NCBI RefSeq assembly: GCF_011050675.1
Contig: NZ_DRFI01000023.1
Length of the DNA stretch: 64,000 nucleotides
Strand: one strand, 5' to 3'
From: Maribacter sp.
Lineage (GTDB): Bacteria > Bacteroidota > Bacteroidia > Flavobacteriales > Flavobacteriaceae
Shown: in pieces, positions 1 to 64,000 of the stretch
Layout of the letters: every line of letters starts with the position of its first letter
How positions within the stretch are numbered: the stretch's first letter is position 1
The notes under the pieces: generated by a model
What the model was told of the DNA's origin: nothing
The model's database searches: none
The model's input: only the letters and a program-made list of their open reading frames with translations
Position numbers and translations under genes: made by a program

Positions 1-2
1 AT

Positions 3-251
3 CCTGAATACAATTTTGTGTATTTAGAGAATACGGACAGTGAGAAATATACTTTTAAACAAGAGCATTTTGCTGACACCAAAATGGCAAGATGGTTTTT
101 AATGGATACGGCAGACATTGACGGTGATGGTGATGACGATATTGTTTTAAGTTCACTAACTTTTTCTTTTACGCCTGCACCTAAAGATTTAGAAGAAGCA
201 TGGAGAGAAAGTTATACAGACCTTCTTATTTTAGAAAATAAACTACATTAG
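3..251 (+). CDS. 3' end of a larger CDS with an acidic Ca-binding-like FG-GAP/VCBS-type repeat (DTADIDGDGDDDIV); partial gene
   Basis: The ORF frame is open back to window position 3 (GTG at 18 is only the first start-like codon). DxDxDGxxDD motif. Ends ...ILENKLH at 251. Confidence 0.5.
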   Translation, partial: PEYNFVYLENTDSEKYTFKQEHFADTKMARWFLMDTADIDGDGDDDIVLSSLTFSFTPAPKDLEEAWRESYTDLLILENKLH

Positions 252-256
252 TAGGT

Positions 257-679
257 ATGATCAAAAGATTATCCATTTTGTTTTTCTTGGTAATAGCTTT
301 TAGCTGTTCGGATAAACCCGTGGATGATAAGTATAATTGGATTCCTTTAAAAGTAACGGCGACCGCATACAATTCACTTCCTTACCAAACATCATACGAG
401 CATCCTGCTATAACTGCATGGGGAGATTCTATAAAACCTGGTGTAAAATGGATTGCTGTTTCTAGAGATTTACTTAAGAAAGGGCTTTCATATAACACCA
501 TGATCAAAATAGATACTTTTGATGGTATTTATATTGTTAAGGATAAAATGCATGCTCGTTGGCGAAATCGTATTGACATATATATGGGAGAAGATGTCAA
601 AAAAGCTAAAGAATGGGGTAGACGCAAACTGACCATTACTTATGCCGTAAAAAAGGATAGTTTAGTAATAATTGAATGA
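257..679 (+). CDS. 3D-domain (MltA/YuiC-like) secreted protein, probable peptidoglycan-binding/lytic
   Basis: N-terminal lipoprotein-like signal (LVIAFSC). C-terminal 3D-domain-like segment VTATAYNS...DIYMGE...YAV. Confidence 0.6.
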   Translation: MIKRLSILFFLVIAFSCSDKPVDDKYNWIPLKVTATAYNSLPYQTSYEHPAITAWGDSIKPGVKWIAVSRDLLKKGLSYNTMIKIDTFDGIYIVKDKMHARWRNRIDIYMGEDVKKAKEWGRRKLTITYAVKKDSLVIIE

Positions 680-1338
680 TGAAACAAAGTGCTATTTATT
701 TTATTTTAGGTCTATTATTAATATCATGTACTTCTACAAAAAGTATTGTGGACCATCCGATTACATTTAATGAAGAGCGAAAAATATTGACTCTAGAATA
801 TCTTCAAAATAGATATGGATTAGAGCAGGAGCTACCCAAAATTGACCCTAAGATGATTGTTTTACATTGGACGGTCATTCCTACATTCGAAAAATCATTC
901 GAAGCCTTTGATCTTGTTACATTACCTAATTGGCGACCAGATATTAAAAATGTTAGTGGTTTAAATGTTTCTTCTCAATTTATGGTAGATAGAGATGGAA
1001 CCATTTATCAGCTTTTACCTGAAACAACCATGGCAAGGCACGTCATAGGGCTTAACCATTGTGCTATTGGCGTTGAGAATGTTGGCGGAACCGAAGATTT
1101 ACCTTTGACAAGAGCACAACTAAAATCAAACATTTGGTTGGTTAACTATTTGAAAGATAAATATGATATTGACTATTTAATAGGACATTACGAATACACA
1201 TTGTTTGAAAATCACCCCTTGTGGTTAGAGCAAGATGACGGATACCGTACTGTAAAAACAGACCCGGGACCAGATTTTATGAACAATGTTAGAAAAGCTG
1301 TGAAGAATTTAAATTTTAAGGAGCTACCGAAAAACTAA
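676..1338 (+). CDS. N-acetylmuramoyl-L-alanine amidase (Amidase_2/PGRP fold, AmpD-like)
   Basis: Motifs MIVLHWT, NHCAIGVENVGG and HYEYT are typical of the Amidase_2 family. Signal peptide present. Overlaps the upstream gene by 4 nt (ATGA). Confidence 0.75.
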   Translation: MMKQSAIYFILGLLLISCTSTKSIVDHPITFNEERKILTLEYLQNRYGLEQELPKIDPKMIVLHWTVIPTFEKSFEAFDLVTLPNWRPDIKNVSGLNVSSQFMVDRDGTIYQLLPETTMARHVIGLNHCAIGVENVGGTEDLPLTRAQLKSNIWLVNYLKDKYDIDYLIGHYEYTLFENHPLWLEQDDGYRTVKTDPGPDFMNNVRKAVKNLNFKELPKN

Positions 1339-1367
1339 AAAAGAATCAATAAAACAAAACAATCTAA

Positions 1368-2831
1368 ATGAAACATATAGTACTTGTATTAATAGGTTTA
1401 TTTTCCTTTTCTGTAATGGGTCAATCAAATAACATAACTACTCAGTTGTTTGACAGCTATGATAATTATAAGGAAAGCTCTATTGGAAAACGACGTATTA
1501 AACGAGCGGATATTCAACCGTTAATTGATAAATATTCCAATAACGGAAAGTTTAAAGTAAATAAAGTGGGAACCTCTATTGGAGGTAAAAATTTGAGTCT
1601 AATAAGTATTGGTACAGGCGAAACAAATGTTTTTCTTTGGTCTCAAATGCATGGAGACGAGCCTACTGCAACACAAGCTATTTTCGACATTTTAAATTTC
1701 TTTGATAGCTCTGATTTTAAAACTGAAAAACAAGCTATTCTTGCCAACCTAACAGTTCATTTTCTACCAATGCTAAACCCAGATGGCGCAGAACTTTTTC
1801 AACGTAGAAATTTATTGGGTATAGATATTAATAGAGATGCTTTGCGTTTACAATCGCCAGAATCGCAAACTTTAAAACGTGTACGCGATAGTTTAGATGC
1901 TGATTTTGGATTTAACCTACACGATCAAAGCACTTATTATAATGCAGAACGCACCGACAAGCCTGCTACTATTTCATATTTGGCACCAGCTTATAATTAT
2001 GAAAAAGAAATTAATGAAACACGTGGTAATGCTATGAAAATTATCGTGTTCATGAATGACATACTTCAAAAATATGCCCCTGGACAAGTAGGGCGTTATA
2101 ATGATGATTTTGAGCCTAGAGCTTTTGGAGATAATATTCAGAAATGGGGTACAAGTACTATTTTAATAGAATCTGGTGGTTACGATGGCGATATAGAAAA
2201 ACAAGAAATTAGAAAACTTAATTATACCTCTATTTTATCTGCTATATATACGATTGCAATGAAATCTTACGAGGCTATTAGTATGGATGAATATGAAAAG
2301 ATACCGGAGAACGACAGAAAATTATTCGATTTAAAAATAACCGGAGCTAATTATAATCTAAAAGGTAATACATATACCATCGATTTAGGAATTAATCAGG
2401 TGGAAGTAGATTATCCAGACCACAACTCATTTTGGTACAGCAGTCGTGTTTTAGATCAGGGAGACCTATCTACTTATTATGGGTATGAAACTTTAGATGC
2501 TTCTGGCTATACCATAAAGCAAGCAAAAGCATATCCAACTACTTTAAACACATTTGAAGAAGTTAAAGCTTTAAATTTTAAAGATGTATTAAAGCAAGGC
2601 TATGGATATGTGCGTATGTCAACCATACCTTTAAAGCAAGTTAACTCGCCATTTCCGTTTCATTTGATTGGAAAGAAATATACCGTTCCAGAATTGAATT
2701 TAGCACCAGGTATCAACCCAACTTTCTTTTTAGAAAAAGCTGGTAAAATTGAATACGCGATTATAAATGGTTTTTTAGTGAACTTACAAGAAACAAATAT
2801 CGATGTGCCAAATAGTATGATATTTAGATAA
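1368..2831 (+). CDS. M14-family zinc carboxypeptidase
   Basis: Signal peptide. WSQMHGDEP zinc-ligand motif (HxxE), and downstream ESGGY..G that could supply a third zinc ligand. Length 487 aa. Confidence 0.75.
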   Translation: MKHIVLVLIGLFSFSVMGQSNNITTQLFDSYDNYKESSIGKRRIKRADIQPLIDKYSNNGKFKVNKVGTSIGGKNLSLISIGTGETNVFLWSQMHGDEPTATQAIFDILNFFDSSDFKTEKQAILANLTVHFLPMLNPDGAELFQRRNLLGIDINRDALRLQSPESQTLKRVRDSLDADFGFNLHDQSTYYNAERTDKPATISYLAPAYNYEKEINETRGNAMKIIVFMNDILQKYAPGQVGRYNDDFEPRAFGDNIQKWGTSTILIESGGYDGDIEKQEIRKLNYTSILSAIYTIAMKSYEAISMDEYEKIPENDRKLFDLKITGANYNLKGNTYTIDLGINQVEVDYPDHNSFWYSSRVLDQGDLSTYYGYETLDASGYTIKQAKAYPTTLNTFEEVKALNFKDVLKQGYGYVRMSTIPLKQVNSPFPFHLIGKKYTVPELNLAPGINPTFFLEKAGKIEYAIINGFLVNLQETNIDVPNSMIFR

Positions 2832-2865
2832 AACTATTTAGTGAAAGTATTAAAATAAGGCATAA

Positions 2866-2900
2866 AAAAAAGGGAAGCATTTGCTTCCCTTTTTTATTTT
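2866..2900. terminator. Bidirectional intrinsic terminator between convergent genes
   Basis: Stem gggaagca (2872-2879), loop tt, stem tgcttccc (2882-2889). Flanked by an A-run on one side and a T-run on the other. Confidence 0.75.
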
Positions 2901-2915
2901 ATACAGGTCTAATTC

Positions 2916-3746
2916 TTACAAACCGTCTTCTGCATCTAAAAGTGCAAAGAACTTATCTAAGTTAGGTAAGATGATGATTTTAGTTCTTCTGTTCATCGCC
3001 ATGTTCTCTTTAGTATCGTTTTCTACTAAAGGTAAGTAACTGCTTCTACCAGAAGCGATAAGTTGAGAAGGATCTACATCGTACTGCTTCTGTAATTTAC
3101 GTACAATTGAAGTCGCACGTTTTACACTTAAATCCCAGTTATCTGTAACCATTGGAGTGTTAATAGTTCTAGAATCTGTATGACCTTCAACCATTACTTC
3201 CATACTTGGCTCTGACTTAATTACGTCTGCCAATTTTCTCAATATTTTATCAGCCTTACTACTTACGTTATAGCTTGCAGTGTTGAATAATAACTCATCT
3301 GAGATATTGATCATAACTACAGTTTTATCAATACTTACATCGATATCTTCACCTTCTTCAGAAATTGATTGCTTCAATTTATAAGAAACAGCCAAGTTCA
3401 TTGAATCTTGTAATGTCTTAGCACCTGCTAATTTTACTGGATCAACATTTTTCAATGTATTTCTCATTTTAGCTTTAGTATTGTTACTCATAACAGCAAC
3501 ATCATCAACGCTTGTGAACTGGCTATCGTTCATTTCTTTTAATGAGTTAATTTTAGAATTGTACTCTTCAACACGAGCTTCAATTTTTGTCATTTGAGCT
3601 TGTAGATCCTCTTTCTCTACTTGAGTCTTTTGTAAAGTACTCTGAGTTTGAGATAGGTTATCTTCTAAAGCAACATATTTCTTTTTTGAAACACATGAAG
3701 TTAAAAGCGCTACCGATAAAATAGTAACTAAGGATAATCTTTTCAT
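2916..3746 (-). CDS. OmpA-family lipoprotein (N-terminal coiled coil plus C-terminal OmpA/MotB peptidoglycan-binding domain)
   Basis: Lipobox LLTSC. Q/E/K-rich heptads. C-terminal EGHTDS...NRRTKIIILPN is characteristic of the OmpA_C-like domain. Confidence 0.75.
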   Translation of the reverse strand: MKRLSLVTILSVALLTSCVSKKKYVALEDNLSQTQSTLQKTQVEKEDLQAQMTKIEARVEEYNSKINSLKEMNDSQFTSVDDVAVMSNNTKAKMRNTLKNVDPVKLAGAKTLQDSMNLAVSYKLKQSISEEGEDIDVSIDKTVVMINISDELLFNTASYNVSSKADKILRKLADVIKSEPSMEVMVEGHTDSRTINTPMVTDNWDLSVKRATSIVRKLQKQYDVDPSQLIASGRSSYLPLVENDTKENMAMNRRTKIIILPNLDKFFALLDAEDGL

Positions 3747-3904
3747 TTTGTTCTCTGTTTAATTAATATTAGTCTAATCGGTTTTATATACGGCACAAAT
3801 CGATAAACGGACGTTTAAAACATAAGACCAAAGATGATGACCCTATAAATATTAAGGTCAACAAAATGATTATCAATAAGTTGATCATTTCAATTTAGGG
3901 CAAA

Positions 3905-3935
3905 AAAAAAGAAGCATTTTCATGCTTCTGTCTGT
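3905..3935 (-). terminator. Intrinsic terminator for the vWA gene (minus strand)
   Basis: Stem gaagcat (3911-3917), loop tttc, stem atgcttc (3922-3928). On the minus strand the hairpin is followed by T9 (rc of aaaaaaaaa at 3902-3910). Confidence 0.6.
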
Positions 3936-3953
3936 ATTTTAAAGGTGTTTTAC

Positions 3954-5051
3954 TTATTCACAACCACCTGTAAATCCGTTTGCACTAAACTTGGTTTGTA
4001 CTGCTCCTTGTCTAGAACCCGTATTAATTTCAATGGCTAAATTGTTTTCACCACTTCCATCTCTTTTTGGACTACAGTATTCAAATAAGTAAAAGCTATT
4101 AGCTCTTTCTGAAACTTTCTCAGATATATCTCTAAATGTTCTTTCTAACTCATCTTTGTTCTGAGCAAATACACTTGCTGTTTTTCCTATAGCCGTTAAT
4201 ACTTCCGTATCTATCTCAGCACCTAAACCAATGCTAAAGAAAGATATGTTCGCATTAGCTTCATCTACTTTTTTCAAAGCCGCATCTTCAGTAAAACGAG
4301 AAGCCTGATCGGTACCATCTGTAAAAATAACTACTGATGCTGCACCAATTTTACCATCTGCTGTAGATACTTTTACCAAGTCCGATGCTATGTCGGTCGA
4401 TTTTATAACCGCTCCATACAAATCGGTAGAAGGGTCATTACTAATATCATCTGTAATACCTTCTACTGCATCTTTAAGTTCTGTTCTTGAAGAGGACAAT
4501 GCATTTAATAAATGTAGCTCATCTTCGCCATCAAACCAATAAATAGCCATTTTCACAGATTCCTGTGTTGTAGTTGGCATAACTGCATCTATAAAACTAG
4601 TAGAAGCAAACTTCAATTCTTCTAAGCTACTACTTAAAACACTATTACTTAAATCTAATACCAATAAGGTATTATTCGAAAATATCTGCGAATTAGGTGA
4701 AATACGCGCAGAAGACTCTGATGTTGAAATAGTATTGAAACAATCATCATTTCTACCTTGCTCGTAAATAGTAAATTGATTAGCGGTTAACCCAGGTACA
4801 GGGTTTCCACTAGTGTCTGAAACTCTAAAGAAAACAGATACTTTACCGGGTAACGTTGTATATTGTTCTTGTATAGATAAAACTAATTCACCTTCCTCAA
4901 GTCCTAAACAATCATCTACCTCTGTGCCTTTTCCCAAACCTTCCCCAGTGTTCAAATCTAATCTTACATCATCATCGGCATTACCACAAGAAACTAATAG
5001 CGTCAGTAGAAAAAATATACTATATGTCTTTAAAAAATTTTTCATATTCAA
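3954..5051 (-). CDS. von Willebrand factor type A (vWA) domain lipoprotein
   Basis: Lipobox LVSC. MIDAS-like LVLDLSNSV...FTDGTDQ. The N-terminal region is D/G/E-rich. Confidence 0.7.
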   Translation of the reverse strand: MNMKNFLKTYSIFFLLTLLVSCGNADDDVRLDLNTGEGLGKGTEVDDCLGLEEGELVLSIQEQYTTLPGKVSVFFRVSDTSGNPVPGLTANQFTIYEQGRNDDCFNTISTSESSARISPNSQIFSNNTLLVLDLSNSVLSSSLEELKFASTSFIDAVMPTTTQESVKMAIYWFDGEDELHLLNALSSSRTELKDAVEGITDDISNDPSTDLYGAVIKSTDIASDLVKVSTADGKIGAASVVIFTDGTDQASRFTEDAALKKVDEANANISFFSIGLGAEIDTEVLTAIGKTASVFAQNKDELERTFRDISEKVSERANSFYLFEYCSPKRDGSGENNLAIEINTGSRQGAVQTKFSANGFTGGCE

Positions 5052-5255
5052 TTATTATGGGTTCAACTAGCAGAACGGACAAAGTTTATTTAAATTATGG
5101 GGAATAAAAAAATAAATGTTAAAGATTGTTAAAGCAATAATTACAAAGGATATAAAATTGTCAAAACCCCTATATTTCCGTAGGTTTAAGTCAATTGGAA
5201 TAAGGTTTATTTAACCTTGGTTTCACTAATTTAGAAGCGTAACAACTAACAATAC

Positions 5256-6266
5256 ATGACTCACGAGTTCAAGAATATTATAAAAGAGTTTGTAATTGCT
5301 AAAAATGCAGGTTTAAAATGTGTTTTAGCAACGGTCGTAGATTTAGATGGTTCATCTTATCGTAGACCAGGTGTGCGCATGCTTATTCGTGAAGATAATG
5401 TAATGATAGGCGCTGTAAGCGGTGGGTGTGTTGAAAAGGAAGTTCTTTTTCAGGCACAATCTGTATTTGAAAAACAAATCGCAAAATTAATGACCTATGA
5501 TGGACGGTATCGTTTAGGTTGTGAAGGTATACTGTATCTTTTGTTAGAACCTTTCTCACCAAATGAATCTCTCATTGTAGATTTTAATTTGGAAATAGAA
5601 AATCGTTCATTTTTTAAACTATCTACATCTTATAAAAAGGAATATGGAAAACTTGAGGGGTTTGGGACATTTATTCATTTAAACTCAAAGGTTTATGCAT
5701 TCAATGAAAATACTCGCGAGCAACTAAATGCTTTGACCTTTACACAAAACATGCCTCCATGTCAACGCCTTTTATTAATTGGCGGTGAACATGATACAGT
5801 ACAATTAGCTCAATTTGGTATAAACATGGGATGGGAAGTAACCGTTGCTGTTACGCCAAAGGAAGACAAAATCAAGGCAGATTTCCCAGGAATAGATGAT
5901 TTATTAAACTATGAACCCGAAGATTTTCCTGTAGAGACTATAGACACTAATACCGCTGTTATTTTAATGACACATAGTTATGTAAAAGATTTAAAGTATT
6001 TAATGGTTCTTAAAAACAGTAATCCTGCGTATTTAGGCGTACTAGGTCCTGCTAAACGTAGAGAGAAATTATTGTCAGAACTACTGGAGCATGATATGGA
6101 AGTGAAAATGGATTTTATTGAAAATATTCATGGCCCAGCAGGATTAAATATTGGTGCTATAACACCACAAGAAATTGCTATTTCCATACTGGCAGAAATT
6201 TTAACGGTTATAAGAAAAACAAATCCTATGATGTTAAAAGACAAACTGAAAGAAATTCACCATTGA
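5256..6266 (+). CDS. xdhC: XdhC/CoxI-family molybdoenzyme maturation protein
   Basis: N-terminal XdhC_CoxI segment (VLATVVDLDGSSYRRPGVRM). C-terminal Rossmann-like GPAGLNIGAITPQEIAISILAEI, typical of XdhC. Confidence 0.75.
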   Translation: MTHEFKNIIKEFVIAKNAGLKCVLATVVDLDGSSYRRPGVRMLIREDNVMIGAVSGGCVEKEVLFQAQSVFEKQIAKLMTYDGRYRLGCEGILYLLLEPFSPNESLIVDFNLEIENRSFFKLSTSYKKEYGKLEGFGTFIHLNSKVYAFNENTREQLNALTFTQNMPPCQRLLLIGGEHDTVQLAQFGINMGWEVTVAVTPKEDKIKADFPGIDDLLNYEPEDFPVETIDTNTAVILMTHSYVKDLKYLMVLKNSNPAYLGVLGPAKRREKLLSELLEHDMEVKMDFIENIHGPAGLNIGAITPQEIAISILAEILTVIRKTNPMMLKDKLKEIHH

Positions 6267-6871
6267 AAAATGAACCACATATTGCTGTTTTATTAATGGC
6301 GGCCGGTGCATCTAAAAGAATGGATGGTATTAAACAATTAATGCCATGGAAAGATTCTAACTTTTTATTGGAAACCATTAAAACGGTTCAAAAAACTAAT
6401 TTGAGGGTCATTCAAGTTGTTTTAGGAGCTAATGCCGAAATTATTACTACTCAGTGTGGTTTTAAGGACGTCAATATTATCACTAATCCTAATTGGAATA
6501 ATGGATTGGGCAACAGCATAGCATACGGAGTTAAAGTAATACTTAAGGAGAAAAATACTATAGACGGCATCTTAATCTGCCTTGTTGACCAACCTTTACT
6601 CACTCATGAGTATCTACAATCTATTACAGACGCGTTTAAAAAGAACCCCACAAAAATAATAGCAACAAACTATGGTAATAGGGCAGGAGTACCCGCTTTG
6701 TTTCCTAAATTGCTGTTTAAAAAATTATCTGAATTGGAAGGTGATTTTGGAGCAAAAGACATCTTAAATAATCCACAGAATGCTATTATTCAATTAGAAG
6801 CAGGAAATCAGATCATAGATATCGACACCAAAGAAGAATACAATCAATTATTGAATCAAACCAAAAAATGA
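6263..6871 (+). CDS. MobA-like NTP transferase (molybdenum cofactor cytidylyl/guanylyltransferase, MocA-like)
   Basis: LLMAAGASKRMDG matches the LAGGxSxRMG nucleotidyltransferase motif. TTG start overlaps the xdhC stop by 4 nt; an ATG at 6296 is an alternative start. Confidence 0.7.
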   Translation: MKNEPHIAVLLMAAGASKRMDGIKQLMPWKDSNFLLETIKTVQKTNLRVIQVVLGANAEIITTQCGFKDVNIITNPNWNNGLGNSIAYGVKVILKEKNTIDGILICLVDQPLLTHEYLQSITDAFKKNPTKIIATNYGNRAGVPALFPKLLFKKLSELEGDFGAKDILNNPQNAIIQLEAGNQIIDIDTKEEYNQLLNQTKK

Positions 6872-7968
6872 GCACACCCATTAGTAAATTAAAATTAGCA
6901 ATTGCAGTTACGATTTGTTCTATAATTTCTACCCCTATAATAGCCCAAGAAATGGGCTTTGAAGAATATAACCCAACATCTACATTAGTGGTGCCTAGTG
7001 CAGAAATCACAAAAGCAAAATTCCCCTTCATTGACGTGCACAGTCATCAGAGAGATATGTCCGTTGAAGCCCTAGATGGTTTAATTGGTCATATGGATGC
7101 AATGAACGAGGCTATTATGGTGAACTTAAGTGGTAGATCTGGTGAAAGTCTCAAAGAAAAAATCGATAATATTGATAAGAGCTACCCTAACAGATTTGTA
7201 GTTTTTGCCAATGTTGATTTTGAAGGCGCAAAAGATATGGCTTGGGGAGAGAAAGCTGCTGAACAATTAGAGCAGGATATTAAAAATGGAGCAAAGGGAT
7301 TAAAAATCTTTAAAAGTTTAGGGTTAAGAAATAAAGATGCTGATGGTAATCGTTTGGCAATAGATGATTCTAGATTAGATCCTATTTGGGCAAAATGTGC
7401 AGAAATGGGAGTGCCCGTTTTAATACATGCTGCAGATCCAAAATCTTTTTGGAATGAAATGGATTCAGATAACGAACGTTGGTTAGAATTGAAAACACAC
7501 CCAAGAAGAAAACGCACAGCTACTGATCCTGCATCGTTTGAGCAAATTATACAGGAGCAACATAATGTTTTCAAAAAACACCCGAATACTAAATTTATAA
7601 ACGCCCATATGGGGTGGCATGCCAATAACTTAGAAAAATTAGGTGAATTGTTAGATGAAATGTCAAATATGAATGTTGGTATATCTGCAGTTATCGCCGA
7701 ACTTGGTAGACAACCACAGAATGCTAGAGCATTTTTTATAAAATACCAAGACAGGGTTTTATTTGGTAAGGATAGCTGGAAACCAGAAGAATTTCCTACT
7801 TACTTTCGAGTATTGGAAAGTAATGATGAGTATTTCCCTTATTACAAGAAATACCATGCTTTTTGGGCAATGTACGGACTAAACCTTCCTGATGATGTGT
7901 TGAAAAAATTGTACTATCAAAATGCTTTGAGCCTAATCCCAGGATTAGACGCAACGTTATTTGAGTAA
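6868..7968 (+). CDS. Amidohydrolase-family metal-dependent hydrolase (TIM barrel), secreted
   Basis: Signal peptide. FIDVHSHQ metal-binding His pair near the N-terminus. 366 aa. Overlaps the upstream gene by 4 nt. Confidence 0.6.
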   Translation: MSTPISKLKLAIAVTICSIISTPIIAQEMGFEEYNPTSTLVVPSAEITKAKFPFIDVHSHQRDMSVEALDGLIGHMDAMNEAIMVNLSGRSGESLKEKIDNIDKSYPNRFVVFANVDFEGAKDMAWGEKAAEQLEQDIKNGAKGLKIFKSLGLRNKDADGNRLAIDDSRLDPIWAKCAEMGVPVLIHAADPKSFWNEMDSDNERWLELKTHPRRKRTATDPASFEQIIQEQHNVFKKHPNTKFINAHMGWHANNLEKLGELLDEMSNMNVGISAVIAELGRQPQNARAFFIKYQDRVLFGKDSWKPEEFPTYFRVLESNDEYFPYYKKYHAFWAMYGLNLPDDVLKKLYYQNALSLIPGLDATLFE

Positions 7969-8264
7969 TAGTTTATACTTTTTTAAGTATAACCGTTTTT
8001 TCCACAACAGGAATATCTTTTACATCTTGGAAAATACCACATGATACTTGCTTTTTAGCTAGTGCTGGGGTATTTTTTCTTTTTGTCAAAGCCTCAATTT
8101 CCGGATTTAAAAACTGCATATCAGAATATTTTTTAATAAAACGCACTTATATGGCTCATGTTGTATGAGTTAGGTCTTTTTTACAATAATTTAAAAAAGA
8201 ATTTACCATGGAGTGTGACAAACTAGATAAGATATATACTAATAAGTAAATAAGTTTTTTATAA

Positions 8265-8753
8265 ATGCAGAAAGAAGCAGTCTTTACTGATTTGGTAAGA
8301 GAACATCAAGCACTTTTATATAAAGTGACTTCAATCTACATTGATAATAAAGAAGATCAAGAAGATTTATTTCAAGAAGTAGTATATCAACTTTGGAAGT
8401 ATTTCGACTCGTTCCGGAACGATTCAAAAATAACAACTTGGATGTATCGGGTGGCCATGAATACTGCTATCACTTATATAAAAAGAAAAAAGAGAAGACC
8501 AGACTCGGTTCCTATTGCTGATGTTTTTATAAAACAGTCAGAAATTAAAGATGAAGTTTTTGAAGAAAGACTACGGCTACTTTATCGGCACCTACAACAT
8601 TTAAACACCTTGGAAAAAGGACTTATTTTTCTATTACTTGAAGGTAAAAGCTATAAGGAAATAGCGCAGATTACTGGATTGAGTGCCAGTAATGTTGGCA
8701 CAAAGATATCTCGTGTAAAGAAAAAATTAAAAACTAACATGACAAATCATTAA
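8265..8753 (+). CDS. RNA polymerase ECF-type sigma-70 factor
   Basis: Region 2 (LFQEVVYQLWKYFDSF) and region 4 HTH (SYKEIAQITGLSASNVGTKISRVKKKL). Confidence 0.8.
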   Translation: MQKEAVFTDLVREHQALLYKVTSIYIDNKEDQEDLFQEVVYQLWKYFDSFRNDSKITTWMYRVAMNTAITYIKRKKRRPDSVPIADVFIKQSEIKDEVFEERLRLLYRHLQHLNTLEKGLIFLLLEGKSYKEIAQITGLSASNVGTKISRVKKKLKTNMTNH

Positions 8754-8756
8754 ATC

Positions 8757-9356
8757 ATGGAAATAGAAGAGCTACAATCTGCCTGGATACAAATGAGCCA
8801 AGAATTAAGTCAACAGAAAAAATTAACGAATGAAATTATTTTGGATATGACAAAACAGAAATATCAAAACAAATTCACCATGCTAACTAAGTACGAGACT
8901 ATAGGCGCATTTATATGTTTCGTTATTGCTTTCTTTGTATTATTAAATTTTGGTAAGCTAGACACTTGGTATTTAAAAGTTTGTGGCGTATTAACGCTTT
9001 CATTTCTTTTAATTTTACCTGTAATGGTGCTAAGCACGCTTAAAAAAATTAAGAATATTGATATTACCAACGGCTCGTACAAAGAGAATTTAAAAGTCTA
9101 TTTAAAAACAAAGAACAGACTTCTAAAATTGCAACAGGTTGGTATGGCAATAGGTTTTATAGGGCTACTATTCATTGTTCCTGTTACATCAAAAATCATT
9201 TCGGATAAAAATGTTTTCTTAACCAATCTTAAAGTAGAGCAATACATCATATTTGCTATAACTTTAGTGGTATTAGCATTTTTTTGCAAATGGGCTTATA
9301 AAGGCTATCAGAAGATTACCCAATCTGCTCAGGATTTAATTAAGGATTTAGAATAA
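8757..9356 (+). CDS. Membrane protein co-transcribed with the ECF sigma factor (possible anti-sigma factor)
   Basis: Starts 4 nt after the sigma gene. Three to four predicted TM helices. No zinc-finger anti-sigma motif. Confidence 0.5.
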   Translation: MEIEELQSAWIQMSQELSQQKKLTNEIILDMTKQKYQNKFTMLTKYETIGAFICFVIAFFVLLNFGKLDTWYLKVCGVLTLSFLLILPVMVLSTLKKIKNIDITNGSYKENLKVYLKTKNRLLKLQQVGMAIGFIGLLFIVPVTSKIISDKNVFLTNLKVEQYIIFAITLVVLAFFCKWAYKGYQKITQSAQDLIKDLE

Positions 9357-9361
9357 GGTTA

Positions 9362-9991
9362 TTATTCGGTAAGTTTCTTCTGAATGTAATTTAATATTAG
9401 CATCCAATTCATTTTTAATAGGAGTGAAGCTGTTGGTACATTATCATCTGCAATTGCAGCTATGATGGACTCATGCTGATTGTCTGACTTATTATAGAAT
9501 GAATCATCGTTTGTAAAAGCACGTTCATAAAAAAATATGCGTGTTTTTAAATCGTTTAGAATTTTTAAGGCCAAATTATTTTTATACCCTTTTGCCAATA
9601 GTCTATGAAATTCTAAATCTGCTTGAATTCTTGAAATAGCATCAGTTGCATTTTCAAATACATCTTGTTGATTTTTTAGTTTGATAATATCCTCTTCATT
9701 AAACTCAGAATTTTCAATAGCCATTACTTCTAAATTAGCCACTAATTCATAAAGATCTTCGGCTTCCTCTACATCCAATTCCGCAATTATAAACCCCCTA
9801 TTGGGTACGGCTTTGATTATGTGCGCCTGTTGAAGTTGAGTTAATGCCTCCCTAATTGGCGTAACGCTGACTTTTAGATGCCTAGCAAGTGCGGCTAAAT
9901 TAATAGTTTTACCAATTTTAAGATTACCAGTAATCATTTCTGACAGTAAGTAATCCCGCACCTGATCCCTTAAATTTATTTTCACTAACAT
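9362..9991 (-). CDS. GntR-family transcriptional regulator (FadR-like, FCD effector domain)
   Basis: N-terminal wHTH (LAALARHLKVSVTPIREAL) and a C-terminal all-helical FCD-like domain. Confidence 0.75.
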   Translation of the reverse strand: MLVKINLRDQVRDYLLSEMITGNLKIGKTINLAALARHLKVSVTPIREALTQLQQAHIIKAVPNRGFIIAELDVEEAEDLYELVANLEVMAIENSEFNEEDIIKLKNQQDVFENATDAISRIQADLEFHRLLAKGYKNNLALKILNDLKTRIFFYERAFTNDDSFYNKSDNQHESIIAAIADDNVPTASLLLKMNWMLILNYIQKKLTE

Positions 9992-10103
9992 GTATCAAAT
10001 ATAATATATCGTATACGATATAACAGAAAATAAACTGGTTTAGTGCTTTTCAGATTACTAATAGCAAAATGATATGAGTGATGAGTTCATATCATTGAAA
10101 TTA

Positions 10104-10217
10104 TTAGAATCCAAACTGCAATTCTGGTCGACATACCTTTTTTTGTTTGTCTTTTATGGCTGTCCATAAATTAAATTTCGCAGATGTAATAGGTAATGAA
10201 GTTTTAAATTTTCTCAT
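10104..10217 (-). CDS. Small basic ORF, 37 aa (divergent paralogue, copy 0): MRKFKTSLPITSAKFNLWTAIKDKQKKVCRPELQFGF
   Basis: ATG (rc at 10215-10217) to TAA. Exactly the same length as copies 1 and 2, with MR.F start and net charge about +7. The ORF track merged it into a 68-aa read-through ORF. Confidence 0.3.
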   Translation of the reverse strand: MRKFKTSLPITSAKFNLWTAIKDKQKKVCRPELQFGF

Positions 10218-10279
10218 GATATTCGTTTTAAATCGGTGATTAGCCTTATGATTAATTATCGATGTAGATTGATGAATGC

Positions 10280-10393
10280 TTAATGGGTGTGTTGTCTTGA
10301 TGATGCCCATTGTACTCTTTTACTGTTCTTAAAACTTGAAAAGAATGTGTTTCTTCTTGATTCTGTCGGAGTGTTTCTGATAAAAGTTCTCAT
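10280..10393 (-). CDS. Small basic ORF, 37 aa (copy 1): MRTFIRNTPTESRRNTFFSSFKNSKRVQWASSRQHTH
   Basis: ATG (rc at 10391-10393) to TAA (rc 10280-10282). Differs from copy 2 only at G10289 and T10316, both synonymous. Confidence 0.35.
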   Translation of the reverse strand: MRTFIRNTPTESRRNTFFSSFKNSKRVQWASSRQHTH

Positions 10394-10456
10394 GCTGTTC
10401 TTTATTAAATAGGTGATTAGCCGATTGATTAATGATTGATTTCTAATGATGAATGT

Positions 10457-10570
10457 TTAATGGGTATGTTGTCTTGATGATGCCCATTGTACCCTTTTAC
10501 TGTTCTTAAAACTTGAAAAGAATGTGTTTCTTCTTGATTCTGTCGGAGTGTTTCTGATAAAAGTTCTCAT
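10457..10570 (-). CDS. Small basic ORF, 37 aa (copy 2), peptide identical to copy 1
   Basis: ATG (rc at 10568-10570) to TAA (rc 10457-10459). Has its own upstream spacer similar to the other units (attattcgtttttaaat...tgatgatta). Confidence 0.35.
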   Translation of the reverse strand: MRTFIRNTPTESRRNTFFSSFKNSKRVQWASSRQHTH

Positions 10571-11076
10571 ATTATTCGTTTTTAAATTGATGATTAATAA
10601 ATTTGTTATACTAAGTAGACGACGTTAAACAAACTTTGTTACAGTACTATGCATAAAAAGGTACTATTTTTAACAATAACACAATAAGAAATATCATTAA
10701 ACACCTTATTTTAAGATGTTTATGATTTTATATTTTTTTTATGTTTTAACAAAATTTCTTGTTTTTTAAAAAATCTAAAAGATTAAAGAGAAGGGGAGTT
10801 GAAGAATTAATTCCAAAAAGTATACTATATTAGGTATTGATTTATAAATTAATATTAGGTCTTTTAAAAGTTTGTTAGTTTGAGTACGACTAATGCTAAA
10901 TAATTGAAATACAAATCATATCTTTGCAGAACTTTAGAGGGATGCAGATGATTCTTGCAATGACCTTACAACAAGTGGAAATATAGTTTACTCAAAAAAC
11001 TTACCATTTGTTATACACGTCACCACGTATTTCAATTCCTTTACAGTAAAATCTATTATTATCATTAAAATTACGA

Positions 11077-11535
11077 ATGGCAAAATCGCAACAAACATTT
11101 AATAAAACTGAAAAAGAAAAAAAGCGCTTAAAAAAGCGTGAAGAAAAGAAGAAAAAAATGCTTGCTCGTAAAGCAGCTGCAAAAGAAAGTGGTACATCTG
11201 GTATTCCACTTGCTTATGTAGATTTCAATGGAAACTTAGTGGACACTCCGCCAGATCCGGCAATGAAAGTGGAAATTGAGGCAGAAGATATCGTTTTAGG
11301 TATTCCAAAGAAAGAAGAAGGAGATGTTGAAGAATTCGATCCGGTTAGAAACGGAAAGGTTTCTTTCTTCGACACTACTAAAGGTTTCGGTTTCATTATT
11401 GACACTGAAAACAACGAGAAATATTTTGTTCACGTAAGTGGTCTTATTGATGAGATCATGGAGAACGATAAAGTTTCTTACGAGCTAGAAAAAGGCATGA
11501 AGGGCATGAACGCCGTTCGTGTTAAGAAGATTTAG
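11077..11535 (+). CDS. Cold-shock-domain protein with a ~90-aa K/E-rich N-terminal extension
   Basis: C-terminal CSD with RNP1 KGFGFI and RNP2 FVHVSG (GKVSFFDTTKGFGFI...YFVHVSGL...MNAVRVKKI). N-terminal KEKKRLKKREEKKKKM low-complexity segment. Confidence 0.75.
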   Translation: MAKSQQTFNKTEKEKKRLKKREEKKKKMLARKAAAKESGTSGIPLAYVDFNGNLVDTPPDPAMKVEIEAEDIVLGIPKKEEGDVEEFDPVRNGKVSFFDTTKGFGFIIDTENNEKYFVHVSGLIDEIMENDKVSYELEKGMKGMNAVRVKKI

Positions 11536-11550
11536 TTTTAAAATTTTTTA

Positions 11551-12504
11551 ATGGTGAAAATGCAACGTAACACCGTTCTGGTAGTATTGTCATTTTTCGC
11601 CATTTATTTCATTTGGGGATCAACCTATTTATGGAATAAAATTGCAGTAACCGAATTACCTGCCTTTATGTTGGCAGGTATTCGTTTTGTAACTGCGGGG
11701 TGCCTAATTTTTATTATTTCTAAGGTATTAGGCTTTTCCCTAAAAATCACCAAACAACAATTTAAGAATACTATAATTGCTGGCTTTCTATTTCTAACTT
11801 TTGGAAATGGGGTAGTAGTTTGGGCTTTAAAATATGTTGATAGTAGCTTTGCTGCTCTAGAAGTTTCTGCACAACCATTAGTAGTTCTATTAATGATGCG
11901 CGTACTACAAGGCAAAAAAATTCAGCCTATGTCCATTATAGGTGTAATTCTTGGAATAACCGGAATATTTCTACTCGTTGGTCAAAAAGAAATCATTGCG
12001 CAAGATGGTGCCATATTAGGAATGGTACTAATTTTCGTTTGCATGTTAAGCTGGTCTTATGGTAGTTTATATGTCGGTAAGGCAGATTTACCTAAGAACT
12101 TCTTTGTAAATACAGGTTACCAAATGCTTACCAGCGGATTATCATTGCTAACAATTAGCACCATATTCGGAGAACAATGGACATCACCTACCACTTGGAG
12201 CACCCCTGTAGTTTGGTCTATGTTATTATTAATCGTATTTGGTAGTATTGTAACCTTTACAGCATTTAATTATTTATTACGAATTGTATCGCCAGAAAAA
12301 GTGGCTACTTCAACTTATGTAAATCCCATTATTGCAATGATTCTAGGTTGGTATTTTTTGAATGAAGATATTAGTATGCAATCAGCACTGGCATCTATTG
12401 TGCTTTTAACAGGTGTGTTTTTTATAAACACTAAAAAAAGTCTCACTATTTTCTCTAGATTCTCAGGAAAACGTATTCCTAAGAAAATGGCAGATCAATC
12501 TTAA
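11551..12504 (+). CDS. EamA/DMT-superfamily transporter
   Basis: Ten predicted TM helices in two EamA-like halves. 317 aa. Confidence 0.7.
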   Translation: MVKMQRNTVLVVLSFFAIYFIWGSTYLWNKIAVTELPAFMLAGIRFVTAGCLIFIISKVLGFSLKITKQQFKNTIIAGFLFLTFGNGVVVWALKYVDSSFAALEVSAQPLVVLLMMRVLQGKKIQPMSIIGVILGITGIFLLVGQKEIIAQDGAILGMVLIFVCMLSWSYGSLYVGKADLPKNFFVNTGYQMLTSGLSLLTISTIFGEQWTSPTTWSTPVVWSMLLLIVFGSIVTFTAFNYLLRIVSPEKVATSTYVNPIIAMILGWYFLNEDISMQSALASIVLLTGVFFINTKKSLTIFSRFSGKRIPKKMADQS

Positions 12505-13063
12505 CAGGTAGTACATCTTTAGGATTCATATTTTGCAACTCAATTTTACCTATGCGAACGCGAACCAAACGAACCGTTGGAAATCCTACGGCTGCAGTCA
12601 TTTTACGTACTTGTCTAAATTTACCTTCCATAATTATAATACTAAGCCACGAAGTTGGTCTATGTCTACCAATACGCAATGCAGTATTAGCATCGGGAAG
12701 GGCAGGAGCCTCATTCAAAAGGGTTACAACACAAGGTTTGGTATTATAGTTTTTACCAAAGACTCCTATAGCTACTCCTTCTGAAATTTCTTTAATTGCT
12801 TCTATTGTAATTAAACCATCTACCTGTGCTAAATATTCTTTTTCTATTCCCGACCGGTTTATAGTATCACTCAATTTGCCATCTGTAGTCATCAATAGCA
12901 ACCCTTCAGATTTCTCATCTAATCGACCAACAGGCATTATTCCATCAGGAAAGTCAAAAAGTTCACTCAGAAAACGTTTTTTACGAAGTTGACGGTCTTC
13001 TCCAGAAGTCATCTGGCTTAACATTCCATAAGGTTTATACACTTGAAAATGGAAATGCTCCAT
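12479..13063 (-). CDS. Pseudouridine synthase (RsuA/RluB/E/F family)
   Basis: YKPYGMLSQ...GRLDEKSEGLLLMTTDG catalytic Asp motif. I prefer the internal ATG at 13063 (MEHFHF...); the longer ORF back to 13189 would overlap the divergent helicase gene. Confidence 0.7.
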   Translation of the reverse strand: MEHFHFQVYKPYGMLSQMTSGEDRQLRKKRFLSELFDFPDGIMPVGRLDEKSEGLLLMTTDGKLSDTINRSGIEKEYLAQVDGLITIEAIKEISEGVAIGVFGKNYNTKPCVVTLLNEAPALPDANTALRIGRHRPTSWLSIIIMEGKFRQVRKMTAAVGFPTVRLVRVRIGKIELQNMNPKDVLPVKIDLPFS

Positions 13064-13183
13064 AGAATTTATCCTATACTGTTTATTTCGGTTACATATG
13101 GTCGCAAAAGATACCCTTTTTAACCCATGAATTAGTAATGTAATGGTGATAATGTTACCTTTGTAAACTCCAGAGAAGATTTT

Positions 13184-14737
13184 ATGCAAGAGACAGTTTT
13201 TGAATTACAGGATAGAAAGACCGATAAGGAACTTTACAGCTATCAACAAGGTGCAATTCAACAAATTTTTGACAAGTTCGATTCAGAACGAGATGATTAT
13301 CACCTTCTATACCAATTACCAACCGGTGGTGGTAAAACAGTGATTTTTTCCGAAATGGTACGTCAGTATTTAAAAAACCACAATAAGAAGGTTTTGGTAA
13401 TGACACACCGTATCGAACTTTGTAACCAAACATCTACCATGCTTACTAGTTTTGGTGTTGTAAACAAAGTAGTAAATAGTAAAGCAAACCTCGATGATCA
13501 TGAACGTTACAGCTGTTATGTAGCCATGGTTGAAACCTTAAACAATAGGTTGAACGATGACCAATTAGATATTTCTGATGTAGGTCTTGTAATAATTGAT
13601 GAAGCTCACTATAATTCTTTTACTAAACTATTTAAGTTTTTTGAAAATTCTTTTGTTCTTGGTGTAACGGCAACCCCTTTAAGCTCTAACAAAGATTTGC
13701 CAATGAACAAAAACTATGATGAGCTTATACCAGGTGAAACCATAGAAAATTTAATTGCCAACGATTTCTTGGCAAGAGCAGAGGTATTTCAATATGACAT
13801 GGGACTTACATCCCTAGAAATTGGTTCTAACGGAGATTATACCGTTAAATCTTCAGCTGATTTATATACGAGTCCGGCAATGTTAAGCAAGCTTTTAGAA
13901 GCTTACATGAAGCATTCTAAAAACAAAAAGACATTAATTTTCAATAATGGTATAGAAACATCTATTCAAGTATACCATACTTTTCATGCTGCAGGTTTAA
14001 ACATTAGGCATCTTGATAATACCGCTACCAAAAAACAACGTAAACAAATATTAAAATGGTTTAAAGATACACCTGATGCCATTTTAACATCCGTAAGTAT
14101 ATTAACTACTGGTTTTGATGAACCTACTATTGATACTATTATTTTAAACAGAGCTACAAAATCGCTTACACTTTACTACCAAATGATAGGTAGGGGTTCT
14201 AGGGTTTTGAATAACAAATCGAAATTTACGGTTATAGATTTAGGTAACAACCTTTATCGTTTTGGACCATGGGGTGCAGATTTAGATTGGGGAGCCATTT
14301 TCAAGTCTCCAAACTTCTACATGGATCGTATTAAAGATGATGAAGATATTGAGAGTGATTTTAAACTTGAGCTTTCTGATGAAGTTAAAGAAGAATTTAA
14401 AAACTCTAAGGAAACTTATTTTGATATTAAAGAAACCTACGAAACAGCTACGTTTGCAGGCGAATCTTCTAAAGTAGTTTTAGAACGTTCTATTGCTCAT
14501 CATGCATACATGTGTATCGAAAATAGCGAAGATGTTTATGATGCATTGGCATTGGCAAAACTGCTAAAAGAAGATATAGATAATCGTATTCATATATATG
14601 GTAAATGTATTAGTAAGAGTACTTATAATTTTTTAAGCTGGTTAAAAGATGATTATCAAAAGAAATTAAACGCATATTTACGTGAAAATTTCGATACTGT
14701 TTTTGAAGATATCCACGGTCATCCGCCGGAAGATTAA
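13184..14737 (+). CDS. SF2 DEAH-box helicase (SSL2 / type III res-subunit-like)
   Basis: Walker A PTGGGKT, DEAH box IIDEAHYNS, motif III TATP, motif VI QMIGRGSR. About 150-aa C-terminal extension. Confidence 0.75.
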   Translation: MQETVFELQDRKTDKELYSYQQGAIQQIFDKFDSERDDYHLLYQLPTGGGKTVIFSEMVRQYLKNHNKKVLVMTHRIELCNQTSTMLTSFGVVNKVVNSKANLDDHERYSCYVAMVETLNNRLNDDQLDISDVGLVIIDEAHYNSFTKLFKFFENSFVLGVTATPLSSNKDLPMNKNYDELIPGETIENLIANDFLARAEVFQYDMGLTSLEIGSNGDYTVKSSADLYTSPAMLSKLLEAYMKHSKNKKTLIFNNGIETSIQVYHTFHAAGLNIRHLDNTATKKQRKQILKWFKDTPDAILTSVSILTTGFDEPTIDTIILNRATKSLTLYYQMIGRGSRVLNNKSKFTVIDLGNNLYRFGPWGADLDWGAIFKSPNFYMDRIKDDEDIESDFKLELSDEVKEEFKNSKETYFDIKETYETATFAGESSKVVLERSIAHHAYMCIENSEDVYDALALAKLLKEDIDNRIHIYGKCISKSTYNFLSWLKDDYQKKLNAYLRENFDTVFEDIHGHPPED

Positions 14738-14769
14738 GTAACGATTTTATTTAGTAATATAAAACATAA

Positions 14770-14803
14770 AAAAGGGCTGTTCATAAACGAACAGCCCTTT
14801 TTA
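14770..14803. terminator. Bidirectional intrinsic terminator
   Basis: Stem gggctgttc (14774-14782), loop ataaac, stem gaacagccc (14789-14797), between A6 and T5. Lies between convergent genes. Confidence 0.75.
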
Positions 14804-14821
14804 TTTAAAAACACTTATTAC

Positions 14822-15208
14822 TTATTCTACAATAAGACTATACTGTGGAGTTGGGTTCAATGGACAGAAGTATACATATTCTCCCTTTGCTAATTTAGTT
14901 TCTTTAGAGTGACCAACAGTGTTGTTTTTTACAGCTGCAGTTACATATGCAGTCTGGATATGGTTTTCTGGCTTAGATACATCTTCACCTTTTTTAACCA
15001 AAACTAAACCAACATCTTTACCTACATTATTATTTGCAACATCAAAAACATATGTGCCTTCGCTAACAGTAATTGACTTTTGCGTAAACTCACCTGTAGT
15101 TTGCTCTAAAGCAATTTTCTTAACTGGTTGTTTCATCATTTTATCTTGAGCGTTTGCGCTAAATGAGAATGCTAATACGATAACTAAAATTGATAATACC
15201 TTTTTCAT
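14822..15208 (-). CDS. Small secreted protein of unknown function
   Basis: Signal peptide ending ANAQ. 128 aa. Single Cys in a ...YFCPLNPTPQY... context. No family assignment. Confidence 0.5.
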   Translation of the reverse strand: MKKVLSILVIVLAFSFSANAQDKMMKQPVKKIALEQTTGEFTQKSITVSEGTYVFDVANNNVGKDVGLVLVKKGEDVSKPENHIQTAYVTAAVKNNTVGHSKETKLAKGEYVYFCPLNPTPQYSLIVE

Positions 15209-15273
15209 TTGTTTAAATTTAATAGGCTTTAAAGCCCTAATGGATAGATTAATAATTATTATTTGTAATTTTT

Positions 15274-15807
15274 TTATAATGATGGCGCTAATGGAAAATC
15301 GACAGGTACTTGAGTTGTACTGTGTATGTAATTAGAAATAGTTTTGTCACCTACTAAAGAAAGAGTATCAATTAAATTGGCTTTAGAGTAACCAACTGAA
15401 AAATAGTTCTCTAAAACTTTTTCATCTGTTTTCCCTCTATTCTCAGTAACATTTTTCGCTAATTTTGCCAAGGCATCCAATTTTGAATCAAATGATGCAT
15501 TTCCCGCTCTTAATTCTAAAATTTGCTCGTCTGTAAATCCGTTCATTTTACCTATAGCTGTATGTGCAGACAAACAGTATATACAATCGTTTACTTGACT
15601 AACCGCTAAATTAACTACCTCTTTTTCTTTAGCAGATAACGAAGTCTTTGCGTTTGCAAAATTTAAATAGTTTTCTAAAGCTGTATCGCTGTTTGCATAG
15701 GTAGCATATAAATTAGGAACAAAACCTAATGCTTTTTTCAGGTTGTCGAAAATTGCCTGATTGTTTTCACTTACTTCGTCTCTGGTTAATACTTTAAATG
15801 TGCTCAT
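15274..15807 (-). CDS. Carboxymuconolactone decarboxylase / AhpD-like family protein
   Basis: CIYCLSAH CxxC...H motif typical of the AhpD core fold. Confidence 0.65.
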   Translation of the reverse strand: MSTFKVLTRDEVSENNQAIFDNLKKALGFVPNLYATYANSDTALENYLNFANAKTSLSAKEKEVVNLAVSQVNDCIYCLSAHTAIGKMNGFTDEQILELRAGNASFDSKLDALAKLAKNVTENRGKTDEKVLENYFSVGYSKANLIDTLSLVGDKTISNYIHSTTQVPVDFPLAPSL

Positions 15808-16190
15808 ATTTTTAAATTTTATTATTTCGAAAAATTTATGTGTTGTAATTTCTTCTACAAAGGTATAATTGGAAGTATGTTCAAATCATGTGAAGACTTC
15901 CTTTTAACTTGTCAATTATTCCCTTACAGAAAAGAACCGAAGGCTCTAGTAAATCTTGAAGAGGTATCAGAATCACAGTAGTAATCTGATAAGTGATTAT
16001 GTTGACAATGTTTTTCTACATTGATTGTATTGGCAACTATCACCTTTTTAGAAGTGAATATCTCTATTAAATTGAAAATTGATTTGTGTTTTAAGTTCAT
16101 GTCTTTACTGTTTTAATTCTACAGTACAAAGATCTAGTTATTATGAGCCTTAAAACGGGCGATATCACCCAAGTTATTGTCAATACTTCC

Positions 16191-17033
16191 CTAATACCCT
16201 TTTTTGAGTTGCTTTTTAAATTCAGATGGGGAATACTGTGTTTGCTTCTTAAATAAACGACTTAGATGAGATGCGTCTTCAAAGCCAATTTCATATGCAA
16301 TTTCTTTCGCAGTCTTATCTGTATAAATAAGTAATCGTTTTGCTTCCAAAACAATACGCTCATGAATTATTTGTAAAGGTGTGGTATTGAATTTTGAAAA
16401 TGTATTAGAAAGGGTTTTAGGAGATTTAAATAATTTATCCGCATAAAACGATACCGAGTGTTCTGCCTTATAATGCGCTTCTACTAATAAATTAAAACCT
16501 CTTAATAGGTCAACCTTTACATCATTACTTGCATTGCTAAAGCCTTCTTTAGCTTTAAGTAGTCTTGTACTCATTATCATAAAACGCGCCATTAGCATAC
16601 GTAGCATTTCTGCTTGTATAGTATCTTCTGTATCTAATTCGTCAACGAACACCTCGTGTAACGTATCAAATTTACGTTGTTCTTTTTCTCCTAAATCTAT
16701 TAATGGGACATGGGCATTTCCGAAAAATAATAGTCCCGCACAACTTACTTCTTGGTCATGGTCTTTTATGCAATAAAACTCTCTATTAAATTGATAAACA
16801 ATTAAATTTTTACCCTCAGTAAAGTGTATAAATTGAATAGGAGTCAATGCAAGTAGACTTTGTTCAGAAATGTTGTAGGGAATACCGTCAACTTCAATAG
16901 AAGCCTTCTGATCTGTGGTTCTAATAAATATATAAAGACCTGCTTGTTTTGGTTTTCTATAAGTTTCTAATAATAATTCATTACCTATTCTAAGCAAACC
17001 ATCAGTACTAAAATCTTTGAAAACTTCTTGCAT
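16191..17033 (-). CDS. AraC-family transcriptional regulator
   Basis: C-terminal dual HTH (KEIAYEIGFEDASHLSRLFKKQTQYSPSEF). Confidence 0.8.
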   Translation of the reverse strand: MQEVFKDFSTDGLLRIGNELLLETYRKPKQAGLYIFIRTTDQKASIEVDGIPYNISEQSLLALTPIQFIHFTEGKNLIVYQFNREFYCIKDHDQEVSCAGLLFFGNAHVPLIDLGEKEQRKFDTLHEVFVDELDTEDTIQAEMLRMLMARFMIMSTRLLKAKEGFSNASNDVKVDLLRGFNLLVEAHYKAEHSVSFYADKLFKSPKTLSNTFSKFNTTPLQIIHERIVLEAKRLLIYTDKTAKEIAYEIGFEDASHLSRLFKKQTQYSPSEFKKQLKKGY

Positions 17034-17141
17034 GATTGCTTGGTCTCATATTAAAGTAAATCATTACAATGGTTGATTTAAAAGACGGAAATTTGAATTG
17101 AAATTCAAAAAAGAACAAAGTCAATTGATTATTTTTAAACA

Positions 17142-18380
17142 ATGAAAAAGAAATCTACCGAAATTGCTATTATCGGTGCTGGTGTTAGTGGGTTAATTGC
17201 GGCTATTGTTTTAGAACAAAATGGTTATTCACCTACCATCTATGAACAATCTAAAAGTGTAGGTGGTCGCGTTAAAACCGATAGTATTGATGATTATCAA
17301 TTGGACCATGGTTTTCAGGTTTTATTAGACGCCTACCCAATGGCAAAGAAATATTTGAATTACGAAGCTTTAGACTTGCAAAAATTTCTTCCAGGAGCTT
17401 ACATATTCAAAAATAACAAAAGCGCTATAATTGGTGACCCGCTTAGAAGCTTAGGTTTATTATTCCCTACATTACTATCAAACATGGGGAGCTTTTCAGA
17501 TAAAATTAAGATTCTAAGGTTAAACCTCTCTATCAAGCAAAAGACCAATGAAGATATTTTCAATGAACCGGAAACATCTACGCTAGATTTTTTAAAGGCA
17601 CAAGGCTTTTCAGAACAAATTATAAGTAATTTCTTTAAACCATTTTTCTCAGGAATTTTCTTAGAACCAAATTTAGAGACCTCTTCCCGTATGTTTCAAT
17701 TTGTATATAAAATGTTCGGGACTGGTAGCGCTGTTTTACCCACTGCAGGTATTGGGGCTATCACAAAACACTTAGCCTCTAGACTTAATAAAACTAGGAT
17801 TGAATTTAATTGCACGGTTGCAAGTTGTACAGATGGTTCAATAGAATTCTCCGATGGCAAAAAAATACAAACAGATTATACTATAATAGCTACAGATGCA
17901 TCACCATTAGTTCCTAATTTAAGGAAACAAAAACTCTCTTGGCATTCTTCCGATACTTTGTATTTCACGTGTAAAACTCGTAAAATCAAAAAACCTTTAA
18001 TCGGTTTAATAGCTGATTCCGAATCTTTGATTAATAATATATTTTATCACACGGCAATAAATACATTGAATAAAGGTGATGAGGAATTATTATCAGTAAC
18101 TGTTGTAAAACAACACTCACTAAGCGAATATGAACTTATTCAACGTGTTAAAGAAGATTTAAACACTTACTGTGGCATCACTACCGAGCGTTATTTAAAA
18201 CATTACGAAATTAAAAGAGCTTTGCCCAAATTGAACGATTTGCGATATAGTTTGATACCAAGCGAAACACGGTTGACCGAACGTACATTTTTGGCTGGAG
18301 ATTACTTACTTAATGGATCACTTAACGCAGCCATGACTTCAGGTGAAATGGCTGCATATGGTCTTTTAGAAGTGATATGA
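17142..18380 (+). CDS. NAD(P)/FAD-dependent oxidoreductase (amine oxidase / protoporphyrinogen oxidase-like)
   Basis: N-terminal dinucleotide-binding IAIIGAGVSGLIAA...YEQSKSVGGR. Confidence 0.7.
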   Translation: MKKKSTEIAIIGAGVSGLIAAIVLEQNGYSPTIYEQSKSVGGRVKTDSIDDYQLDHGFQVLLDAYPMAKKYLNYEALDLQKFLPGAYIFKNNKSAIIGDPLRSLGLLFPTLLSNMGSFSDKIKILRLNLSIKQKTNEDIFNEPETSTLDFLKAQGFSEQIISNFFKPFFSGIFLEPNLETSSRMFQFVYKMFGTGSAVLPTAGIGAITKHLASRLNKTRIEFNCTVASCTDGSIEFSDGKKIQTDYTIIATDASPLVPNLRKQKLSWHSSDTLYFTCKTRKIKKPLIGLIADSESLINNIFYHTAINTLNKGDEELLSVTVVKQHSLSEYELIQRVKEDLNTYCGITTERYLKHYEIKRALPKLNDLRYSLIPSETRLTERTFLAGDYLLNGSLNAAMTSGEMAAYGLLEVI

Positions 18381-18388
18381 GTAAAGGT

Positions 18389-20641
18389 TTAAAACCTCAC
18401 AGAAACTTTTCCTCTTAAATAGAATGGTGTCCCTGGTGTAAAATGAATTTCTTCTACCGATGCGGTTTCATTGAACAATCTACTTTCTGTAGCAAATTGT
18501 GTTTCGTTCCATTGGGTATCAAGAAGGTTTTCAACGATAACGCCAACAGTCCAGTTTTTAATACTATAATTAAGATTTAAATCGGTTACAAAATATCCTT
18601 CTGCTACAATACTATTATCCTCATTTGCCGCTCTGTCACCTAAATACCTATAATTAAGATTCCCAGAAAAATTACCTAAATCTGATATCGACAAACCACC
18701 AACTGCCATAAAATCTGGCGCTAAAGGAATATAATCTTCACCATCAGGCTCTTCTGTACTTCTGGCATACGTATAATTTACATCGCTATAAAGGTATAGC
18801 CAGTCTAAAATTTGATATCTACCACCAACTTCAACACCTAACCTACGTGTTTTTCCACTAGGTTCAACAATTCCGGCATCGCCTACATAAACGAATTCTT
18901 GATCTAAAAGCAAGCCCCATAGCGTTGCATTTATCACCATCTTATCTGTAGGTTTTATAATGGTGCCTAAATCTACGCCATATGCTTTTGGTAATACTTC
19001 TCGACCTTCATTAGCTGTTACAACACGAGCATCGTTAGAATGAAATCCTAATCCTGTTTTTAAGAACATTTGCCAGTTACGATTAACGGAATATATCGTA
19101 TTTAACTTAGGACTCACTATTGTCTTACTTTCGCTTTTATTGTCATAAGTCTCACTCAATTTATTCTCATAATCAAATTTGAAATAGTCTAATCGTACCG
19201 ACGGGTTAAATGTCCAGTTTCCTGTTTTATACTCGCCATTAATAAAACTGTAAATATTTGTTTCATCAATATCACCAAAAGCGTATTGTTCTAAAACTAT
19301 CTTTCTGTTTAATGTATGTGCTAAGGAAACGTCATCAACATTATCATGTCTAAATCCTAACCCTGCAGAGTATTTAAATCGATCATCAGTACCTACTGCA
19401 ATATCTATTTGCTCAAAAACAGTTTCAGCACCCATAATAGTCCTGTCCTCATACTGGCGAATTTGGTCACCATTCTCCGGATCTTCTAAAAAGAAGGTGA
19501 AATTTGAAAATAATTCAAAATCATAAGAGCTTACAAATGCTCTAGTTTTCAAAAACTGATCGTCGCCCAAAAACTTAGTATGATTCATCATTATATTGGA
19601 CCTACTAGTTTGCCCGCCTTCAGTATCATCGATAGCTCCAAACCGACCTATTATACCTTGATCGATGGCGCGTTGTGGAATTTGACCAGATGCATCCCAT
19701 TTGCTTTGAAAATGCGAAGCTGTTAACGTCAATTCTTCTTTACCTATATCCTTATAATGATAACGACCAAGAATATTTATACGATTAAAATTTTGCGGAG
19801 AATCAAAAGGACCATCTGTAAGGTAAAGTTCAGATGCTATATAGGCATCACTTTTACTGCTTTCCAAAATATTAAAAAGACCTACAAATCGATTGGTATT
19901 GAATTGCCCGGTTTCATAAGACACCATGCTTTTATCAATACTTTTTTTAAGGTTTAAGTCGACAAAACCTGCTGTATTGAAATCTCCTTTATCCGCATAA
20001 TACGGACCTTTTCCAAAATTAATATTATCTATAGTTTCCGGGATAACAAAATGCAAATCTGCATACCCTTGACCATGAGCGTGTGACACCATATTTACTG
20101 GCATACCATCTACACTAATAGCGACATCGGTACCGTGATCAATATCGAATCCCCTTAAAAATATTTGTTCCGCTTTACCGCCACCAGCATGTTGACCTAT
20201 TAGAAGTCCAGGTACTTTTCGTAGAATTTCTTGTGATGATTTAACTGGATCGTTCTGTATGTCTACATTCACAATTCTGCTCATTGCATCTACTTTTGAA
20301 ACTACCACCACTTGATCTAAGTTTATGCTAGATTCATCTAATACCACTTCAACACCTTCGTCTAAATGATATTGATTCACCACTAACACAAATGTTTTGT
20401 AACCTAGATTAGAAAAGTATATAGAATCATTGATTTGACTTGTTGGAAGTGAAAATAACCCAGAAAGGTTAGAATGACTATGCTGCCCCGAGGTTTGGTT
20501 GAAGATGCCTACATTTTCTAATAAGGCACCACTGTTATCCGTGACTACACCTTTTAGATTTTGCGCATTGGTAATATTGAATGCCCCAATGATAAGAAAT
20601 AATGTTAACAGCCTAAATGCCCAATTATAGCTATAATTCAT
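18389..20641 (-). CDS. TonB-dependent outer-membrane receptor
   Basis: Signal peptide. N-terminal carboxypeptidase-regulatory-like region. Plug and barrel. C-terminal ...KVSVRF with terminal aromatic residue. 750 aa. Confidence 0.85.
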   Translation of the reverse strand: MNYSYNWAFRLLTLFLIIGAFNITNAQNLKGVVTDNSGALLENVGIFNQTSGQHSHSNLSGLFSLPTSQINDSIYFSNLGYKTFVLVVNQYHLDEGVEVVLDESSINLDQVVVVSKVDAMSRIVNVDIQNDPVKSSQEILRKVPGLLIGQHAGGGKAEQIFLRGFDIDHGTDVAISVDGMPVNMVSHAHGQGYADLHFVIPETIDNINFGKGPYYADKGDFNTAGFVDLNLKKSIDKSMVSYETGQFNTNRFVGLFNILESSKSDAYIASELYLTDGPFDSPQNFNRINILGRYHYKDIGKEELTLTASHFQSKWDASGQIPQRAIDQGIIGRFGAIDDTEGGQTSRSNIMMNHTKFLGDDQFLKTRAFVSSYDFELFSNFTFFLEDPENGDQIRQYEDRTIMGAETVFEQIDIAVGTDDRFKYSAGLGFRHDNVDDVSLAHTLNRKIVLEQYAFGDIDETNIYSFINGEYKTGNWTFNPSVRLDYFKFDYENKLSETYDNKSESKTIVSPKLNTIYSVNRNWQMFLKTGLGFHSNDARVVTANEGREVLPKAYGVDLGTIIKPTDKMVINATLWGLLLDQEFVYVGDAGIVEPSGKTRRLGVEVGGRYQILDWLYLYSDVNYTYARSTEEPDGEDYIPLAPDFMAVGGLSISDLGNFSGNLNYRYLGDRAANEDNSIVAEGYFVTDLNLNYSIKNWTVGVIVENLLDTQWNETQFATESRLFNETASVEEIHFTPGTPFYLRGKVSVRF

Positions 20642-20853
20642 AAAATAATATTTAGATAAAGTTTGTTTTTAATAATACTTACGACAAAAACCACCGATGG
20701 TTTTATAGTTTTAAAAAAAACGCCAAAATAAAAAAATTAAGGGGATAGGAAAATTATTTACGCTTAATGACAATGTTTAAACCATAAGAGTCAATAAGCA
20801 TTCGTAGATATCCAGAACTTTGCCTTTTTAACAGTATTTAAAATAAAAAACTA

Positions 20854-21963
20854 ATGAGTACACAGATATTATTAACACCTTTTCATAAAAATTTAGATTT
20901 AAAAAATAGAGTTGTCGTTGCGCCTATGACAAGAAGTAGGGCTGTAAATGACGGTAATGTACCTACAGAAGATTTACACGTGCCATATTACGCTCAAAGA
21001 GCATCTGCAGGTTTAATAATTACAGAAGGTTCACAAGTGTCTAAACAAGCGGTGGGTTATGTAAATACTGCCGGAATCCATTCTAAAGAACAAGTGGAAG
21101 GTTGGAAAAAAGTAACGAAAGAAATTCATGACAAAGATGGAAAAATCTTTATTCAATTATGGCATGTTGGGCGTATGTCTCACCCAGATTTTCATAATGG
21201 GGAATTACCATTAGCTCCATCTGCTATTAACCCTAATGCAAAATCTTATACTCCAGAAGGTTTTAAAGATACAGTTACACCAAAAGCTATGTCTATTGCA
21301 GACATTAAACAAACGGTAGAAGATTTTAAAAATGCAGCTAAAAATGCTGTCGAAGCGGGTTTTGACGGAGTAGAAATACATTCATCTAACGGGTATTTAT
21401 TCCAACAGTTTTTTAACGGAACTTCAAATACAAGAACGGATGAATATGGAGGAACAATTGAGAATAGAGCTCGTTTCTTTTTTGAAGTTTTAGATGCAAT
21501 GACTGAAGTTATTCCACAACAAAGAATAGGAGCAAGGTTTAACCCTTCTTTAAACGGAATGTTCGGAATTACAATGGATGAGGATACCATACCAACGTTT
21601 GAATATATTATTAAAAAGCTGAACAATTATGATTTGGCTTACATTCATTTGTCTGAACCTTTTACAGATGTTTCTAATATTTCATATGCAGTAAAGCGCG
21701 TCGCAAAACATTTTAGACCTTTATATAATGGCACTTTAATGATTAATGCAGGATTTGATCAAGAGTCAGGAAATAAGGTTATTGAAGAAGGAAATGCAGA
21801 TTTAGTAGCTTATGGTAAACCATTTATTTCAAATCCAGATTTGGTAGAGCGATTTGCTAATGGATATGATTTAGCCGATTGGAATGAAGAAACTTTTTAC
21901 ACACCAGGTAAGGAAGGATATTTAGATTACCCTAAATACAATGAAGAAAAGGAACTCGTTTAA
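20854..21963 (+). CDS. Old Yellow Enzyme family alkene reductase / NADH:flavin oxidoreductase (NemA-like)
   Basis: Motifs PMTRSRA, HSSNGYLFQQF and GYD of OYE TIM-barrel flavoproteins. Confidence 0.8.
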   Translation: MSTQILLTPFHKNLDLKNRVVVAPMTRSRAVNDGNVPTEDLHVPYYAQRASAGLIITEGSQVSKQAVGYVNTAGIHSKEQVEGWKKVTKEIHDKDGKIFIQLWHVGRMSHPDFHNGELPLAPSAINPNAKSYTPEGFKDTVTPKAMSIADIKQTVEDFKNAAKNAVEAGFDGVEIHSSNGYLFQQFFNGTSNTRTDEYGGTIENRARFFFEVLDAMTEVIPQQRIGARFNPSLNGMFGITMDEDTIPTFEYIIKKLNNYDLAYIHLSEPFTDVSNISYAVKRVAKHFRPLYNGTLMINAGFDQESGNKVIEEGNADLVAYGKPFISNPDLVERFANGYDLADWNEETFYTPGKEGYLDYPKYNEEKELV

Positions 21964-21989
21964 CTTTAAACAATAAGTATAGTCATAAA

Positions 21990-22016
21990 AAAAGCAGCCA
22001 AATGGCTGCTTTTTTT
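21990..22016. terminator. Bidirectional intrinsic terminator
   Basis: Stem gcagcca (21994-22000), loop aa, stem tggctgc (22003-22009), then T7, preceded by A7. Confidence 0.75.
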
Positions 22017-22033
22017 ACATAATCTCATATAGA

Positions 22034-22321
22034 TTAATTAATATGATCAGTATTACCTTCTAAATCTTCATTTCCTTCACCACCTTGACTATACAGTTGA
22101 TTCTCTTCATCTTTTAAAATTTTTGGCGTTTTGTTTTGCGGTAAATTACGTCCTGGGACATCCAAATCTTTTCCAGCAAAATCAACTTCTTTTTTACGAC
22201 TGTTTAGTTGAACATCATCTCCGTTATCCGTTCTTATGTTTTTAGTTCTTTCTCCTAAAGCTTTTAAGTCCGCTTCCGTTATATCAGAATTATATTCGTT
22301 GCTTGTTTTGTTATTTTTCAT
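22034..22321 (-). CDS. Hydrophilic, probably disordered hypothetical protein (95 aa)
   Basis: The ORF sits between a terminator and an AT-rich upstream region. D/E/K/N-rich with no hydrophobic core. Coding status uncertain. Confidence 0.35.
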   Translation of the reverse strand: MKNNKTSNEYNSDITEADLKALGERTKNIRTDNGDDVQLNSRKKEVDFAGKDLDVPGRNLPQNKTPKILKDEENQLYSQGGEGNEDLEGNTDHIN

Positions 22322-22527
22322 AGCTGTAATCTTTTGTAATTAGATTTTTAAATTACTATTTCTATGTTGTACACATTATCGCTTTCCATAGATATTTAAG
22401 CTCATATCAAATCACAAACTTATTTTTAGAATTTTAATTCTCCAGATTGTATTCGTGTTAATATAATTGGTTAACGCATTAATGATTACTATAGATATTA
22501 CGGAACTTGCTAAAAAATAATCAGAGG

Positions 22528-23157
22528 ATGGAAAATGTATTAGTTGCTGGTGCTAACGGTACCACAGGAAAAAAGATAATAAACCTTTTAAAAAACTCTC
22601 AATACTTTCAGCCAGTAGCTATGGTTCGTAAAGAAGAACAAAAAGAACAATTTGAAAAGGAAAATATAAGAACTGTATTAGGTGATTTAGAAAAAGATTT
22701 ATTACACACCGTTGAAAACATTGACAAGGTAATTTTCGCTGCAGGATCTGGCGGAAAAAAGGTGGTGGAAGTTGATCAAGAAGGAGCAAAAAATTTAATT
22801 GATGCTTCCCAAAAAGCCAATATCAAAAAATTCGTTATGCTTAGTTCTATGGGAGCAGATAACCCTGAAGGAGCTGATGATTTAAAAGAATATTTGAAGG
22901 CTAAACATAATGCCGACGAGTACCTGAAATCAACAAATTTAGTACATGCTATTGTTAGACCTGGTTCATTAACGAATGATGTAGGTACAGGAAAAATTGA
23001 ATTGCAGACAAAATTAAACAAGCAAGGTTCTATTACCAGGGATGATGTTGCCCAAACCCTGGTACGTTCCTTACATGACGATGATGCTATTAATATCACA
23101 TTCGAAATCATTCAAGGTGATACTCTTATAGGAAAAGCAATGGATTCAAATGTTTAA
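22528..23157 (+). CDS. NAD(P)H-binding atypical SDR (NmrA/HSCARG-like)
   Basis: MENVLVAGANGTTGKKI Rossmann motif. ATG at 22528 is preferred over the upstream TTG at 22507. Confidence 0.7.
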   Translation: MENVLVAGANGTTGKKIINLLKNSQYFQPVAMVRKEEQKEQFEKENIRTVLGDLEKDLLHTVENIDKVIFAAGSGGKKVVEVDQEGAKNLIDASQKANIKKFVMLSSMGADNPEGADDLKEYLKAKHNADEYLKSTNLVHAIVRPGSLTNDVGTGKIELQTKLNKQGSITRDDVAQTLVRSLHDDDAINITFEIIQGDTLIGKAMDSNV

Positions 23158-23309
23158 AATTAATCGAATTCTATAATTAAAATGAAACTGAGCCAATTCT
23201 AATACTATTAGAATTGGCTTTTTTATTTATTAATTTTCAACAACTAATTTTAATAATTTAATTACAAAACCATGTTGTGTATCTTCGTGGAGAACTAAAT
23301 AACCTAAAA

Positions 23310-24497
23310 ATGAAAATACCTTTTTTAAAAATAACATTAGCTATCGCTCTGGTAATAGCGTTACATTCTTGTAAAGAGAACAAAAAAGAAGATTTAAAAA
23401 ATACAGCTGAGAAAGTTGAACTTGACAGTACAGATTTAGCCTTATTGGATTTAAACTTACCAGAAGGATTTCAAATCGAGGTTTACGCAAGGGGAGTAGA
23501 TGGCGCTCGTTCTATGGCAATGGGTGAAAACGGAACGCTGTTCGTAGGTACTAGAACAGAAAATAATGTGTATGCCATACAAGACACGGATGGTGATTTT
23601 AAGGCAGATAATATAATGGTGTTAGATACCATGGAAGTACCAAATGGTATTGCCATGAGAAATGGAGATTTGTACGTAGCCCAAGTTGGTAGCCTTTGGA
23701 AATATCCAAATATTGAAGAGCAATTAGGCGGTGATTTAGAAAAGGAATTGATTTATGATGATTTTCCGACTGAATTTCACCACGGATGGAAATACATTGC
23801 TTTCGGTCCAGATGACAAATTATATGTACCTGTTGGCGCACCTTGTAACATTTGTAATCGTACAGATGAAGATGAACGATTTTCAACTATTTCAAGAATG
23901 GATCCAGACGGAAGCAATCGTGAAATATATGCTAGAGGAGTTAGAAACTCTGTTGGTTTTACTTGGCACCCAGATTCTAAAGAAATGTGGTTTACCGATA
24001 ATGGACGTGATATGCTAGGAGATGATATTCCTCCGTGCGAATTAAACAAGGTTACAGAGGCTGGACAGCACTTTGGCTACCCATTCTGTCATGGAGGTAT
24101 TGTTAAAGACCCTGAGTTTGGTGATTTACACCCTTGTTCAGATTTTGTATCTCCTGCTCTACAATTAGATGCACACGTTGCTCCACTAGGCATTAAATTC
24201 TATACAGGTAATATGTTTCCATCAGAATACAAAGGAAAAGCTTTTATTGCTGAGCATGGTTCATGGAACAGAAGTAAAAAGGTGGGTTACAGGATTATGA
24301 TGGTAGATATACAAGATGGTGAAGCAGTAAGCACAGAACCATTTATTGATGGTTGGTTAGATGAAGTTGAGCAGAAAGCTACTGGAAGACCTGTAGATAT
24401 ACTACTATTAAAAGATGGCTCTATGTTAATCTCAGATGATTATGGCGATGCCATTTACCGTGTTTCTTATAGTGAAACCGCACTTGCCAATAACTAA
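23310..24497 (+). CDS. PQQ-dependent sugar dehydrogenase (soluble glucose/sorbosone dehydrogenase-like beta-propeller), lipoprotein
   Basis: Lipobox ALHSC after the ATG at 23310 (the track ORF begins at an upstream GTG at 23277). Motifs GRDMLGDD...PPCELNKV and HGSWNRS are typical of the SGDH family. Confidence 0.65.
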   Translation: MKIPFLKITLAIALVIALHSCKENKKEDLKNTAEKVELDSTDLALLDLNLPEGFQIEVYARGVDGARSMAMGENGTLFVGTRTENNVYAIQDTDGDFKADNIMVLDTMEVPNGIAMRNGDLYVAQVGSLWKYPNIEEQLGGDLEKELIYDDFPTEFHHGWKYIAFGPDDKLYVPVGAPCNICNRTDEDERFSTISRMDPDGSNREIYARGVRNSVGFTWHPDSKEMWFTDNGRDMLGDDIPPCELNKVTEAGQHFGYPFCHGGIVKDPEFGDLHPCSDFVSPALQLDAHVAPLGIKFYTGNMFPSEYKGKAFIAEHGSWNRSKKVGYRIMMVDIQDGEAVSTEPFIDGWLDEVEQKATGRPVDILLLKDGSMLISDDYGDAIYRVSYSETALANN

Positions 24498-24520
24498 AAT
24501 TCGATATACATTTATATAAG

Positions 24521-24548
24521 AAAAGCAGCCATAATTGGCTGCTTTTTC
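24521..24548 (+). terminator. Intrinsic terminator of the PQQ-dehydrogenase gene
   Basis: Stem agcagcca (24524-24531), loop taat, stem tggctgct (24536-24543), then T5. It lies inside the 5' end of track ORF 24535.., which argues for the later start of the next gene. Confidence 0.7.
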
Positions 24549-24624
24549 ATTTCTTATTCATCTTATTTCCGATTCCAATTCTTATATTTATACTCCTTAT
24601 TTTTTTCATCAACATCATATCATC

Positions 24625-25524
24625 ATGAACAACTATAACTCACGTAGAACATTTCTAAAACAAACGGGTGTATTATCCGTAAGCTCAATGCTACCATTAT
24701 CTGTACTTCCAATGGATTATAAATATAAAATGGGATTGCAATTATTCACTATTCGTGATGCCATGTCTAAAGACCCTATTGGCAGTATCAAATATGCAAG
24801 GGAGCTAGGGTATGAAGACGGAGAGATATATGGCTACGATGGCAAGAACGATACATACTACGGAATAAAGTCAGATGAATTTAAAAAACAACTAGTCGAT
24901 TTAAGTTTCACGATATCTAGTGGTCATTATGATTTCTCCAGCCTTTTCAATGAGCCTTTGGATAATCTTAAGCGCTATGTAGACCAATGTATTAAAGGTT
25001 CTAAAACCATAGATAGCAAATATATAACATGGCCTTGGTTAGCTCCCGAATTGAGAACTATTGAAAACTTCAAAATTTTATCAGATAAATTAAACACAAT
25101 AGGGGAGCAGGTCAATAAAGCAGGTCTACAATTTGCCTATCACAATCATGATTTTGAATTTACCGATCATAATGGCGAACAGGGCTATGATATTATCCTT
25201 AAAAATACAGACCCCAATTTGGTTAAATTACAAATGGATATGTATTGGGTAGAACATTCTTCTAACAAAAGTATTGATGAGTTAATTGCAGAAAACCCTG
25301 GGCGTTACGTTATGTGGCATATAAAGGATATGGATAAAGTTACCCGCGACTACTCAGAAATGGGTAATGGTTCTATTGATTATAAAAGCCTATTATCTAC
25401 TGTAAAAAAGGAAGATTTACAGTACTACTATATTGAACAAGGTGGTAATTTTGCCGATAACTCCATGCAAAGCATTACCGATAGTGCTGTTTATTTTAAG
25501 AAACACTTGCAACGATTTCTTTAA
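24625..25524 (+). CDS. Sugar phosphate isomerase/epimerase (xylose-isomerase-like TIM barrel), Tat-exported
   Basis: ATG at 24625 gives MNNYNSRRTFLKQTGVLSVSS, a twin-arginine signal. The terminator of the upstream gene lies 5' of this start. Confidence 0.65.
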   Translation: MNNYNSRRTFLKQTGVLSVSSMLPLSVLPMDYKYKMGLQLFTIRDAMSKDPIGSIKYARELGYEDGEIYGYDGKNDTYYGIKSDEFKKQLVDLSFTISSGHYDFSSLFNEPLDNLKRYVDQCIKGSKTIDSKYITWPWLAPELRTIENFKILSDKLNTIGEQVNKAGLQFAYHNHDFEFTDHNGEQGYDIILKNTDPNLVKLQMDMYWVEHSSNKSIDELIAENPGRYVMWHIKDMDKVTRDYSEMGNGSIDYKSLLSTVKKEDLQYYYIEQGGNFADNSMQSITDSAVYFKKHLQRFL

Positions 25525-25527
25525 TTC

Positions 25528-26367
25528 ATGAAATACCCAGATAAAGTATATTTGAACGGAAGCATAGTTCCCTATAAAGAAGCTAAAATTTCCGTGTTTG
25601 ATCGCGGGTTTATTTTCGGCGATGGTCTTTACGAGGTAATGGTACAGATAAATGGAAAATTCTTTTACGAGGAAGCTCATTTAAACCGGTTACAAAATGG
25701 TCTTAAAAAAACAAATATCAAATTTGATGTTAGTACCCTGCCTAACGAAATATCTAAATTACTAGAGGCATCTGCACTTACGACTAAAGACTGTATGCTT
25801 TATATTCAAATAACTAGAGGTGTAGCACCTAGACAGCATTCATACCCGTCTGATATTGAACCTACGTTAATGATGTATGCCGCACCAAAAGTATTACCTG
25901 AAATAAATGATGTTAATGCTAAAGTAATTTCAAGAGATGATTTTAGATGGTCTCGTTGCGATATTAAAATGACATCGCTTTTAGGAAATGTAATGTTGAA
26001 TGAAGAGGCGATGCTACACGAGTGTTACGAAACTATAATGCATCGTAATGGTGTATTTACGGAAGCCTCTCACAGTAACGTATTTTTTGTGGAAGATAAT
26101 ATTGTCTACACACATCCTGCAGATGAATATATTTTAAACGGTATTACTAGAATTATTGTTTTAGAATTATGTAAATCTCTAAATATTGAAATTAAAGAAT
26201 CACCGATTTCTGTTGATGACTTAACTACTATAGATGAGGCATTCTTAACTGGCACCAGCACACAAATCGCTTCAATTCAACAAATAGATAGTCATATATT
26301 ATATACTGGAAATAACAAAGGCCCCATTACAAGAAAATTGCAAGAGGCCTTTTTAAAACTTAAGTGA
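25528..26367 (+). CDS. Class IV (fold-type IV) aminotransferase: D-amino-acid / branched-chain aminotransferase or ADC-lyase-like
   Basis: FGDGLYEV, catalytic-Lys region, and C-terminal EAFLTGTSTQIASIQ motif. Confidence 0.7.
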   Translation: MKYPDKVYLNGSIVPYKEAKISVFDRGFIFGDGLYEVMVQINGKFFYEEAHLNRLQNGLKKTNIKFDVSTLPNEISKLLEASALTTKDCMLYIQITRGVAPRQHSYPSDIEPTLMMYAAPKVLPEINDVNAKVISRDDFRWSRCDIKMTSLLGNVMLNEEAMLHECYETIMHRNGVFTEASHSNVFFVEDNIVYTHPADEYILNGITRIIVLELCKSLNIEIKESPISVDDLTTIDEAFLTGTSTQIASIQQIDSHILYTGNNKGPITRKLQEAFLKLK

Positions 26368-26372
26368 TTTAC

Positions 26373-27215
26373 TTATTCTACGCTGAAATAAGTAAAGAAT
26401 TCGTCTGCATTCTTAATATCCATTAAATTCAAAATATAACATACTTCAGATAAATCAGAAAAATCCAATCCACCTTCAGCTACACTTTCATTAAGGTACC
26501 TGCCATCTATACCATTATATTGGTTACCTAAACGAATGGCGGTATTCCAAACTTTGGTTAAATGTTCATCGTTTAATTTAGATTTCCAGTCAACTTCCCC
26601 ATCAGACTTTAAACCTGGTGTACCATTACCTTCGGCGTTACCATCAGCAATTTTATGATAATCGGTTACAGTTTGGGCATATTTCAATTTGGTAGGCTCG
26701 GTAACAGATTCATTCCAATCGCTATGTTGAACCACGTGAATCTTCTCTTTTATATTTAAAGTCGGATTCTTCTCTACCAGTTTCATAACCCAATCAGCAG
26801 TAAAGTCTGACTGACCAGCCTCTGCAACCCAAACAGACCCGCCGTTTTCGATGATTTTTTGAGCCTTTTTAACAACCTTTTGTACAGATGCCTTCCATTC
26901 TTTGTCAGCATCTACCCAATTCTTATTAAAAGCAAGTTTCATTAATTCATTTGGTGGCACATATAAACCTTCTTGTATACCATAAGAGCCAGCAACAGCT
27001 AAATAATTTAAATCCTTATAATCTGGGTGATGTAACAAAGTGGCTAAACCAGCAGCGGTATGCAAATCGTCAATATCAGTTTTAGAATCTAACTGCACTA
27101 AAAGAAGATCTGTAGAGATATTGAAATCTGGCTCTTGAGATTTTAAACTAAAGCTAAAAAGCACAGTGAATAATATACAGCAATAGACACTTTTTAGTTG
27201 TAATACGTTTTTCAT
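26373..27215 (-). CDS. Secreted hypothetical protein (280 aa)
   Basis: Signal peptide. No recognisable motif. Confidence 0.5.
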   Translation of the reverse strand: MKNVLQLKSVYCCILFTVLFSFSLKSQEPDFNISTDLLLVQLDSKTDIDDLHTAAGLATLLHHPDYKDLNYLAVAGSYGIQEGLYVPPNELMKLAFNKNWVDADKEWKASVQKVVKKAQKIIENGGSVWVAEAGQSDFTADWVMKLVEKNPTLNIKEKIHVVQHSDWNESVTEPTKLKYAQTVTDYHKIADGNAEGNGTPGLKSDGEVDWKSKLNDEHLTKVWNTAIRLGNQYNGIDGRYLNESVAEGGLDFSDLSEVCYILNLMDIKNADEFFTYFSVE

Positions 27216-27374
27216 TTTGTTGAGTAATATAAGTTGATTAATAATTTGTTCTTAATAATGCTGCTAGAGTTTTATTTTTTTAAAGAAATACCTTTTGAAA
27301 TTGACCTCTTTTAATTAGCCTTCTAAATTAGAAAATAAAACCATAGTATACATTATAAGTAAGAGGTGAACAGT

Positions 27375-27542
27375 CTAATTATCCAAAGCTTCAATCTGTT
27401 TTAATATAGCATCTGCTTCAGCAGCTTTATCATCACTTTTAGAACGATTTTGAGTAGATAGGTCATAAGATTTCTTTAGTAACTTCTCATATTGCTCTTG
27501 TAGTTTTTCTTTTTGGGTTTTCTTTTTAAATAGTCCGAACAT
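27375..27542 (-). CDS. Lacal_2735-type small protein (55 aa): MFGLFKKKTQKEKLQEQYEKLLKKSYDLSTQNRSKSDDKAAEADAILKQIEALDN
   Basis: ATG (rc 27540-27542) to TAG (rc 27375-27377). Below the track's size cutoff. The sequence pattern MFGLFKKK...Y..L...S..L...NR..SD matches my recollection of a small conserved Flavobacteriia protein family. Confidence 0.5.
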   Translation of the reverse strand: MFGLFKKKTQKEKLQEQYEKLLKKSYDLSTQNRSKSDDKAAEADAILKQIEALDN

Positions 27543-27871
27543 AGTTTTTGTTTTGAAGTTAGTACTTTAGAAATATTTCGGGGTGATTTGAAATTAAAAG
27601 ATGTACCATAATTCCAATAATTTTTGGCATTTTAATACTAGTAATGATGATATTTATGGATAGTTAACAATGACAAATAGAAAAAACTCAACTATTTTAG
27701 TGTAGTTTACTGTACTAGAAAGTTATAAATATCCGGTAAAAGGGCTTAAAAGACCGGTAAACTCTTAAATGTTTGCCAAAAAATGGAATTAAACGAACTT
27801 AAAACATTGTTTGTCAACTATTGGCGTCATCTTTGCAAACTAATAAGTATTATAAATTAAATTACATTACA

Positions 27872-28063
27872 ATGAGTAAAGGAACAGTAAAATTTTTCAA
27901 CGACACAAAAGGATTCGGTTTTATCACTGAAGAAGGAGTTGAAAAAGACCACTTTGTACACATTTCAGGTTTAATCGACGAAATTCGTGAAGGCGATGAA
28001 GTTGAATTCGAACTTAAAGAAGGAAACAAAGGATTAAACGCAGTGAACGTTAAAGTTATCTAA
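27872..28063 (+). CDS. Cold-shock protein (CspA family, 63 aa)
   Basis: MSKGTVKFFNDTKGFGFI...HFVHISGL...LNAVNVKVI. The track ORF was extended upstream to 27821. Confidence 0.85.
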   Translation: MSKGTVKFFNDTKGFGFITEEGVEKDHFVHISGLIDEIREGDEVEFELKEGNKGLNAVNVKVI

Positions 28064-28087
28064 ACATATATACTTTCAAGTTTAAGA

Positions 28088-28118
28088 AAAAGCCTTTCAC
28101 ATAGTGAAAGGCTTTTTT
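28088..28118. terminator. Bidirectional intrinsic terminator
   Basis: Stem gcctttcac (28092-28100), loop atag, stem gtgaaaggc (28105-28113), then T6, preceded by A5. Confidence 0.7.
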
Positions 28119-28119
28119 A

Positions 28120-28875
28120 TTACCGCTCATTCTTTAGTCTATCGAAATCTTTCTCTAATTGAAACAGCTTATCTTCTAGGTTATAATTAGTTTCCGGTAG
28201 TCTATGATAAAATACATATCTAACGCGCCACATTTCTTTAACATCTTTTAGTTGAAGTTCTATATCATCAACATTTTTATGCTCGGCACGTAAAACAAAT
28301 GTATCGTTCGTGATCAATAGTCTTCTTAAGATGATATCTTTTTCTGTTACAGCGAAAACCAAAGTCCCATTATTTAGTTTAGAATATACAGATGGCGGTA
28401 TCCACTCTCCAATAGCAATATCCTTCGGAAACATTCCTAATTCATTTTTGCTCATTTCTAAATTCTGTACGGTATACGCTCTAAATTTCTTATCAGGATT
28501 TATTGGCAACGTTAAAAAGGGTAAATCTTGTATGTAGGATTCCTTGTCAAAATATTTTATATAATCCTTTTGATTTAAGGTAGTTACACAGGGGACCTTT
28601 ACAAAAAATTCTTGCTCACCTAAATCTTGTTCAACCGTTAAATTACCTTTAAATTTCAATAAATTATTTACAGTTAATTCTGTAGTTAAGAGATCATCTA
28701 TAGGTATGCTAAAATAATTAGCAATTTTAATAAGTGTCTCTATTTTTGGTTCACTTCTTCCTTCTTCATATGCCCCTAAAGTGCCCCTTTTTAGGTCAAA
28801 TAGCTCTGCAAACGCCTGTTGGCTAAGACTTTTTAAACTTCTTATTTTTCTTATGTTTTTTCCGAAGTACGACAT
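28120..28875 (-). CDS. XRE-family HTH transcriptional regulator with a C-terminal domain of unknown function
   Basis: N-terminal HTH_XRE (IRKIRSLKSLSQQAFAELFDLKRGTLGAYEEG). The 180-aa C-terminal domain has no S24 peptidase motifs. Divergent from the PspA/flotillin block. Confidence 0.65.
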   Translation of the reverse strand: MSYFGKNIRKIRSLKSLSQQAFAELFDLKRGTLGAYEEGRSEPKIETLIKIANYFSIPIDDLLTTELTVNNLLKFKGNLTVEQDLGEQEFFVKVPCVTTLNQKDYIKYFDKESYIQDLPFLTLPINPDKKFRAYTVQNLEMSKNELGMFPKDIAIGEWIPPSVYSKLNNGTLVFAVTEKDIILRRLLITNDTFVLRAEHKNVDDIELQLKDVKEMWRVRYVFYHRLPETNYNLEDKLFQLEKDFDRLKNER

Positions 28876-29115
28876 TTTTTGCTAATATTATTTGCAATTA
28901 ATAAAAATATTATTATATTTGTCTAACAATATTAGCAAATATAATTTGTATTGCTAGTGTTTTGAGCAAGTTTTTTTATTAATGAATTCTAAAACACAAT
29001 ATTATGTTCATCCTAGTTGTTTACATTTTAGCGTTACTATTATAATATTAAGAAAGTGCACCGATATTATTTTGTATTATTGAACCTAAGAAATCACCTA
29101 CAAAAGCCAACACAA

Positions 29116-29511
29116 ATGAAAAACCATTTTAATATAACCAGAGATTATCTACTTGAATTAAACTTTAATATCGTTAAAGAAAATAGAGCTGATGGAATTA
29201 TGGTTGTTGAGAAGGAAGATTTTGGAATAAAGAATCTTATTCTAGGGGTATCTCCACCAATCTTGATTATGGAACAGTTTATATTCTCGGTACATAATCA
29301 GTCTGAAAAAATCTTCAGAAACTTACTTCAGAAGAATAGAGATATTATACATGGAGCTTTTGTTCTAGATGAAACCGCTAACCGTGTCATATTCAGAGAC
29401 ACTTTACAAATTGAGAATATGGATTTAAACGAGTTCGAAGCCAGTCTTAATTCTTTAAGCTTATTAATGAGCGAATACTCGGATCAAATAATTGAATTTT
29501 CTAAATACTAA
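29116..29511 (+). CDS. Hypothetical cytoplasmic protein, first gene of the PspA/flotillin block
   Basis: The ATG at 29116 is preferred; a GTG at 29056 is possible. 131 aa. No motif recognised. Confidence 0.45.
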   Translation: MKNHFNITRDYLLELNFNIVKENRADGIMVVEKEDFGIKNLILGVSPPILIMEQFIFSVHNQSEKIFRNLLQKNRDIIHGAFVLDETANRVIFRDTLQIENMDLNEFEASLNSLSLLMSEYSDQIIEFSKY

Positions 29512-29523
29512 AAATAAAAAATC

Positions 29524-30237
29524 ATGAATATATTTAAAAGACTATTTAAAATAGGAGAAGCTGAAACTAATTCCGCAATTGATAAAATGGAAGACCCTAT
29601 AAAAATGACCGAACAGGGCATTAGGGACATGAAGCTAGACTTGGAAAAAAGTTTAGAAGCTCTTGCACAAGTTAAAGCTCTTGCCATTCGTTCTAAGAAT
29701 GATCAAGACGTATATAAAAACAAGGCTAAAGAATACCAAGATAAAGCAATCATTATACTAAAGAAGGCTAACAGCAAAGAATTAGATGCTACTGAGGCAG
29801 ATAGGCTTGCCAAAGAAGCTTTAGTGCAAAAAGAAATTAATGAAAAGCAATTGGAAGCAACCAAAACTGAAACTGAGAAATTTGAAGCCAATGTTAGCCA
29901 AATGCAGGGTAATGTAGAAGCATTAAAATCTAATATAGGTAATTGGGAAAATGAACTTAAAACACTAAAAGCCCGTGTTAAAGTAAGTAATGCTACCAAA
30001 AACTTAAACAAGCAAATGGCTGAACTGGATAGTACTGGTACAGTTTCTATGCTTGAGAGGATGAAGGAGAAAATTGCCCAAGAAGAAGCCTTAGCCGAAG
30101 CTTATGGCGATATAGCAAACTCTAGTAAATCAATTGATGAAGAATTAGACAAAGCAGCCGATACAACAGAAGCAGCGGCAGATGATGAACTTCAAAAGTT
30201 AAAAGAACAATTAGGGTTTAATAAAACCAAAAAATAA
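29524..30237 (+). CDS. PspA/IM30 (Vipp1/LiaH) family protein
   Basis: 237-aa all-helical coiled coil with the PspA-like N-terminus MNIFKRLFKIGEAETNSAIDKMEDPIKMTEQGIRDMK. Confidence 0.8.
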   Translation: MNIFKRLFKIGEAETNSAIDKMEDPIKMTEQGIRDMKLDLEKSLEALAQVKALAIRSKNDQDVYKNKAKEYQDKAIIILKKANSKELDATEADRLAKEALVQKEINEKQLEATKTETEKFEANVSQMQGNVEALKSNIGNWENELKTLKARVKVSNATKNLNKQMAELDSTGTVSMLERMKEKIAQEEALAEAYGDIANSSKSIDEELDKAADTTEAAADDELQKLKEQLGFNKTKK

Positions 30238-30241
30238 AAAT

Positions 30242-30952
30242 TTGAATCAACTAATAGACATATTATTTTCTGAGGTAAATATCACGCTAACATTATTGCT
30301 GATACTTCTTTTAGTGTACTGGGTCATTACCATGATTGGTGGTATCGATTTTGATCTAGATATCGACGTGGACATTGATGCCGATGTTGATATGGACTTT
30401 GATCCTAGTATTGAAGGTGGTAACTTAGATTTTGAAGACATTTCGAATACCGAAGTAAACCAAGATGATGTTATTGGAAAAAGACGTAGACCATTAAAAT
30501 GGTGGCAAATTTTCCTTATTTACTTCAATTTTGTGGGTCTACCGTTTATGTTCACATTTACCTGTTGGATATTTATTTGGTGGTTGATTACAACTATTCT
30601 CACAACTTTGACGTTTACCTATGATAACTTTATAGGCTTCATAATTATGATCGCTGCCTTTTTCCCAGCATTGTTTGTAAACAAGCTATTTACCAGTCCT
30701 TTTAAGAGCTTTTTTAAGCGACTGAATAAAGATGGTGATGCACCAGTAGATTTTCTAGGTAGAGAAGCAATTTTGCTATCTAACATCACTGAGGATAAAA
30801 TGGGTAATGCAGAAGTAAAAGCAGAAGGCAACAGCCATTCAATATACGTGAAGTCTTTAGACAAAAAACCATTAAGCTATGGTAGTACAGTTCTTATTAT
30901 TAAAAGATCTGCTGATCATACTTATTTTTTAGTACAATCTTATAACCAATAA
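30242..30952 (+). CDS. NfeD-like (YqiJ-type) membrane protein with C-terminal OB-fold
   Basis: TM helix, alternating Asp tract (IDFDLDIDVDIDADVDMDFD), two to three further TM helices, and a C-terminal beta-barrel GREAILLSNI...GNAEVKAEGNSHSIYVKS...GSTVLIIKRSADHTYFLV. Immediately upstream of the SPFH gene, as in yqiJK/yuaFG. Confidence 0.7.
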   Translation: MNQLIDILFSEVNITLTLLLILLLVYWVITMIGGIDFDLDIDVDIDADVDMDFDPSIEGGNLDFEDISNTEVNQDDVIGKRRRPLKWWQIFLIYFNFVGLPFMFTFTCWIFIWWLITTILTTLTFTYDNFIGFIIMIAAFFPALFVNKLFTSPFKSFFKRLNKDGDAPVDFLGREAILLSNITEDKMGNAEVKAEGNSHSIYVKSLDKKPLSYGSTVLIIKRSADHTYFLVQSYNQ

Positions 30953-30967
30953 ATCTTAAATTAATTT

Positions 30968-33034
30968 ATGGAATCCATCTTTTCAATTATCGGTATAGGT
31001 CTTGGTGTTATCCTCTTCCTTATCATCGTTTATTTTGCAATCATTGCAATGTTCTACAAAAAAGTTCATCAAGGTCAAGCCCTGGTAAGAACTGGATTTG
31101 GAGGAACTAAAGTGGCAACGGACAAAGGTCTGTATGTAGTACCTGTTTTTCACCGTGTTGAAATCATGGATATTTCTGTAAAGAAAATTCAAATAGAAAG
31201 ACTCGCTACCGAAGGATTAATCTGTAAGGATAATATGCGTGCAGATATTAAAGTAGCATTCTTTGTTAGGGTAAATAACGAGGTTGATTTTATTAAAAAA
31301 GTAGCCCAGACCATTGGTGTACAAAGAGCGTCTCGTCAAGAAACTCTTGAAGAATTATTTGAAGCGAAGTTTTCTGAAGCGTTGAAAACCGTTGGTAAAA
31401 AATTCGATTTTATACAATTATACGAAGCCCGTAGAGAGTTTAGAGATGAGATCGTAGATATCATTGGTACAGACCTTAACGGGTACACTTTAGAAGATTG
31501 TGCTATTGATTATTTAGAACAAACCGCTGTAGCACACCTAAAGGCAGATAATATTCTTGATGCAGAAGGTATTAAGAAAATTAATGATTTAACTGCTGCT
31601 CAAAATGTTAAGTCAAATCTTATTAAGCGTGATGAGGAGAAAACCATCCGTAAGCAAGATGTAGAAGCAAGGGAAGCTATTTTGGAACTTGACAAACAGC
31701 TGGCTGAAAAAGAAGAACAACAAAAAAGAGAAATTGCAAACATTAAATCTCGTGAAGAAGCAGAAATTCTTAAAGTTTCTGAAGAAGAACTTTTAAAGTC
31801 GGAAACTGCTCGTATTGCAACCCGTGAAAAAGTTAAGGTTGCAGAAGAGAATATGGAGCGTCAAATAATTGTTGCGTTGAAAAACAAACAACGTACAGAT
31901 GCCGTAGAAACAGAAAGAGTAGAAAAAGATAGATTATTAGAGGCTACGGAAAGAGAAAGAGTAGTTACGCTTGCGCAAATAGAAAAAGAGAAAGTTGTTG
32001 AAGTAGAAAAAAAGAATATACAAGATGTTATTCGCGATCGTGTTACGCTAGAAAAAGGAGTAGTGGAAGAGCAAGAAAATATGAAAGATATTCAAGCTTT
32101 TAAAACTGCAGATCGAGATAAGCAGGTAAAAATTACTGTTGCCGAAGGAAATGCTCAAGAAGATTTAATTAAGACGATTAAGGCTGCTGAAGCTCAAAAA
32201 GAAGCTGCGAAACAAAAAGCAGAAGAAATCAATATTGAAGCATTGGCTCACAAAGAAGCTAGTGAAAAAGAGGCTGAAGCACGTAAAATTTTAGCGGAAG
32301 CCCAAGCGAAAGAAGAAGCTACAGTAGGTATGTCTGAAGCGCAAGTAATGCATGCTAAAGCAGATGCTTACGAACGTGAAGGTATTGTACAGGCTATTAT
32401 TATCGAGAAAAAAGCTAAAGCAGAGGCTGCCGGTATTGAAGCTAAAGCGGAAGCTAAGCGTAAAGATGGTATAGCAGAGGCTGACGTTATTAAAGAAAAA
32501 GCTTTGGCAGATGCCGCTGGTATCGAAGAGAAAGCTAATGCAATGAAGAAGTTAGATGGTGTAGGTAAAGAGCATGAAGAATTCAAATTGCGTTTAGATA
32601 AAGAATTACAAGTAGATCTTGCTCACATAAATATCCAAAAAGATATAGCAGATGCACAAGCAATGGTTATTGGTGATGCACTTAAAGCAGCTAAAATTGA
32701 TATTGTTGGTGGTGAAACAATGTTCTTTGACCAAATTATTGGGCAAATTACAAGAGCTAAAGGTTATGATAGATTAGTAGCCAATTCTACCAATATTCAA
32801 GATGTAAAAGATGCTATTTTAGGTAGCGACGATGTTAAGGGAAATCTATTAGGGAAAGTAAAGGAATTTGCTGATAAATATGGTGTATCATCTGAAGACC
32901 TTAAAAACTTAACTATTGCAAATTTACTGATGGACTTAAAAGCGAAGTCTAATGATAACGATGAACAGACGCTATTTAGCAACTTGTTCAACCTTGCAAA
33001 AGGTCTAGGTATGAGTGATAAAAAATTAAAGTAA
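30968..33034 (+). CDS. Flotillin-like SPFH/band-7 protein (YqiK/FloT-like)
   Basis: N-terminal TM helix. SPFH domain. About 400 aa of Ala/Glu/Lys-rich flotillin-type coiled coil (EAAKQKAEE..., EAEARKILAEAQAKEEA). Confidence 0.85.
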   Translation: MESIFSIIGIGLGVILFLIIVYFAIIAMFYKKVHQGQALVRTGFGGTKVATDKGLYVVPVFHRVEIMDISVKKIQIERLATEGLICKDNMRADIKVAFFVRVNNEVDFIKKVAQTIGVQRASRQETLEELFEAKFSEALKTVGKKFDFIQLYEARREFRDEIVDIIGTDLNGYTLEDCAIDYLEQTAVAHLKADNILDAEGIKKINDLTAAQNVKSNLIKRDEEKTIRKQDVEAREAILELDKQLAEKEEQQKREIANIKSREEAEILKVSEEELLKSETARIATREKVKVAEENMERQIIVALKNKQRTDAVETERVEKDRLLEATERERVVTLAQIEKEKVVEVEKKNIQDVIRDRVTLEKGVVEEQENMKDIQAFKTADRDKQVKITVAEGNAQEDLIKTIKAAEAQKEAAKQKAEEINIEALAHKEASEKEAEARKILAEAQAKEEATVGMSEAQVMHAKADAYEREGIVQAIIIEKKAKAEAAGIEAKAEAKRKDGIAEADVIKEKALADAAGIEEKANAMKKLDGVGKEHEEFKLRLDKELQVDLAHINIQKDIADAQAMVIGDALKAAKIDIVGGETMFFDQIIGQITRAKGYDRLVANSTNIQDVKDAILGSDDVKGNLLGKVKEFADKYGVSSEDLKNLTIANLLMDLKAKSNDNDEQTLFSNLFNLAKGLGMSDKKLK

Positions 33035-33097
33035 TCACACATTACCTAAGTATCTGAAAGTAAATTATTAATGTAATATAAAAGTCTAGTTATTTTT

Positions 33098-36000
33098 ATG
33101 GCAGAGGAATCCCGAACAGGAAATAAGGAAGAGCATATTTTAGATGGTGGTACTTATGATGTAATCAAAAACCGACTACAAAAGCAGAAGGAATTATTAC
33201 AAAGTAAGCTTACAAATCTAAATGATGATAGAAAAACCGTTTTTGGCTCATTAGAAACAAAACTTATTGCCAATGATAGGATCAATACAGAAAACAACTG
33301 TATTGCAAGAGATATTGTTTCTTTTGGAAATACCTGTCTGTTCGGGTATAACGTTCATTTTGGTCTTAGAACCGAAATAACGATTAAAGATGTTTTTAGC
33401 TGTTACCAGTTTGTTGATAATAGCTTTAAAGCTTCTAGTCTCGACCTTTTAGAGGACAACACCTTTAAAACTGACTTTACTAACTTATATAAGTATTACC
33501 GAAATACGATATTTTCCAATTTTGCCATAATTGGAAATTATCTACATATGGTTTTTCAGTTGAGTGATAGTCCTTCTGATATTAAAACGTTTAAGTGGCT
33601 ATTGGTAAACGATACCTTAAAATATATTGATAACCGTAGTGAGCATGAGTATAAATTTCCGGTACAGCAAGAATTTAAATGGCAAGAGGCTACTAGAGAT
33701 ATGCACCGTTATGGTATACATTCTCACGTATCTATAAAAGATCGTGTTTTTGTAGAAACTATTGGTGGTGATTTAACTATTAAAATAGAGGATAATACTG
33801 CTGAAGGGAAAGGTATTTTAGATGAGCCTGTAGAATATGTTGACCAAACATTAGATGATGGACAATATCGTTATGGTGATTTAGGAAACCTGCTAGTTTT
33901 AGAAATTAAACCGTTTCAAGAATCTCCTCGTTATTTTGTTTTCAATGACAAAATGAAAGAGGTTCAAAAAATCGATACGGTTAAGGATGCTTGTATTGTA
34001 TTGCCAGATGATCAAGGTATCATTTTCCCAACTGGTTACTATCTACAAACAGGGGAATACCATATATTTGATAATGCCATTGACAACGTAAAGTTTCAAG
34101 AGCGTATTATTTCTCCTAATGGTGAAGATTTTCTTTATGTATTCTATTCTGCTGTAGAAGGTTTATACAATCTAATGTCTTATAATATTATTAGTAAGGT
34201 TATTAAAACTCCTATTATCTGTAATGGCTTTACCATATTAGAAAACGGAGAGCTATGTTATTTTAAAACAGAACAGGAACAAACTAAACATCATGTAGTT
34301 CAAATTTGGCAAACTCCTTATCTAAAGGGTGATTATGTGCCTTCACAACATGAAGACACTTTACTTTACAAAATTGGAAACAAGGACATTGTAAAGGCTA
34401 TGGCCGAAGTCAATAGTTTAATTACACTTCTTAATAAGAATGATAATTATGCTGGTCTATATAGTGATATAGCAAAATTTTCTAAAGATATATTAGATGC
34501 ATATTACTGGTTGCCAGAACCTGAAACCCATCAATTAAACGAACCCATTCAAGAAATCAATAAAGCATCTAATGCCGCAATTGATGAATTTGAGAAAGTA
34601 GTTCAGCTTCGTAAAAATGCACACAACCAATCAAAATTAATACAACAAAACGCTGAGGAGTTATTTAATAAAATTAAGAGCACCTCTTTTAAAAGTATTG
34701 ATGAGTTTGTAGCACTACTGACTAGATTAAGATCGACCAGAGGTGAGTCTATCTCTTTAAAAGAAGTCAGATATATTGACTTAGAGTATTTAGAAACTCT
34801 TGAGGAACAAATTGAAGAACAGACAAAGAAAATATCTGAACGTTGTGTTCAGTTTCTTTTAAATCCAACTGCATTACAACCATATCATGATGCATTAAAG
34901 GAGAAAAAAGAATTCATTGGTACTGTTGAAAAAGTAATTGAAGCTAAAAAGAAGGAAGAGGAAATTAACGAGATTAGTACAGATCTAGAAATGTTAATTG
35001 ACATTGTTTCCAATTTAGAAATTGAAGATACTGCACATTCAACAAAAATCATCGATGACATTTCATTGATTTTTTCTACTATAAACGAACTTAAGGCAGC
35101 TTTAAAGAACAAAAGAAACTCTTTAGGTATATCTGAAGCTAAAGCTGAATTTGCAGCCCAATTGAAATTGATAGACCAAAGTATCATCAATTATTTGGAT
35201 ATGGCATCAACTCCAGAAAAATGTGATGAATATCAAACTAAAACATCTATTCAATTAGAAGAATTAGAGGGTAAATTCACCGACTTCGAAGAGTTTATTG
35301 AAACAATAATCGAGAAGAGAGAAGAGGTATATGCTGCTTTCGATGCAAGAAAAAATACCTTAATTGAAAAACGAAATAAAAAGTCTAGTGCATTAACCAG
35401 TGCATCCAATAGAATATTAAAGGGTGTTCAAAAAAAGGCACAAAGTTTTAATTCTGCAGTAGAGATTAATGGATACTTTGCTTCGGACTTAATGATTAAT
35501 AAGCTTCGTGATATTATTTCTCAATTACAAGAGCTTGATGATAGTGGTAAGGCAGAAGAAATTGAAACTCAGCTAAAAACAGCAAGAGAAGATGCGCTTA
35601 GAAAGCTAAAAGATAAACTAGATCTTTATGAGGAAGGTGATAGTATTATTAGGTTGGGCAAGCACAAGTTTGGTGTAAATAAACAGCAACTAGATTTAAC
35701 CATTGTTTTTCATAATAACGAGCTTAACTACCACCTAACAGGTACCGATTTTTATAAGAAGTTGAATAATGATGAGTTTGTGAAAAATCGTCACTTATGG
35801 AATCAAGAATATGTTTCTGAAACGGATGTTATATATCGCGCTGCATACTTAGCCTATAAAATATTCAAAAACGCCTCTGAAGATAAATTGATTTCTTTAA
35901 GTGAAGAACAACTATTAAAGGTTGTTCAAGAGCAAAGTAGAAATGATTACTCTGAAGGATATATAAAAGGAGTACATGATGTAGATGCTTCAAAAATACT

Positions 36001-37981
36001 GAAGCTACTTGTACGTAAACATCATGAGTTAGACTTACTTACTTACAGACCAGAAATACGTGGATACGCACAGTTTTTCTGGAACGATTTATCTGATGAT
36101 ATTAGAAGCGAACTAGATAAGAGTTTAAAGGCAGCAGGCGAGGTATTACAATATTTCCCTAACTCCAATGAGTACTCGTCTATTACAGATAAATTAAAAA
36201 AGAATATAGAATTATTTGCAGAAAGAACTAAGCTATTTGATTCATTACTGAGTACAGATATTGCTGAATATTTGTTTGAAGAGCTGAGATCGGACTCTGA
36301 ATTTATGTATAGCAGTCTTGCCATACAGCTTAAAGAAGATTTTTTGAAATTTCTAAAGTCTCAACAGGCAGATTTAAAATTCAAAAAAAGTGTAGAAGAG
36401 TCTCTTAATCTTGAAACCAAAGTTCGATTGGTTAAGCAATGGGTTGGAGCGTTCTTAAAATCTAAAAAGGAAGTTGATAATGCAACATATAGGTATGAGA
36501 ATGAAATAGTAGGCGCTCTTCTTTTTAGAGATGAGTCTGCCTCAAAAATAAAAGCTGTTTCACCAAACGAAGTAATTAAAGACCTTAGAGGTTCTCATGC
36601 TACTATTGTTGAAGGTATCTATTCTTTCAATTATCATGATTTCATTACGCGATTGAATTTGTTCGTATTGTATGAAGTTCCTGCTTTTCAAAAATTTAAA
36701 AAGACGAAACTTGAGATTACAGAGCAATTAAAGAATGATTTGAAGCTAGAGGAGTTTAAGCCAAGAGTACTTACTTCTTTTGTTCGAAATAAATTAATTG
36801 ATGAAGTATATCTTCCAATTTTCGGAAATAACTTAGCAAAACAATTAGGTACCGTAGGCGATAATAAACGTACGGACCGAATGGGTATGTTGCTTCTTAT
36901 ATCCCCCCCTGGTTACGGTAAAACGACTTTGATGGAATATATCGCTAATAGATTAGGCTTAATATTCGTTAAGATTAATGGTCCCGCAATTGGTCATGAA
37001 GTAACAAACGTTGACCCTGCTTCTGCAAAGAATAGTGCCGCAAGAGAAGAGCTTAAGAAATTGAATTTGGCTTTTGAAATGGGGAATAACGTCATGCTTT
37101 ATATTGATGATATTCAACACTGTAATCCAGAGTTTTTACAAAAGTTCATTTCCCTATCAGATGGTACACGTAAAATAGAAGGTGTATATGAAAACCAACC
37201 TAAAACTTATGATTTACGTGGTAAAAAATTCTGCGTTATCATGGCTGGTAACCCATATACAGAGAGTGGAGAAAAATTTAAGATTCCAGATATGTTAGCC
37301 AACCGTGCAGATATTTATAATCTTGGTGATATTATTGGTGAGACCGAGCATTTGTTCAGATTAAGTCTTGTTGAAAATTCGCTAACGGCCAATCCTGTTT
37401 TACAGCAATTAGCTAGCAAAGAGTTTGATGATGTATATACCTTAGTTAATCAAATTGAATCTAAATCTGATGAAGGTCAACTTATTGGAAATCATTCTAG
37501 CCAAGAAATTGAAGAATATAAAAAGGTTTTAGAGAAGGTTTTAAGGGTTAGAGATGTATTGTTAAAGGTCAACGCTACATACATTAAAAGTGCTGCTATG
37601 CAAGATGAATATCGTGTAGAGCCAACTTTTAAACTTCAAGGCTCTTATAGAGACATGAATAAATTGGTTTCTCAAATTGTTCCTATTATGAACGACAATG
37701 AACTAAACACACTATTACGTTCACATTACGAAAATGAAGCGCAAACGTTAACCGGTTCTGCCGAAGCCAACTTATTAAAGTATAACGAACTTATCGGTAA
37801 TCTTTCTACTGAAGAAGTAGAAAGATGGAACTCTATTAAGGAACAGTTTGTGAAAAATAATAAAATAAAAAGTTTTGGTAATGCTAATGAGATGGCGCAA
37901 GTACTTTCGCAAATGATGGAATTTTCTGAAAACTTAGCAGGTATTAAGTCCGTTTTAGAAAAAGGGCTTAATAATGACTAA
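33098..37981 (+). CDS. Giant (1627 aa) protein: N-terminal globular region, long coiled coil, C-terminal AAA+ ATPase (MoxR/AAA_5/McrB-like)
   Basis: Walker A LLLISPPGYGKTTL (~aa 1268). Walker B and post-Walker-B pattern MLYIDDIQHCNPEFLQKF (~aa 1332). Sensor region VIMAGNPY...ANRADIYNL. E/K/L-rich heptads from roughly aa 470-870. Confidence 0.7.
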   Translation: MAEESRTGNKEEHILDGGTYDVIKNRLQKQKELLQSKLTNLNDDRKTVFGSLETKLIANDRINTENNCIARDIVSFGNTCLFGYNVHFGLRTEITIKDVFSCYQFVDNSFKASSLDLLEDNTFKTDFTNLYKYYRNTIFSNFAIIGNYLHMVFQLSDSPSDIKTFKWLLVNDTLKYIDNRSEHEYKFPVQQEFKWQEATRDMHRYGIHSHVSIKDRVFVETIGGDLTIKIEDNTAEGKGILDEPVEYVDQTLDDGQYRYGDLGNLLVLEIKPFQESPRYFVFNDKMKEVQKIDTVKDACIVLPDDQGIIFPTGYYLQTGEYHIFDNAIDNVKFQERIISPNGEDFLYVFYSAVEGLYNLMSYNIISKVIKTPIICNGFTILENGELCYFKTEQEQTKHHVVQIWQTPYLKGDYVPSQHEDTLLYKIGNKDIVKAMAEVNSLITLLNKNDNYAGLYSDIAKFSKDILDAYYWLPEPETHQLNEPIQEINKASNAAIDEFEKVVQLRKNAHNQSKLIQQNAEELFNKIKSTSFKSIDEFVALLTRLRSTRGESISLKEVRYIDLEYLETLEEQIEEQTKKISERCVQFLLNPTALQPYHDALKEKKEFIGTVEKVIEAKKKEEEINEISTDLEMLIDIVSNLEIEDTAHSTKIIDDISLIFSTINELKAALKNKRNSLGISEAKAEFAAQLKLIDQSIINYLDMASTPEKCDEYQTKTSIQLEELEGKFTDFEEFIETIIEKREEVYAAFDARKNTLIEKRNKKSSALTSASNRILKGVQKKAQSFNSAVEINGYFASDLMINKLRDIISQLQELDDSGKAEEIETQLKTAREDALRKLKDKLDLYEEGDSIIRLGKHKFGVNKQQLDLTIVFHNNELNYHLTGTDFYKKLNNDEFVKNRHLWNQEYVSETDVIYRAAYLAYKIFKNASEDKLISLSEEQLLKVVQEQSRNDYSEGYIKGVHDVDASKILKLLVRKHHELDLLTYRPEIRGYAQFFWNDLSDDIRSELDKSLKAAGEVLQYFPNSNEYSSITDKLKKNIELFAERTKLFDSLLSTDIAEYLFEELRSDSEFMYSSLAIQLKEDFLKFLKSQQADLKFKKSVEESLNLETKVRLVKQWVGAFLKSKKEVDNATYRYENEIVGALLFRDESASKIKAVSPNEVIKDLRGSHATIVEGIYSFNYHDFITRLNLFVLYEVPAFQKFKKTKLEITEQLKNDLKLEEFKPRVLTSFVRNKLIDEVYLPIFGNNLAKQLGTVGDNKRTDRMGMLLLISPPGYGKTTLMEYIANRLGLIFVKINGPAIGHEVTNVDPASAKNSAAREELKKLNLAFEMGNNVMLYIDDIQHCNPEFLQKFISLSDGTRKIEGVYENQPKTYDLRGKKFCVIMAGNPYTESGEKFKIPDMLANRADIYNLGDIIGETEHLFRLSLVENSLTANPVLQQLASKEFDDVYTLVNQIESKSDEGQLIGNHSSQEIEEYKKVLEKVLRVRDVLLKVNATYIKSAAMQDEYRVEPTFKLQGSYRDMNKLVSQIVPIMNDNELNTLLRSHYENEAQTLTGSAEANLLKYNELIGNLSTEEVERWNSIKEQFVKNNKIKSFGNANEMAQVLSQMMEFSENLAGIKSVLEKGLNND

Positions 37982-38078
37982 CAATTTATAAGGTAGTTTA
38001 TTTTTTCTTTTATTCCTGAAATTCAGGCATCCACGTCAAAATAAAGATGTAATTTTGCACCCGCAAAAAAGCTGCATT

Positions 38079-38525
38079 ATGAAGCGTATTAATGAATATA
38101 AAAAACTCTTCGGAGTTGAGAAAGAGATTGAACTTAAAGCACTTAAGTCTACTTACAGAAATTTGGTGAAAGAATGGCACCCAGATAAATTTCAAGATGG
38201 TGACGAAAAAAGAGAAGAGGCTGAAGTTCAAAGTCGTCGTATCATTGACGGATACCACTTTCTAGTGAGTATCGCTCCTGAAACTAAAGAAGCAAACAAA
38301 GAGGTATACAACGAATCTATCAATTCTGGTGTTGCCGATTTTCAACATAATGGTTTGGTTTTAGAAGTTACTTTTGTTGACGGTACTACTTACGAGTACT
38401 TTGGTGTTACAAAACCTATTTTTCAAAAAATGATCAATTCTAACAAATTGAACAGATTTGCTAAAAGAAGTATTTTCCCAAATTACCTTTACAGAAAATC
38501 TAAACGTGACCTTCAAGAGGCATAG
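38079..38525 (+). CDS. J-domain protein fused to a KTSC domain
   Basis: ALKSTYRNLVKEWHPDKF with the HPD motif. C-terminal LVLEVTFVDGTTYEYFGVTKPIFQKM matches the KTSC pattern. ATG at 38079 (track start 38055 is TTG). Confidence 0.65.
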   Translation: MKRINEYKKLFGVEKEIELKALKSTYRNLVKEWHPDKFQDGDEKREEAEVQSRRIIDGYHFLVSIAPETKEANKEVYNESINSGVADFQHNGLVLEVTFVDGTTYEYFGVTKPIFQKMINSNKLNRFAKRSIFPNYLYRKSKRDLQEA

Positions 38526-38556
38526 TTTTACATAAATTAATGGTTACAATTAGCGC

Positions 38557-39858
38557 ATGAAAAATCAAGAAGAGATTTTATCGAAATTGAATATTGATGC
38601 GTTGAATCCGATGCAAGAGAGTGCCTTAGAGGTAATTTCTACATCGAATAATACCATTTTACTTTCACCGACCGGTACTGGAAAAACTTTGGCTTTTCTA
38701 CTACCGGTTTTGGATTTATTGGACCATAACAATCCAGAAGTACAAGTATTAATTTTAGTTCCTTCTCGTGAGTTGGCAATACAAATAGAACAAGTTATCC
38801 GTAATATGGGTACTGGTTTTAAAGTGAATGCCATTTATGGTGGTAGGGCGATGTCTAAAGATAAGATAGAGCTAAAACATACACCTGCAATTTTAGTCGG
38901 AACGCCTGGTAGAATTCTTGACCATTTTATGGCGGATCGTTTTACTAAAAAGCATATTAAAACATTAATTCTTGACGAATTCGATAAGTCTTTAGAAGTC
39001 GGATTTGAAGAGGAGATGACTGAAATTCTTGCGGAATTACCAAATCTTAAAAAACGTATTCTTACTTCTGCAACAGAGGCTGTTAAAATTCCCAAGTTTG
39101 TGGGAATGGAAAACCCTAGAAGAATCAATTATCTTAAGAAAGATACACCATCAAAACTTACGATAAGTACAGTTATCTCTGAAGAAAAAGATAAGTTGAA
39201 AACATTAGTTCAACTTTTAAAATATATTGGCGAAGAACCAGGTATTATCTTTTGTAATTTAAAAGATAGTATTGATACTGTTAGTTCGTTTCTAAGTCAG
39301 AAACATATTCTGCATGAGTGCTTTTCTGGTGGTATGGAACAGAAAGACCGCGAACGTGCTTTAATTAAATTTAGAAATGGTAGCAGTCGTATTTTAGTTG
39401 CAACTGATTTAGCCGGTAGAGGTATTGATATTCCTGAATTAAAATTTATCATTCATTACGAATTACCACAACGTATTGAAGAGTTTACGCATCGTAATGG
39501 TAGAACTGCTCGTGTAAATGCTACAGGTACCGCCTATGTTATAAAATGGGACCAAGAATCGTTACCTGGGTTTATTTCAAATTCAAAGCCAATTGGCATC
39601 GGTAAAACCAATAGGTTAGGGGACCCTTTTTGGGAAACGTTATTTATTTCTGGTGGCAGAAAAGATAAAATATCTAAAGGTGATATTGCCGGACTTTTCT
39701 TTAAACAAGGTGGTTTGAACAGAGAAGAATTAGGAGACATTGAACTAAAGCAAGATTGTGCTTTTGTAGCAGTCCCTAAAAGCAAATCAGATAAACTTGT
39801 AAACGAGTTAAACAACTCCCGATTAAAAAAGAAAAAAGTGCGTATTACCGTACTTTAA
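38557..39858 (+). CDS. DEAD-box ATP-dependent RNA helicase with DbpA-type C-terminal RNA-binding domain
   Basis: Q motif. PTGTGKT. DEFD variant of the DEAD box. SAT. HRNGRTAR. C-terminal GGRKDKISKGDIAGLF...VAVP. Confidence 0.85.
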   Translation: MKNQEEILSKLNIDALNPMQESALEVISTSNNTILLSPTGTGKTLAFLLPVLDLLDHNNPEVQVLILVPSRELAIQIEQVIRNMGTGFKVNAIYGGRAMSKDKIELKHTPAILVGTPGRILDHFMADRFTKKHIKTLILDEFDKSLEVGFEEEMTEILAELPNLKKRILTSATEAVKIPKFVGMENPRRINYLKKDTPSKLTISTVISEEKDKLKTLVQLLKYIGEEPGIIFCNLKDSIDTVSSFLSQKHILHECFSGGMEQKDRERALIKFRNGSSRILVATDLAGRGIDIPELKFIIHYELPQRIEEFTHRNGRTARVNATGTAYVIKWDQESLPGFISNSKPIGIGKTNRLGDPFWETLFISGGRKDKISKGDIAGLFFKQGGLNREELGDIELKQDCAFVAVPKSKSDKLVNELNNSRLKKKKVRITVL

Positions 39859-39892
39859 TCATAGTTAGTATTTTTGCCCTTTTTAAGGTAGT

Positions 39893-41446
39893 ATGATGAA
39901 GGATAAACAACACGAGAACGAAACTGAAATCGATTTAACCGAGATTGAAAGTTGTATTGAAATTTTAAATCGTTTGGTAACTGATACCAATCAAATATTT
40001 GAAATTCCTGAAGATAGAAGAATTGCCTTAATTAAAGTTGCAGGTCAATTATCTCGCCCCAACAAGCAAGAGTTTGCTAAAAGGGTTAAAGATGCCAAAC
40101 GAAACGAGAAAAGAAAACAAGCTGTTCGTGATAAACATGCTCGTAAAGAAACTGGTATTCGAAGCGCTCGTGAAGCACATGTTTTTGTAGCTCCTAAATT
40201 ATTACCTGCTGCAGAGTTAGCTAGCAAAGATCTACCAGAACTTACAACTCCTCGTAACTGTTACGTGTGTAAGACAGAGTTCACTAAGCTTCACCATTTT
40301 TATGATACTATGTGTACCGATTGTGGTGATTTTAACTATGCAAAAAGATTTCAGAATGCCAATGTAAAAGGACAGGTTGCGGTCATTACCGGATCACGCT
40401 TAAAAATTGGTTACCATATTACTTTAATGCTTTTACGTGGCGGAGCTACCGTTATTGCTACCACACGTTTCCCTGTAGATTCTGCCCTTCGTTTTTCTAA
40501 AGAGGACGATTTTATGGAGTGGGGGCATCGACTTAAAATTCACGGATTAGATTTACGTCACATCCCTAGTGTTGAGATATTCTGCAATTTTATCGAGCAG
40601 CAATATGACAAACTTGATATTTTAATAAACAACGCGGCACAAACCGTACGTAGACCAGCAGGTTTTTACCATCACTTAATGGAAAATGAAGAACGAGAGT
40701 ATTCTTCATTACCAAAGTTTGCCCAAATGGTTTTGAGTGACCATGAAAGTTGTTTAGACGAATTAAAATCGTTCAGTTCTAAAGCTTCTCCAAATCAGAA
40801 TATGCCTGTTACTTGGCATGGACCAGAACCTGGTATAGGTTTAAGAGCATCTGCTAAACTGTCTCAAATACCATATAGTTTTGATAATGCATTGGTTGCC
40901 CAAGAGGTTTTCCCTACAGGAGAATTGGATGCCGATTTACAACAAGTAGATTTACGTAAAACCAATAGCTGGAGGTTAAAGTTAGGTGAAATTGAAACCA
41001 CTGAAATGATTGAGGTTCAGCTAGTTAATTCAGTCGCCCCATTTGTTCTTTGCAACCGTTTGGCAGAATTAATGAAGAAAGAAAATACGGGTCAAAAACA
41101 TATTATTAATGTTACGGCTATGGAAGGCAAATTCCACCGTTTCTTCAAAGAATCGCGTCATCCACATACCAATATGGCGAAAGCAGCTTTAAATATGCTA
41201 ACGCATACCGCTGCTGGCGAACTAGCCAAAGATGGTATTTTTATGAATGCAGTTGATACCGGTTGGGTTACAGATGAAGATCCTGCTGAATTGGCTAAAA
41301 AGAAACAAGAAGTGCACGATTTTCAACCTCCTTTAGATATTGTTGATGGTGCTGCTAGAGTAATGGACCCTCTATTTGACGGAATTAACACAGGAAAGCA
41401 CTGGTGTGGTAAATTCTTAAAAGACTACTTTCCTATAGATTGGTAA
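39893..41446 (+). CDS. SDR-family oxidoreductase with a ~150-aa N-terminal extension (basic coiled coil plus CxxC...CxxC zinc-ribbon-like motif)
   Basis: [26 protein letters not shown] dinucleotide motif, NNAAQ and Y...K catalytic region. N-terminal CYVCKTEF...CTDCGDF. Confidence 0.65.
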
Positions 41447-41593
41447 TAGAATTTCAATAATTATCCTATCAGAATAGTATAATTCATTTTTGGAACGGCT
41501 ACAATATGAAAATCGTAAAAATGATTTTCAGTATATGTTATACGTATCAGTTTAAGTAACTTTAGGTTTTAACCAACCTATTATTTAAGCTAA

Positions 41594-44500
41594 ATGAAAA
41601 CCTTTGTTCGTTTCCTTTCTATTTCTACATTCTTATTTAGTACAACTCTCGTAATAGCTCAAGATTTTTCGGCATTTGAATACCGTACTATCGGTCCCTC
41701 TAGAGGTGGTCGTGTTACTACGGTTACTGGCACACCAGTTTTACCAGGTACTTTTTACCTAGGTGCATCTGGTGCCGGTGTTTGGAAAACCGATGATTAT
41801 GGTACATCATGGAATAATGTTTCTGACGGCTTTTTTGAAACGCCATCAATTGGTGCTATAGAGGTTGCTATTAACGATCCTAATATTGTTTATGTTGGTA
41901 CTGGTTCTGACGGACTGCGTAGTAACATCATCAGCGGAAAAGGTGTTTATAAGTCTATAGATGCTGGTGAAACTTGGGACCATATTGGACTAGCTAAAGC
42001 CGGACAGATTGGTGCAGTAGAAATTGACCCTACAAATAGTAATATCGTTTGGGTGGCTGCTATTGGCGATGCTTTTAAAGCTAATGAAGAACGAGGCATT
42101 TACAAAACCATTGATGGTGGTGTTACTTGGGAGAAGATGTTACATATATCTAACACAACCGGATTTGCAGATTTAGAGCTTCTGCCTGGTAACCCCAATG
42201 TGGTTTACGCCGCGGCATGGAAAGCACAACGAACTCCTTGGACAATTATATCTGGTGGGGAGAACAAAGAAGGTGGCATATATAAATCTGTAAACGGAGG
42301 AAAAGACTGGATCAAATTAGAAACAGGATTACCAAAAGGATTGATAGGGAAAATAGATTTGGCGGTATCTGCCGTTGATTCTAGCATACTTTATGCGGTA
42401 ATTGAAGCTCCAGGAGATGAAGGCGGAGTTTACAAATCTGTAGACCAAGGAAAAACATTCGTGCAAACGTCAAATAATAAAGGTTTAGTTAACAGACCAT
42501 TCTACTACATTAATATAGAATTGGACCCTACCAATCCGGATATCGTGTATTCTAATGCCAACCCGTTATTGAAATCAAAAGATGGAGGTAAAACATGGAA
42601 TATGATGTCTGTACCACATGGTGATAATCACGATATATGGATAAACCCCAATAATCCAGATTTATTAATTCAGTGTAATGATGGTGGCGCCAATGTTTCT
42701 CACAACGGTGGTAAAACATGGTCTTCACAATTCAACCAACCAACAGCTGAAATTTATCAGGTAGCGGTAGATGATCAATATCCTTATTGGATATATGGTG
42801 CACAACAAGATAATACCACCATTGCAATTCCAAGTTCTGCGCCAAGTGGAACTTCTGCTCAAGGTACGCAGGTAATGATTGAAGTTGGTGGCTGTGAAAC
42901 TGGTCCGTCAATTCCTAAGCCGGGCAATCACAATATCGTTTACAACAACTGTAAAGGACGCTTTAGTGTTTATAATAAAATAACTGGTACGGGTAGAGAA
43001 TACTCCATAGGTGCTTCCAATATTTACGGACATAACCCTAAAGATTTAAAATACAGGCTTCAACGTGTAGCTCCTGTTCATGTGTCTCCACATGATCCTG
43101 ATGTAGTTTATATGGGGTCTCAATTTGTGCATAAAACAAGAAATGACGGAGTTATTTGGGAAACCATTTCTCCAGATTTAACTGCCTTTGAAGCAGATAA
43201 GCAAGTGATTTCGGGTAGCCCAATAACTAGAGACATTACAGGCGAAGAATATTACAGTACAATTTATTCTATCAGAGAGTCTAAAATTAAAAAAGACCTT
43301 ATTTGGACGGGATCTAATGACGGCGTTATTTCAATTACCCAAGATGGCGGACAGACATGGACTAATGTTACACCTAAGAAAATGCCAAAAGGAGGTAGAG
43401 TTGAATCAATTGAACCTTCTCAATTTGACCCTGCAAAAGCATATATTTCGGTAGACAGACATTTGTTAGGTGATGCTACTCCGTATTTCTACAAAACAGC
43501 AGATTATGGTAAAACTTGGGAATTAATAAGTACCACTACAAACGGAATTCCATCTGACTATACAGCTAAAGTATTACGTGAAGACCCAGAAACTGCGGGA
43601 CTTTTATATGCAGGTACAGAATACGGAATGTTTGTTTCTCTGGATGATGGTAAACAATGGAAATCTTTTCAACAAAACTTACCAGTTACACCTATTACCG
43701 ATATCATTATTAAAAGAGGAGATTTGGTTTTGAGTACCATGGGGCGTGGTTTTTGGGTATTAGATAATATTGCCTCCTTAAGAGATACAGATATTGCGAC
43801 ACTTTCGGATACTCCTGTTTTGTTCAAACCAGATAATACGATTAGATATAGTACACCTAGAAGATCAAGTGGTTTTCCTGATTATCCAACAACCGGAGTT
43901 ATAATTGATTACTACTTGCCAAAGGAACTTAAAAGTGAGGTGCAATTAGAAATTTTAAACGCTAACAAACAGCCTGTCGCTTCTATTTTAAGTGATTCTA
44001 CAAAGATTAAATCTAGCAAGGAAGAAGTTGAAAACATGGGGCTTAGTATGACTTTTAGTTACTTTGACGCAAAGCTTGAAACCAAAAAAGGTATTAATAG
44101 ATTTCAATGGGATATGCGCCAAAAAGGTGCATGGAGCGATAAGGAATCTAGAAAGTATAAAAATGGACCTATAGTACCACCAGGTAACTATATTGCTAAA
44201 TTAACAGTAGGAGAGAAGACTTTTGAGCAGCCTTTTGAAATTTTGGTAGATCCACGTTTAGCAGAAGAAGGTATAGATAATACTATCATTCTTGAGCACT
44301 TAGCTTTTGAAAATAAAGTGCTTAATTTATTAACGGAAGCCAGAAAGTTTCAGTCAAAATTAGAAGCACAGATTAAAAAAAGTAAAGGAGATGAAAAAGC
44401 TACCTTAGAGACTGTTTTAAAAGAAATAAAAAATGAAGAAGGTGCATATCCTCAACAAATGCTGGTTGCACAAATATCCTATTTATCTTATATCGTTGGT

Positions 44501-44596
44501 GGTGCAGATAAAGTGCCCGGCAATGAAGAAGTAGAACGACTTAAAGAGTTACAACAACAGTTTAATTCTGTAAAAAATAAAGTAAAACTTAACTAG
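41594..44596 (+). CDS. Secreted BNR/sortilin (VPS10)-type beta-propeller protein, 1000 aa
   Basis: Signal peptide. At least eight S-x-D-x-G-x-T-W BNR motifs (SIDAGETW, TIDGGVTW, SVNGGKDW, SKDGGKTW, SHNGGKTW, TQDGGQTW, TADYGKTW, LDDGKQW). Confidence 0.75.
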   Translation: MKTFVRFLSISTFLFSTTLVIAQDFSAFEYRTIGPSRGGRVTTVTGTPVLPGTFYLGASGAGVWKTDDYGTSWNNVSDGFFETPSIGAIEVAINDPNIVYVGTGSDGLRSNIISGKGVYKSIDAGETWDHIGLAKAGQIGAVEIDPTNSNIVWVAAIGDAFKANEERGIYKTIDGGVTWEKMLHISNTTGFADLELLPGNPNVVYAAAWKAQRTPWTIISGGENKEGGIYKSVNGGKDWIKLETGLPKGLIGKIDLAVSAVDSSILYAVIEAPGDEGGVYKSVDQGKTFVQTSNNKGLVNRPFYYINIELDPTNPDIVYSNANPLLKSKDGGKTWNMMSVPHGDNHDIWINPNNPDLLIQCNDGGANVSHNGGKTWSSQFNQPTAEIYQVAVDDQYPYWIYGAQQDNTTIAIPSSAPSGTSAQGTQVMIEVGGCETGPSIPKPGNHNIVYNNCKGRFSVYNKITGTGREYSIGASNIYGHNPKDLKYRLQRVAPVHVSPHDPDVVYMGSQFVHKTRNDGVIWETISPDLTAFEADKQVISGSPITRDITGEEYYSTIYSIRESKIKKDLIWTGSNDGVISITQDGGQTWTNVTPKKMPKGGRVESIEPSQFDPAKAYISVDRHLLGDATPYFYKTADYGKTWELISTTTNGIPSDYTAKVLREDPETAGLLYAGTEYGMFVSLDDGKQWKSFQQNLPVTPITDIIIKRGDLVLSTMGRGFWVLDNIASLRDTDIATLSDTPVLFKPDNTIRYSTPRRSSGFPDYPTTGVIIDYYLPKELKSEVQLEILNANKQPVASILSDSTKIKSSKEEVENMGLSMTFSYFDAKLETKKGINRFQWDMRQKGAWSDKESRKYKNGPIVPPGNYIAKLTVGEKTFEQPFEILVDPRLAEEGIDNTIILEHLAFENKVLNLLTEARKFQSKLEAQIKKSKGDEKATLETVLKEIKNEEGAYPQQMLVAQISYLSYIVGGADKVPGNEEVERLKELQQQFNSVKNKVKLN

Positions 44597-44605
44597 ATAT
44601 TTAAT

Positions 44606-44636
44606 GGGCAATTGCTACGAATAACGACAATTGCCC
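44606..44636 (+). terminator. Hairpin downstream of the BNR gene, possible terminator without a clear U-tract
   Basis: Stem gggcaattg (44606-44614), 13-nt loop, stem caattgccc (44628-44636), followed by A5 rather than T-run. Confidence 0.3.
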
Positions 44637-44755
44637 AAAAATCTCGTCGATAGAATAAAGGTTTCCGTATAAACAAACGAGCCAAACTTCTATTACATTC
44701 TACCAGAAAAGTATAAAGTTTCATTTTTGAAGTGTTAATTAAAAACACGCTTTAA

Positions 44756-46087
44756 ATGAAACAATATATAATCATAGCAAGCATTTTATTTGCTCACTTT
44801 GCTTTTGCACAAGATGTAGAAACCAATACCGCCTCTAAAATTTGGTCTTTAGAAGATTGTATTACTTACGCAATAGAAAATAACATAACTATAAAGGATG
44901 CTGATTTAAATACCAGTATTTCTGAAGTAAGTTATAATAAAGCCAAATCAGCTAAGCTTCCAAACTTATTTGGTAGTGCTTCCCAAAACTTCTCAAACGG
45001 TACATCTATTGACCCAATTACCAGCGATTACGTTTCTGACCAAATACATAGTACCAATCTTGGAATAAATAGCTCCGTAACTCTTTTTCAAGGAAGTCAA
45101 TTAAATAATCAGGTAAAGCAAAATCAACTATTAATAGAACAGAATAGTTTATTGGCACAAGAAGCCAAAAACAATATTGTAATCAGCATTCTAGAATCTT
45201 ATTTACAAACCTTATACAGTAAAGAGGGGATTAGCATTGCCGAAAACAATTTAAGCGCTTCAGAAAAAGAGGTGCTACGAGCAAAATCTAGATTAGATGC
45301 CGGTACTATTGCATTAAGTGATTATACCGAAGCTCAAAGTCAGGCAGCAACTAATAAATACAATGTAATTGCTGCAAAAAATGATTACGAGCTTAACATC
45401 ATTAACCTAAAACAATTACTTGAATTATCGCCCTTAGAGGATTTAACTATTGAAACGGTTGATGAGAATCAAGATTTAATAAATCTAGAATTAAACAAAG
45501 AAGCTATTTACACCAATGCCCTATCGTATTTACCTGAAGTAGAGGCTAGCAAAACAAATATTCTAGTTAACGAAAAAGAGTTAGAAATAGCGAAAGGTGG
45601 TTATTTACCAACCCTTGCTTTAACAGGAAGTCTTGGTTCTGGTTACACCAGTATACGTGACAATACTTTCACCGATCAATTAGATGTCAATTTTAATCAA
45701 AGGTTAGGGCTAAGTTTAAGCATACCTATTTTCAATAGAAATCAGACAAAATCTGCTGTTCAGACCGCTTCATTTAATATAGAAAAAGCTGAGATTCAGA
45801 AACAAACTATTGAGAAAGAAGTAATTAAAAAGGTGGAAACAGCCTACCAAAATGCACTTTCATCACAGGAACAATTAGTGGCTGCAGAAGTCTCCCAAGA
45901 TGCAGCAGAACAGTCTTATAATCTAGCGCAGAAAAAATATGAGCTGGGCGACTTAAGTACTACCGATTTGGTAATTAGTCAAAACACCTTTACCAATGCG
46001 CAACAGAACTATTTACAATCAAAATACCTAAATATTTTATACCATCAATTATTACAATTCTATCAAGGAAACGATATTAAACTTTAA
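44756..46087 (+). CDS. TolC-family outer-membrane efflux protein
   Basis: Signal peptide. Two OEP repeats. 443 aa. First gene of a four-gene efflux operon. Confidence 0.8.
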   Translation: MKQYIIIASILFAHFAFAQDVETNTASKIWSLEDCITYAIENNITIKDADLNTSISEVSYNKAKSAKLPNLFGSASQNFSNGTSIDPITSDYVSDQIHSTNLGINSSVTLFQGSQLNNQVKQNQLLIEQNSLLAQEAKNNIVISILESYLQTLYSKEGISIAENNLSASEKEVLRAKSRLDAGTIALSDYTEAQSQAATNKYNVIAAKNDYELNIINLKQLLELSPLEDLTIETVDENQDLINLELNKEAIYTNALSYLPEVEASKTNILVNEKELEIAKGGYLPTLALTGSLGSGYTSIRDNTFTDQLDVNFNQRLGLSLSIPIFNRNQTKSAVQTASFNIEKAEIQKQTIEKEVIKKVETAYQNALSSQEQLVAAEVSQDAAEQSYNLAQKKYELGDLSTTDLVISQNTFTNAQQNYLQSKYLNILYHQLLQFYQGNDIKL

Positions 46088-46092
46088 TCAAA

Positions 46093-47316
46093 ATGAAAAA
46101 TAAAACAAAAATCATAATAGGAGGAATAGCGCTGGTAGTCTTAGCTTTTGTAGCATATAGCTTTATAAAAGGTGATGACAGCGTTGCTATTGAAGCGAAA
46201 ACCATAGCCGCTAAAAAAGGTGACGTTACCACTATGGTAACTGCAACAGGTACTATTGAGCCTATAAACCAAGTTGATGTTGGTACGCAAGTCTCTGGTG
46301 TTGTGGAGAAAGTATATGTTGATTACAATAGTGAAGTTAAAGAGGGGCAATTAATTGCGGAATTAGATAAAACGAATCTTAAAGCTTCCTCTACACAAGC
46401 ACAAGCGTCTTATGACAATGCTATTAGTCAAAGAAATTATTTGCAAACCATTTATGAAAGACAGAAATCGTTGTACGATAATCAAGTAATCAGCAAATCT
46501 GATTTTGACGATGCTGTTTACAATTACGAAACTGCAAAAGGCACAGTTACACAACGTTTGTCTGACTTGCAACAGGCCAAAACAAACTTAGGCTATGCAA
46601 ATATCTATTCTCCTATAGATGGTGTGGTACTATCAAGAGATATTGATGAGGGGCAAACAGTAGCCGCAAGCTACAGTACACCAACACTTTTTACCATTGC
46701 ACAAGATTTACAAGAAATGCAGGTAGAGGCCGATGTTGATGAGGCAGATATAGGAGTTGTAAAAGAAGGACAACGAGTAAGTTTCACTGTTGATGCTTAC
46801 CAAGGTCAAGAATTTGAAGGTGAAGTAACGCAGGTAAGATTAGATCCCACCATTACTTCAAATGTAGTTACCTACACAGTGGTTATCAAAGCTGATAATC
46901 CTGATTTAAAACTTAAACCAGGTTTAACGGCAACTATTTCGATTTACACCCTAGAACTAAAAGATGTGTTATCGGTAGAAGCAAAAGCGATCAATTTTAA
47001 GCCTACACCACCAGAAATGATGGCATACAACGAGCAGGAGAAGTTAACGGTAGAGCGTCCCAATAATGGACCACGAACAACCGATGAAGAAGTTGTTACC
47101 AAAGTTTGGGTTTTAGAATCTAATGGAGCTATTACTCCGAAACAAGTGAAATTAGGTGCAAGTGATGGAGTAAACGTTCAAATTTTAAGTGGTATTAATG
47201 AAGGTGACAAATTGGTATATAGTTTAAAATCCGAAACTACCCAGTCTGGTGTTGTAGCAGGCGGTACAGAAGAGAGTCCATTTATGCCACAACGCCCAGG
47301 AGGTAAAAAGAAATAA
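46093..47316 (+). CDS. Efflux periplasmic adaptor subunit (HlyD/MacA-like membrane fusion protein)
   Basis: N-terminal TM helix. Biotinyl/lipoyl-like hairpin. Coiled coil. Beta-barrel. C-terminal G-rich tail. Confidence 0.8.
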   Translation: MKNKTKIIIGGIALVVLAFVAYSFIKGDDSVAIEAKTIAAKKGDVTTMVTATGTIEPINQVDVGTQVSGVVEKVYVDYNSEVKEGQLIAELDKTNLKASSTQAQASYDNAISQRNYLQTIYERQKSLYDNQVISKSDFDDAVYNYETAKGTVTQRLSDLQQAKTNLGYANIYSPIDGVVLSRDIDEGQTVAASYSTPTLFTIAQDLQEMQVEADVDEADIGVVKEGQRVSFTVDAYQGQEFEGEVTQVRLDPTITSNVVTYTVVIKADNPDLKLKPGLTATISIYTLELKDVLSVEAKAINFKPTPPEMMAYNEQEKLTVERPNNGPRTTDEEVVTKVWVLESNGAITPKQVKLGASDGVNVQILSGINEGDKLVYSLKSETTQSGVVAGGTEESPFMPQRPGGKKK

Positions 47317-47318
47317 GC

Positions 47319-48062
47319 ATGAGTAAAGAAATCATTAAAATAGAAGACTTAAAACGTGAGTTCGTCATGGGCACAGAAACTGTTCATGCACTACGTGGAA
47401 TATCATTTTCTATAAAAGAAGGAGAATTTGTGACCATAATGGGATCTAGTGGTTCTGGTAAAAGTACAATGCTTAATATATTGGGCTGCCTAGACCAACC
47501 TACATCTGGTACTTATGAGATTGATGGTGTAAGCATGAAAGATTTAAGTAGAAATGAACTGGCTACAATTAGAAATGAGAAAATAGGATTCATTTTTCAA
47601 TCTTATAACCTTTTAGCTAGAACATCGGCAATAGAAAATGTAGAGTTACCATTGTTATATAACAGCAAGGTATCTACAGAGGAGCGAAGAGAACGCGCTA
47701 TTAAAGCCTTAGAAATGGTTGGCTTGGGAGATAGATTACATCATACACCTTCTCAACTTTCTGGTGGTCAACAACAACGTGTTGCCATTGCTAGATCACT
47801 AGTAAACAACCCAGTAATGATTTTAGCAGATGAGGCAACGGGTAATTTAGATACACGTACTTCTTATGAGATTATGTCTTTATTTCAAGAATTGAACAAG
47901 AAAGGTATCACCATCACCTTTGTTACTCACGAGCCAGATATAGCTACGTTTAGTAGTAGAACAATTGTATTAAAAGATGGGGATATCATGCAAGATTATC
48001 AAAATCATAAAATACAATCCGCAGCAGCAGAATTGGCAAAATTGCCTAAACAAGACGATTAA
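47319..48062 (+). CDS. ABC transporter ATP-binding protein (MacB/LolD-type)
   Basis: Walker A GSSGSGKST. Signature LSGGQQQRVAIAR. Walker B ILADEATGNLD. Confidence 0.85.
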   Translation: MSKEIIKIEDLKREFVMGTETVHALRGISFSIKEGEFVTIMGSSGSGKSTMLNILGCLDQPTSGTYEIDGVSMKDLSRNELATIRNEKIGFIFQSYNLLARTSAIENVELPLLYNSKVSTEERRERAIKALEMVGLGDRLHHTPSQLSGGQQQRVAIARSLVNNPVMILADEATGNLDTRTSYEIMSLFQELNKKGITITFVTHEPDIATFSSRTIVLKDGDIMQDYQNHKIQSAAAELAKLPKQDD

Positions 48063-48064
48063 TT

Positions 48065-49285
48065 ATGAGACTATTAAATCTATTTAAAATCGCTTTCAAA
48101 GCTATAATTCTTAACAAAACAAGAACTTTGTTGACCATGTTAGGTATTATCATTGGCGTAGCTTCGGTAATTGCCATGTTGGCTATAGGTGAAGGTTCTA
48201 AAGAGAGTATTAGAAGTACCATTTCAAGTATGGGATCTAATATGATTACTATACGTCCTGGAGCAGATGATAGAGGTCCTGCAAGGGGTAGTGGGGGTGA
48301 TGTGCAAACGCTAACGCTTGCTAACTATGAAACGATAAAAAATCAATCTACACTTCTAAGTTATATAACACCTATTGTAAATGGCGGCGGACAAGTAATA
48401 AACGGTGCCAATAACTGGCCAAGTACCATCTATGGTGTTAACCCAGAATATTTGGAGATTAAAGTTGTGGGGCTTCAAAGTGGTAGTATGTTCACCGATG
48501 TTGAAGTAAAATCCGCTTCTAAAGTTGTTGTGCTAGGACAAACCGTTGTAGAGAATGTATTTCCTGATGGTCAAGACCCTGTAGGTCAAATGATTCGTTT
48601 TGATAATATTCCGTTTAAAGTTATTGGAGTTTTAGAAGAGAAAGGGGAGAATACATTTGGGCAGGATCAAGATGATGTGGTTATCGCTCCTTACACCACA
48701 GTACAAAAACGAATTCTGGCTATTGATTATTTAAATCAGATCATGGCATCTGCCATTAGTGAAGATGATGCACCCGATGCTGTAATAGAGGTAACCGATA
48801 TTTTACGCGCAGAACATAAGTTAATGGATACCGAAGATGATGATTTTACAGTTCGTTCCATGGAGGAGCTGATTTCAACATTTAGCTCTACCAGTGAAAT
48901 GCTTACTATTCTTTTAGTTGCAGTTGCCAGTATTTCACTATTAATCGGTGGTATAGGTATTATGAATATCATGTACGTATCGGTAAAAGAGCGAACAAAA
49001 GAAATAGGACTTCGTATGGCTGTTGGCGGTAAAGGTTCTGATATTTTGATGCAATTTCTTATTGAAGCAATATTAATTAGTATTACTGGTGGACTCCTTG
49101 GTGTAATCTTAGGTTTAGGTGCTACCGTTTTTATAGAAAAGTTCTTACATTGGCCTACAAGTGTGGCGTTGTATTCAATAATAATATCTTTTGCCGTTTG
49201 TGCTGTAACAGGTATATTCTTTGGCTGGTATCCGGCAAGAAAAGCATCTTCACTAGACCCTATCACAGCATTACGTTATGAATAA
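48065..49285 (+). CDS. ABC transporter permease (FtsX/MacB-type, large periplasmic domain)
   Basis: N-terminal TM helix. ~250-aa periplasmic domain. C-terminal FtsX-like four-TM bundle. Confidence 0.8.
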   Translation: MRLLNLFKIAFKAIILNKTRTLLTMLGIIIGVASVIAMLAIGEGSKESIRSTISSMGSNMITIRPGADDRGPARGSGGDVQTLTLANYETIKNQSTLLSYITPIVNGGGQVINGANNWPSTIYGVNPEYLEIKVVGLQSGSMFTDVEVKSASKVVVLGQTVVENVFPDGQDPVGQMIRFDNIPFKVIGVLEEKGENTFGQDQDDVVIAPYTTVQKRILAIDYLNQIMASAISEDDAPDAVIEVTDILRAEHKLMDTEDDDFTVRSMEELISTFSSTSEMLTILLVAVASISLLIGGIGIMNIMYVSVKERTKEIGLRMAVGGKGSDILMQFLIEAILISITGGLLGVILGLGATVFIEKFLHWPTSVALYSIIISFAVCAVTGIFFGWYPARKASSLDPITALRYE

Positions 49286-49291
49286 ATAATT

Positions 49292-50329
49292 ATGTACAAG
49301 AATAAAAAAATAATAATTATTCAGCATCTACTAATATGGCTGGTGCTGTTCAGCATACCTTTTGTTTTATCATACGGTCAAGAATTGGATAATAATAGAT
49401 TAATTGCCCATTTCTTAGTACCGATGTTATTCTATGCAATCATTTTTTATCTGAATTTTCTCATACTAATTGACAAATTTCTTTTCTCGAATAAAACGGT
49501 AGTATTTATTCTTATCAATTTAGTGATTATCGGTTTTTTTATTTTGATGAAAGAATTTATTGAGGATAATTATTTTGCCGAACTCATAAAGAAACGACCG
49601 CCAGAGGATAATAGGGAAGGACCTCGATTTAAATTGTTCTTATATGTACAGATGTTATCTTATGCGGCGCCTTTACTTTTTTCAATAGCCATTAAGACCA
49701 CTAAAAGATGGGTTAAAACTGAAGCAGAGAAAAAGGAAGCGGATAACTTTAAATTACAAACGGAACTGCAACATCTTAGATATCAGTTACAACCCCATTT
49801 CTTTTTTAATTCTTTGAATAATATTTATTCACTTGTAGATATATCTCCAGATAAAGCAAAATCTACTATTCATAGTTTAGGAAAGCTAATGCGTTATTTG
49901 CTTTATGAAACAAGCACTGAATTAGTTCCTCTTTCAAAGGAAATTGAATTCATGAGAAAGTATATCGACTTAATGAATCTTCGTTTAACAGATAAAACAA
50001 CCGTAGAATCTAGCTTTCCAATAAGTGAGCCACAGACTAAAATTGCTCCATTACTGTTCATCTCTCTAATTGAAAATGCTTTTAAACATGGGGTTTCTGC
50101 TAACAAAAATAGTATCATTTCAATTGATATGACCATTAAGGAAAATATAGTGGATTTCACAATTGAAAACCATAATTTCCCTAAACAGGATAATGATAAA
50201 AGTGGTTCTGGAATTGGGTTGGCTAATCTAGAAAAACGCTTACAGTTATTATATCCAAATAAACACACTTTTGAAAAGGAACTAAAAGCTGGTGTTTACA
50301 GGGTTAATTTAGAAATAGAAACTAACTAA
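49292..50329 (+). CDS. LytS/YehU-type sensor histidine kinase
   Basis: Five to six N-terminal TM helices. LQPHFFFNSLNNIYSL (His_kinase PF06580-type phospho-acceptor). C-terminal HATPase GIGLANLEKRLQLLYP. Confidence 0.8.
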   Translation: MYKNKKIIIIQHLLIWLVLFSIPFVLSYGQELDNNRLIAHFLVPMLFYAIIFYLNFLILIDKFLFSNKTVVFILINLVIIGFFILMKEFIEDNYFAELIKKRPPEDNREGPRFKLFLYVQMLSYAAPLLFSIAIKTTKRWVKTEAEKKEADNFKLQTELQHLRYQLQPHFFFNSLNNIYSLVDISPDKAKSTIHSLGKLMRYLLYETSTELVPLSKEIEFMRKYIDLMNLRLTDKTTVESSFPISEPQTKIAPLLFISLIENAFKHGVSANKNSIISIDMTIKENIVDFTIENHNFPKQDNDKSGSGIGLANLEKRLQLLYPNKHTFEKELKAGVYRVNLEIETN

Positions 50330-50496
50330 ACATCATAGGGCTCTTATTTTTTTGAATAGTATTGACAGTGATAAACTGGATACTCTAATTCAATAATTAC
50401 TATGTATAGAAATTTTTTTTAAGTGTTATCACATAAAACAATATCCCTACTCAAGTTATCTTATTTCAAAAATATAATTCGCTTAAATCTTAATAT

Positions 50497-52296
50497 ATGA
50501 AAGATGCCTCTAAGCAGACGCTTGTAGCGCTTTTTAAAAAACTTTGGGATTACGTAAAACCTTATAAAAAATTGGTGATTGCGTCTTTAATCCTAACCAT
50601 AATTGGCGCATTATTGGCGCAGGTTAATGCTTTAGTATTACGCTACACCGTTGATGAATTAACAACCTTAAGTGACGCTAATAAAACCGTAAAAGAAGGG
50701 TTTTCGCTATTAGCAACAATTAGTATTATTCTTCTTTTAAAGGAAGGTTTTTATGCACTAGTACAATTTGGTCAAAAGTTCTACGGAGAAAAAATGAAAA
50801 TTTACATTTCAAAAGACTTTGCGCAAAACATTGTAGAACGCATATTGACTTACAAAATGGCTTTTTACAGTTCTCCAACTAATGAAAGTGGCAAATTACA
50901 AACCAGAATAGATTTAGGCGTTACAAGCCTTACGCAGTTGGTAAAAAACTTTTTTATTGACATATTACCTTTATTCTTTAATGCTTTTGTCGCTTTAATT
51001 ATCATGTTTAACGCCAACGTATATGTAGGGTTAGTGAGTCTTTCAATTATTCCACTTTTCTTCTACATAAGCAGTTTACAAGCTAAAAAATTGAAAGGCT
51101 TTAGACGCACCATGAGGAAATATAGAGAAACAAAAAATAATGGCATCATCGGTTTAATAAATTCTATTACTGTTATAAAATCTTTTACAAGAGAAAATTT
51201 TGAAAGTAAAAAGCACGAAGCCATTCAGTTAGACATGACTGAAAATCTATTACAAACAAGAAAATTAAGTTTCTTATTTGACGCACTAAAAAAATTCACA
51301 GAACAATTTGGAGCTGTTATTATTATCATATTAACCGCTTATTTTGTTTTAAATGGTAGCATGACTATCGGCGCCATAATGTTTCATATTTTACTATTTA
51401 ACAATGTATCGGCACCTATACAACAATTACATCGCATATATGATGAAGTACAAGATGCGATAATATATTCGGATGCGTTTTTTGAAATTATGGACGCCGA
51501 TGAAGAAACAGAATTAAGAGGCACTTACATTCCTGAAAAATTCACTGGTACTTTTGAAATTAAAAATGTAGATTTTGCATATCCTAACGGAACGAAAGCC
51601 CTTTATAATGTTTCGATGGTTATTAAACCCAATACGATAAATGCTCTAGTTGGTTTAAGTGGTGCTGGAAAAAGCACGGTGATTAATTTGTTAGATAAAT
51701 TCTATGCACCAACCTCAGGCGAAATATATTTAGATGGCGTTGATTTACAAAAATATGATACGCATTGGCTAAGAGATAACATCGGTTTGGTTCTACAAAA
51801 GAACCACATATTTAATGGAAGTATCAAAGAAAACATCCTTTACGGAAAAGAAAATGCTACAGACGACGAGGTTGTAGCGGCAGCAAAACAAGCCTATATT
51901 CATGAGCAAATTATTCAATTGCCAGAGGGATATAATTCAAAAGCAACATTACTGTCTGGAGGGCAACAACAACGGGTTTCTATAGCACGATTATTTTTGA
52001 AAAATCCTCCTATTATTTTTCTTGATGAACCCACGGCGAGTTTGGATGCCATAGCAACTGAAGAAATCAAGAAAAGTTTAGACGCCATAAAAAAGGGGAG
52101 AACAGTAATCGTTATTTCCCACAGTATTTCTCAAATAATCGATGCTGAAAATGTTATTGTTTTAGAAAAAGGAAAAGTAATAGAACAAGGTACTCATGTG
52201 GCATTGTACAACAATGAGAGTGCCTATTATAAAATTTTTAATGCTATGGCGAATAGCTTAAATATTGATAAAATTAAAAACACTTTAAAAGAATAA
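50497..52296 (+). CDS. Fused ABC exporter (N-terminal six-TM domain plus C-terminal NBD; MsbA/peptide-exporter-like)
   Basis: GLSGAGKST, LSGGQQQRVSIAR, IIFLDEPTASLD. 599 aa. Confidence 0.8.
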   Translation: MKDASKQTLVALFKKLWDYVKPYKKLVIASLILTIIGALLAQVNALVLRYTVDELTTLSDANKTVKEGFSLLATISIILLLKEGFYALVQFGQKFYGEKMKIYISKDFAQNIVERILTYKMAFYSSPTNESGKLQTRIDLGVTSLTQLVKNFFIDILPLFFNAFVALIIMFNANVYVGLVSLSIIPLFFYISSLQAKKLKGFRRTMRKYRETKNNGIIGLINSITVIKSFTRENFESKKHEAIQLDMTENLLQTRKLSFLFDALKKFTEQFGAVIIIILTAYFVLNGSMTIGAIMFHILLFNNVSAPIQQLHRIYDEVQDAIIYSDAFFEIMDADEETELRGTYIPEKFTGTFEIKNVDFAYPNGTKALYNVSMVIKPNTINALVGLSGAGKSTVINLLDKFYAPTSGEIYLDGVDLQKYDTHWLRDNIGLVLQKNHIFNGSIKENILYGKENATDDEVVAAAKQAYIHEQIIQLPEGYNSKATLLSGGQQQRVSIARLFLKNPPIIFLDEPTASLDAIATEEIKKSLDAIKKGRTVIVISHSISQIIDAENVIVLEKGKVIEQGTHVALYNNESAYYKIFNAMANSLNIDKIKNTLKE

Positions 52297-52348
52297 ATTT
52301 CTGATTTGATTTTCAAAATAACAACTGTAAAAAGTAAAGCGAAAGACT

Positions 52349-53671
52349 ATGAAATATTCAATTTTAATTATCCTCGTCGTCTTATCTTTTGGTTCTATTT
52401 CCGCTCATGAAGGCGGACACGGAACTCCATCCAAACAATGGGAGTTAACAACAAATGAACTATTCAAAGCTGATTTCATTTCATATGAAAACGGTGAAGT
52501 TTGGCTTATAGATGGCAACCATAGTATTCAAACTTTTCAAATTACAGACTTTGCAGAAGCTGATCAAAACTATATTAAAAGTAAAAATGAGTTCATTCAT
52601 TCTTTAAATAGCAGAACAACTATTAAACCTGATTCTCAATCATTATCAATTTTTAATTGGGCTATTATTGGTTTGGGTATTCTTCTTTTGTCTTTTTCAG
52701 TTTTAAAACTGAAAAAACAAAAAAAAGTAGTGTACTTAACTCACGGAATACTCGGTTTAGGTGTTATTTTGATTGTATCCTGTAAAGATGTCAATACTAC
52801 TAAAACCAATAATTTACAAGTACCAGAAAACAACGTTGCAGAGATGCGAGCTTTTTTTGCGAGATTTGAAGGTATCAGTACACATTCAGACGAAAACTAT
52901 CTTTATGTTTCATCCAATGGTTTACCAAATCATGATATGATGGTTGGTATTACAAACTGGCAACAACAAGTGCCTATTAAGCAAAGTTATACCGGTGACA
53001 ATAGTTGGGCTATACCTACGCATCCAAAAATGGCGGAACATCCGTTATCTACAAAAACCAATTTGTTAAAAGGAGCAATTGCTGTTGCGGTGAATGGAAT
53101 ACCCATTTTTAACCCTTTAAACAACAGAGGTGAAGATGCCAATGCCATTGGAGAGTTAGATAATTGGGGCGGACATTGCGGACGTGCAGACGATTATCAT
53201 TACCATTTACCTCCACTACATTTGCAAGATCAAGTTGGTGCAGGCAACCCTGTTGCTTACGCTGTAGATGGTTTTCCGGTTTATGGAGAAACAACAGATA
53301 CATTAGATGAATATTTAGGAAAAACAAACTCAGATGGTTCTTATCAATATCATGCTGTTAAAGAATACCCTTATTTTATTGCAGGTATGCGAGGCGAAGT
53401 ACTATTAGACCCAAAAACAGAAGCACCAGAAAACCAAGTGTCTCCGCAACCTAGAACACAAGAATTACGCCCTGCATTAAAACCACTGCGAGGTGCTGAG
53501 ATTGTTGATTTCAAATCTTTAGGAGAAAATTCATATGCATTAAGGTTCAGTTTAGATTCAAAAGAATATACTATCAATTATAGTTGGGACAGTGAAGATA
53601 ATTACAGCTATCAATTTATAAACCCTGATGGTACATCAACCGTTGAAACTTATAAACCAAGAGAAAAATGA
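52349..53671 (+). CDS. YHYH-family protein (unknown function), with an internal TM segment
   Basis: Signal peptide. Hydrophobic segment WAIIGLGILLLSFSVL. DDYHYHLPP motif. Confidence 0.55.
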   Translation: MKYSILIILVVLSFGSISAHEGGHGTPSKQWELTTNELFKADFISYENGEVWLIDGNHSIQTFQITDFAEADQNYIKSKNEFIHSLNSRTTIKPDSQSLSIFNWAIIGLGILLLSFSVLKLKKQKKVVYLTHGILGLGVILIVSCKDVNTTKTNNLQVPENNVAEMRAFFARFEGISTHSDENYLYVSSNGLPNHDMMVGITNWQQQVPIKQSYTGDNSWAIPTHPKMAEHPLSTKTNLLKGAIAVAVNGIPIFNPLNNRGEDANAIGELDNWGGHCGRADDYHYHLPPLHLQDQVGAGNPVAYAVDGFPVYGETTDTLDEYLGKTNSDGSYQYHAVKEYPYFIAGMRGEVLLDPKTEAPENQVSPQPRTQELRPALKPLRGAEIVDFKSLGENSYALRFSLDSKEYTINYSWDSEDNYSYQFINPDGTSTVETYKPREK

Positions 53672-54267
53672 AATATTCAAAATTTATAGTTCCCGTACTT
53701 TTTATTGGTTTGATGTCTTGTAAAAACAATAAAAAAGCAACTACAGAAGTGAATCATGATGATTTTAAAACCATCCATTCCAATTTTAAGCTAACGAGTA
53801 TTGCTATAGAGAATGGTGTTTTATTGGATGCTTACAAGTGCGAAGAGAAGGTTAATGATGTTGAAAATTCCATTCCACTTTCGTGGAAAAATGTGCCTGA
53901 AGGCACTAAATCTTTAGCTGTTGTTATGTATCATTATCCAAAAAAAGATAATAAAACAGAGATCAATTTATATCTCTTATTATGGGATATTGATCCTAAA
54001 ACCACAGGAATACCTTATAAAATGGCATCTAAAGGCAATTGGTTTATGGGCGGAAATAAGGATGGAACAGCAATCTCTTATACATCACCTTGTTCTCGTG
54101 GAAAAGGGAAACATAAATATACCATAGCGCTTTATGCTTTAGCAGAAACTCCTGCTGCGTTACCTAAAAAGCACAGTTTAACTGTAGATTACAATGTGTT
54201 TATGGAGGCATTAGCTACCGTAAAAATTATGGATAGAACCACGTTAACATTTATAGACTCAAATTAA
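53668..54267 (+). CDS. YbhB/YbcL-type PEBP-family lipoprotein (tentative)
   Basis: Lipobox GLMSC. LSWKNVPEGTKSLAVVMYH...LLWDIDP resembles the PEBP anion-pocket region. Overlaps the upstream gene by 4 nt. Confidence 0.45.
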   Translation: MKYSKFIVPVLFIGLMSCKNNKKATTEVNHDDFKTIHSNFKLTSIAIENGVLLDAYKCEEKVNDVENSIPLSWKNVPEGTKSLAVVMYHYPKKDNKTEINLYLLLWDIDPKTTGIPYKMASKGNWFMGGNKDGTAISYTSPCSRGKGKHKYTIALYALAETPAALPKKHSLTVDYNVFMEALATVKIMDRTTLTFIDSN

Positions 54268-54280
54268 AAATAACAATAAA

Positions 54281-55297
54281 ATGATATACTTAAAGAACAC
54301 TTTACTACTCTTTGTTTTCGCTTCTTTAACGATGACAGCTTGTAAAAACGGTCAAAACAGTAAAAAAATGACACCCGAAAATTCAGAAGTTTATAAAGGC
54401 ACAGCTTCTGTATCTCAAGGATCCGCAACAGTGCTAACTCAAAATATTTTTGAGTGCGATAGAGGTAGAGAGGCACCAATTGGTACATCTACAGCAACAG
54501 ATGGTAGTAATTGGACAGTTCCTGCTGAAGTTAATTTTACCGATGATAACTTTCCTTATGCTTCAGATTTGTTTAATCCGTGTACAAAAGTAGAATATAG
54601 AACGGCAGATGAAGCTTTAGCAGCTTTAGACGGAACAGATATAATAGAAGTTGATGCCGATGGTGAGGTTGTTACGGCATATGTATTTGCCGATAACTAT
54701 TTTGAAATGTACATTAATGGCATACCTGTAGGTAAGGACAATGTGCCCTTTACGCAATTCAATTCTAATATCGTTCGTTTTAAGGTAAACATACCTTTTA
54801 CAATAGCCATGAAATTAGTAGACTGGGAAGAAAATAGTGGATTAGGATCTGAGGCTAATAGAGATCAAGCGTTTCACCCAGGAGATGGTGGTATGGTGGC
54901 TGTTTTTAAAGATGCTAAAAATGATATAATTGCCACAACAGATGCTAGTTGGAAAGCCCAAACATTTTACACAGCGCCTTTAAAAGATTTATCTTGTGCT
55001 TCAGAAGAAGGGGCTTTAAGATTAAGTGAAACATGCAGTACTGAGGATTCTAATGATGGTACTTCTTATTATGCCTTACATTGGAAAACACCAACAAATT
55101 GGCAATTAACAGATTTTGATGATGCTGAATGGCCAAACGCAACTGAGTTTACAAACAATACTATAGGTGTAGATAATAAACCATCTTACACCAATTTCAC
55201 CAATATTTTTGATGATAGTGCTACAGATGCTAAATTTATATGGTCAACAAATGTTATTTTAGATAACGAAGTATTAGTTAGATATACTGTAAAATAA
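54281..55297 (+). CDS. Lipoprotein of unknown function (338 aa)
   Basis: Lipobox LTMTAC. No motif recognised. Confidence 0.5.
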   Translation: MIYLKNTLLLFVFASLTMTACKNGQNSKKMTPENSEVYKGTASVSQGSATVLTQNIFECDRGREAPIGTSTATDGSNWTVPAEVNFTDDNFPYASDLFNPCTKVEYRTADEALAALDGTDIIEVDADGEVVTAYVFADNYFEMYINGIPVGKDNVPFTQFNSNIVRFKVNIPFTIAMKLVDWEENSGLGSEANRDQAFHPGDGGMVAVFKDAKNDIIATTDASWKAQTFYTAPLKDLSCASEEGALRLSETCSTEDSNDGTSYYALHWKTPTNWQLTDFDDAEWPNATEFTNNTIGVDNKPSYTNFTNIFDDSATDAKFIWSTNVILDNEVLVRYTVK

Positions 55298-55338
55298 ATA
55301 CAGAAATTTCTGTAGCCTAATCAAAATATAAACCTGAT

Positions 55339-56076
55339 ATGGAAAGCGTACAAATTACTTGCATGATTGTTGACGATGAGCCTATGGCTGTTAACCTAGT
55401 GGAAAGCTATGTAGAGAAAACTCCGTATTTAACGTTGAAAAAGAAATGCAATAGCGCTATAGAAGCCATGCAGTTTTTAAATACCGAAAAAGTAGACTTA
55501 TTATTTCTGGACATTCAAATGCCGGATTTAACCGGAATAGAATTTTCTAAAATGCTTCCAAAACATTCTAGAGTAATTTTTACAACTGCTTTTGACCAAT
55601 ATGCATTAGAGGGTTTTAAAGTGGAGGCTTTAGATTATTTGCTAAAACCGTTTGATTATGCCGAGTTCTTAACCGCTGCCAACAAAGCCTTAGAATGGTT
55701 CTCTTTGGTAAAAGGCAATACACAATCTTCTGTAGTATCCGAAGAAAAGGAATTCCTTTTTGTCAAATCAGAATACAAACAATTACGCATTAAATTAGCT
55801 GATGTTCTTTATTTTGAGGGGCTGAAGGACTACATAAAAATATGGTTGAAAGATAATCCTAAACCGATTCTAACATTAATGAGTCTAAAGAGTCTAGAAG
55901 AAGAATTACCCAACTCTAATTTTATGCGTGTACACCGCTCTTTTATTGTATCTCTAAAGTATGTTGAAGTAATTGAGCGTAGTCAAATCATTATCAACAA
56001 ACAACGCATCACCGTTTCTGAGCAATACAAGTCACGGTTTTTAGATTATATAAACGATAATTCATTGAATTCTTAG
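55339..56076 (+). CDS. LytTR-family two-component response regulator
   Basis: Receiver domain (CMIVDDEP...LFLDIQMPDLTG) and C-terminal LytTR domain (FMRVHRSFIVS). Confidence 0.85.
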   Translation: MESVQITCMIVDDEPMAVNLVESYVEKTPYLTLKKKCNSAIEAMQFLNTEKVDLLFLDIQMPDLTGIEFSKMLPKHSRVIFTTAFDQYALEGFKVEALDYLLKPFDYAEFLTAANKALEWFSLVKGNTQSSVVSEEKEFLFVKSEYKQLRIKLADVLYFEGLKDYIKIWLKDNPKPILTLMSLKSLEEELPNSNFMRVHRSFIVSLKYVEVIERSQIIINKQRITVSEQYKSRFLDYINDNSLNS

Positions 56077-56170
56077 TATTTCATTATAGAAGTAGATTAC
56101 AACAAGTAGATTTAAATAATCATACTTATTTTTCAGTACATTTAAAATTGATTTTTAATTCTGTCTGAAA

Positions 56171-57001
56171 ATGAATTTACTTTCCACATTTATCAAAGTC
56201 TTTTTTGTCATTACAGTAATTCTATCAATTTCTTGTGGAAGTAAAAAAGTCAGTAATAACTCAGATTCTGCTATTAATCTAGATGCTACCAAAACTGAAA
56301 CAAGCTGGGTTTCTATTTTTAATGGTAATGACTTAACTGGATGGACTATTAAAGTTCCTGGGCATAAATTAGGTGAAAATTTCGGCAATACCTTAAGGGT
56401 AGAGGATGGTATTCTCAAAGTTAGATATGATGAATACGGACCGGAATTTAGCGATCGGTTCGGCACAGTATATTATGATAAATATCTTACCAATTATAGA
56501 TTAAAGGTTGTGTATCGATTTGTGGGAGAAACGGCACCAGGTGCACCAACTTGGGGCTATCGTGATAGCGGAATTCAATTTCATGGTCAACCACCAGCTA
56601 CTCAAAAATTAGATCAAGCTTTTCCCGTTTGTTTAGAATATAATTTTCATGGTGGCAATGGTACTGATGAACGCCCGTTAGGTGCAGCTTGCACTAACGG
56701 AATGTTCATAGAGCATAATGGTGTACAGAATAAAACAACGTGTATTCCAGCAGATGTTCCCAAAACATTTCATGGTGATCAGTGGGTTACTGCTGAGATT
56801 GATATTAAAGATGGTGTAATTACACACTATGTCAATGGTGAAGAAATTTTAAGATATTCCAACCCAACTTATAATACCGAAAACGCCACTGCTAAAATGT
56901 TGATGACCGATGAGAATACAAATGTAAAAGGTGGCTTTATCTCCTTACAGTCGAACAGCCACCCCATTGATTTTCGTTCAATTGAACTTATGGAATATTA
57001 A
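56171..57001 (+). CDS. DUF1080 (3-keto-disaccharide hydrolase-like) domain protein
   Basis: Lipoprotein signal. WVSIFNGNDLTGWTIK...GFISLQSNSHPIDFRSIEL, typical of DUF1080. Confidence 0.75.
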   Translation: MNLLSTFIKVFFVITVILSISCGSKKVSNNSDSAINLDATKTETSWVSIFNGNDLTGWTIKVPGHKLGENFGNTLRVEDGILKVRYDEYGPEFSDRFGTVYYDKYLTNYRLKVVYRFVGETAPGAPTWGYRDSGIQFHGQPPATQKLDQAFPVCLEYNFHGGNGTDERPLGAACTNGMFIEHNGVQNKTTCIPADVPKTFHGDQWVTAEIDIKDGVITHYVNGEEILRYSNPTYNTENATAKMLMTDENTNVKGGFISLQSNSHPIDFRSIELMEY

Positions 57002-58108
57002 TTACAACGTTACTTTCTCTCCGGTTTTTGTCGCTAAGAAAATTGCATCTATAATTTTCATATCCTTAACGCCTTCTTCCCCGTCAACTGGTACAATGGG
57101 TTGCACACCATCAAAAATTAACGCTGCCATACCGTCCATTTGTAATGTTTGGTGCGTAATATGTGGTTGAGTCAATTTTCCTTCATGAGTATGCCCCTCT
57201 ATAGGTCCATATCCTGTTGAAGGTTGCATTTCAACAAACCCTTTTGATCCAGTCATATAAAACCGGTCCAAATTGCTCATATTATAAGTTGAAAGGCAAT
57301 TTGCTACTGCACCACTAGGGAAACCCATTTGAAATTGAATAGTCTCATCAATGCCTTCCTTAAATTTCACAGGATCTGTTTTTGTTTCCTGTGCGGTTAC
57401 CCAAATAGGTTCTTCACCTAACATATATCTAGCTCCATTTATAGAGTAAATACCAATATCCATCATAGCACCACCACCTGACAATTCTTTATTTAAACGC
57501 CATTGTGTAGGATCACCTATAGTAAAGCCAGATTGACCTTGAAAAAATTTAGTATCACCAAATACACCGTCTTTTCGCATTTGAATAACTGCTACTGTTT
57601 TAGGTTCAAAATGCATTCTATACCCAATCAATAATTTTACGTTAGCTGCTTTACAAGCATCTACCATTTGTTGGCCTTCTTCAGCATTTATACCCATTGG
57701 CTTTTCAGAAATTACATGCTTACCAGCTTTAGCTACCCTTAGCGTCTGATCCTTATGCAATCCATTTGGAGTTATAATGTAGACTGCATCAATATCAGGA
57801 TTATCTTTTATGGCGTCGAAATTTTCATAGTTATAGCAGTTCTTTGCCGGAATACTATATTTTGATTGCCACTCCTTGACCTTAGAAGGAGTTCCACTAA
57901 TTACGCCCACCAACTTAGCTCTTTTACAAGATTTCATAGCTTCTGCTACTCGTGTACCATAACTACCTAGTCCCATAATAGCAACCTTTAAAATTGGTCC
58001 ATCATACGGTTCGGTCTCATTGGCAAATAGTTGTGCCGGACTATATAACAGTGGTAAACCTATAGCAGTAACAGATAATTTCTCTATAAAACTTCTTCTT
58101 GAGCTCAT
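57002..58108 (-). CDS. Gfo/Idh/MocA-family oxidoreductase, Tat-exported
   Basis: MSSRRSFIEKLSVTAIGLPL Tat signal. KVAIMGLGSYG Rossmann motif. Confidence 0.8.
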   Translation of the reverse strand: MSSRRSFIEKLSVTAIGLPLLYSPAQLFANETEPYDGPILKVAIMGLGSYGTRVAEAMKSCKRAKLVGVISGTPSKVKEWQSKYSIPAKNCYNYENFDAIKDNPDIDAVYIITPNGLHKDQTLRVAKAGKHVISEKPMGINAEEGQQMVDACKAANVKLLIGYRMHFEPKTVAVIQMRKDGVFGDTKFFQGQSGFTIGDPTQWRLNKELSGGGAMMDIGIYSINGARYMLGEEPIWVTAQETKTDPVKFKEGIDETIQFQMGFPSGAVANCLSTYNMSNLDRFYMTGSKGFVEMQPSTGYGPIEGHTHEGKLTQPHITHQTLQMDGMAALIFDGVQPIVPVDGEEGVKDMKIIDAIFLATKTGEKVTL

Positions 58109-58313
58109 ATTTTATTGTTGTTTGATTGTTCCTTAAGTATCTAAATATAATAAAACTGGAAGCGTAATAATCACATTGAATTTGAATTTATTGTTTGGCA
58201 AACGAAATGGCTACAATTCTTTGATTGTTAATTACTAATCGAGGTAATTAAATATTGAATCTCATTAATGCTACCCATGCGCAGTGTCTAACTTTATTCT
58301 AAATTCAAGAGTA

Positions 58314-58820
58314 ATGAGCAGAGGGTTTGTAAAAGAAGAAGACCAAGAGGAAATACCAATGGTACCGCCAAGGGCAGATTTACCTGTAGGAGCAGTTAAT
58401 TATGTAACTAAAAACGGACTAAATAGGTTATTAGAAGAACGTAATAAATTACAAAATGAAAAGAAATCTTTACCCAACGATGATGAAAAAGAGCGTCGAA
58501 TTACCCGTAATTTAATAAACGCCAAACTGCAATTACTGAATGAACGAATTACTAGTGCCAAAACGGTAAACTTAGAAGAACAACCCAAAAATGAAGTTCG
58601 ATTTGGAGCAACAGTCTCTTTATTTATTGGTGATGCTAAATCTATTCAACAGTTTCAAATAGTAGGGGTTGATGAAGCTAATATTGCAGAAAATAAAATA
58701 TCGTTTCTTTCTCCTATTGCCCGAATACTAATTTCTAAACAAGTAGGTGAAACTGCCATTTTAAATCTAGGTAAGGTTGAACGCTTGTTTAAAATCACTA
58801 ATATATCTTACTTCAATTAA
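58314..58820 (+). CDS. GreA/GreB-family protein (C-terminal FKBP-like domain)
   Basis: C-terminal VRFGATVSLF...ISFLSPIARILISKQVGETAIL matches the GreA/GreB C-terminal domain. ATG at 58314 is preferred over 58284. Confidence 0.6.
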   Translation: MSRGFVKEEDQEEIPMVPPRADLPVGAVNYVTKNGLNRLLEERNKLQNEKKSLPNDDEKERRITRNLINAKLQLLNERITSAKTVNLEEQPKNEVRFGATVSLFIGDAKSIQQFQIVGVDEANIAENKISFLSPIARILISKQVGETAILNLGKVERLFKITNISYFN

Positions 58821-59061
58821 ATTCAGCATCCAATTAATTCTTTTTAATTCAAATCTTTAATATTAAATTTCTACAAAGAACTTCTACATCATCAATTCTT
58901 ATTTGAGCCCTTTTTAATTTTTTCACAGTTAATCATAAATAATTATTCCGTTTAGTTTTGGGTGAATCAAAATTTCAACTTCTATTGAGTAGAAATGAAA
59001 TGTCAATGATTTACTAAAAAACATCTTGGGATACATCCGTAGATATAAAAAACAATTAATT

Positions 59062-59700
59062 ATGAAAACACGAAACATTAAAAATTTAGTATGTATTGCT
59101 TTAGCAGTCTTTGCTTTGAGTTCATGTAAAGACCAAGCAAAAATGGATGCTGATAAAAAGGCTATGGAAGAAAAAATTTCTATGGAAGAAAGTAATATGA
59201 AAGCTAAAGAGGCTAAAGTAAATGAAGAGGCAAAGAAAAATGAAATGATGGCAACTAGTATTACTGCGGTAGCTAGTAGTAATGAAGAGCTATCTACATT
59301 AGTTTCTGCCTTGAAAGCTGCAGATTTAGATAAAATGTTATCTGAACCAGGTAGTTACACTGTTTTCGCTCCTTCAAATAACGCTTTTGAGAAGTTACCT
59401 AAAAAAATGTCTGTTGCAGAATTAGGGAAACCAGAAAACAAAGAGTTATTGACTCAGGTGCTGCAGTATCATGTAGTCTCTGGAGTAATTACTAGCGATA
59501 AACTTGTAGAAGCCATAAACGGAGCAAACGGAAAATATACATTTACAACTGTTGGCGGTAAAGATTTAACGGCAAGTCTTAAAGGAGACAAAATTGTTTT
59601 GAAAGATGAAAAAGGGAATAAGACTGAAGTTGTTCTTGGAAATGTAAAAGCCTCTAATGGTGTGGTACACGTTATTAACGACGTACTTCTAATGAAGTAA
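59062..59700 (+). CDS. Fasciclin (FAS1) domain lipoprotein
   Basis: Lipobox ALSSC. FAS1 core YTVFAPSNNAFEKL...VLQYHVV...NGVVHVINDVLL. Confidence 0.75.
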   Translation: MKTRNIKNLVCIALAVFALSSCKDQAKMDADKKAMEEKISMEESNMKAKEAKVNEEAKKNEMMATSITAVASSNEELSTLVSALKAADLDKMLSEPGSYTVFAPSNNAFEKLPKKMSVAELGKPENKELLTQVLQYHVVSGVITSDKLVEAINGANGKYTFTTVGGKDLTASLKGDKIVLKDEKGNKTEVVLGNVKASNGVVHVINDVLLMK

Positions 59701-59720
59701 GAGAGCTATAATTCAAGAAA

Positions 59721-59752
59721 AAAAAGAGGACCTAATTGGTCCTCTTTTTTTA
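59721..59752. terminator. Bidirectional intrinsic terminator
   Basis: Stem agaggacc (59725-59732), loop taatt, stem ggtcctct (59738-59745), between A8 and T7. Confidence 0.75.
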
Positions 59753-59765
59753 TGTTAAACTTATT

Positions 59766-60599
59766 TTAAACAAGGGTGATATTACGTTTTAGCTGGTCCC
59801 TCATTTCAATATTCAATTCTTGCTGATTTGCCAAGGGATTTTGGCTAAACGGAGTTTGTGGCATATATGGATATGGTCCGAATTCGGGGGTAATGGTGAA
59901 TTCTTCCATAGCTTCCTGCGCATTTATAATACTTTGCCACCAAACGATAAATTGATTCAATTTATCTTCCCATTCAGGCGCAAATGGATTGTTTACTTGT
60001 GGACTTTGTTCAAAACCTACACGTGCATGAATATGCTTAATATATGGAAAAATCTTCTTGAGAATTTGCTCTTGATCTTGCAACATGCTTTCAGAGGTTA
60101 CACACCAATGAGACAAATCTCCTACCAATTTTAATTTTGGATATTTTTCTAGGTAGGCGAGGGTAGTAGTGGAATGAAAAGTAAATCTACCCCTATGTAT
60201 TTCATGATAAATCGGAATATCATACTTATTTGAAAAGGACTCTATTGCTTCTATGACTTTACAATTCTCGCTAAATGAATAATAATCCTTACCGGTATGA
60301 GAATTAATAAAAGTTGGATGAAACGGAAGCATATCTTCCAGTCGATTCAATACGTTAGATATATACGCTTCAACGGACTCCGTTTTTAACGGTAGAACTT
60401 GTTGAAAAACACTGATGAAATTTACATTTTGCTTTCTAGCTACTTTTAAAACTTGTAACAGCTCATCTCTAAATATTTCATCTCTAGGTATATTCATTTC
60501 TATACCTTGAAAACCTTGTTCAGTTACCAGTTTTAGAAATGCCACCGCAGTTAAATGTTCACTTCCCCAATGAGGGTATAAATAGTTGATTGTATTCAT
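59766..60599 (-). CDS. Xylose-isomerase-like TIM-barrel protein (sugar phosphate isomerase/epimerase family)
   Basis: Motifs INSHTG, YHEIHRG and GDLSHW. Contiguous with the upstream PhyH gene (no gap). Confidence 0.6.
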   Translation of the reverse strand: MNTINYLYPHWGSEHLTAVAFLKLVTEQGFQGIEMNIPRDEIFRDELLQVLKVARKQNVNFISVFQQVLPLKTESVEAYISNVLNRLEDMLPFHPTFINSHTGKDYYSFSENCKVIEAIESFSNKYDIPIYHEIHRGRFTFHSTTTLAYLEKYPKLKLVGDLSHWCVTSESMLQDQEQILKKIFPYIKHIHARVGFEQSPQVNNPFAPEWEDKLNQFIVWWQSIINAQEAMEEFTITPEFGPYPYMPQTPFSQNPLANQQELNIEMRDQLKRNITLV

Positions 60600-61406
60600 T
60601 TAATATAAAATAGGATTCAATGGTGAATTTATTGTTTGCCCAATTTTAACTCCAGGGCACCAAGTATTCCAATCGTTCTGTTGACCATCATTACTGGGTT
60701 CTTTCAACTTCATATCCTTATCCATATATATTACGGTCATAACCTTGCGCAATGTATTTGTTGTATTTGCCCCAGCACGATGAAAAACCCAGCCCGAATG
60801 AAAACTAATTTCCCCAATATCAAAAGGTTCTATGACGTGTTCAAAATCAGTAACTTTTAATCGGTTCTGAATTGCTTTTTCACTTTCATCGCTTATGGAT
60901 AAGTCTCTACCGTCCATTATTTCGTGACTACCAGCACTAAATTCTAATGGTCCCATGGACAACGGAGTTTCTTGAAGAGGAATCCAAGCGGTTATGGTCT
61001 TATCCGTTTCTAGAGGCCAATAATATTGGTCTGCATGCCATGGTGTAATTCCACCACCGGCTTCTTTAAATAACGCTTGATCATGATATAATCGTACTCC
61101 ATCGACTTGCAGTAAATCCGATGCAATCTTTGCCATACGTTTAGAAAAAATAAATGATTTAATTTCATAATCCTCTTTCCATAAGTTGAACAACTGTACA
61201 AAAGCCTTACCATAAGTATCTCTGTTTTCTAAAGGCTTTGGAGCTTTGTTTAATTCCTCCACTTTCTTTGAAATTACACCATTAAAATAGGATAGTGTTT
61301 CTGAATCAAAAACATCTTTCAATTTTATATATCTGTTTTTTTGATAAAAATCTACCTGTTCTTTTGAAAGCTTATAATGTCTGTCGAGCAACTCATGTTT
61401 TTGCAT
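60600..61406 (-). CDS. Phytanoyl-CoA dioxygenase (PhyH) family Fe(II)/2-oxoglutarate oxygenase
   Basis: ITPWHADQYYWP HxD iron ligands and C-terminal FHSGWVFHRAGAN. Confidence 0.7.
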   Translation of the reverse strand: MQKHELLDRHYKLSKEQVDFYQKNRYIKLKDVFDSETLSYFNGVISKKVEELNKAPKPLENRDTYGKAFVQLFNLWKEDYEIKSFIFSKRMAKIASDLLQVDGVRLYHDQALFKEAGGGITPWHADQYYWPLETDKTITAWIPLQETPLSMGPLEFSAGSHEIMDGRDLSISDESEKAIQNRLKVTDFEHVIEPFDIGEISFHSGWVFHRAGANTTNTLRKVMTVIYMDKDMKLKEPSNDGQQNDWNTWCPGVKIGQTINSPLNPILY

Positions 61407-61534
61407 AGTCCTTGTTTTAGTTCTGTAAAACTAGAAATGTCAACTGTCTTTTAGTTTTTCTATTTTAACTAATACTATGCGTATTTAAACATAATTAACT
61501 AAATTGACTATACTTAGATGTTTATATTGGATGT

Positions 61535-62368
61535 ATGAAACTTGTTGTAGAAAAAATTGGATTACAAGAATCCAAGAGTTCATTTCACTTCTTTAAACTA
61601 GAAGTAGACGCTTTCAAACCTTTTTGGCATTATCATCCTGAGTTAGAACTTACATTAATAGTAAAGGGTCAGGGAACCCGATTTGTAGGTACTAGCATCA
61701 TGCCATTTTTCGAAAATGATTTAGTGCTTTTGGGTGCTAATCTTCCACATAATTACACTTCACTTGTTCAAGATACAAAACAGAATTATGAGGCAATAGT
61801 ACTACAGTTTCCTGCAACAATATTTAGTTCTTTTAACGAGTGTGATATGTTGTTTCAATTATATAAAGAAGCAGAAAGAGGTATTCAATTTATAACTCCA
61901 GATGAAAAAACACTACAGTTATTGTATGGTTTTAAAGCTTTACAAAAGGCTGATCAGTTAGCCGTTCTACTTCAAATATTACATCGCTTGTTTAAAGATG
62001 CCAATAGAAAATACCTTTCATCAAAAAGCTATCATAATTCCATTATAAATTTGAAAGGACAAAGTAAGATAAAAACGACTACCAGTTATATTCTTGAAAA
62101 TTTAGATAAAAAGCTTACCGTAACGCAAATGGCTCAGCTTACCAATATGGTAGAACAATCCTTTTGTCGTTGGTTTAAAAGCGCAGTTGGTCATTCTTTT
62201 ATCACCTTTTTAAATTTGGCAAGAATAGAACAAGCCTGTATGTATTTGTCAACGACGGACAAATACATACAGGCTATTGCTTTTGATTGTGGCTTTGAAA
62301 ACCTATCTCATTTTAACCGGACCTTTAAAAAAATAAAAGGTAAAAGCCCTAGAGAATTTAGGTCTTAA
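61535..62368 (+). CDS. AraC-family transcriptional regulator (cupin-type sensor plus HTH)
   Basis: C-terminal QAIAFDCGFENLSHFNRTFKKIKGKSPREFRS. Divergent from the PhyH/TIM-barrel operon. Confidence 0.8.
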   Translation: MKLVVEKIGLQESKSSFHFFKLEVDAFKPFWHYHPELELTLIVKGQGTRFVGTSIMPFFENDLVLLGANLPHNYTSLVQDTKQNYEAIVLQFPATIFSSFNECDMLFQLYKEAERGIQFITPDEKTLQLLYGFKALQKADQLAVLLQILHRLFKDANRKYLSSKSYHNSIINLKGQSKIKTTTSYILENLDKKLTVTQMAQLTNMVEQSFCRWFKSAVGHSFITFLNLARIEQACMYLSTTDKYIQAIAFDCGFENLSHFNRTFKKIKGKSPREFRS

Positions 62369-62928
62369 GCTTCTACTTCCGCCTCAGTCTCAACTTCAAT
62401 AGGATCTTCCTCGATAACTTCTGCCACAGCAGGTACCGAATCTTTCAGAACATTGAATTTTTCTACACGTTCCATATCATCCTCTTCACCAGAGAAATAT
62501 GGAAAAACATCCATAATAGGAGATTCTGCTATAGAAGGTACAGAGTATTCACCCATAGTATCTTTCATAACACTTATGGTATTATCATAAGCTTCCTTAA
62601 CGTCGTTAGCTTGTATCAATAAATACATGTTGGTTTTACGTTCTTTACCACTTTCTTCATCAAAGGCAATTAAAGATACTTTTGATTTAAACCATCTGTC
62701 TGAATTCTCGAACGGATGAATTTCAGCATAATTAGCAACCTTTATATTCGTGATTTTTATTTCTTCAGTATCGCTTAAGTAAACTGACATCTCTTCTGTA
62801 ATTCTACTTTCTGCTTCGGTATATGAAATAGCATCAACCAAAAAAGGTTCTGTCTTTACCTTCAACATTCCTGAAGCTTCGTCTAATTTTCTATATTTTA
62901 TTTTACACTCGTACCAAGTTGCACTCAT
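62365..62928 (-). CDS. DUF4494-like protein
   Basis: N-terminal MSATWYECKIKYRKLDEASGMLKVKTEPFLVDAISYTEAE, as I recall for the DUF4494 family. Acidic C-terminal tail. Confidence 0.5.
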   Translation of the reverse strand: MSATWYECKIKYRKLDEASGMLKVKTEPFLVDAISYTEAESRITEEMSVYLSDTEEIKITNIKVANYAEIHPFENSDRWFKSKVSLIAFDEESGKERKTNMYLLIQANDVKEAYDNTISVMKDTMGEYSVPSIAESPIMDVFPYFSGEEDDMERVEKFNVLKDSVPAVAEVIEEDPIEVETEAEVEA

Positions 62929-63116
62929 AATTTCCTTTTATTTTGGGGTGTTAAATATACTTCTTAGCCATAGTTTGTAAAGCCAAAAAACGCAATAGAT
63001 ATTCACAATTTAACGCTCGTGATTATAGTGTTCTAAAAATTAGGCACTTAGGACCATATTGAATAATTCGGAAATTTTGAAATATTGCATGATATAAGAA
63101 TGGAAAGAAATCTCGA

Positions 63117-63791
63117 TTAAAACAATTCTTCTTTTACTTGGTCATAATATGAATCACTCACGGGTATAATAACATCTGACAACAGCAGGTCTCTACCTTT
63201 TAATCCCGTTACGCTATTCTTATTAATGATATAAGATCGATGAACCCTCATGAACATAGAACTAGGTAGCTCTTGTTCTAAAGCTTTTAAACGTTGATTG
63301 CTAATTATCTTCTTATCACTTAAATGAAAGGTAACATACTCACTATCACTTACTATATAAAGAATATCTTCATACTTTACTTTATGCAGATCATAGCCCG
63401 ATTTTACAGTTATAGCATCGGTCTTTTCTACAGTATTATTTGGTTTTACTTTATTTACTGCAGTAACAAAACGCTCGAACGTTATTGGTTTTAAGAGGTA
63501 ATCTGTAGCATTTAATTCATAGCCTTCTAAAGCGTATTGCGAATAAGCTGTTGTGAAAATTATCTTAGTATTGGAATCTACCATTTTGGCAAAGTCGGTT
63601 CCTTTTATTTCTGGCATTTGAATATCTAAGAACAATACATCTACATCATGTTCTTTCATTAATTGTAAAGCCTCTAACGGATTCTCAGCCTCGCCTACCA
63701 AATTCAAATAATCTAACTTTTTTATATAAGTTATTAGTAGGGCACGTGCCAATTCTTCGTCATCTACGACTATACAATTTATTCTATTCAT
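63117..63791 (-). CDS. LytTR-family response regulator
   Basis: Receiver domain (CIVVDDEEL...LFLDIQMPEIKG) plus LytTR domain (FMRVHRSYIIN). Confidence 0.85.
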   Translation of the reverse strand: MNRINCIVVDDEELARALLITYIKKLDYLNLVGEAENPLEALQLMKEHDVDVLFLDIQMPEIKGTDFAKMVDSNTKIIFTTAYSQYALEGYELNATDYLLKPITFERFVTAVNKVKPNNTVEKTDAITVKSGYDLHKVKYEDILYIVSDSEYVTFHLSDKKIISNQRLKALEQELPSSMFMRVHRSYIINKNSVTGLKGRDLLLSDVIIPVSDSYYDQVKEELF

Positions 63792-64000
63792 TCAATTGTA
63801 GTTTTAAATTTACTTTAAAAGCTTGCGAGGTCTCGTTTATTACTAATTCATGTCTATTTGGATATAGGATTGCCAAACGTTTCTTTACATTTTCAATTCC
63901 TATACCACCTACATCATCTTTTACAATCTTAAATTCTGGTTTGCTATTCTCTAATTCAAAATCAATACTATTTTCGGTAGCATTAATTTTAAGATTAATA
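63784..64000 (-). CDS. LytS-type sensor histidine kinase, 3' end only (gene continues beyond the window)
   Basis: The minus-strand frame gives ...GIGIENVKKRLAILYPNRHELVINETSQAFKVNLKLQLNE*, which parallels the C-terminus of the 49292 kinase. Overlaps the RR start by 8 nt. Confidence 0.7.
   Translation of the reverse strand, partial: INLKINATENSIDFELENSKPEFKIVKDDVGGIGIENVKKRLAILYPNRHELVINETSQAFKVNLKLQLNE

Follow-up and report, generated by a model that had tools for sequence, protein, structure and literature searches.

A tandem array of genes for a small basic protein, preceded by an ECF-sigma-type promoter motif, in marine Flavobacteriaceae

Described tandem systems and the layout of the locus

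The staphylococcal psm-alpha operon is composed of four tandem genes, each for a peptide of about 21 aa, carried on one transcript. The enterobacterial ldr, ibs/sib and zor/orz loci are made of direct repeats of a few hundred base pairs with a short ORF of fixed length in each; the products are hydrophobic toxins, and a separate promoter and antisense RNA go with every repeat. With respect to transcription, the promoters read by the sigma-W, X, M and V factors of B. subtilis have the form TGAAAC or TGTAAC-N16-17-CGTA or CGTC. The Maribacter locus described here shares the repeat architecture of the enterobacterial systems, but neither a hydrophobic toxin nor a promoter and antisense RNA for each repeat was found in it.

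In the window (the whole 64-kb stretch of DNA that was analysed), Tandem Repeats Finder placed a repeat at 10211–10596 with a period of 177 bp, 2.2 copies and 88% matches. This confirmed the direct repeat of about 177 bp noticed in a preliminary description of the same DNA, and a repeat search of the window aligned segment 10228–10404 with segment 10405–10581 at 90% identity. The three minus-strand ORFs of that description were recovered, each of 37 aa. Cistron 1 (10570–10457, formerly copy 2) and cistron 2 (10393–10280, formerly copy 1) encode the identical basic protein MRTFIRNTPTESRRNTFFSSFKNSKRVQWASSRQHTH and, as had been reported, differ at only 2 of 114 nt (AGA/AGG and CAC/CAT), both differences being synonymous. 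The remaining mismatches of the 177-nt unit, approximately 16, fall in the 63-nt spacer, which corresponds to the announced divergence of about 25%. Cistron 3 (10217–10104) encodes the divergent 37-aa protein MRKFKTSLPITSAKFNLWTAIKDKQKKVCRPELQFGF. The net charge, previously estimated at about +7, was +6.7 and +6.5 for the two window peptides. The flanking genes were also as described, with a GntR/FCD regulator on the minus strand (9991–9362) and a 152-aa cold-shock-domain protein on the plus strand (11077–11535).

The place of cistron 3 in the family was less straightforward. Its length agrees with the proposed membership, but coding homology could not be detected from the window alone: the third unit shares 7 of 37 aa and 48 of 114 nt with the others, and tblastn with the window sequences did not link it to them. 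The kinship was shown only through intermediates in other genomes. Orthologues of cistron 3 occupy the last array position in other Maribacter species, and intermediate sequences join them to the main family. The third unit, although divergent, thus belongs to a conserved class of ‘terminal’ paralogs.

Conservation of the 37-codon frame

Relatives were gathered in three ways: through the neighbouring GntR gene, from an alignment headed by a member of 41 aa, and by matching a degenerate codon pattern. The 37-codon frame was found in about 140 related loci, with one to five tandem copies in each, from Maribacter, Ulvibacterium, Pseudozobellia, Lutibacter and marine metagenomes. The retention of this frame in some 140 independent loci places the repeat ORFs beyond chance. 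A scan of metagenomes added 215 family ORFs in 101 loci, 178 of which were exactly 37 aa long. The family is conserved across the marine Flavobacteriaceae, which are major degraders of algal polysaccharides.

This conservation is hardly reflected in the databases. Looked up exactly, the 37-aa product was not among the called genes of the public collection, and the family was represented by 11 clusters among 5.8 billion proteins and by 27 representatives among 1.84 billion, mostly mis-extended calls. The 68-aa ORF at 10310–10104, earlier regarded as a read-through artefact, is indeed such an over-extended call, and gene callers repeat the same extension on sister contigs. A literature search for the family or its promoter returned nothing relevant, although the family may nevertheless have been described. 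The copy number is in addition under-counted because the arrays break short-read assemblies. A family under strong purifying selection, present in multiple genera and often in 2–5 copies, is nearly missing from annotations. Methods for finding small proteins in a phylum without Shine-Dalgarno sites could be tested cleanly on it.

The coding status of the units was examined by a frame-blind search of the genome loci with a DNA-HMM (nhmmer), which produced 121 matches. The frame was intact at 37 codons in 98 of these; among the other 23, 13 were incomplete owing to a contig end or a run of N, seven were intact at 36–42 codons and three were decayed, so that widespread frameshifts or stops were absent from the homologues. 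For 83 unique ORFs of 114 nt, the variation was mostly located at the third codon position (entropies of 0.42, 0.37 and 0.93 at positions 1, 2 and 3, respectively), with a pN of 0.14 versus a pS of 0.55, and a dN/dS of about 0.16. Ten unique sequences of the terminal paralog gave entropies of 0.34, 0.47 and 0.72 and a dN/dS of 0.29. Only the 37-codon frame stays open, the other five frames having stops in 64–100% of the sequences. Five invariant residues (T10, K25, R26, W29 and R33) were each encoded by 2–6 synonymous codons across a set of 49 diverse units, all six Arg codons were found at both R26 and R33, and the codons of S24 switched between AGY and TCN. These substitution patterns show purifying selection at the protein level.

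The same data bear on the alternative raised in the preliminary description, in which the repeat would be a structured RNA of the plus strand. Extended to either strand, with the ORF being incidental, this reading can appeal to the tandem sRNA genes known in other bacteria and to the 3′ ends of the Maribacter ORFs, which can fold into a hairpin of 6–7 bp (AATGGG...CCCATT). RNAalifold however predicted 0 pairs on either strand for the 49 diverse units, leaving the plus-strand proposal without a structure supported by covariation, and Rfam searched at permissive thresholds over 9000–12000 returned chance-level matches only, none near the gathering score. Moreover, the changes follow the codons, since the switches within the Arg and Ser codon families keep the residue while altering up to three bases, and a dN/dS of 0.16 is that of a protein under constraint. 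Structured non-coding RNAs are consequently a most improbable explanation. A spacer hairpin, CGGCTAATCACCG, showed apparent covariation in a few species; it was unstable in the window’s own spacers and was dropped.

A duplicated type I toxin–antitoxin-like module, with a toxic peptide and an antisense RNA as in ldr, ibs and zor, would also account for short ORFs repeated in tandem, and in the window the antisense strand can be read as hydrophobic ORFs of 34–41 aa. Such antisense frames, however, are interrupted by stops in 64–100% of the homologues, and antisense -7 boxes are not enriched (19 observed versus 24 expected). The peptide itself is hydrophilic (GRAVY -1.34) and devoid of a membrane segment, and a single promoter is common to all the units. 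We regard a toxin module as highly implausible.

The earlier conclusion that the units form a tandemly amplified small-protein gene family and not an inert repeat was borne out by the retained frame, the low dN/dS and the variable copy number; the array is made of small protein genes, and is neither an inert repeat nor a structured RNA. Nucleotide identity reached 0.86 within arrays compared to 0.64 between loci, suggesting that the arrays are partly homogenised internally by concerted evolution.

Promoter, start regions and terminator of the array

Upstream of cistron 1, the minus strand carries a -35 element TGTAAC (10643–10638) and, 16 nt past GTAAC, a -10 element CGTC (10621–10618). In described ECF promoters, the -35 element contains AAC, the -10 element is CGTC or CGTA and the spacer measures 14–17 nt (PMC5758882). 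Of the 119 unique loci having enough upstream sequence, 96 carried the motif GTACTGTAAC, with at most one mismatch, ahead of the first unit. The spacer measured 16 nt in the motif-bearing loci; 18 spacers initially scored as 13 nt were re-read as CGTCGTC, an arrangement also seen in the window. The association with the arrays was close: the loci, 1.17 Mb in all, contained 105 TGTAAC-N15-17-CGTC sites, 94 of which lay at arrays, and the sole GTAAC-N14-19-CGTC of the 64-kb window was that of the array. The element was absent in 23 of the 119 loci, and one single-copy lineage showed a housekeeping-type -7 box, TAAGTTTG, in its place. A scan for sigma-70-type promoters and terminators gave counts equal to those of shuffled sequences and was uninformative for a Bacteroidetes genome. 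The motif TGTAAC-N16-CGTC (10643–10618, minus strand) would thus constitute one conserved ECF-sigma-type promoter ahead of the first cistron, with its dependence on an ECF factor deduced from its resemblance to known promoters.

Immediately upstream of the -35 element, and abutting it, lies a pair of AGTAC boxes (10665–10661 and 10648–10644, minus strand; overall 10665–10644). Their consensus over 95 unique loci was ..aAtaGTACctTTTtat.CATAGTACTGTAAC.., and in some lineages the arms of the boxes form a 9-nt inverted repeat, CAGTACTAT-N7-ATAGTACTG. It is possible that the boxes represent an operator, or alternatively an extended -35 or UP-like element.

The ECF sigma gene situated near the array (8265–8753) was checked as a possible source of the cognate factor; a TGTGAC is present upstream of it, but without a -10 CGTC. 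Among the related loci, L160, L166 and L176 contain three distant ECF sigma genes with TGTAACC-N16-CGTCA approximately 65–70 nt upstream, which are at most candidates for the cognate factor. Whichever factor is involved, the array promoter may serve as a ready-made reporter for an uncharacterised ECF stress pathway.

The sequences preceding the three start codons are alike in their properties. The leader and initiation region of cistron 1 (10617–10571, minus strand) is short, A-rich and unstructured, with a predicted folding energy of 0 kcal/mol. The spacer containing the initiation region of cistron 2 (10456–10394) is G-poor, equally unstructured (0 kcal/mol) and free of promoter motifs, and that of cistron 3 (10279–10218) is unstructured as well (0 kcal/mol). 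Among 256 unique units, the frequency of A was 82% at position -3, 75% at -6 and 87–97% at -10 to -13, compared to a background of 31%. The same A positions were measured as positive determinants of translation in F. johnsoniae (PMC6847099). By this likeness, a separate translation start region of the Bacteroidetes type, unstructured and A-rich, precedes each cistron. The former proposal of an individual upstream region for each copy therefore holds for the translation signals and fails for the promoters, which precede the first unit only: the Bacteroidetes -7 box was found in 0 of 158 internal spacers, and the ECF motif in none of them either.

Beyond cistron 3, a terminator-like hairpin (10096–10061, minus strand) is formed by a 10-bp AT-rich stem (10096–10087 paired with 10077–10068) and a 9-nt loop, followed by UUUUGCUAUU. 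Its predicted energy was -9.1 kcal/mol (z = -2.9 versus shuffles). Of 126 arrays, 46 (37%) had a strict terminator behind their final unit, compared to 5 of 165 internal units. From the positions of these motifs, the array most likely forms one operon, expressed as a single transcript.

In the window, the ORFs run in the same direction as the GntR gene and stop 112 nt short of it, as would upstream leader peptides controlling GntR in cis. The terminator-like hairpin nevertheless separates the array from GntR, and a -7 box belonging to GntR itself, TATATTTG, stands 4 nt ahead of its ATG, together with a palindromic operator. In most species, the gene following the array is on the opposite strand (lipoprotein or PCMT) or unrelated. 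The array has no fixed tie to the GntR gene, most other species showing intervening opposite-strand genes or different neighbours. Control of GntR by leader peptides thus appears extremely unlikely. More generally, the recurrent neighbours of the arrays are a cold-shock protein, an EF-G paralog (absent from the window), a PCMT methyltransferase and a DEAD-box helicase. Guilt by association was rejected as these neighbours belong to one loosely syntenic region with a content that shifts between lineages; shared synteny explains their recurrence, and no function was deduced from it.

The protein product, its possible role and comparison with known systems

The peptide has a mass of 4.5 kDa and a pI of 12, and a net charge of +6 to +7 is kept across the family. 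It is not amphipathic (hydrophobic moment of 0.21), and analysis of the peptide sequence revealed neither a signal peptide nor a membrane segment. Because of these absences and of its hydrophilicity, the peptide is expected to stay in the cytoplasm. AlphaFold2 with 19 sequences produced two helices (residues 11–19 and 25–35, pLDDT 73.5), and a single helix when the alignment was shallower (pLDDT 59.5); the product is probably a small helical hairpin, a model of moderate confidence. Pfam and NCBIfam gave zero matches for the two window peptides, and all 53 aligned family members were without an accepted match. A profile search of all PDB chains gave nothing even at E <= 10, and Foldseek returned no fold match. 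A kinship with bL34, prompted by the MRTF start and an RRN..F motif, was discarded in the absence of any Pfam, PDB-profile or fold match. The N-terminus of bL34, which we take to be MKRTFQPS, bears a superficial likeness to MRTFIRNT that served as a lead only.

The frame, its length, the variation in copy number and the places at which promoter, start-region and terminator motifs occur can be taken as established, and on this basis we propose a model for the locus. A stress-activated ECF-type sigma factor would recognise TGTAAC-N16-CGTC and direct transcription of the array as far as the hairpin and U-tract at 10096–10061. The cistrons would then be translated independently from their own unstructured, G-poor and A-rich leaders, which would substitute for Shine-Dalgarno sites. 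Unequal recombination would duplicate the units, giving the one to five copies seen between species and more peptide per transcript. The product, cytoplasmic and probably folded as a small helical hairpin, would most likely bind stoichiometrically, under stress, to a protein partner or to an abundant polyanion, the latter being RNA or the ribosome more probably than DNA. The stoichiometric binding is proposed because of the high charge and the apparent need for a high dose. Taken as a whole, a three-cistron minus-strand operon for a dosage-amplified, ECF-induced basic protein that binds a polyanionic or protein partner is the reading we consider likely. As to the partner, our best guess is that the peptide is induced by stress and binds RNA, the ribosome or a protein in the cytoplasm, a guess held with low confidence and derived from a physico-chemical argument only. 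A narrower version, with the peptide as a stress-inducible stoichiometric component or modifier of the translation or RNA machinery of Flavobacteriaceae, for example a conditional ribosome-associated protein, is doubtful. If that version is correct, tandem amplification would be a quick route to ribosome-scale amounts, and ribosome or RNA binding, once demonstrated, would bring a new stress-response component to the translation biology of Bacteroidota.

The same operon could instead produce a regulator binding a specific protein rather than RNA or ribosomes in bulk, in the manner of small helical hairpins that inhibit kinases, anti-sigma factors, translation GTPases or cell-division proteins. 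The predicted fold would suit such a role, the strictly invariant non-basic residues T10, F18 and W29 suggest a specific interface, and an ECF sigma/anti-sigma pair and the EF-G paralog recur within a few kilobases in many lineages. However, the multiple copies and the optimised start region imply an abundance unusual for a regulator acting on a catalytic scale, the charge of +6 to +7 is conserved family-wide, and the neighbours differ between lineages. We hold this to be unlikely, if somewhat less so than the narrower version above. Precursors of secreted or modified peptides, as in multi-copy bacteriocin or RiPP-like arrays, are very improbable. Loci of this kind typically hold tandem multi-copy short peptide genes, and one of the 53 members matched a Chryseobacterium bacteriocin-like leader model with a marginal E of 0.049, but this match of a single member is at noise level. 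The peptide is conserved over its full length including the C-terminus, with neither a leader/variable-core split nor a Gly-Gly motif; modification enzymes, proteases and exporters are not recurrent beside the arrays, and the product is strongly hydrophilic and non-amphipathic.

The favoured reading, an abundant basic protein amplified in tandem behind an ECF-type promoter, combines traits of several known systems. In size (33–46 aa) and extreme basicity, bL34, bL36, bS22 and SRA are similar to the array peptide, which differs from small ribosomal proteins in having no match to a Pfam ribosomal family, a PDB profile or a fold. Ribosomal protein genes are single-copy and without ECF promoters, whereas the array is multi-copy and lies behind an ECF-type promoter. 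With its AAC in the -35 element, its CGTC -10 element and its 16-nt spacer, this promoter resembles those of ECF-sigma regulons and is near the consensus; the pair of conserved AGTAC boxes next to its -35 element is not a feature known from ECF promoters. With respect to psm-alpha, PSMs are amphipathic, membrane-active, exported and AgrA-controlled, while the array peptide is hydrophilic, strongly basic and non-amphipathic, and its genes have no nearby exporter and stand behind an ECF-type promoter. The two are not related in sequence. They nevertheless share an organization in which near-identical tiny cistrons are placed head-to-tail in one unit with separate translation starts; both were long missed by annotation, and in both the multiplication of the gene appears to be related to dosage.

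Repeat units and their reading frame

The direct repeat covered positions 10211-10596 of the window, with a period of 177 bp, 2.2 copies and 88% matches, the best pair of units (10228-10404 and 10405-10581) being 90% identical. Three minus-strand ORFs of 37 codons, each running from ATG to TAA, were located at 10570-10457, 10393-10280 and 10217-10104 (cistrons 1, 2 and 3). Cistrons 1 and 2 encoded the identical peptide and differed at two of 114 nucleotides, both synonymous, and all other mismatches between these two close units fell within the 63-nt spacer. The preliminary description was confirmed on these points, and also in its view of a 68-aa ORF as a read-through artefact: the ORF at 10104-10310 (minus strand) corresponded to a call N-terminally over-extended through the spacer. 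Such ORFs, of 51-172 aa and running through the spacer or the upstream unit into a 37-aa cistron, were the usual gene-caller choice here (further examples are 5682-5888 in L001, a same-species sister contig, and the protein-search matches P0009, P0010, P0013-P0015, P0018 and P0024). The array was flanked downstream by the GntR/FCD regulator gene on the same strand (9991-9362, minus) and on the other side by the divergent gene of a 152-aa cold-shock-domain protein (11077-11535).

Codon statistics on 83 unique 114-nt ORFs gave a mean column entropy of 0.42 at the first, 0.37 at the second and 0.93 at the third codon position, and a pooled pN of 0.14 against a pS of 0.55 (dN/dS of about 0.16). 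Stops were present in 64-100% of the sequences in each of the other five frames. A DNA profile of the unit, which does not select on the frame, was searched over all fetched loci and yielded 121 matches. The 37 codons were intact in 98 of them, ten were cut by contig ends and three by runs of N, seven were intact with 36-42 codons, and only three, at the single-copy loci L039, L044 and L047, were decayed. A scan of metagenome contigs with the degenerate codon pattern PTExRRxxxF...KR[VI]xW retrieved 106 loci, 101 of which held 215 family ORFs, much more diverse in sequence; 178 of these were exactly 37 aa long. The alternative of a plus-strand structured RNA was rejected, as RNAalifold, run on an alignment of 49 diverse units, predicted no pairing for either strand and the array region had no match in Rfam. 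In the same alignment the invariant residues were encoded by many synonymous codons, with all six arginine codons in use at R26 and R33 and both AGY and TCN codons at S24, a spread which cannot arise from selection on the RNA or DNA sequence. The array consists of tandem members of a conserved small-protein gene family.

The third ORF shared 7 of 37 residues and 48 of 114 bases with the other two, and within the window it was tied to the repeat solely by its position, length, MR.F start and upstream leader. Its family membership, proposed on that basis, was borne out by other genomes. Its orthologues occupied the last array position in other Maribacter (for example MKNFQKVLPITSAKYNLLNAIKDKQRKLLSIERHLAY), and forms bridging to the main family, such as MKHNRRLSPTTSRKFAFFT..KVRWVAAKE, were retrieved by the family profile. 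Ten unique sequences of this terminal type showed a codon-position entropy of 0.34/0.47/0.72 and a dN/dS of 0.29. By these sequence comparisons the third unit is a diverged paralog on which selection still acts.

Distribution and copy number

The window's GntR protein was found unchanged on marine-sediment metagenome contigs and shared 97% identity with its Maribacter stanieri counterpart. Among 80 orthologous GntR loci, fetched with one genome per species, the gap between the cold-shock and GntR genes contained 1-5 tandem family ORFs in about 40 Maribacter species, nearly all of exactly 37 codons, the first starting approximately 506 nt from the start codon of the cold-shock gene. In more distant genomes, with a GntR identity below about 72%, the gap measured 160-340 nt and contained no ORF. 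The family was present in Maribacter, Ulvibacterium and Pseudozobellia (WP_256439303.1), and its most divergent group was placed in Lutibacter through a neighbouring gene 96% identical to one of Lutibacter flavus. The array neighbours differed by lineage (the cold-shock gene in Maribacter, an EF-G paralog at 25 loci, a PCMT methyltransferase at 23 loci, a lipoprotein); since they are parts of one loosely syntenic region, no function is deduced from them.

Copy number varied as expected of a tandemly amplified gene: among arrays lying wholly inside contigs, 25 had one main-type unit (the type of cistrons 1 and 2), 33 had two, 37 had three, six had four and five had five. The sister contig L001 had one unit fewer than the window. 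The median nucleotide identity of the ORFs was 0.86 within an array versus 0.64 between loci, which indicates recent duplication or gene conversion. The array was the exact point at which many public assemblies ended or had runs of N (L002-L006, L011, L016, L017, L019, L020, L021, L027, L036 and L072), so copy numbers in draft genomes are probably under-counted. In L032 and L033 the spacers after the first units had grown by short tandem motifs (ATCAATCAATTATTC repeats and (TAGTAGT)n, respectively), to a period of approximately 215-240 nt.

Transcription and translation signals

The element ..aGTACctTTTtat.CATAGTACTGTAACAAA-N13-TCGTCTa.. was observed in 96 of 119 unique loci, very divergent ones included, and upstream of the first unit only. 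Its GTAAC and CGTC are 16 nt apart; ECF-sigma promoters are defined by an AAC -35, a CGTC -10 and a spacer of 14-17 nt (PMC5758882). In the 1.17 Mb of fetched loci, TGTAAC-N15-17-CGTC occurred 105 times and 94 of these sites were array promoters. Of the others, three preceded ECF sigma genes by 65-70 nt, which suggests that ECF sigma factors use the motif in these bacteria. The window contained the element at 10643-10618, its sole such site in 64 kb; as about one is expected by chance, the evidence is the conservation and not the site count. The single-copy lineage had, in place of the ECF element, a canonical Bacteroidetes -7 box (TAAGTTTG) approximately 35 nt before the ATG. None of 158 internal spacers contained a -7 box, and no ECF motif was found in them. 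In 46 of 126 arrays a strict terminator followed the final unit, versus 5 of 165 internal units, and in the window a 10-bp hairpin with a U-tract (-9.1 kcal/mol, z = -2.9) was located 3' of the third ORF. With promoter motifs only before the first unit and terminators mainly after the last, the array looks like a single polycistronic unit.

Each cistron had its own translation signals. In 256 unique units the leaders were nearly devoid of G, and the frequency of A was 82% at position -3, 75% at -6 and 87-97% from -10 to -13, versus a background of 31%. Ribosome profiling and reporters have shown that A at the same positions favours initiation in Flavobacterium johnsoniae, a species with no Shine-Dalgarno sites (PMC6847099). 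The leader and spacers of the window were predicted to be unstructured. The proposal that each copy has its own upstream region thus holds for translation and not for a promoter per unit. The motifs give good support, although not proof, for one ECF-type promoter, translation signals at each cistron and a terminator at the end of the array.

The three ECF sigma genes carried TGTAACC-N16-CGTCA about 65-70 nt upstream (L160, near 2685; L166, near 5803; L176, oriented, near 7553) in what look like autoregulatory ECF promoters. Their identity to the sigma factor of the window was only about 25%, and they often formed divergent pairs; these loci belong to the single-copy lineage, where the small ORF has a housekeeping-type promoter instead. 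At 8265-9356 (plus strand) the window encodes, adjoining GntR, an ECF sigma factor of 162 aa and a membrane protein of 199 aa. The membrane protein matched no family and is a possible anti-sigma factor candidate. Even in divergent lineages (L115, L127, L144, L165), orthologues of the pair were no more than about 10 kb away from the array. Upstream of the window's sigma gene TGTGACAAA was present, with no CGTC. At 19 loci other than the window, the interval separating the ECF-type promoter from the first 37-aa cistron contained a member of a second conserved small-ORF family (36-41 aa, motif RP[RK]IY..G.GW.TDRL, example METLHQHQLRPRIYYQIGSGWITDRLYNQKIENKTTKNI), located 2-21 nt before the first unit (L065, L075, L081, L086, L090, L097, L109, L135, L137, L145, L150, L158, L161, L168, L177, L181, L182, L185 and L189).

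The GntR gene had its own canonical Bacteroidetes -7 box, TATATTTG, at 10003-9996 (minus), 4 nt before the ATG and directly preceded by a perfect 16-nt palindrome, ATATCGTATACGATAT, at 10021-10006. This palindrome has the T.GT..AC.A form that GntR operators typically show. The two elements indicate that GntR is expressed separately from the array, and suggest an autoregulated gene with a nearly leaderless mRNA. A 22-nt inverted repeat (10891-10912 and 11027-11048), with arms 114 nt apart and 77% complementary, was located in the long region upstream of the cold-shock-domain gene and possibly belongs to a structured 5' leader of that gene.

The peptide and its family

The peptide has a mass of 4.5 kDa, a pI of 12.0, a net charge of +6.7, a GRAVY of -1.34 and a helical hydrophobic moment of 0.21, and neither a signal peptide nor a membrane segment was predicted in it. 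The family consensus is M[RK]x5-6-PTE[SA]R[RK]xx[FY]FS[NS]F[KR][ND]SKR[VI][RQ]W[AST]ExR[NH][YH].. AlphaFold2 modelled a single helix from 11 sequences (pLDDT 59.5), and from 19 sequences two helices, 11-19 and 25-35, with a turn between them (pLDDT 73.5); with moderate confidence, the predicted fold is a helical hairpin. Family models, a PDB sequence profile and a fold search gave no match to the peptide. Searching 1.84 billion representative proteins with an HMM returned only 27 matches, each of them a short ORF or an N-terminally over-extended call, so the module is not carried by any larger protein. A 5.8-billion-protein collection contained only 11 clusters, mostly of the terminal type, the few named ones being "hypothetical protein".

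We propose that a cytoplasmic basic peptide would be synthesized in bulk under stress, the tandem copies serving dosage. Charge and dosage would favour RNA or the ribosome as its partner, a tentative possibility; the main rival, a specific protein target, is rated slightly less likely. Readings as a RiPP precursor, a type I toxin, a leader peptide or a non-coding RNA each failed a defining test. No description of the family was found in the literature searched, which does not exclude an existing one. The family finding itself is solid and testable. Small bacterial proteins that annotation misses are already known as a class, and the array genes are a new family of them, unusual in its strictly conserved 37-residue length, its multi-cistron arrays and its ECF-type promoter.

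Follow-up and report, generated by a model that had tools for sequence, protein, structure and literature searches.

The window analysed here is a stretch of 64,000 nucleotides of Maribacter sp. DNA. It carries a six-gene chromosomal cassette consisting of a divergent XRE gene and a five-gene operon, in which genes for a CesT/Tir-like protein, PspA/IM30, a YqiJ-type protein, a YqiK-type flotillin and a giant DUF3686 ATPase follow each other in this order. The cassette and its right-hand neighbour comprise the following features:

28089..28115: left cassette boundary, a hairpin followed by a T-run (AAAGCCTTTCAC-ATA-GTGAAAGGCTTT), read from the sequence and common to the convergent CspA and XRE genes
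28120..28875, minus strand: XRE-family HTH regulator, 251 aa, divergent (HTH_3, E 1e-12)
29116..29511, plus strand: CesT/Tir-like chaperone, 131 aa from ATG 29116 (PF22550 CesT_Tir_1, E 3.3e-54, 182.8 bits, cut-off 27)
29524..30237, plus strand: PspA/IM30, 237 aa (PF04012, E 3.8e-43), with the N-terminal helix MNIFKRLFKIGEAETNSAIDKMEDP
30242..30952, plus strand: YqiJ/YuaF-type short NfeD-like membrane protein, 236 aa (syntenic-profile match to E. coli YqiJ)
30347-30403: conserved acidic DxD-repeat loop of the YqiJ-like protein
30968..33034, plus strand: YqiK-type flotillin, 688 aa (Band_7, E 2e-11, 44.6 bits, cut-off 23.6)
33098..37981, plus strand: giant ATPase, 1627 aa (DUF3686, E 1e-175, 584.7 bits; DUF7902, 86.9 bits; AAA)
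38079..38525, plus strand: J-domain/KTSC protein (DnaJ 28.6 bits, cut-off 27.8; KTSC, E 9e-12)

All ORFs were found at the positions given in a preliminary description of this DNA, which had also noted gaps of 4-97 nt and an AT-rich control region of 180-240 bp. The gaps from 29116 to 38525 measure 12, 4, 15, 63 and 97 nt, and 240 nt with a GC content of 22.5% separate the divergent genes; the co-directional run, previously counted as seven genes, contains six. Read from these gaps, the genes from CesT to the giant ATPase form a putative single operon. The same-strand run extends beyond 38525 to at least 52 kb, and therefore co-direction alone is uninformative as to whether the J-domain gene belongs to the cassette. 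A search of Rfam with the region from 27.5 to 39 kb gave no match above threshold.

We surveyed synteny in 80 related genome loci. The flotillin gene lies immediately 5' of the giant gene in 68 of these; among the 12 exceptions, nine have too little upstream sequence and three truly lack a flotillin gene. The YqiJ-like gene is present in 50-59 of the 80 loci, and the order YqiJ-like gene, flotillin gene, giant ATPase gene is kept in at least nine phyla, including Bacteroidota, Planctomycetota, Verrucomicrobiota, Kiritimatiellota, Desulfobacterota and Clostridia as well as Pseudomonadota, Actinomycetota and Deinococcota. The XRE, CesT and PspA genes are additions found in about 31 loci, all from Bacteroidota; here, the XRE gene is divergent in 31-32 loci and the CesT gene lies directly 5' of the PspA gene in 29-30. 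Thus, the association of the giant gene with SPFH, NfeD and PspA genes, for which the preliminary description had proposed a synteny check, holds across the survey, for the triad in all of these phyla and for PspA in Bacteroidota. Outside the Bacteroidota cassette, PspA-type genes have become linked to the triad independently, as on the Pseudomonas plasmid pQBR103, where a yjf-type PspA cluster lies alongside. Moreover, four Bacteroidota loci have DUF4178, DUF350 and spermine-synthase genes 3' of the ATPase gene. We conclude that the XRE, CesT, PspA, YqiJ-like, flotillin and giant AAA+ genes are one conserved unit.

The boundaries of this unit are fixed by two Zobellia genomes, 'Zobellia uliginosa' (L089) and a second genome (L086), which differ by a clean 9.96-kb presence/absence of exactly the segment from the XRE gene to the giant gene plus the terminator of the latter. 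A hairpin homologous to that at 28089..28115 forms the left junction of this difference. The J-domain at 38079 is genuine, with an HPD motif at aa 34-36; however, the J-domain/KTSC gene lies 3' of the giant gene in only 1 of the 80 loci, in 'Zobellia uliginosa' it is on the opposite side of the cassette, and in other genera it sits with the DbpA and CspA cold-shock genes. We conclude that the cassette does not include the J-domain/KTSC gene and that the coupling of a J-domain protein to the module, as previously suggested, does not hold. Similarly, the cold-stress flavour that had been read from the flanking CspA and DbpA genes comes from unrelated neighbours, which belong to a separate J-KTSC/DbpA/CspA cluster.

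The module proteins of the window and 'Zobellia uliginosa' share 87-96% amino-acid identity while DbpA shares 69.5%. Recent horizontal transfer between the two lineages, which this difference might suggest, was ruled out because third codon positions at conserved residues are heavily diverged, with an identity of only 55-71%. High protein identity in the face of such divergence instead indicates that purifying selection on the cassette is strong. Sequence identity roughly follows taxonomy, being 88-97% within Maribacter, 66-73% in other Flavobacteriaceae and about 50% in other Bacteroidota; together with the strong purifying selection, this pattern suggests a core stress function that is inherited vertically. 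The cassette is flanked by metabolic and housekeeping genes, and no integrase, restriction-modification or toxin genes were seen there. Relatives occur in 13 of 72,556 plasmid records, with a few copies on megaplasmids. In these features and in the searches described below, no sign was seen that the cassette is a mobile or defence element.

These observations bear on the possibility that the cassette acts in anti-phage defence or abortive infection, with the XRE protein freeing membrane-acting PspA and flotillin upon infection and the large NTPase serving as the sensor that drives the response. Large NTPases are frequent in defence systems; moreover, the XRE protein weakly matches PADLOC HTH and 'control protein' models, including capH (E 3e-4), only one of two Zobellia genomes carries the cassette, and a few relatives reside on megaplasmids. 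By contrast, the five operon proteins have no significant match in PADLOC-DB 2.0, the giant protein giving only a weak AAA-domain match to mad8 (E 0.0016); searches of 2.9 M viral contigs and 50,697 phage records detected no relatives; and no recurrent defence neighbours were found in the 80 loci. The taxonomic identity gradient, the purifying selection and the metabolic flanks also argue against this function. The phage-defence reading in the preliminary description thus gains no positive evidence from PADLOC, the phage and viral collections or the flanking genes, and we regard it as quite improbable.

The C-terminal half of the XRE regulator has a weak S24/LexA-fold likeness (Peptidase_S24, E 0.006, 16.6 bits, cut-off 23.3). 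Among 32 XRE orthologues, no Ser or Lys beyond aa 75 is conserved at 60% or more, i.e. the S24 catalytic pair is not conserved, which rules out SOS-type control by an active S24 domain with LexA/CI-type self-cleavage. In the control region, a conserved, operator-like near-palindrome, TTGCWAA-N5-TTWGCAA, overlaps the predicted operon promoter:

28879..28897: operator-like site O1, TTGCTAATATTATTTGCAA, which fits TTGCWAA-N5-TTWGCAA without mismatch, 4 nt off the XRE start codon
28891-28894: candidate -33 element TTTG, inside the right half of O1
28914..28921, plus strand: candidate Bacteroidota -7 box TATATTTG (TAnnTTTG) of the CesT-to-giant operon, 19 nt past the TTTG of O1, read from the sequence
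28920..28938: operator-like site O2, TGTCTAACAATATTAGCAA, two mismatches, overlapping the end of the -7 box and the expected transcription start
28943-28936, minus strand: a copy of TATATTTG within the control region
28951..28969: operator-like site O3, TTGCTAGTGTTTTGAGCAA, two mismatches

Bacteroidota promoters have a consensus with -33 and -7 elements, and we infer that the two boxes are candidate promoter elements. In the Flavobacteriaceae, Chryseobacterium and Bacteroides loci that we inspected by eye, a TAnnTTT(G/A) box lies 16 nt past the operator, and many Bacteroidota genera have a zero-mismatch operator copy at the offset of O1. The motif occurs at 3.75 sites/kb beside the XRE gene and at 0.07/kb elsewhere in these loci, a difference of about 50-fold for a motif that was derived from these very sequences. 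A putative 190-nt leader folds no better than shuffled sequences (z +0.97). In a scan for consensus sigma-70 promoters and terminators, sites were no commoner than in shuffles, the consensus being ill-suited to Bacteroidota promoters.

The first operon gene, previously described as hypothetical, encodes a CesT/Tir-like chaperone by its PF22550 match. The ORF opens at GTG 29056 while the Pfam match (aa 21-150 of the longer ORF) and the homologues start at ATG 29116. By profile, the CesT family of the window also matches E. coli YjfI, though weakly (10.5 bits). PspA matches PF04012 over aa 2-229 with 148 bits (cut-off 33.9), and a profile of its orthologues scores 48 bits against E. coli PspA and 32 bits against YjfJ. 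Judged from its sequence, PspA is a member of the ESCRT-III superfamily.

The YqiJ-like protein has three hydrophobic segments and a small C-terminal beta domain, as seen by hydropathy and in a low-confidence AF2 model; this single-sequence model, of which the topology alone is usable (pLDDT 55), has three long helices and four strands. Database names of its homologues are 'OB-fold-containing' or 'DUF1449'. The protein had been called NfeD-like in the preliminary description. In the strict sense this name does not apply: the protein has no Pfam match of its own, Pfam NfeD (PF01957) matched neither it nor 22 homologues even when E values of up to 1 were allowed, and a Pfam scan of these 23 proteins gave no match to the YqiJ model either. 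Similarly, pairwise BLAST (E 7.9) and shallow-profile hhalign (probability 1%) against E. coli YqiJ were not significant. However, a profile of 59 syntenic orthologues matched E. coli YqiJ from end to end with 32.6 bits while 50 composition-matched shuffles gave at most 0.8 bits, and on this basis the protein belongs to the short NfeD-like YqiJ/YuaF family. We place this family with NfeD because YuaF and YqiJ are described as NfeD homologues that are paired with flotillin-type SPFH proteins (PMC2636767). The flotillin has an N-terminal membrane anchor with a hydrophobic segment at aa 1-34, an SPFH domain and a long Glu/Ala/Lys-rich helical region, and is 31% identical to E. coli YqiK (E 1e-45).

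The giant protein belongs to the defined Pfam family DUF3686 and also contains DUF7902. It has no hydrophobic segment and no protease domain, and is organised as follows:

33197-34507: DUF3686 beta-rich domain
about 34538-36847: DUF7902 and helical region
36890-37357: single AAA+ module (PF00004, E 4.5e-8, 34 bits, cut-off 21.2), followed by a conserved C-terminal domain
36902..36928, plus strand: Walker A, SPPGYGKTT, aa 1269-1277, invariant in 65 sequences whose identity to the window protein is 28-73%
37097..37120, plus strand: Walker B region, LYIDDIQH, aa 1334-1341, with D1337, D1338, Q1340 and H1341 invariant in the 65 sequences
37241..37312, plus strand: sensor-1 region, MAGNPYTESGE...PDMLANRAD, aa 1382-1405, with N1385, P1386 and R1403 invariant in the 65 sequences

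The acidic pair of Walker B is Asp-Asp instead of the usual Asp-Glu; this substitution may slow hydrolysis or may reflect a switch-like rather than a motor-like role. N1385 is the candidate sensor Asn and R1403 a candidate Arg. In our own reading, the sensor-1 region resembles MoxR/AAA_5. Pfam AAA was matched by 33 of 33 family members; AAA and AAA_5 score about equally. Whether started from the AAA+ region or from the entire protein, PDB profile searches matched only the P-loop region, i.e. about 40 residues around Walker A. An AF2 model of the N-terminal domain, built from an alignment with at least 66% identity, is mediocre (pLDDT 63), and the top Foldseek matches of this model are mostly propeller proteins with low TM-scores (0.1-0.2), so that a beta-propeller fold is a tentative assignment. 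The family has at least 5014 homologues, which form 923 clusters at 50% identity, and we found no experimental work on it in the searchable literature.

In databases, the protein is labelled 'DNA repair ATPase' or 'ATPase involved in DNA repair'. If the NCBI/Pfam description were correct, the adjacency to membrane-protein genes would be incidental; a weak P-loop-only match to RuvB also points in this direction. However, the match to RuvB scores far under the cut-off and is confined to about 45 residues around Walker A, no nuclease, helicase or DNA-binding domain was detected in the giant protein, and the gene has a flotillin neighbour in 68 of 80 loci from many phyla while no repair gene is a consistent neighbour. 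The label probably stems from coiled-coil similarity to SMC/SbcC-type proteins. From domain content and gene context, a function in DNA repair is hardly credible, and the name is almost certainly misleading.

The preliminary description had matched the arrangement to no described system. However, Ravi et al. 2024 (mSystems 9:e00847-23, PMC11237479) described this operon, with the ATPase as a beta-propeller/coiled-coil/AAA+ protein, by comparative genomics only and proposed a chaperone-like role in membrane dynamics. Their Table S3 lists Dokdonia donghaensis DSW-1 as an example (ANH61663.1, with a divergent 'cHTH+Protease' regulator), and an abbreviated Band-7/YqiJ(/AAA+) operon is reported there to be more widespread. 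The Dokdonia donghaensis locus agrees with the window in all six genes, their order and their orientation, without structural difference, and the giant protein of the window shares 73% identity with its Dokdonia orthologues. The window operon is thus an orthologue of an operon class already published, and its architecture is not new. Our analysis adds the synteny counts from 80 loci, the boundaries, the operator-like motif, the invariant Asp-Asp Walker B and the exclusion of the J-domain gene.

Several characterised systems share parts of the cassette. In E. coli yqiJK and B. subtilis yuaF-floT, as in the window, an NfeD-like gene is followed by a flotillin gene (PMC2636767); by contrast, the yqiJK locus lacks giant ATPase, PspA, CesT and XRE genes, and the acidic DxD loop, which is long in the window protein, is much shorter in E. 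coli YqiJ. In B. subtilis, an SPFH protein recruits PspA to the membrane (PMC8581546). The pspA-ydjGHI (samGHI) operon responsible, like the window, encodes PspA together with an SPFH protein, and recruitment occurs via integral membrane partners (PMC8581546); however, YdjI is not a classical flotillin, its partners are YdjG/H, and AAA+ ATPase and CesT-like chaperone are both lacking. E. coli yjfIJKLMC contains a pair of genes for a CesT-like protein (YjfI) and a PspA paralogue (YjfJ), as does the window, together with polyamine-linked genes; yjf-type genes are neighbours of the triad on pQBR103 and in the four Bacteroidota loci while the window has none of the DUF350, DUF2491, DUF1190 and polyamine-ligase genes of the yjf-type cluster.

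In HflK/C-FtsH and prohibitin/m-AAA, an SPFH cage and an AAA+ machine act together at the membrane, which resembles the pairing of genes in the window; SPFH/NfeD cages and HflK/C-FtsH are treated in two reports (PMC13086221; PMC13220708). FtsH is a membrane-anchored classical AAA protease whereas the giant protein has a divergent AAA+ module and an N-terminal extension of about 1250 aa. Likewise, the presence in one operon of PspA, an ESCRT-III superfamily member, and an AAA+ ATPase recalls ESCRT-III/Vps4, and a Snf7/Vps4 parallel has been drawn for another PspA-linked AAA+ ATPase operon (PMC11237479). However, no MIT domain or Vps4-type features were detected in the giant protein, which tracks flotillin rather than PspA and has similarity to classical AAA proteins confined to the Walker A region. 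Because AAA and AAA_5 tie and PDB matches are limited to the P-loop, the Vps4 or FtsH analogy, as we draw it, is functional, not phylogenetic.

The cassette probably maintains the inner membrane. Of the roles considered, the membrane-scaffold and stress role suggested in the preliminary description best fits the conserved partners, and on balance we lean towards a membrane-stress module under repressor control, whose AAA+ protein would remodel flotillin and/or PspA assemblies. In such a module, an XRE dimer would bind the TTGCWAA-N5-TTWGCAA sites that overlap the -33/-7 elements of the operon and its own promoter, and both promoters would stay off until an envelope signal frees the repressor. 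On the cytoplasmic side of the inner membrane, flotillin and its YqiJ-type partner would build an SPFH cage or scaffold, while the CesT-like protein would hold PspA in an assembly-competent state until it polymerises on damaged membrane. The giant ATPase could use the beta-rich domain at its N-terminus and the long helical arm for docking, and spend ATP on scaffold assembly, disassembly or recycling, or on client extraction. Because the ATPase accompanies flotillin and YqiJ, and PspA only sometimes, its primary partner is most likely the flotillin/NfeD pair.

The same genes could serve membrane-protein quality control, with the flotillin/YqiJ cage corralling client membrane proteins, the giant AAA+ protein acting as an unfoldase or extractase on these clients, not on the scaffold, as a protease-less analogue of HflK/C-FtsH or prohibitin/m-AAA, and PspA merely patching lesions. 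SPFH cages paired with AAA+ machines and a reported ATP-independent holdase activity of FloA-NfeD are precedents for this function; moreover, the Walker A region of the giant protein is closest to Cdc48/p97-type unfoldases, and the triad is kept without PspA in most phyla. However, the protein has no protease domain and no recognisable pore-loop motif, Pfam does not separate AAA from AAA_5 for its AAA+ module, and Asp-Asp in Walker B would be unusual in a processive unfoldase; the long helical arm and the beta-rich domain rather suggest an adaptor or scaffold-binding architecture. We consider this function unlikely, and keep to the membrane-stress module with remodelling of the assemblies themselves.

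As a more specific and tentative proposal, the DUF3686 ATPase could be a dedicated ATP-driven remodeller of flotillin/NfeD (SPFH) cages, as Vps4 is for ESCRT-III, which in Bacteroidota would have become connected with a chaperoned PspA polymer and with an XRE repressor that has a promoter-overlapping operator.

For experimental work, the analysis provides the six-gene boundaries, a candidate operator and promoter, and invariant catalytic residues to mutate, and the J-domain, DbpA and CspA genes may be dropped from models. The carriers include possible experimental hosts, e.g. P. fluorescens with plasmid pQBR103 and Proteus mirabilis. The roles of bacterial flotillins and NfeD proteins, and the assembly and recycling of PspA polymers without a dedicated ATPase, are still unsettled; the cassette connects a single AAA+ protein, which is very large and highly constrained, with flotillin and an NfeD-like protein and, in Bacteroidota, also with PspA. 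If the proposal is true, flotillin assemblies of bacteria would undergo active turnover by a never-studied partner that occurs in at least several hundred species from at least nine phyla.

All ORFs listed in the preliminary description were found in our ORF map and the small gaps between them were borne out; the co-directional run, counted there as seven genes, comprises six listed genes. The window contains the following features.

28120-28875, minus strand: XRE-type regulator, 251 aa
Between the divergent genes: XRE-CesT intergenic control region, 240 nt, 22.5% GC
29116-29511, plus strand: CesT-like gene
29524-30237, plus strand: PspA gene
30242-30952, plus strand: YqiJ-like membrane protein gene, 236 aa
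30968-33034, plus strand: flotillin gene, 688 aa
33098-37981, plus strand: giant ATPase gene, 1627 aa
38079-38525, plus strand: gene for a J-domain/KTSC protein (J-KTSC)

Successive co-directional genes from 29116 to 38525 are spaced by 12, 4, 15, 63 and 97 nt. Because co-directional genes go on far downstream beyond the J-KTSC gene, orientation alone cannot define the unit. The window flanks consist of metabolic enzyme and efflux system genes; the efflux operon at 44756-49285 encodes a TolC-like outer-membrane factor, an HlyD-type adaptor, and a MacB-type ABC ATPase and permease.

In Pfam scans, the product of gene 29116, previously listed as hypothetical, matched CesT_Tir_1 (E 3e-54). The PspA/IM30 assignment of gene 29524 was upheld by PspA_IM30 (E 4e-43), that of gene 30968 as flotillin/SPFH by Band_7 and by 31% identity to E. 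coli YqiK (E 1e-45), and that of gene 38079 by DnaJ and KTSC matches with an HPD motif. The XRE regulator matched HTH_3, its C-terminal half being S24-like below threshold, and the giant ATPase contains DUF3686 (E 1e-175), DUF7902 and a single AAA module. The 236-aa protein, originally called NfeD-like, had no match in the Pfam scan, and both pairwise and shallow-profile comparisons with E. coli YqiJ failed; a profile built on 59 syntenic orthologues, drawn from many phyla, aligned end to end with E. coli YqiJ at 32.6 bits, while 50 shuffled YqiJ sequences all scored at most 0.8 bits. Three hydrophobic segments were seen in the protein, together with a conserved acidic DxD loop and, at the C-terminus, a small beta domain. 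Because YqiJ and YuaF, partners of flotillin-type SPFH proteins, are regarded as NfeD homologues (PMC2636767), the name is acceptable in the YqiJ/YuaF sense only. The acidic Asp-x-Asp loop (DFDLDIDVDIDADVDMDFD; window 30347-30403, aa 36-54) lies between hydrophobic segments 1 and 2, is encoded by a degenerate 24-nt tandem repeat and includes several Asp residues invariant among 23 homologues. The loop of E. coli YqiJ is much shorter. In the window protein, the loop may bind cations or polyamines.

Synteny was examined in 80 species-representative loci with relatives of the giant protein, among at least 585 such stretches. By tblastn, flotillin was encoded directly 5' of the giant gene on the same strand in 68 of the 80 loci; nine of the 12 loci without a match have <1.6 kb of upstream sequence, and three (L029, L052 and L070) are truly without flotillin. 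The YqiJ-like gene was detected in 50/80 loci by tblastn and in 59 by clustering, and the divergent XRE gene, CesT and PspA occurred together in ~31/80, exclusively in Bacteroidota. These counts substantiate the association of the giant gene with SPFH, NfeD-like and PspA genes. The triad of YqiJ-like, flotillin and giant ATPase genes without XRE, CesT and PspA was present in Planctomycetota, Verrucomicrobiota, Kiritimatiellota, Desulfobacterota and Clostridia, and the triad was also found in Pseudomonas, Proteus, Vibrio, Halomonas, Streptomyces, Nonomuraea and Deinococcus records. No conserved gene 3' of the giant gene was detected across the 80 loci.

Several loci carry additional genes. In L010, L031, L056 and L074, the giant gene is directly followed by genes for DUF4178, a 242-278-aa protein, DUF350 (YjfL-type) and a spermine/spermidine-synthase fusion, which are parts of a second PspA-linked operon class (Ravi et al. 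2024, PMC11237479), here linked to the flotillin/ATPase cassette. On the environmental 425-kb plasmid pQBR103 of P. fluorescens SBW25 (L084), the region at 85-98 kb encodes PspA, a rhomboid protein, DUF2491, DUF350, DUF1190 and glutathionylspermidine synthase; next come a YqiJ-like hypothetical protein, an SPFH protein and a 'DNA repair ATPase' of 1748 aa. Two Hymenobacter loci (L036 9521-9943; L038 9341-9898) carry an inserted DUF559 (endonuclease-like) ORF between the flotillin and giant genes, and several other loci have small, unrelated ORFs (80-240 aa) at this position; the gap in the window contains no ORF.

The limits of the cassette were given by two Zobellia genomes with collinear flanks, which differ by a clean swap of 9.96 kb versus 0.55 kb. 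In 'Zobellia uliginosa' (L089), the order is GreA, J-KTSC, DEAD, DbpA, a cold-shock domain (CSD) gene, then XRE, CesT, PspA, YqiJ-like, Band_7 and giant, followed by DUF6515 and SDR; in the other Zobellia genome (CP119758.1, L086), it is GreA, J-KTSC, DEAD, DbpA and CSD. The 9.96-kb segment runs exactly from XRE to the giant gene plus an intrinsic terminator. Thus, the cassette has six genes, and J-KTSC, DbpA and CspA are excluded. Accordingly, J-KTSC, which directly follows the giant gene in only 1/80 loci, the other Maribacter locus, is not a module member as had been proposed, and the 'cold flavour' ascribed to the module from CspA and DbpA belongs with J-KTSC in a separate cluster. In the window, a rearrangement put J-KTSC and DbpA at the expected terminator position. 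A TAATTTTG box lies 20 nt 5' of the J-KTSC start codon, from which we infer that this gene may have its own promoter. At the cassette-less site of CP119758.1 (L086 9735-10034), there is a 99-aa ORF whose N-terminus is lipoprotein-like and whose Asp-rich segments, on our own reading, appear EF-hand-like.

J-KTSC, a DbpA-type DEAD-box helicase and CspA form a recurring neighbourhood (window 27872-28063 and 38079-39858; L086, L087 and L089), to which the Zobellia version adds GreA and a second DEAD helicase and which, in Zobellia, is bordered by the same MacB genes as those in the window. In Aequorivita, J-KTSC lies beside DbpA, a fatty-acid desaturase, CSD and an ice-binding protein, with a CMAS-type methyltransferase in the neighbourhood. 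The J-KTSC protein is small and very conserved (77-97% identity across Flavobacteriaceae genera), and matched the NCBIfam model 'cold adaptation protein ActJ' weakly and below threshold. The neighbourhood resembles a cold-adaptation cluster merely interrupted or abutted by the cassette.

The module proteins of the window share 87-96% identity with those of 'Zobellia uliginosa'. At conserved residues, identity in the third codon position is only 55-71%, a sign of strong purifying selection rather than of recent transfer between the two lineages. Giant-protein identity drops roughly in step with taxonomy. Relatives were found in 13 of 72,556 plasmid records, mostly megaplasmids or chromids, and in none of 2.9 million viral contigs or 50,697 phage records. 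None of the five operon proteins had a significant match in PADLOC, the sole hit being a weak one of the giant AAA domain to mad8 (E 0.0016). With these results and the metabolic and efflux flanks, the suggestion that the module acts in phage defence is poorly supported.

A near-palindrome, TTGCWAA-N5-TTWGCAA, is common to the XRE-CesT intergenic regions, and the control region of the window contains three operator-like copies.

28879-28897: exact copy, 4 nt from the XRE start codon
28920-28938: copy with two mismatches
28951-28969: copy with two mismatches

In 32 XRE-carrying regions (31 fetched loci and the window), motif density was 3.75 per kb in the 400 nt adjoining XRE and 0.07 per kb in the remainder of these sequences, on which the motif had itself been defined. 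Zero-mismatch copies occur at a fixed offset in many genera; among the 32 regions, the motif was absent from the Hymenobacter loci and two others. A further copy with one mismatch (ATGCTAAAATAATTAGCAA, 28706-28724) falls ~150 nt into the XRE coding sequence and may be a chance or auxiliary site. The right half of the first operator-like site contains TTTG, followed 19 nt further on by TATATTTG (28914-28921), a combination that we take to fit the Bacteroidota -33/-7 promoter pattern, and a TAnnTTT(G/A) box lies 16 nt past the operator-like site in the Flavobacteriaceae, Chryseobacterium and Bacteroides loci read by eye. From these sequence features, we infer that XRE is a repressor with predicted sites overlapping divergent promoters. 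LexA-like self-cleavage is unlikely because no conserved Ser or Lys was found in the C-terminal half of the regulator. Neither an Rfam match nor unusual structure was found for the putative 190-nt leader. Many Flavobacteriaceae loci have a second conserved element, TTTTGTAWTATTRA, ~30-45 nt 5' of the CesT start codon (window ~29078-29095), which could be a proximal promoter or leader element.

A protein from a marine-sediment metagenome has 100% identity to the giant protein, and proteins from Maribacter stanieri and Maribacter sp. Hel_I_7 have 97%. In an alignment of 65 sequences, 28-73% identical to the window protein, the Walker A motif SPPGYGKTT, the Asp-Asp of Walker B (L-D-D-I-Q-H; window 37097-37120, aa 1334-1341) and an NP..E...G..F..P..L.NR segment are invariant, and a C-terminal motif YR.EP.FKLQGSYR and islands in the middle of the protein, at ~aa 839-964, are conserved. 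The usual Walker B is Asp-Glu; Asp-Asp followed by Ile-Gln-His in this family may point to slow or regulated hydrolysis. Pfam AAA and AAA_5 scored about equally in 33/33 family members, and sequence and profile matches in the PDB were limited to ~40 residues around Walker A in p97/Cdc48-type proteins. Our literature searches found no paper naming DUF3686 or PF12458 and no experimental study on the giant ATPase. DNA repair, as in the NCBI label 'DNA repair ATPase', is a poorly supported function.

The architecture of the operon is already known. Ravi et al. 2024 (PMC11237479) described an operon class with a CesT/Tir-PspA pair and three genes, one for a YqiJ/YuaF-type 3TM protein, together with a more widespread abbreviated operon without PspA, and proposed a chaperone-like role in membrane dynamics. 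Their Table S3 lists Dokdonia donghaensis with the layout of the window cassette, including the divergent 'cHTH+Protease' gene, and the initial view that the arrangement matches no described system therefore falls. We conclude with high confidence that the six-gene cassette is an orthologue of this class. In B. subtilis, an SPFH protein brings PspA to the membrane (PMC8581546); SPFH/NfeD cages and the HflK/C-FtsH pairing are also described (PMC13086221; PMC13220708). With moderate confidence, we regard the cassette as a repressor-controlled inner-membrane stress or maintenance module; the earlier membrane-module reading is retained for the conserved flotillin, YqiJ and PspA partners and dropped for J-KTSC, CspA and DbpA, which lie outside the unit. 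In this model, flotillin/NfeD scaffolds would be acted on by the ATPase, as would PspA in Bacteroidota; the scaffolds are more likely the primary target, because the ATPase accompanies flotillin but PspA only sometimes. Client extraction for quality control is a serious variant of this membrane model. Plasmid pQBR103 in P. fluorescens SBW25 is a genetically tractable setting for the triad.
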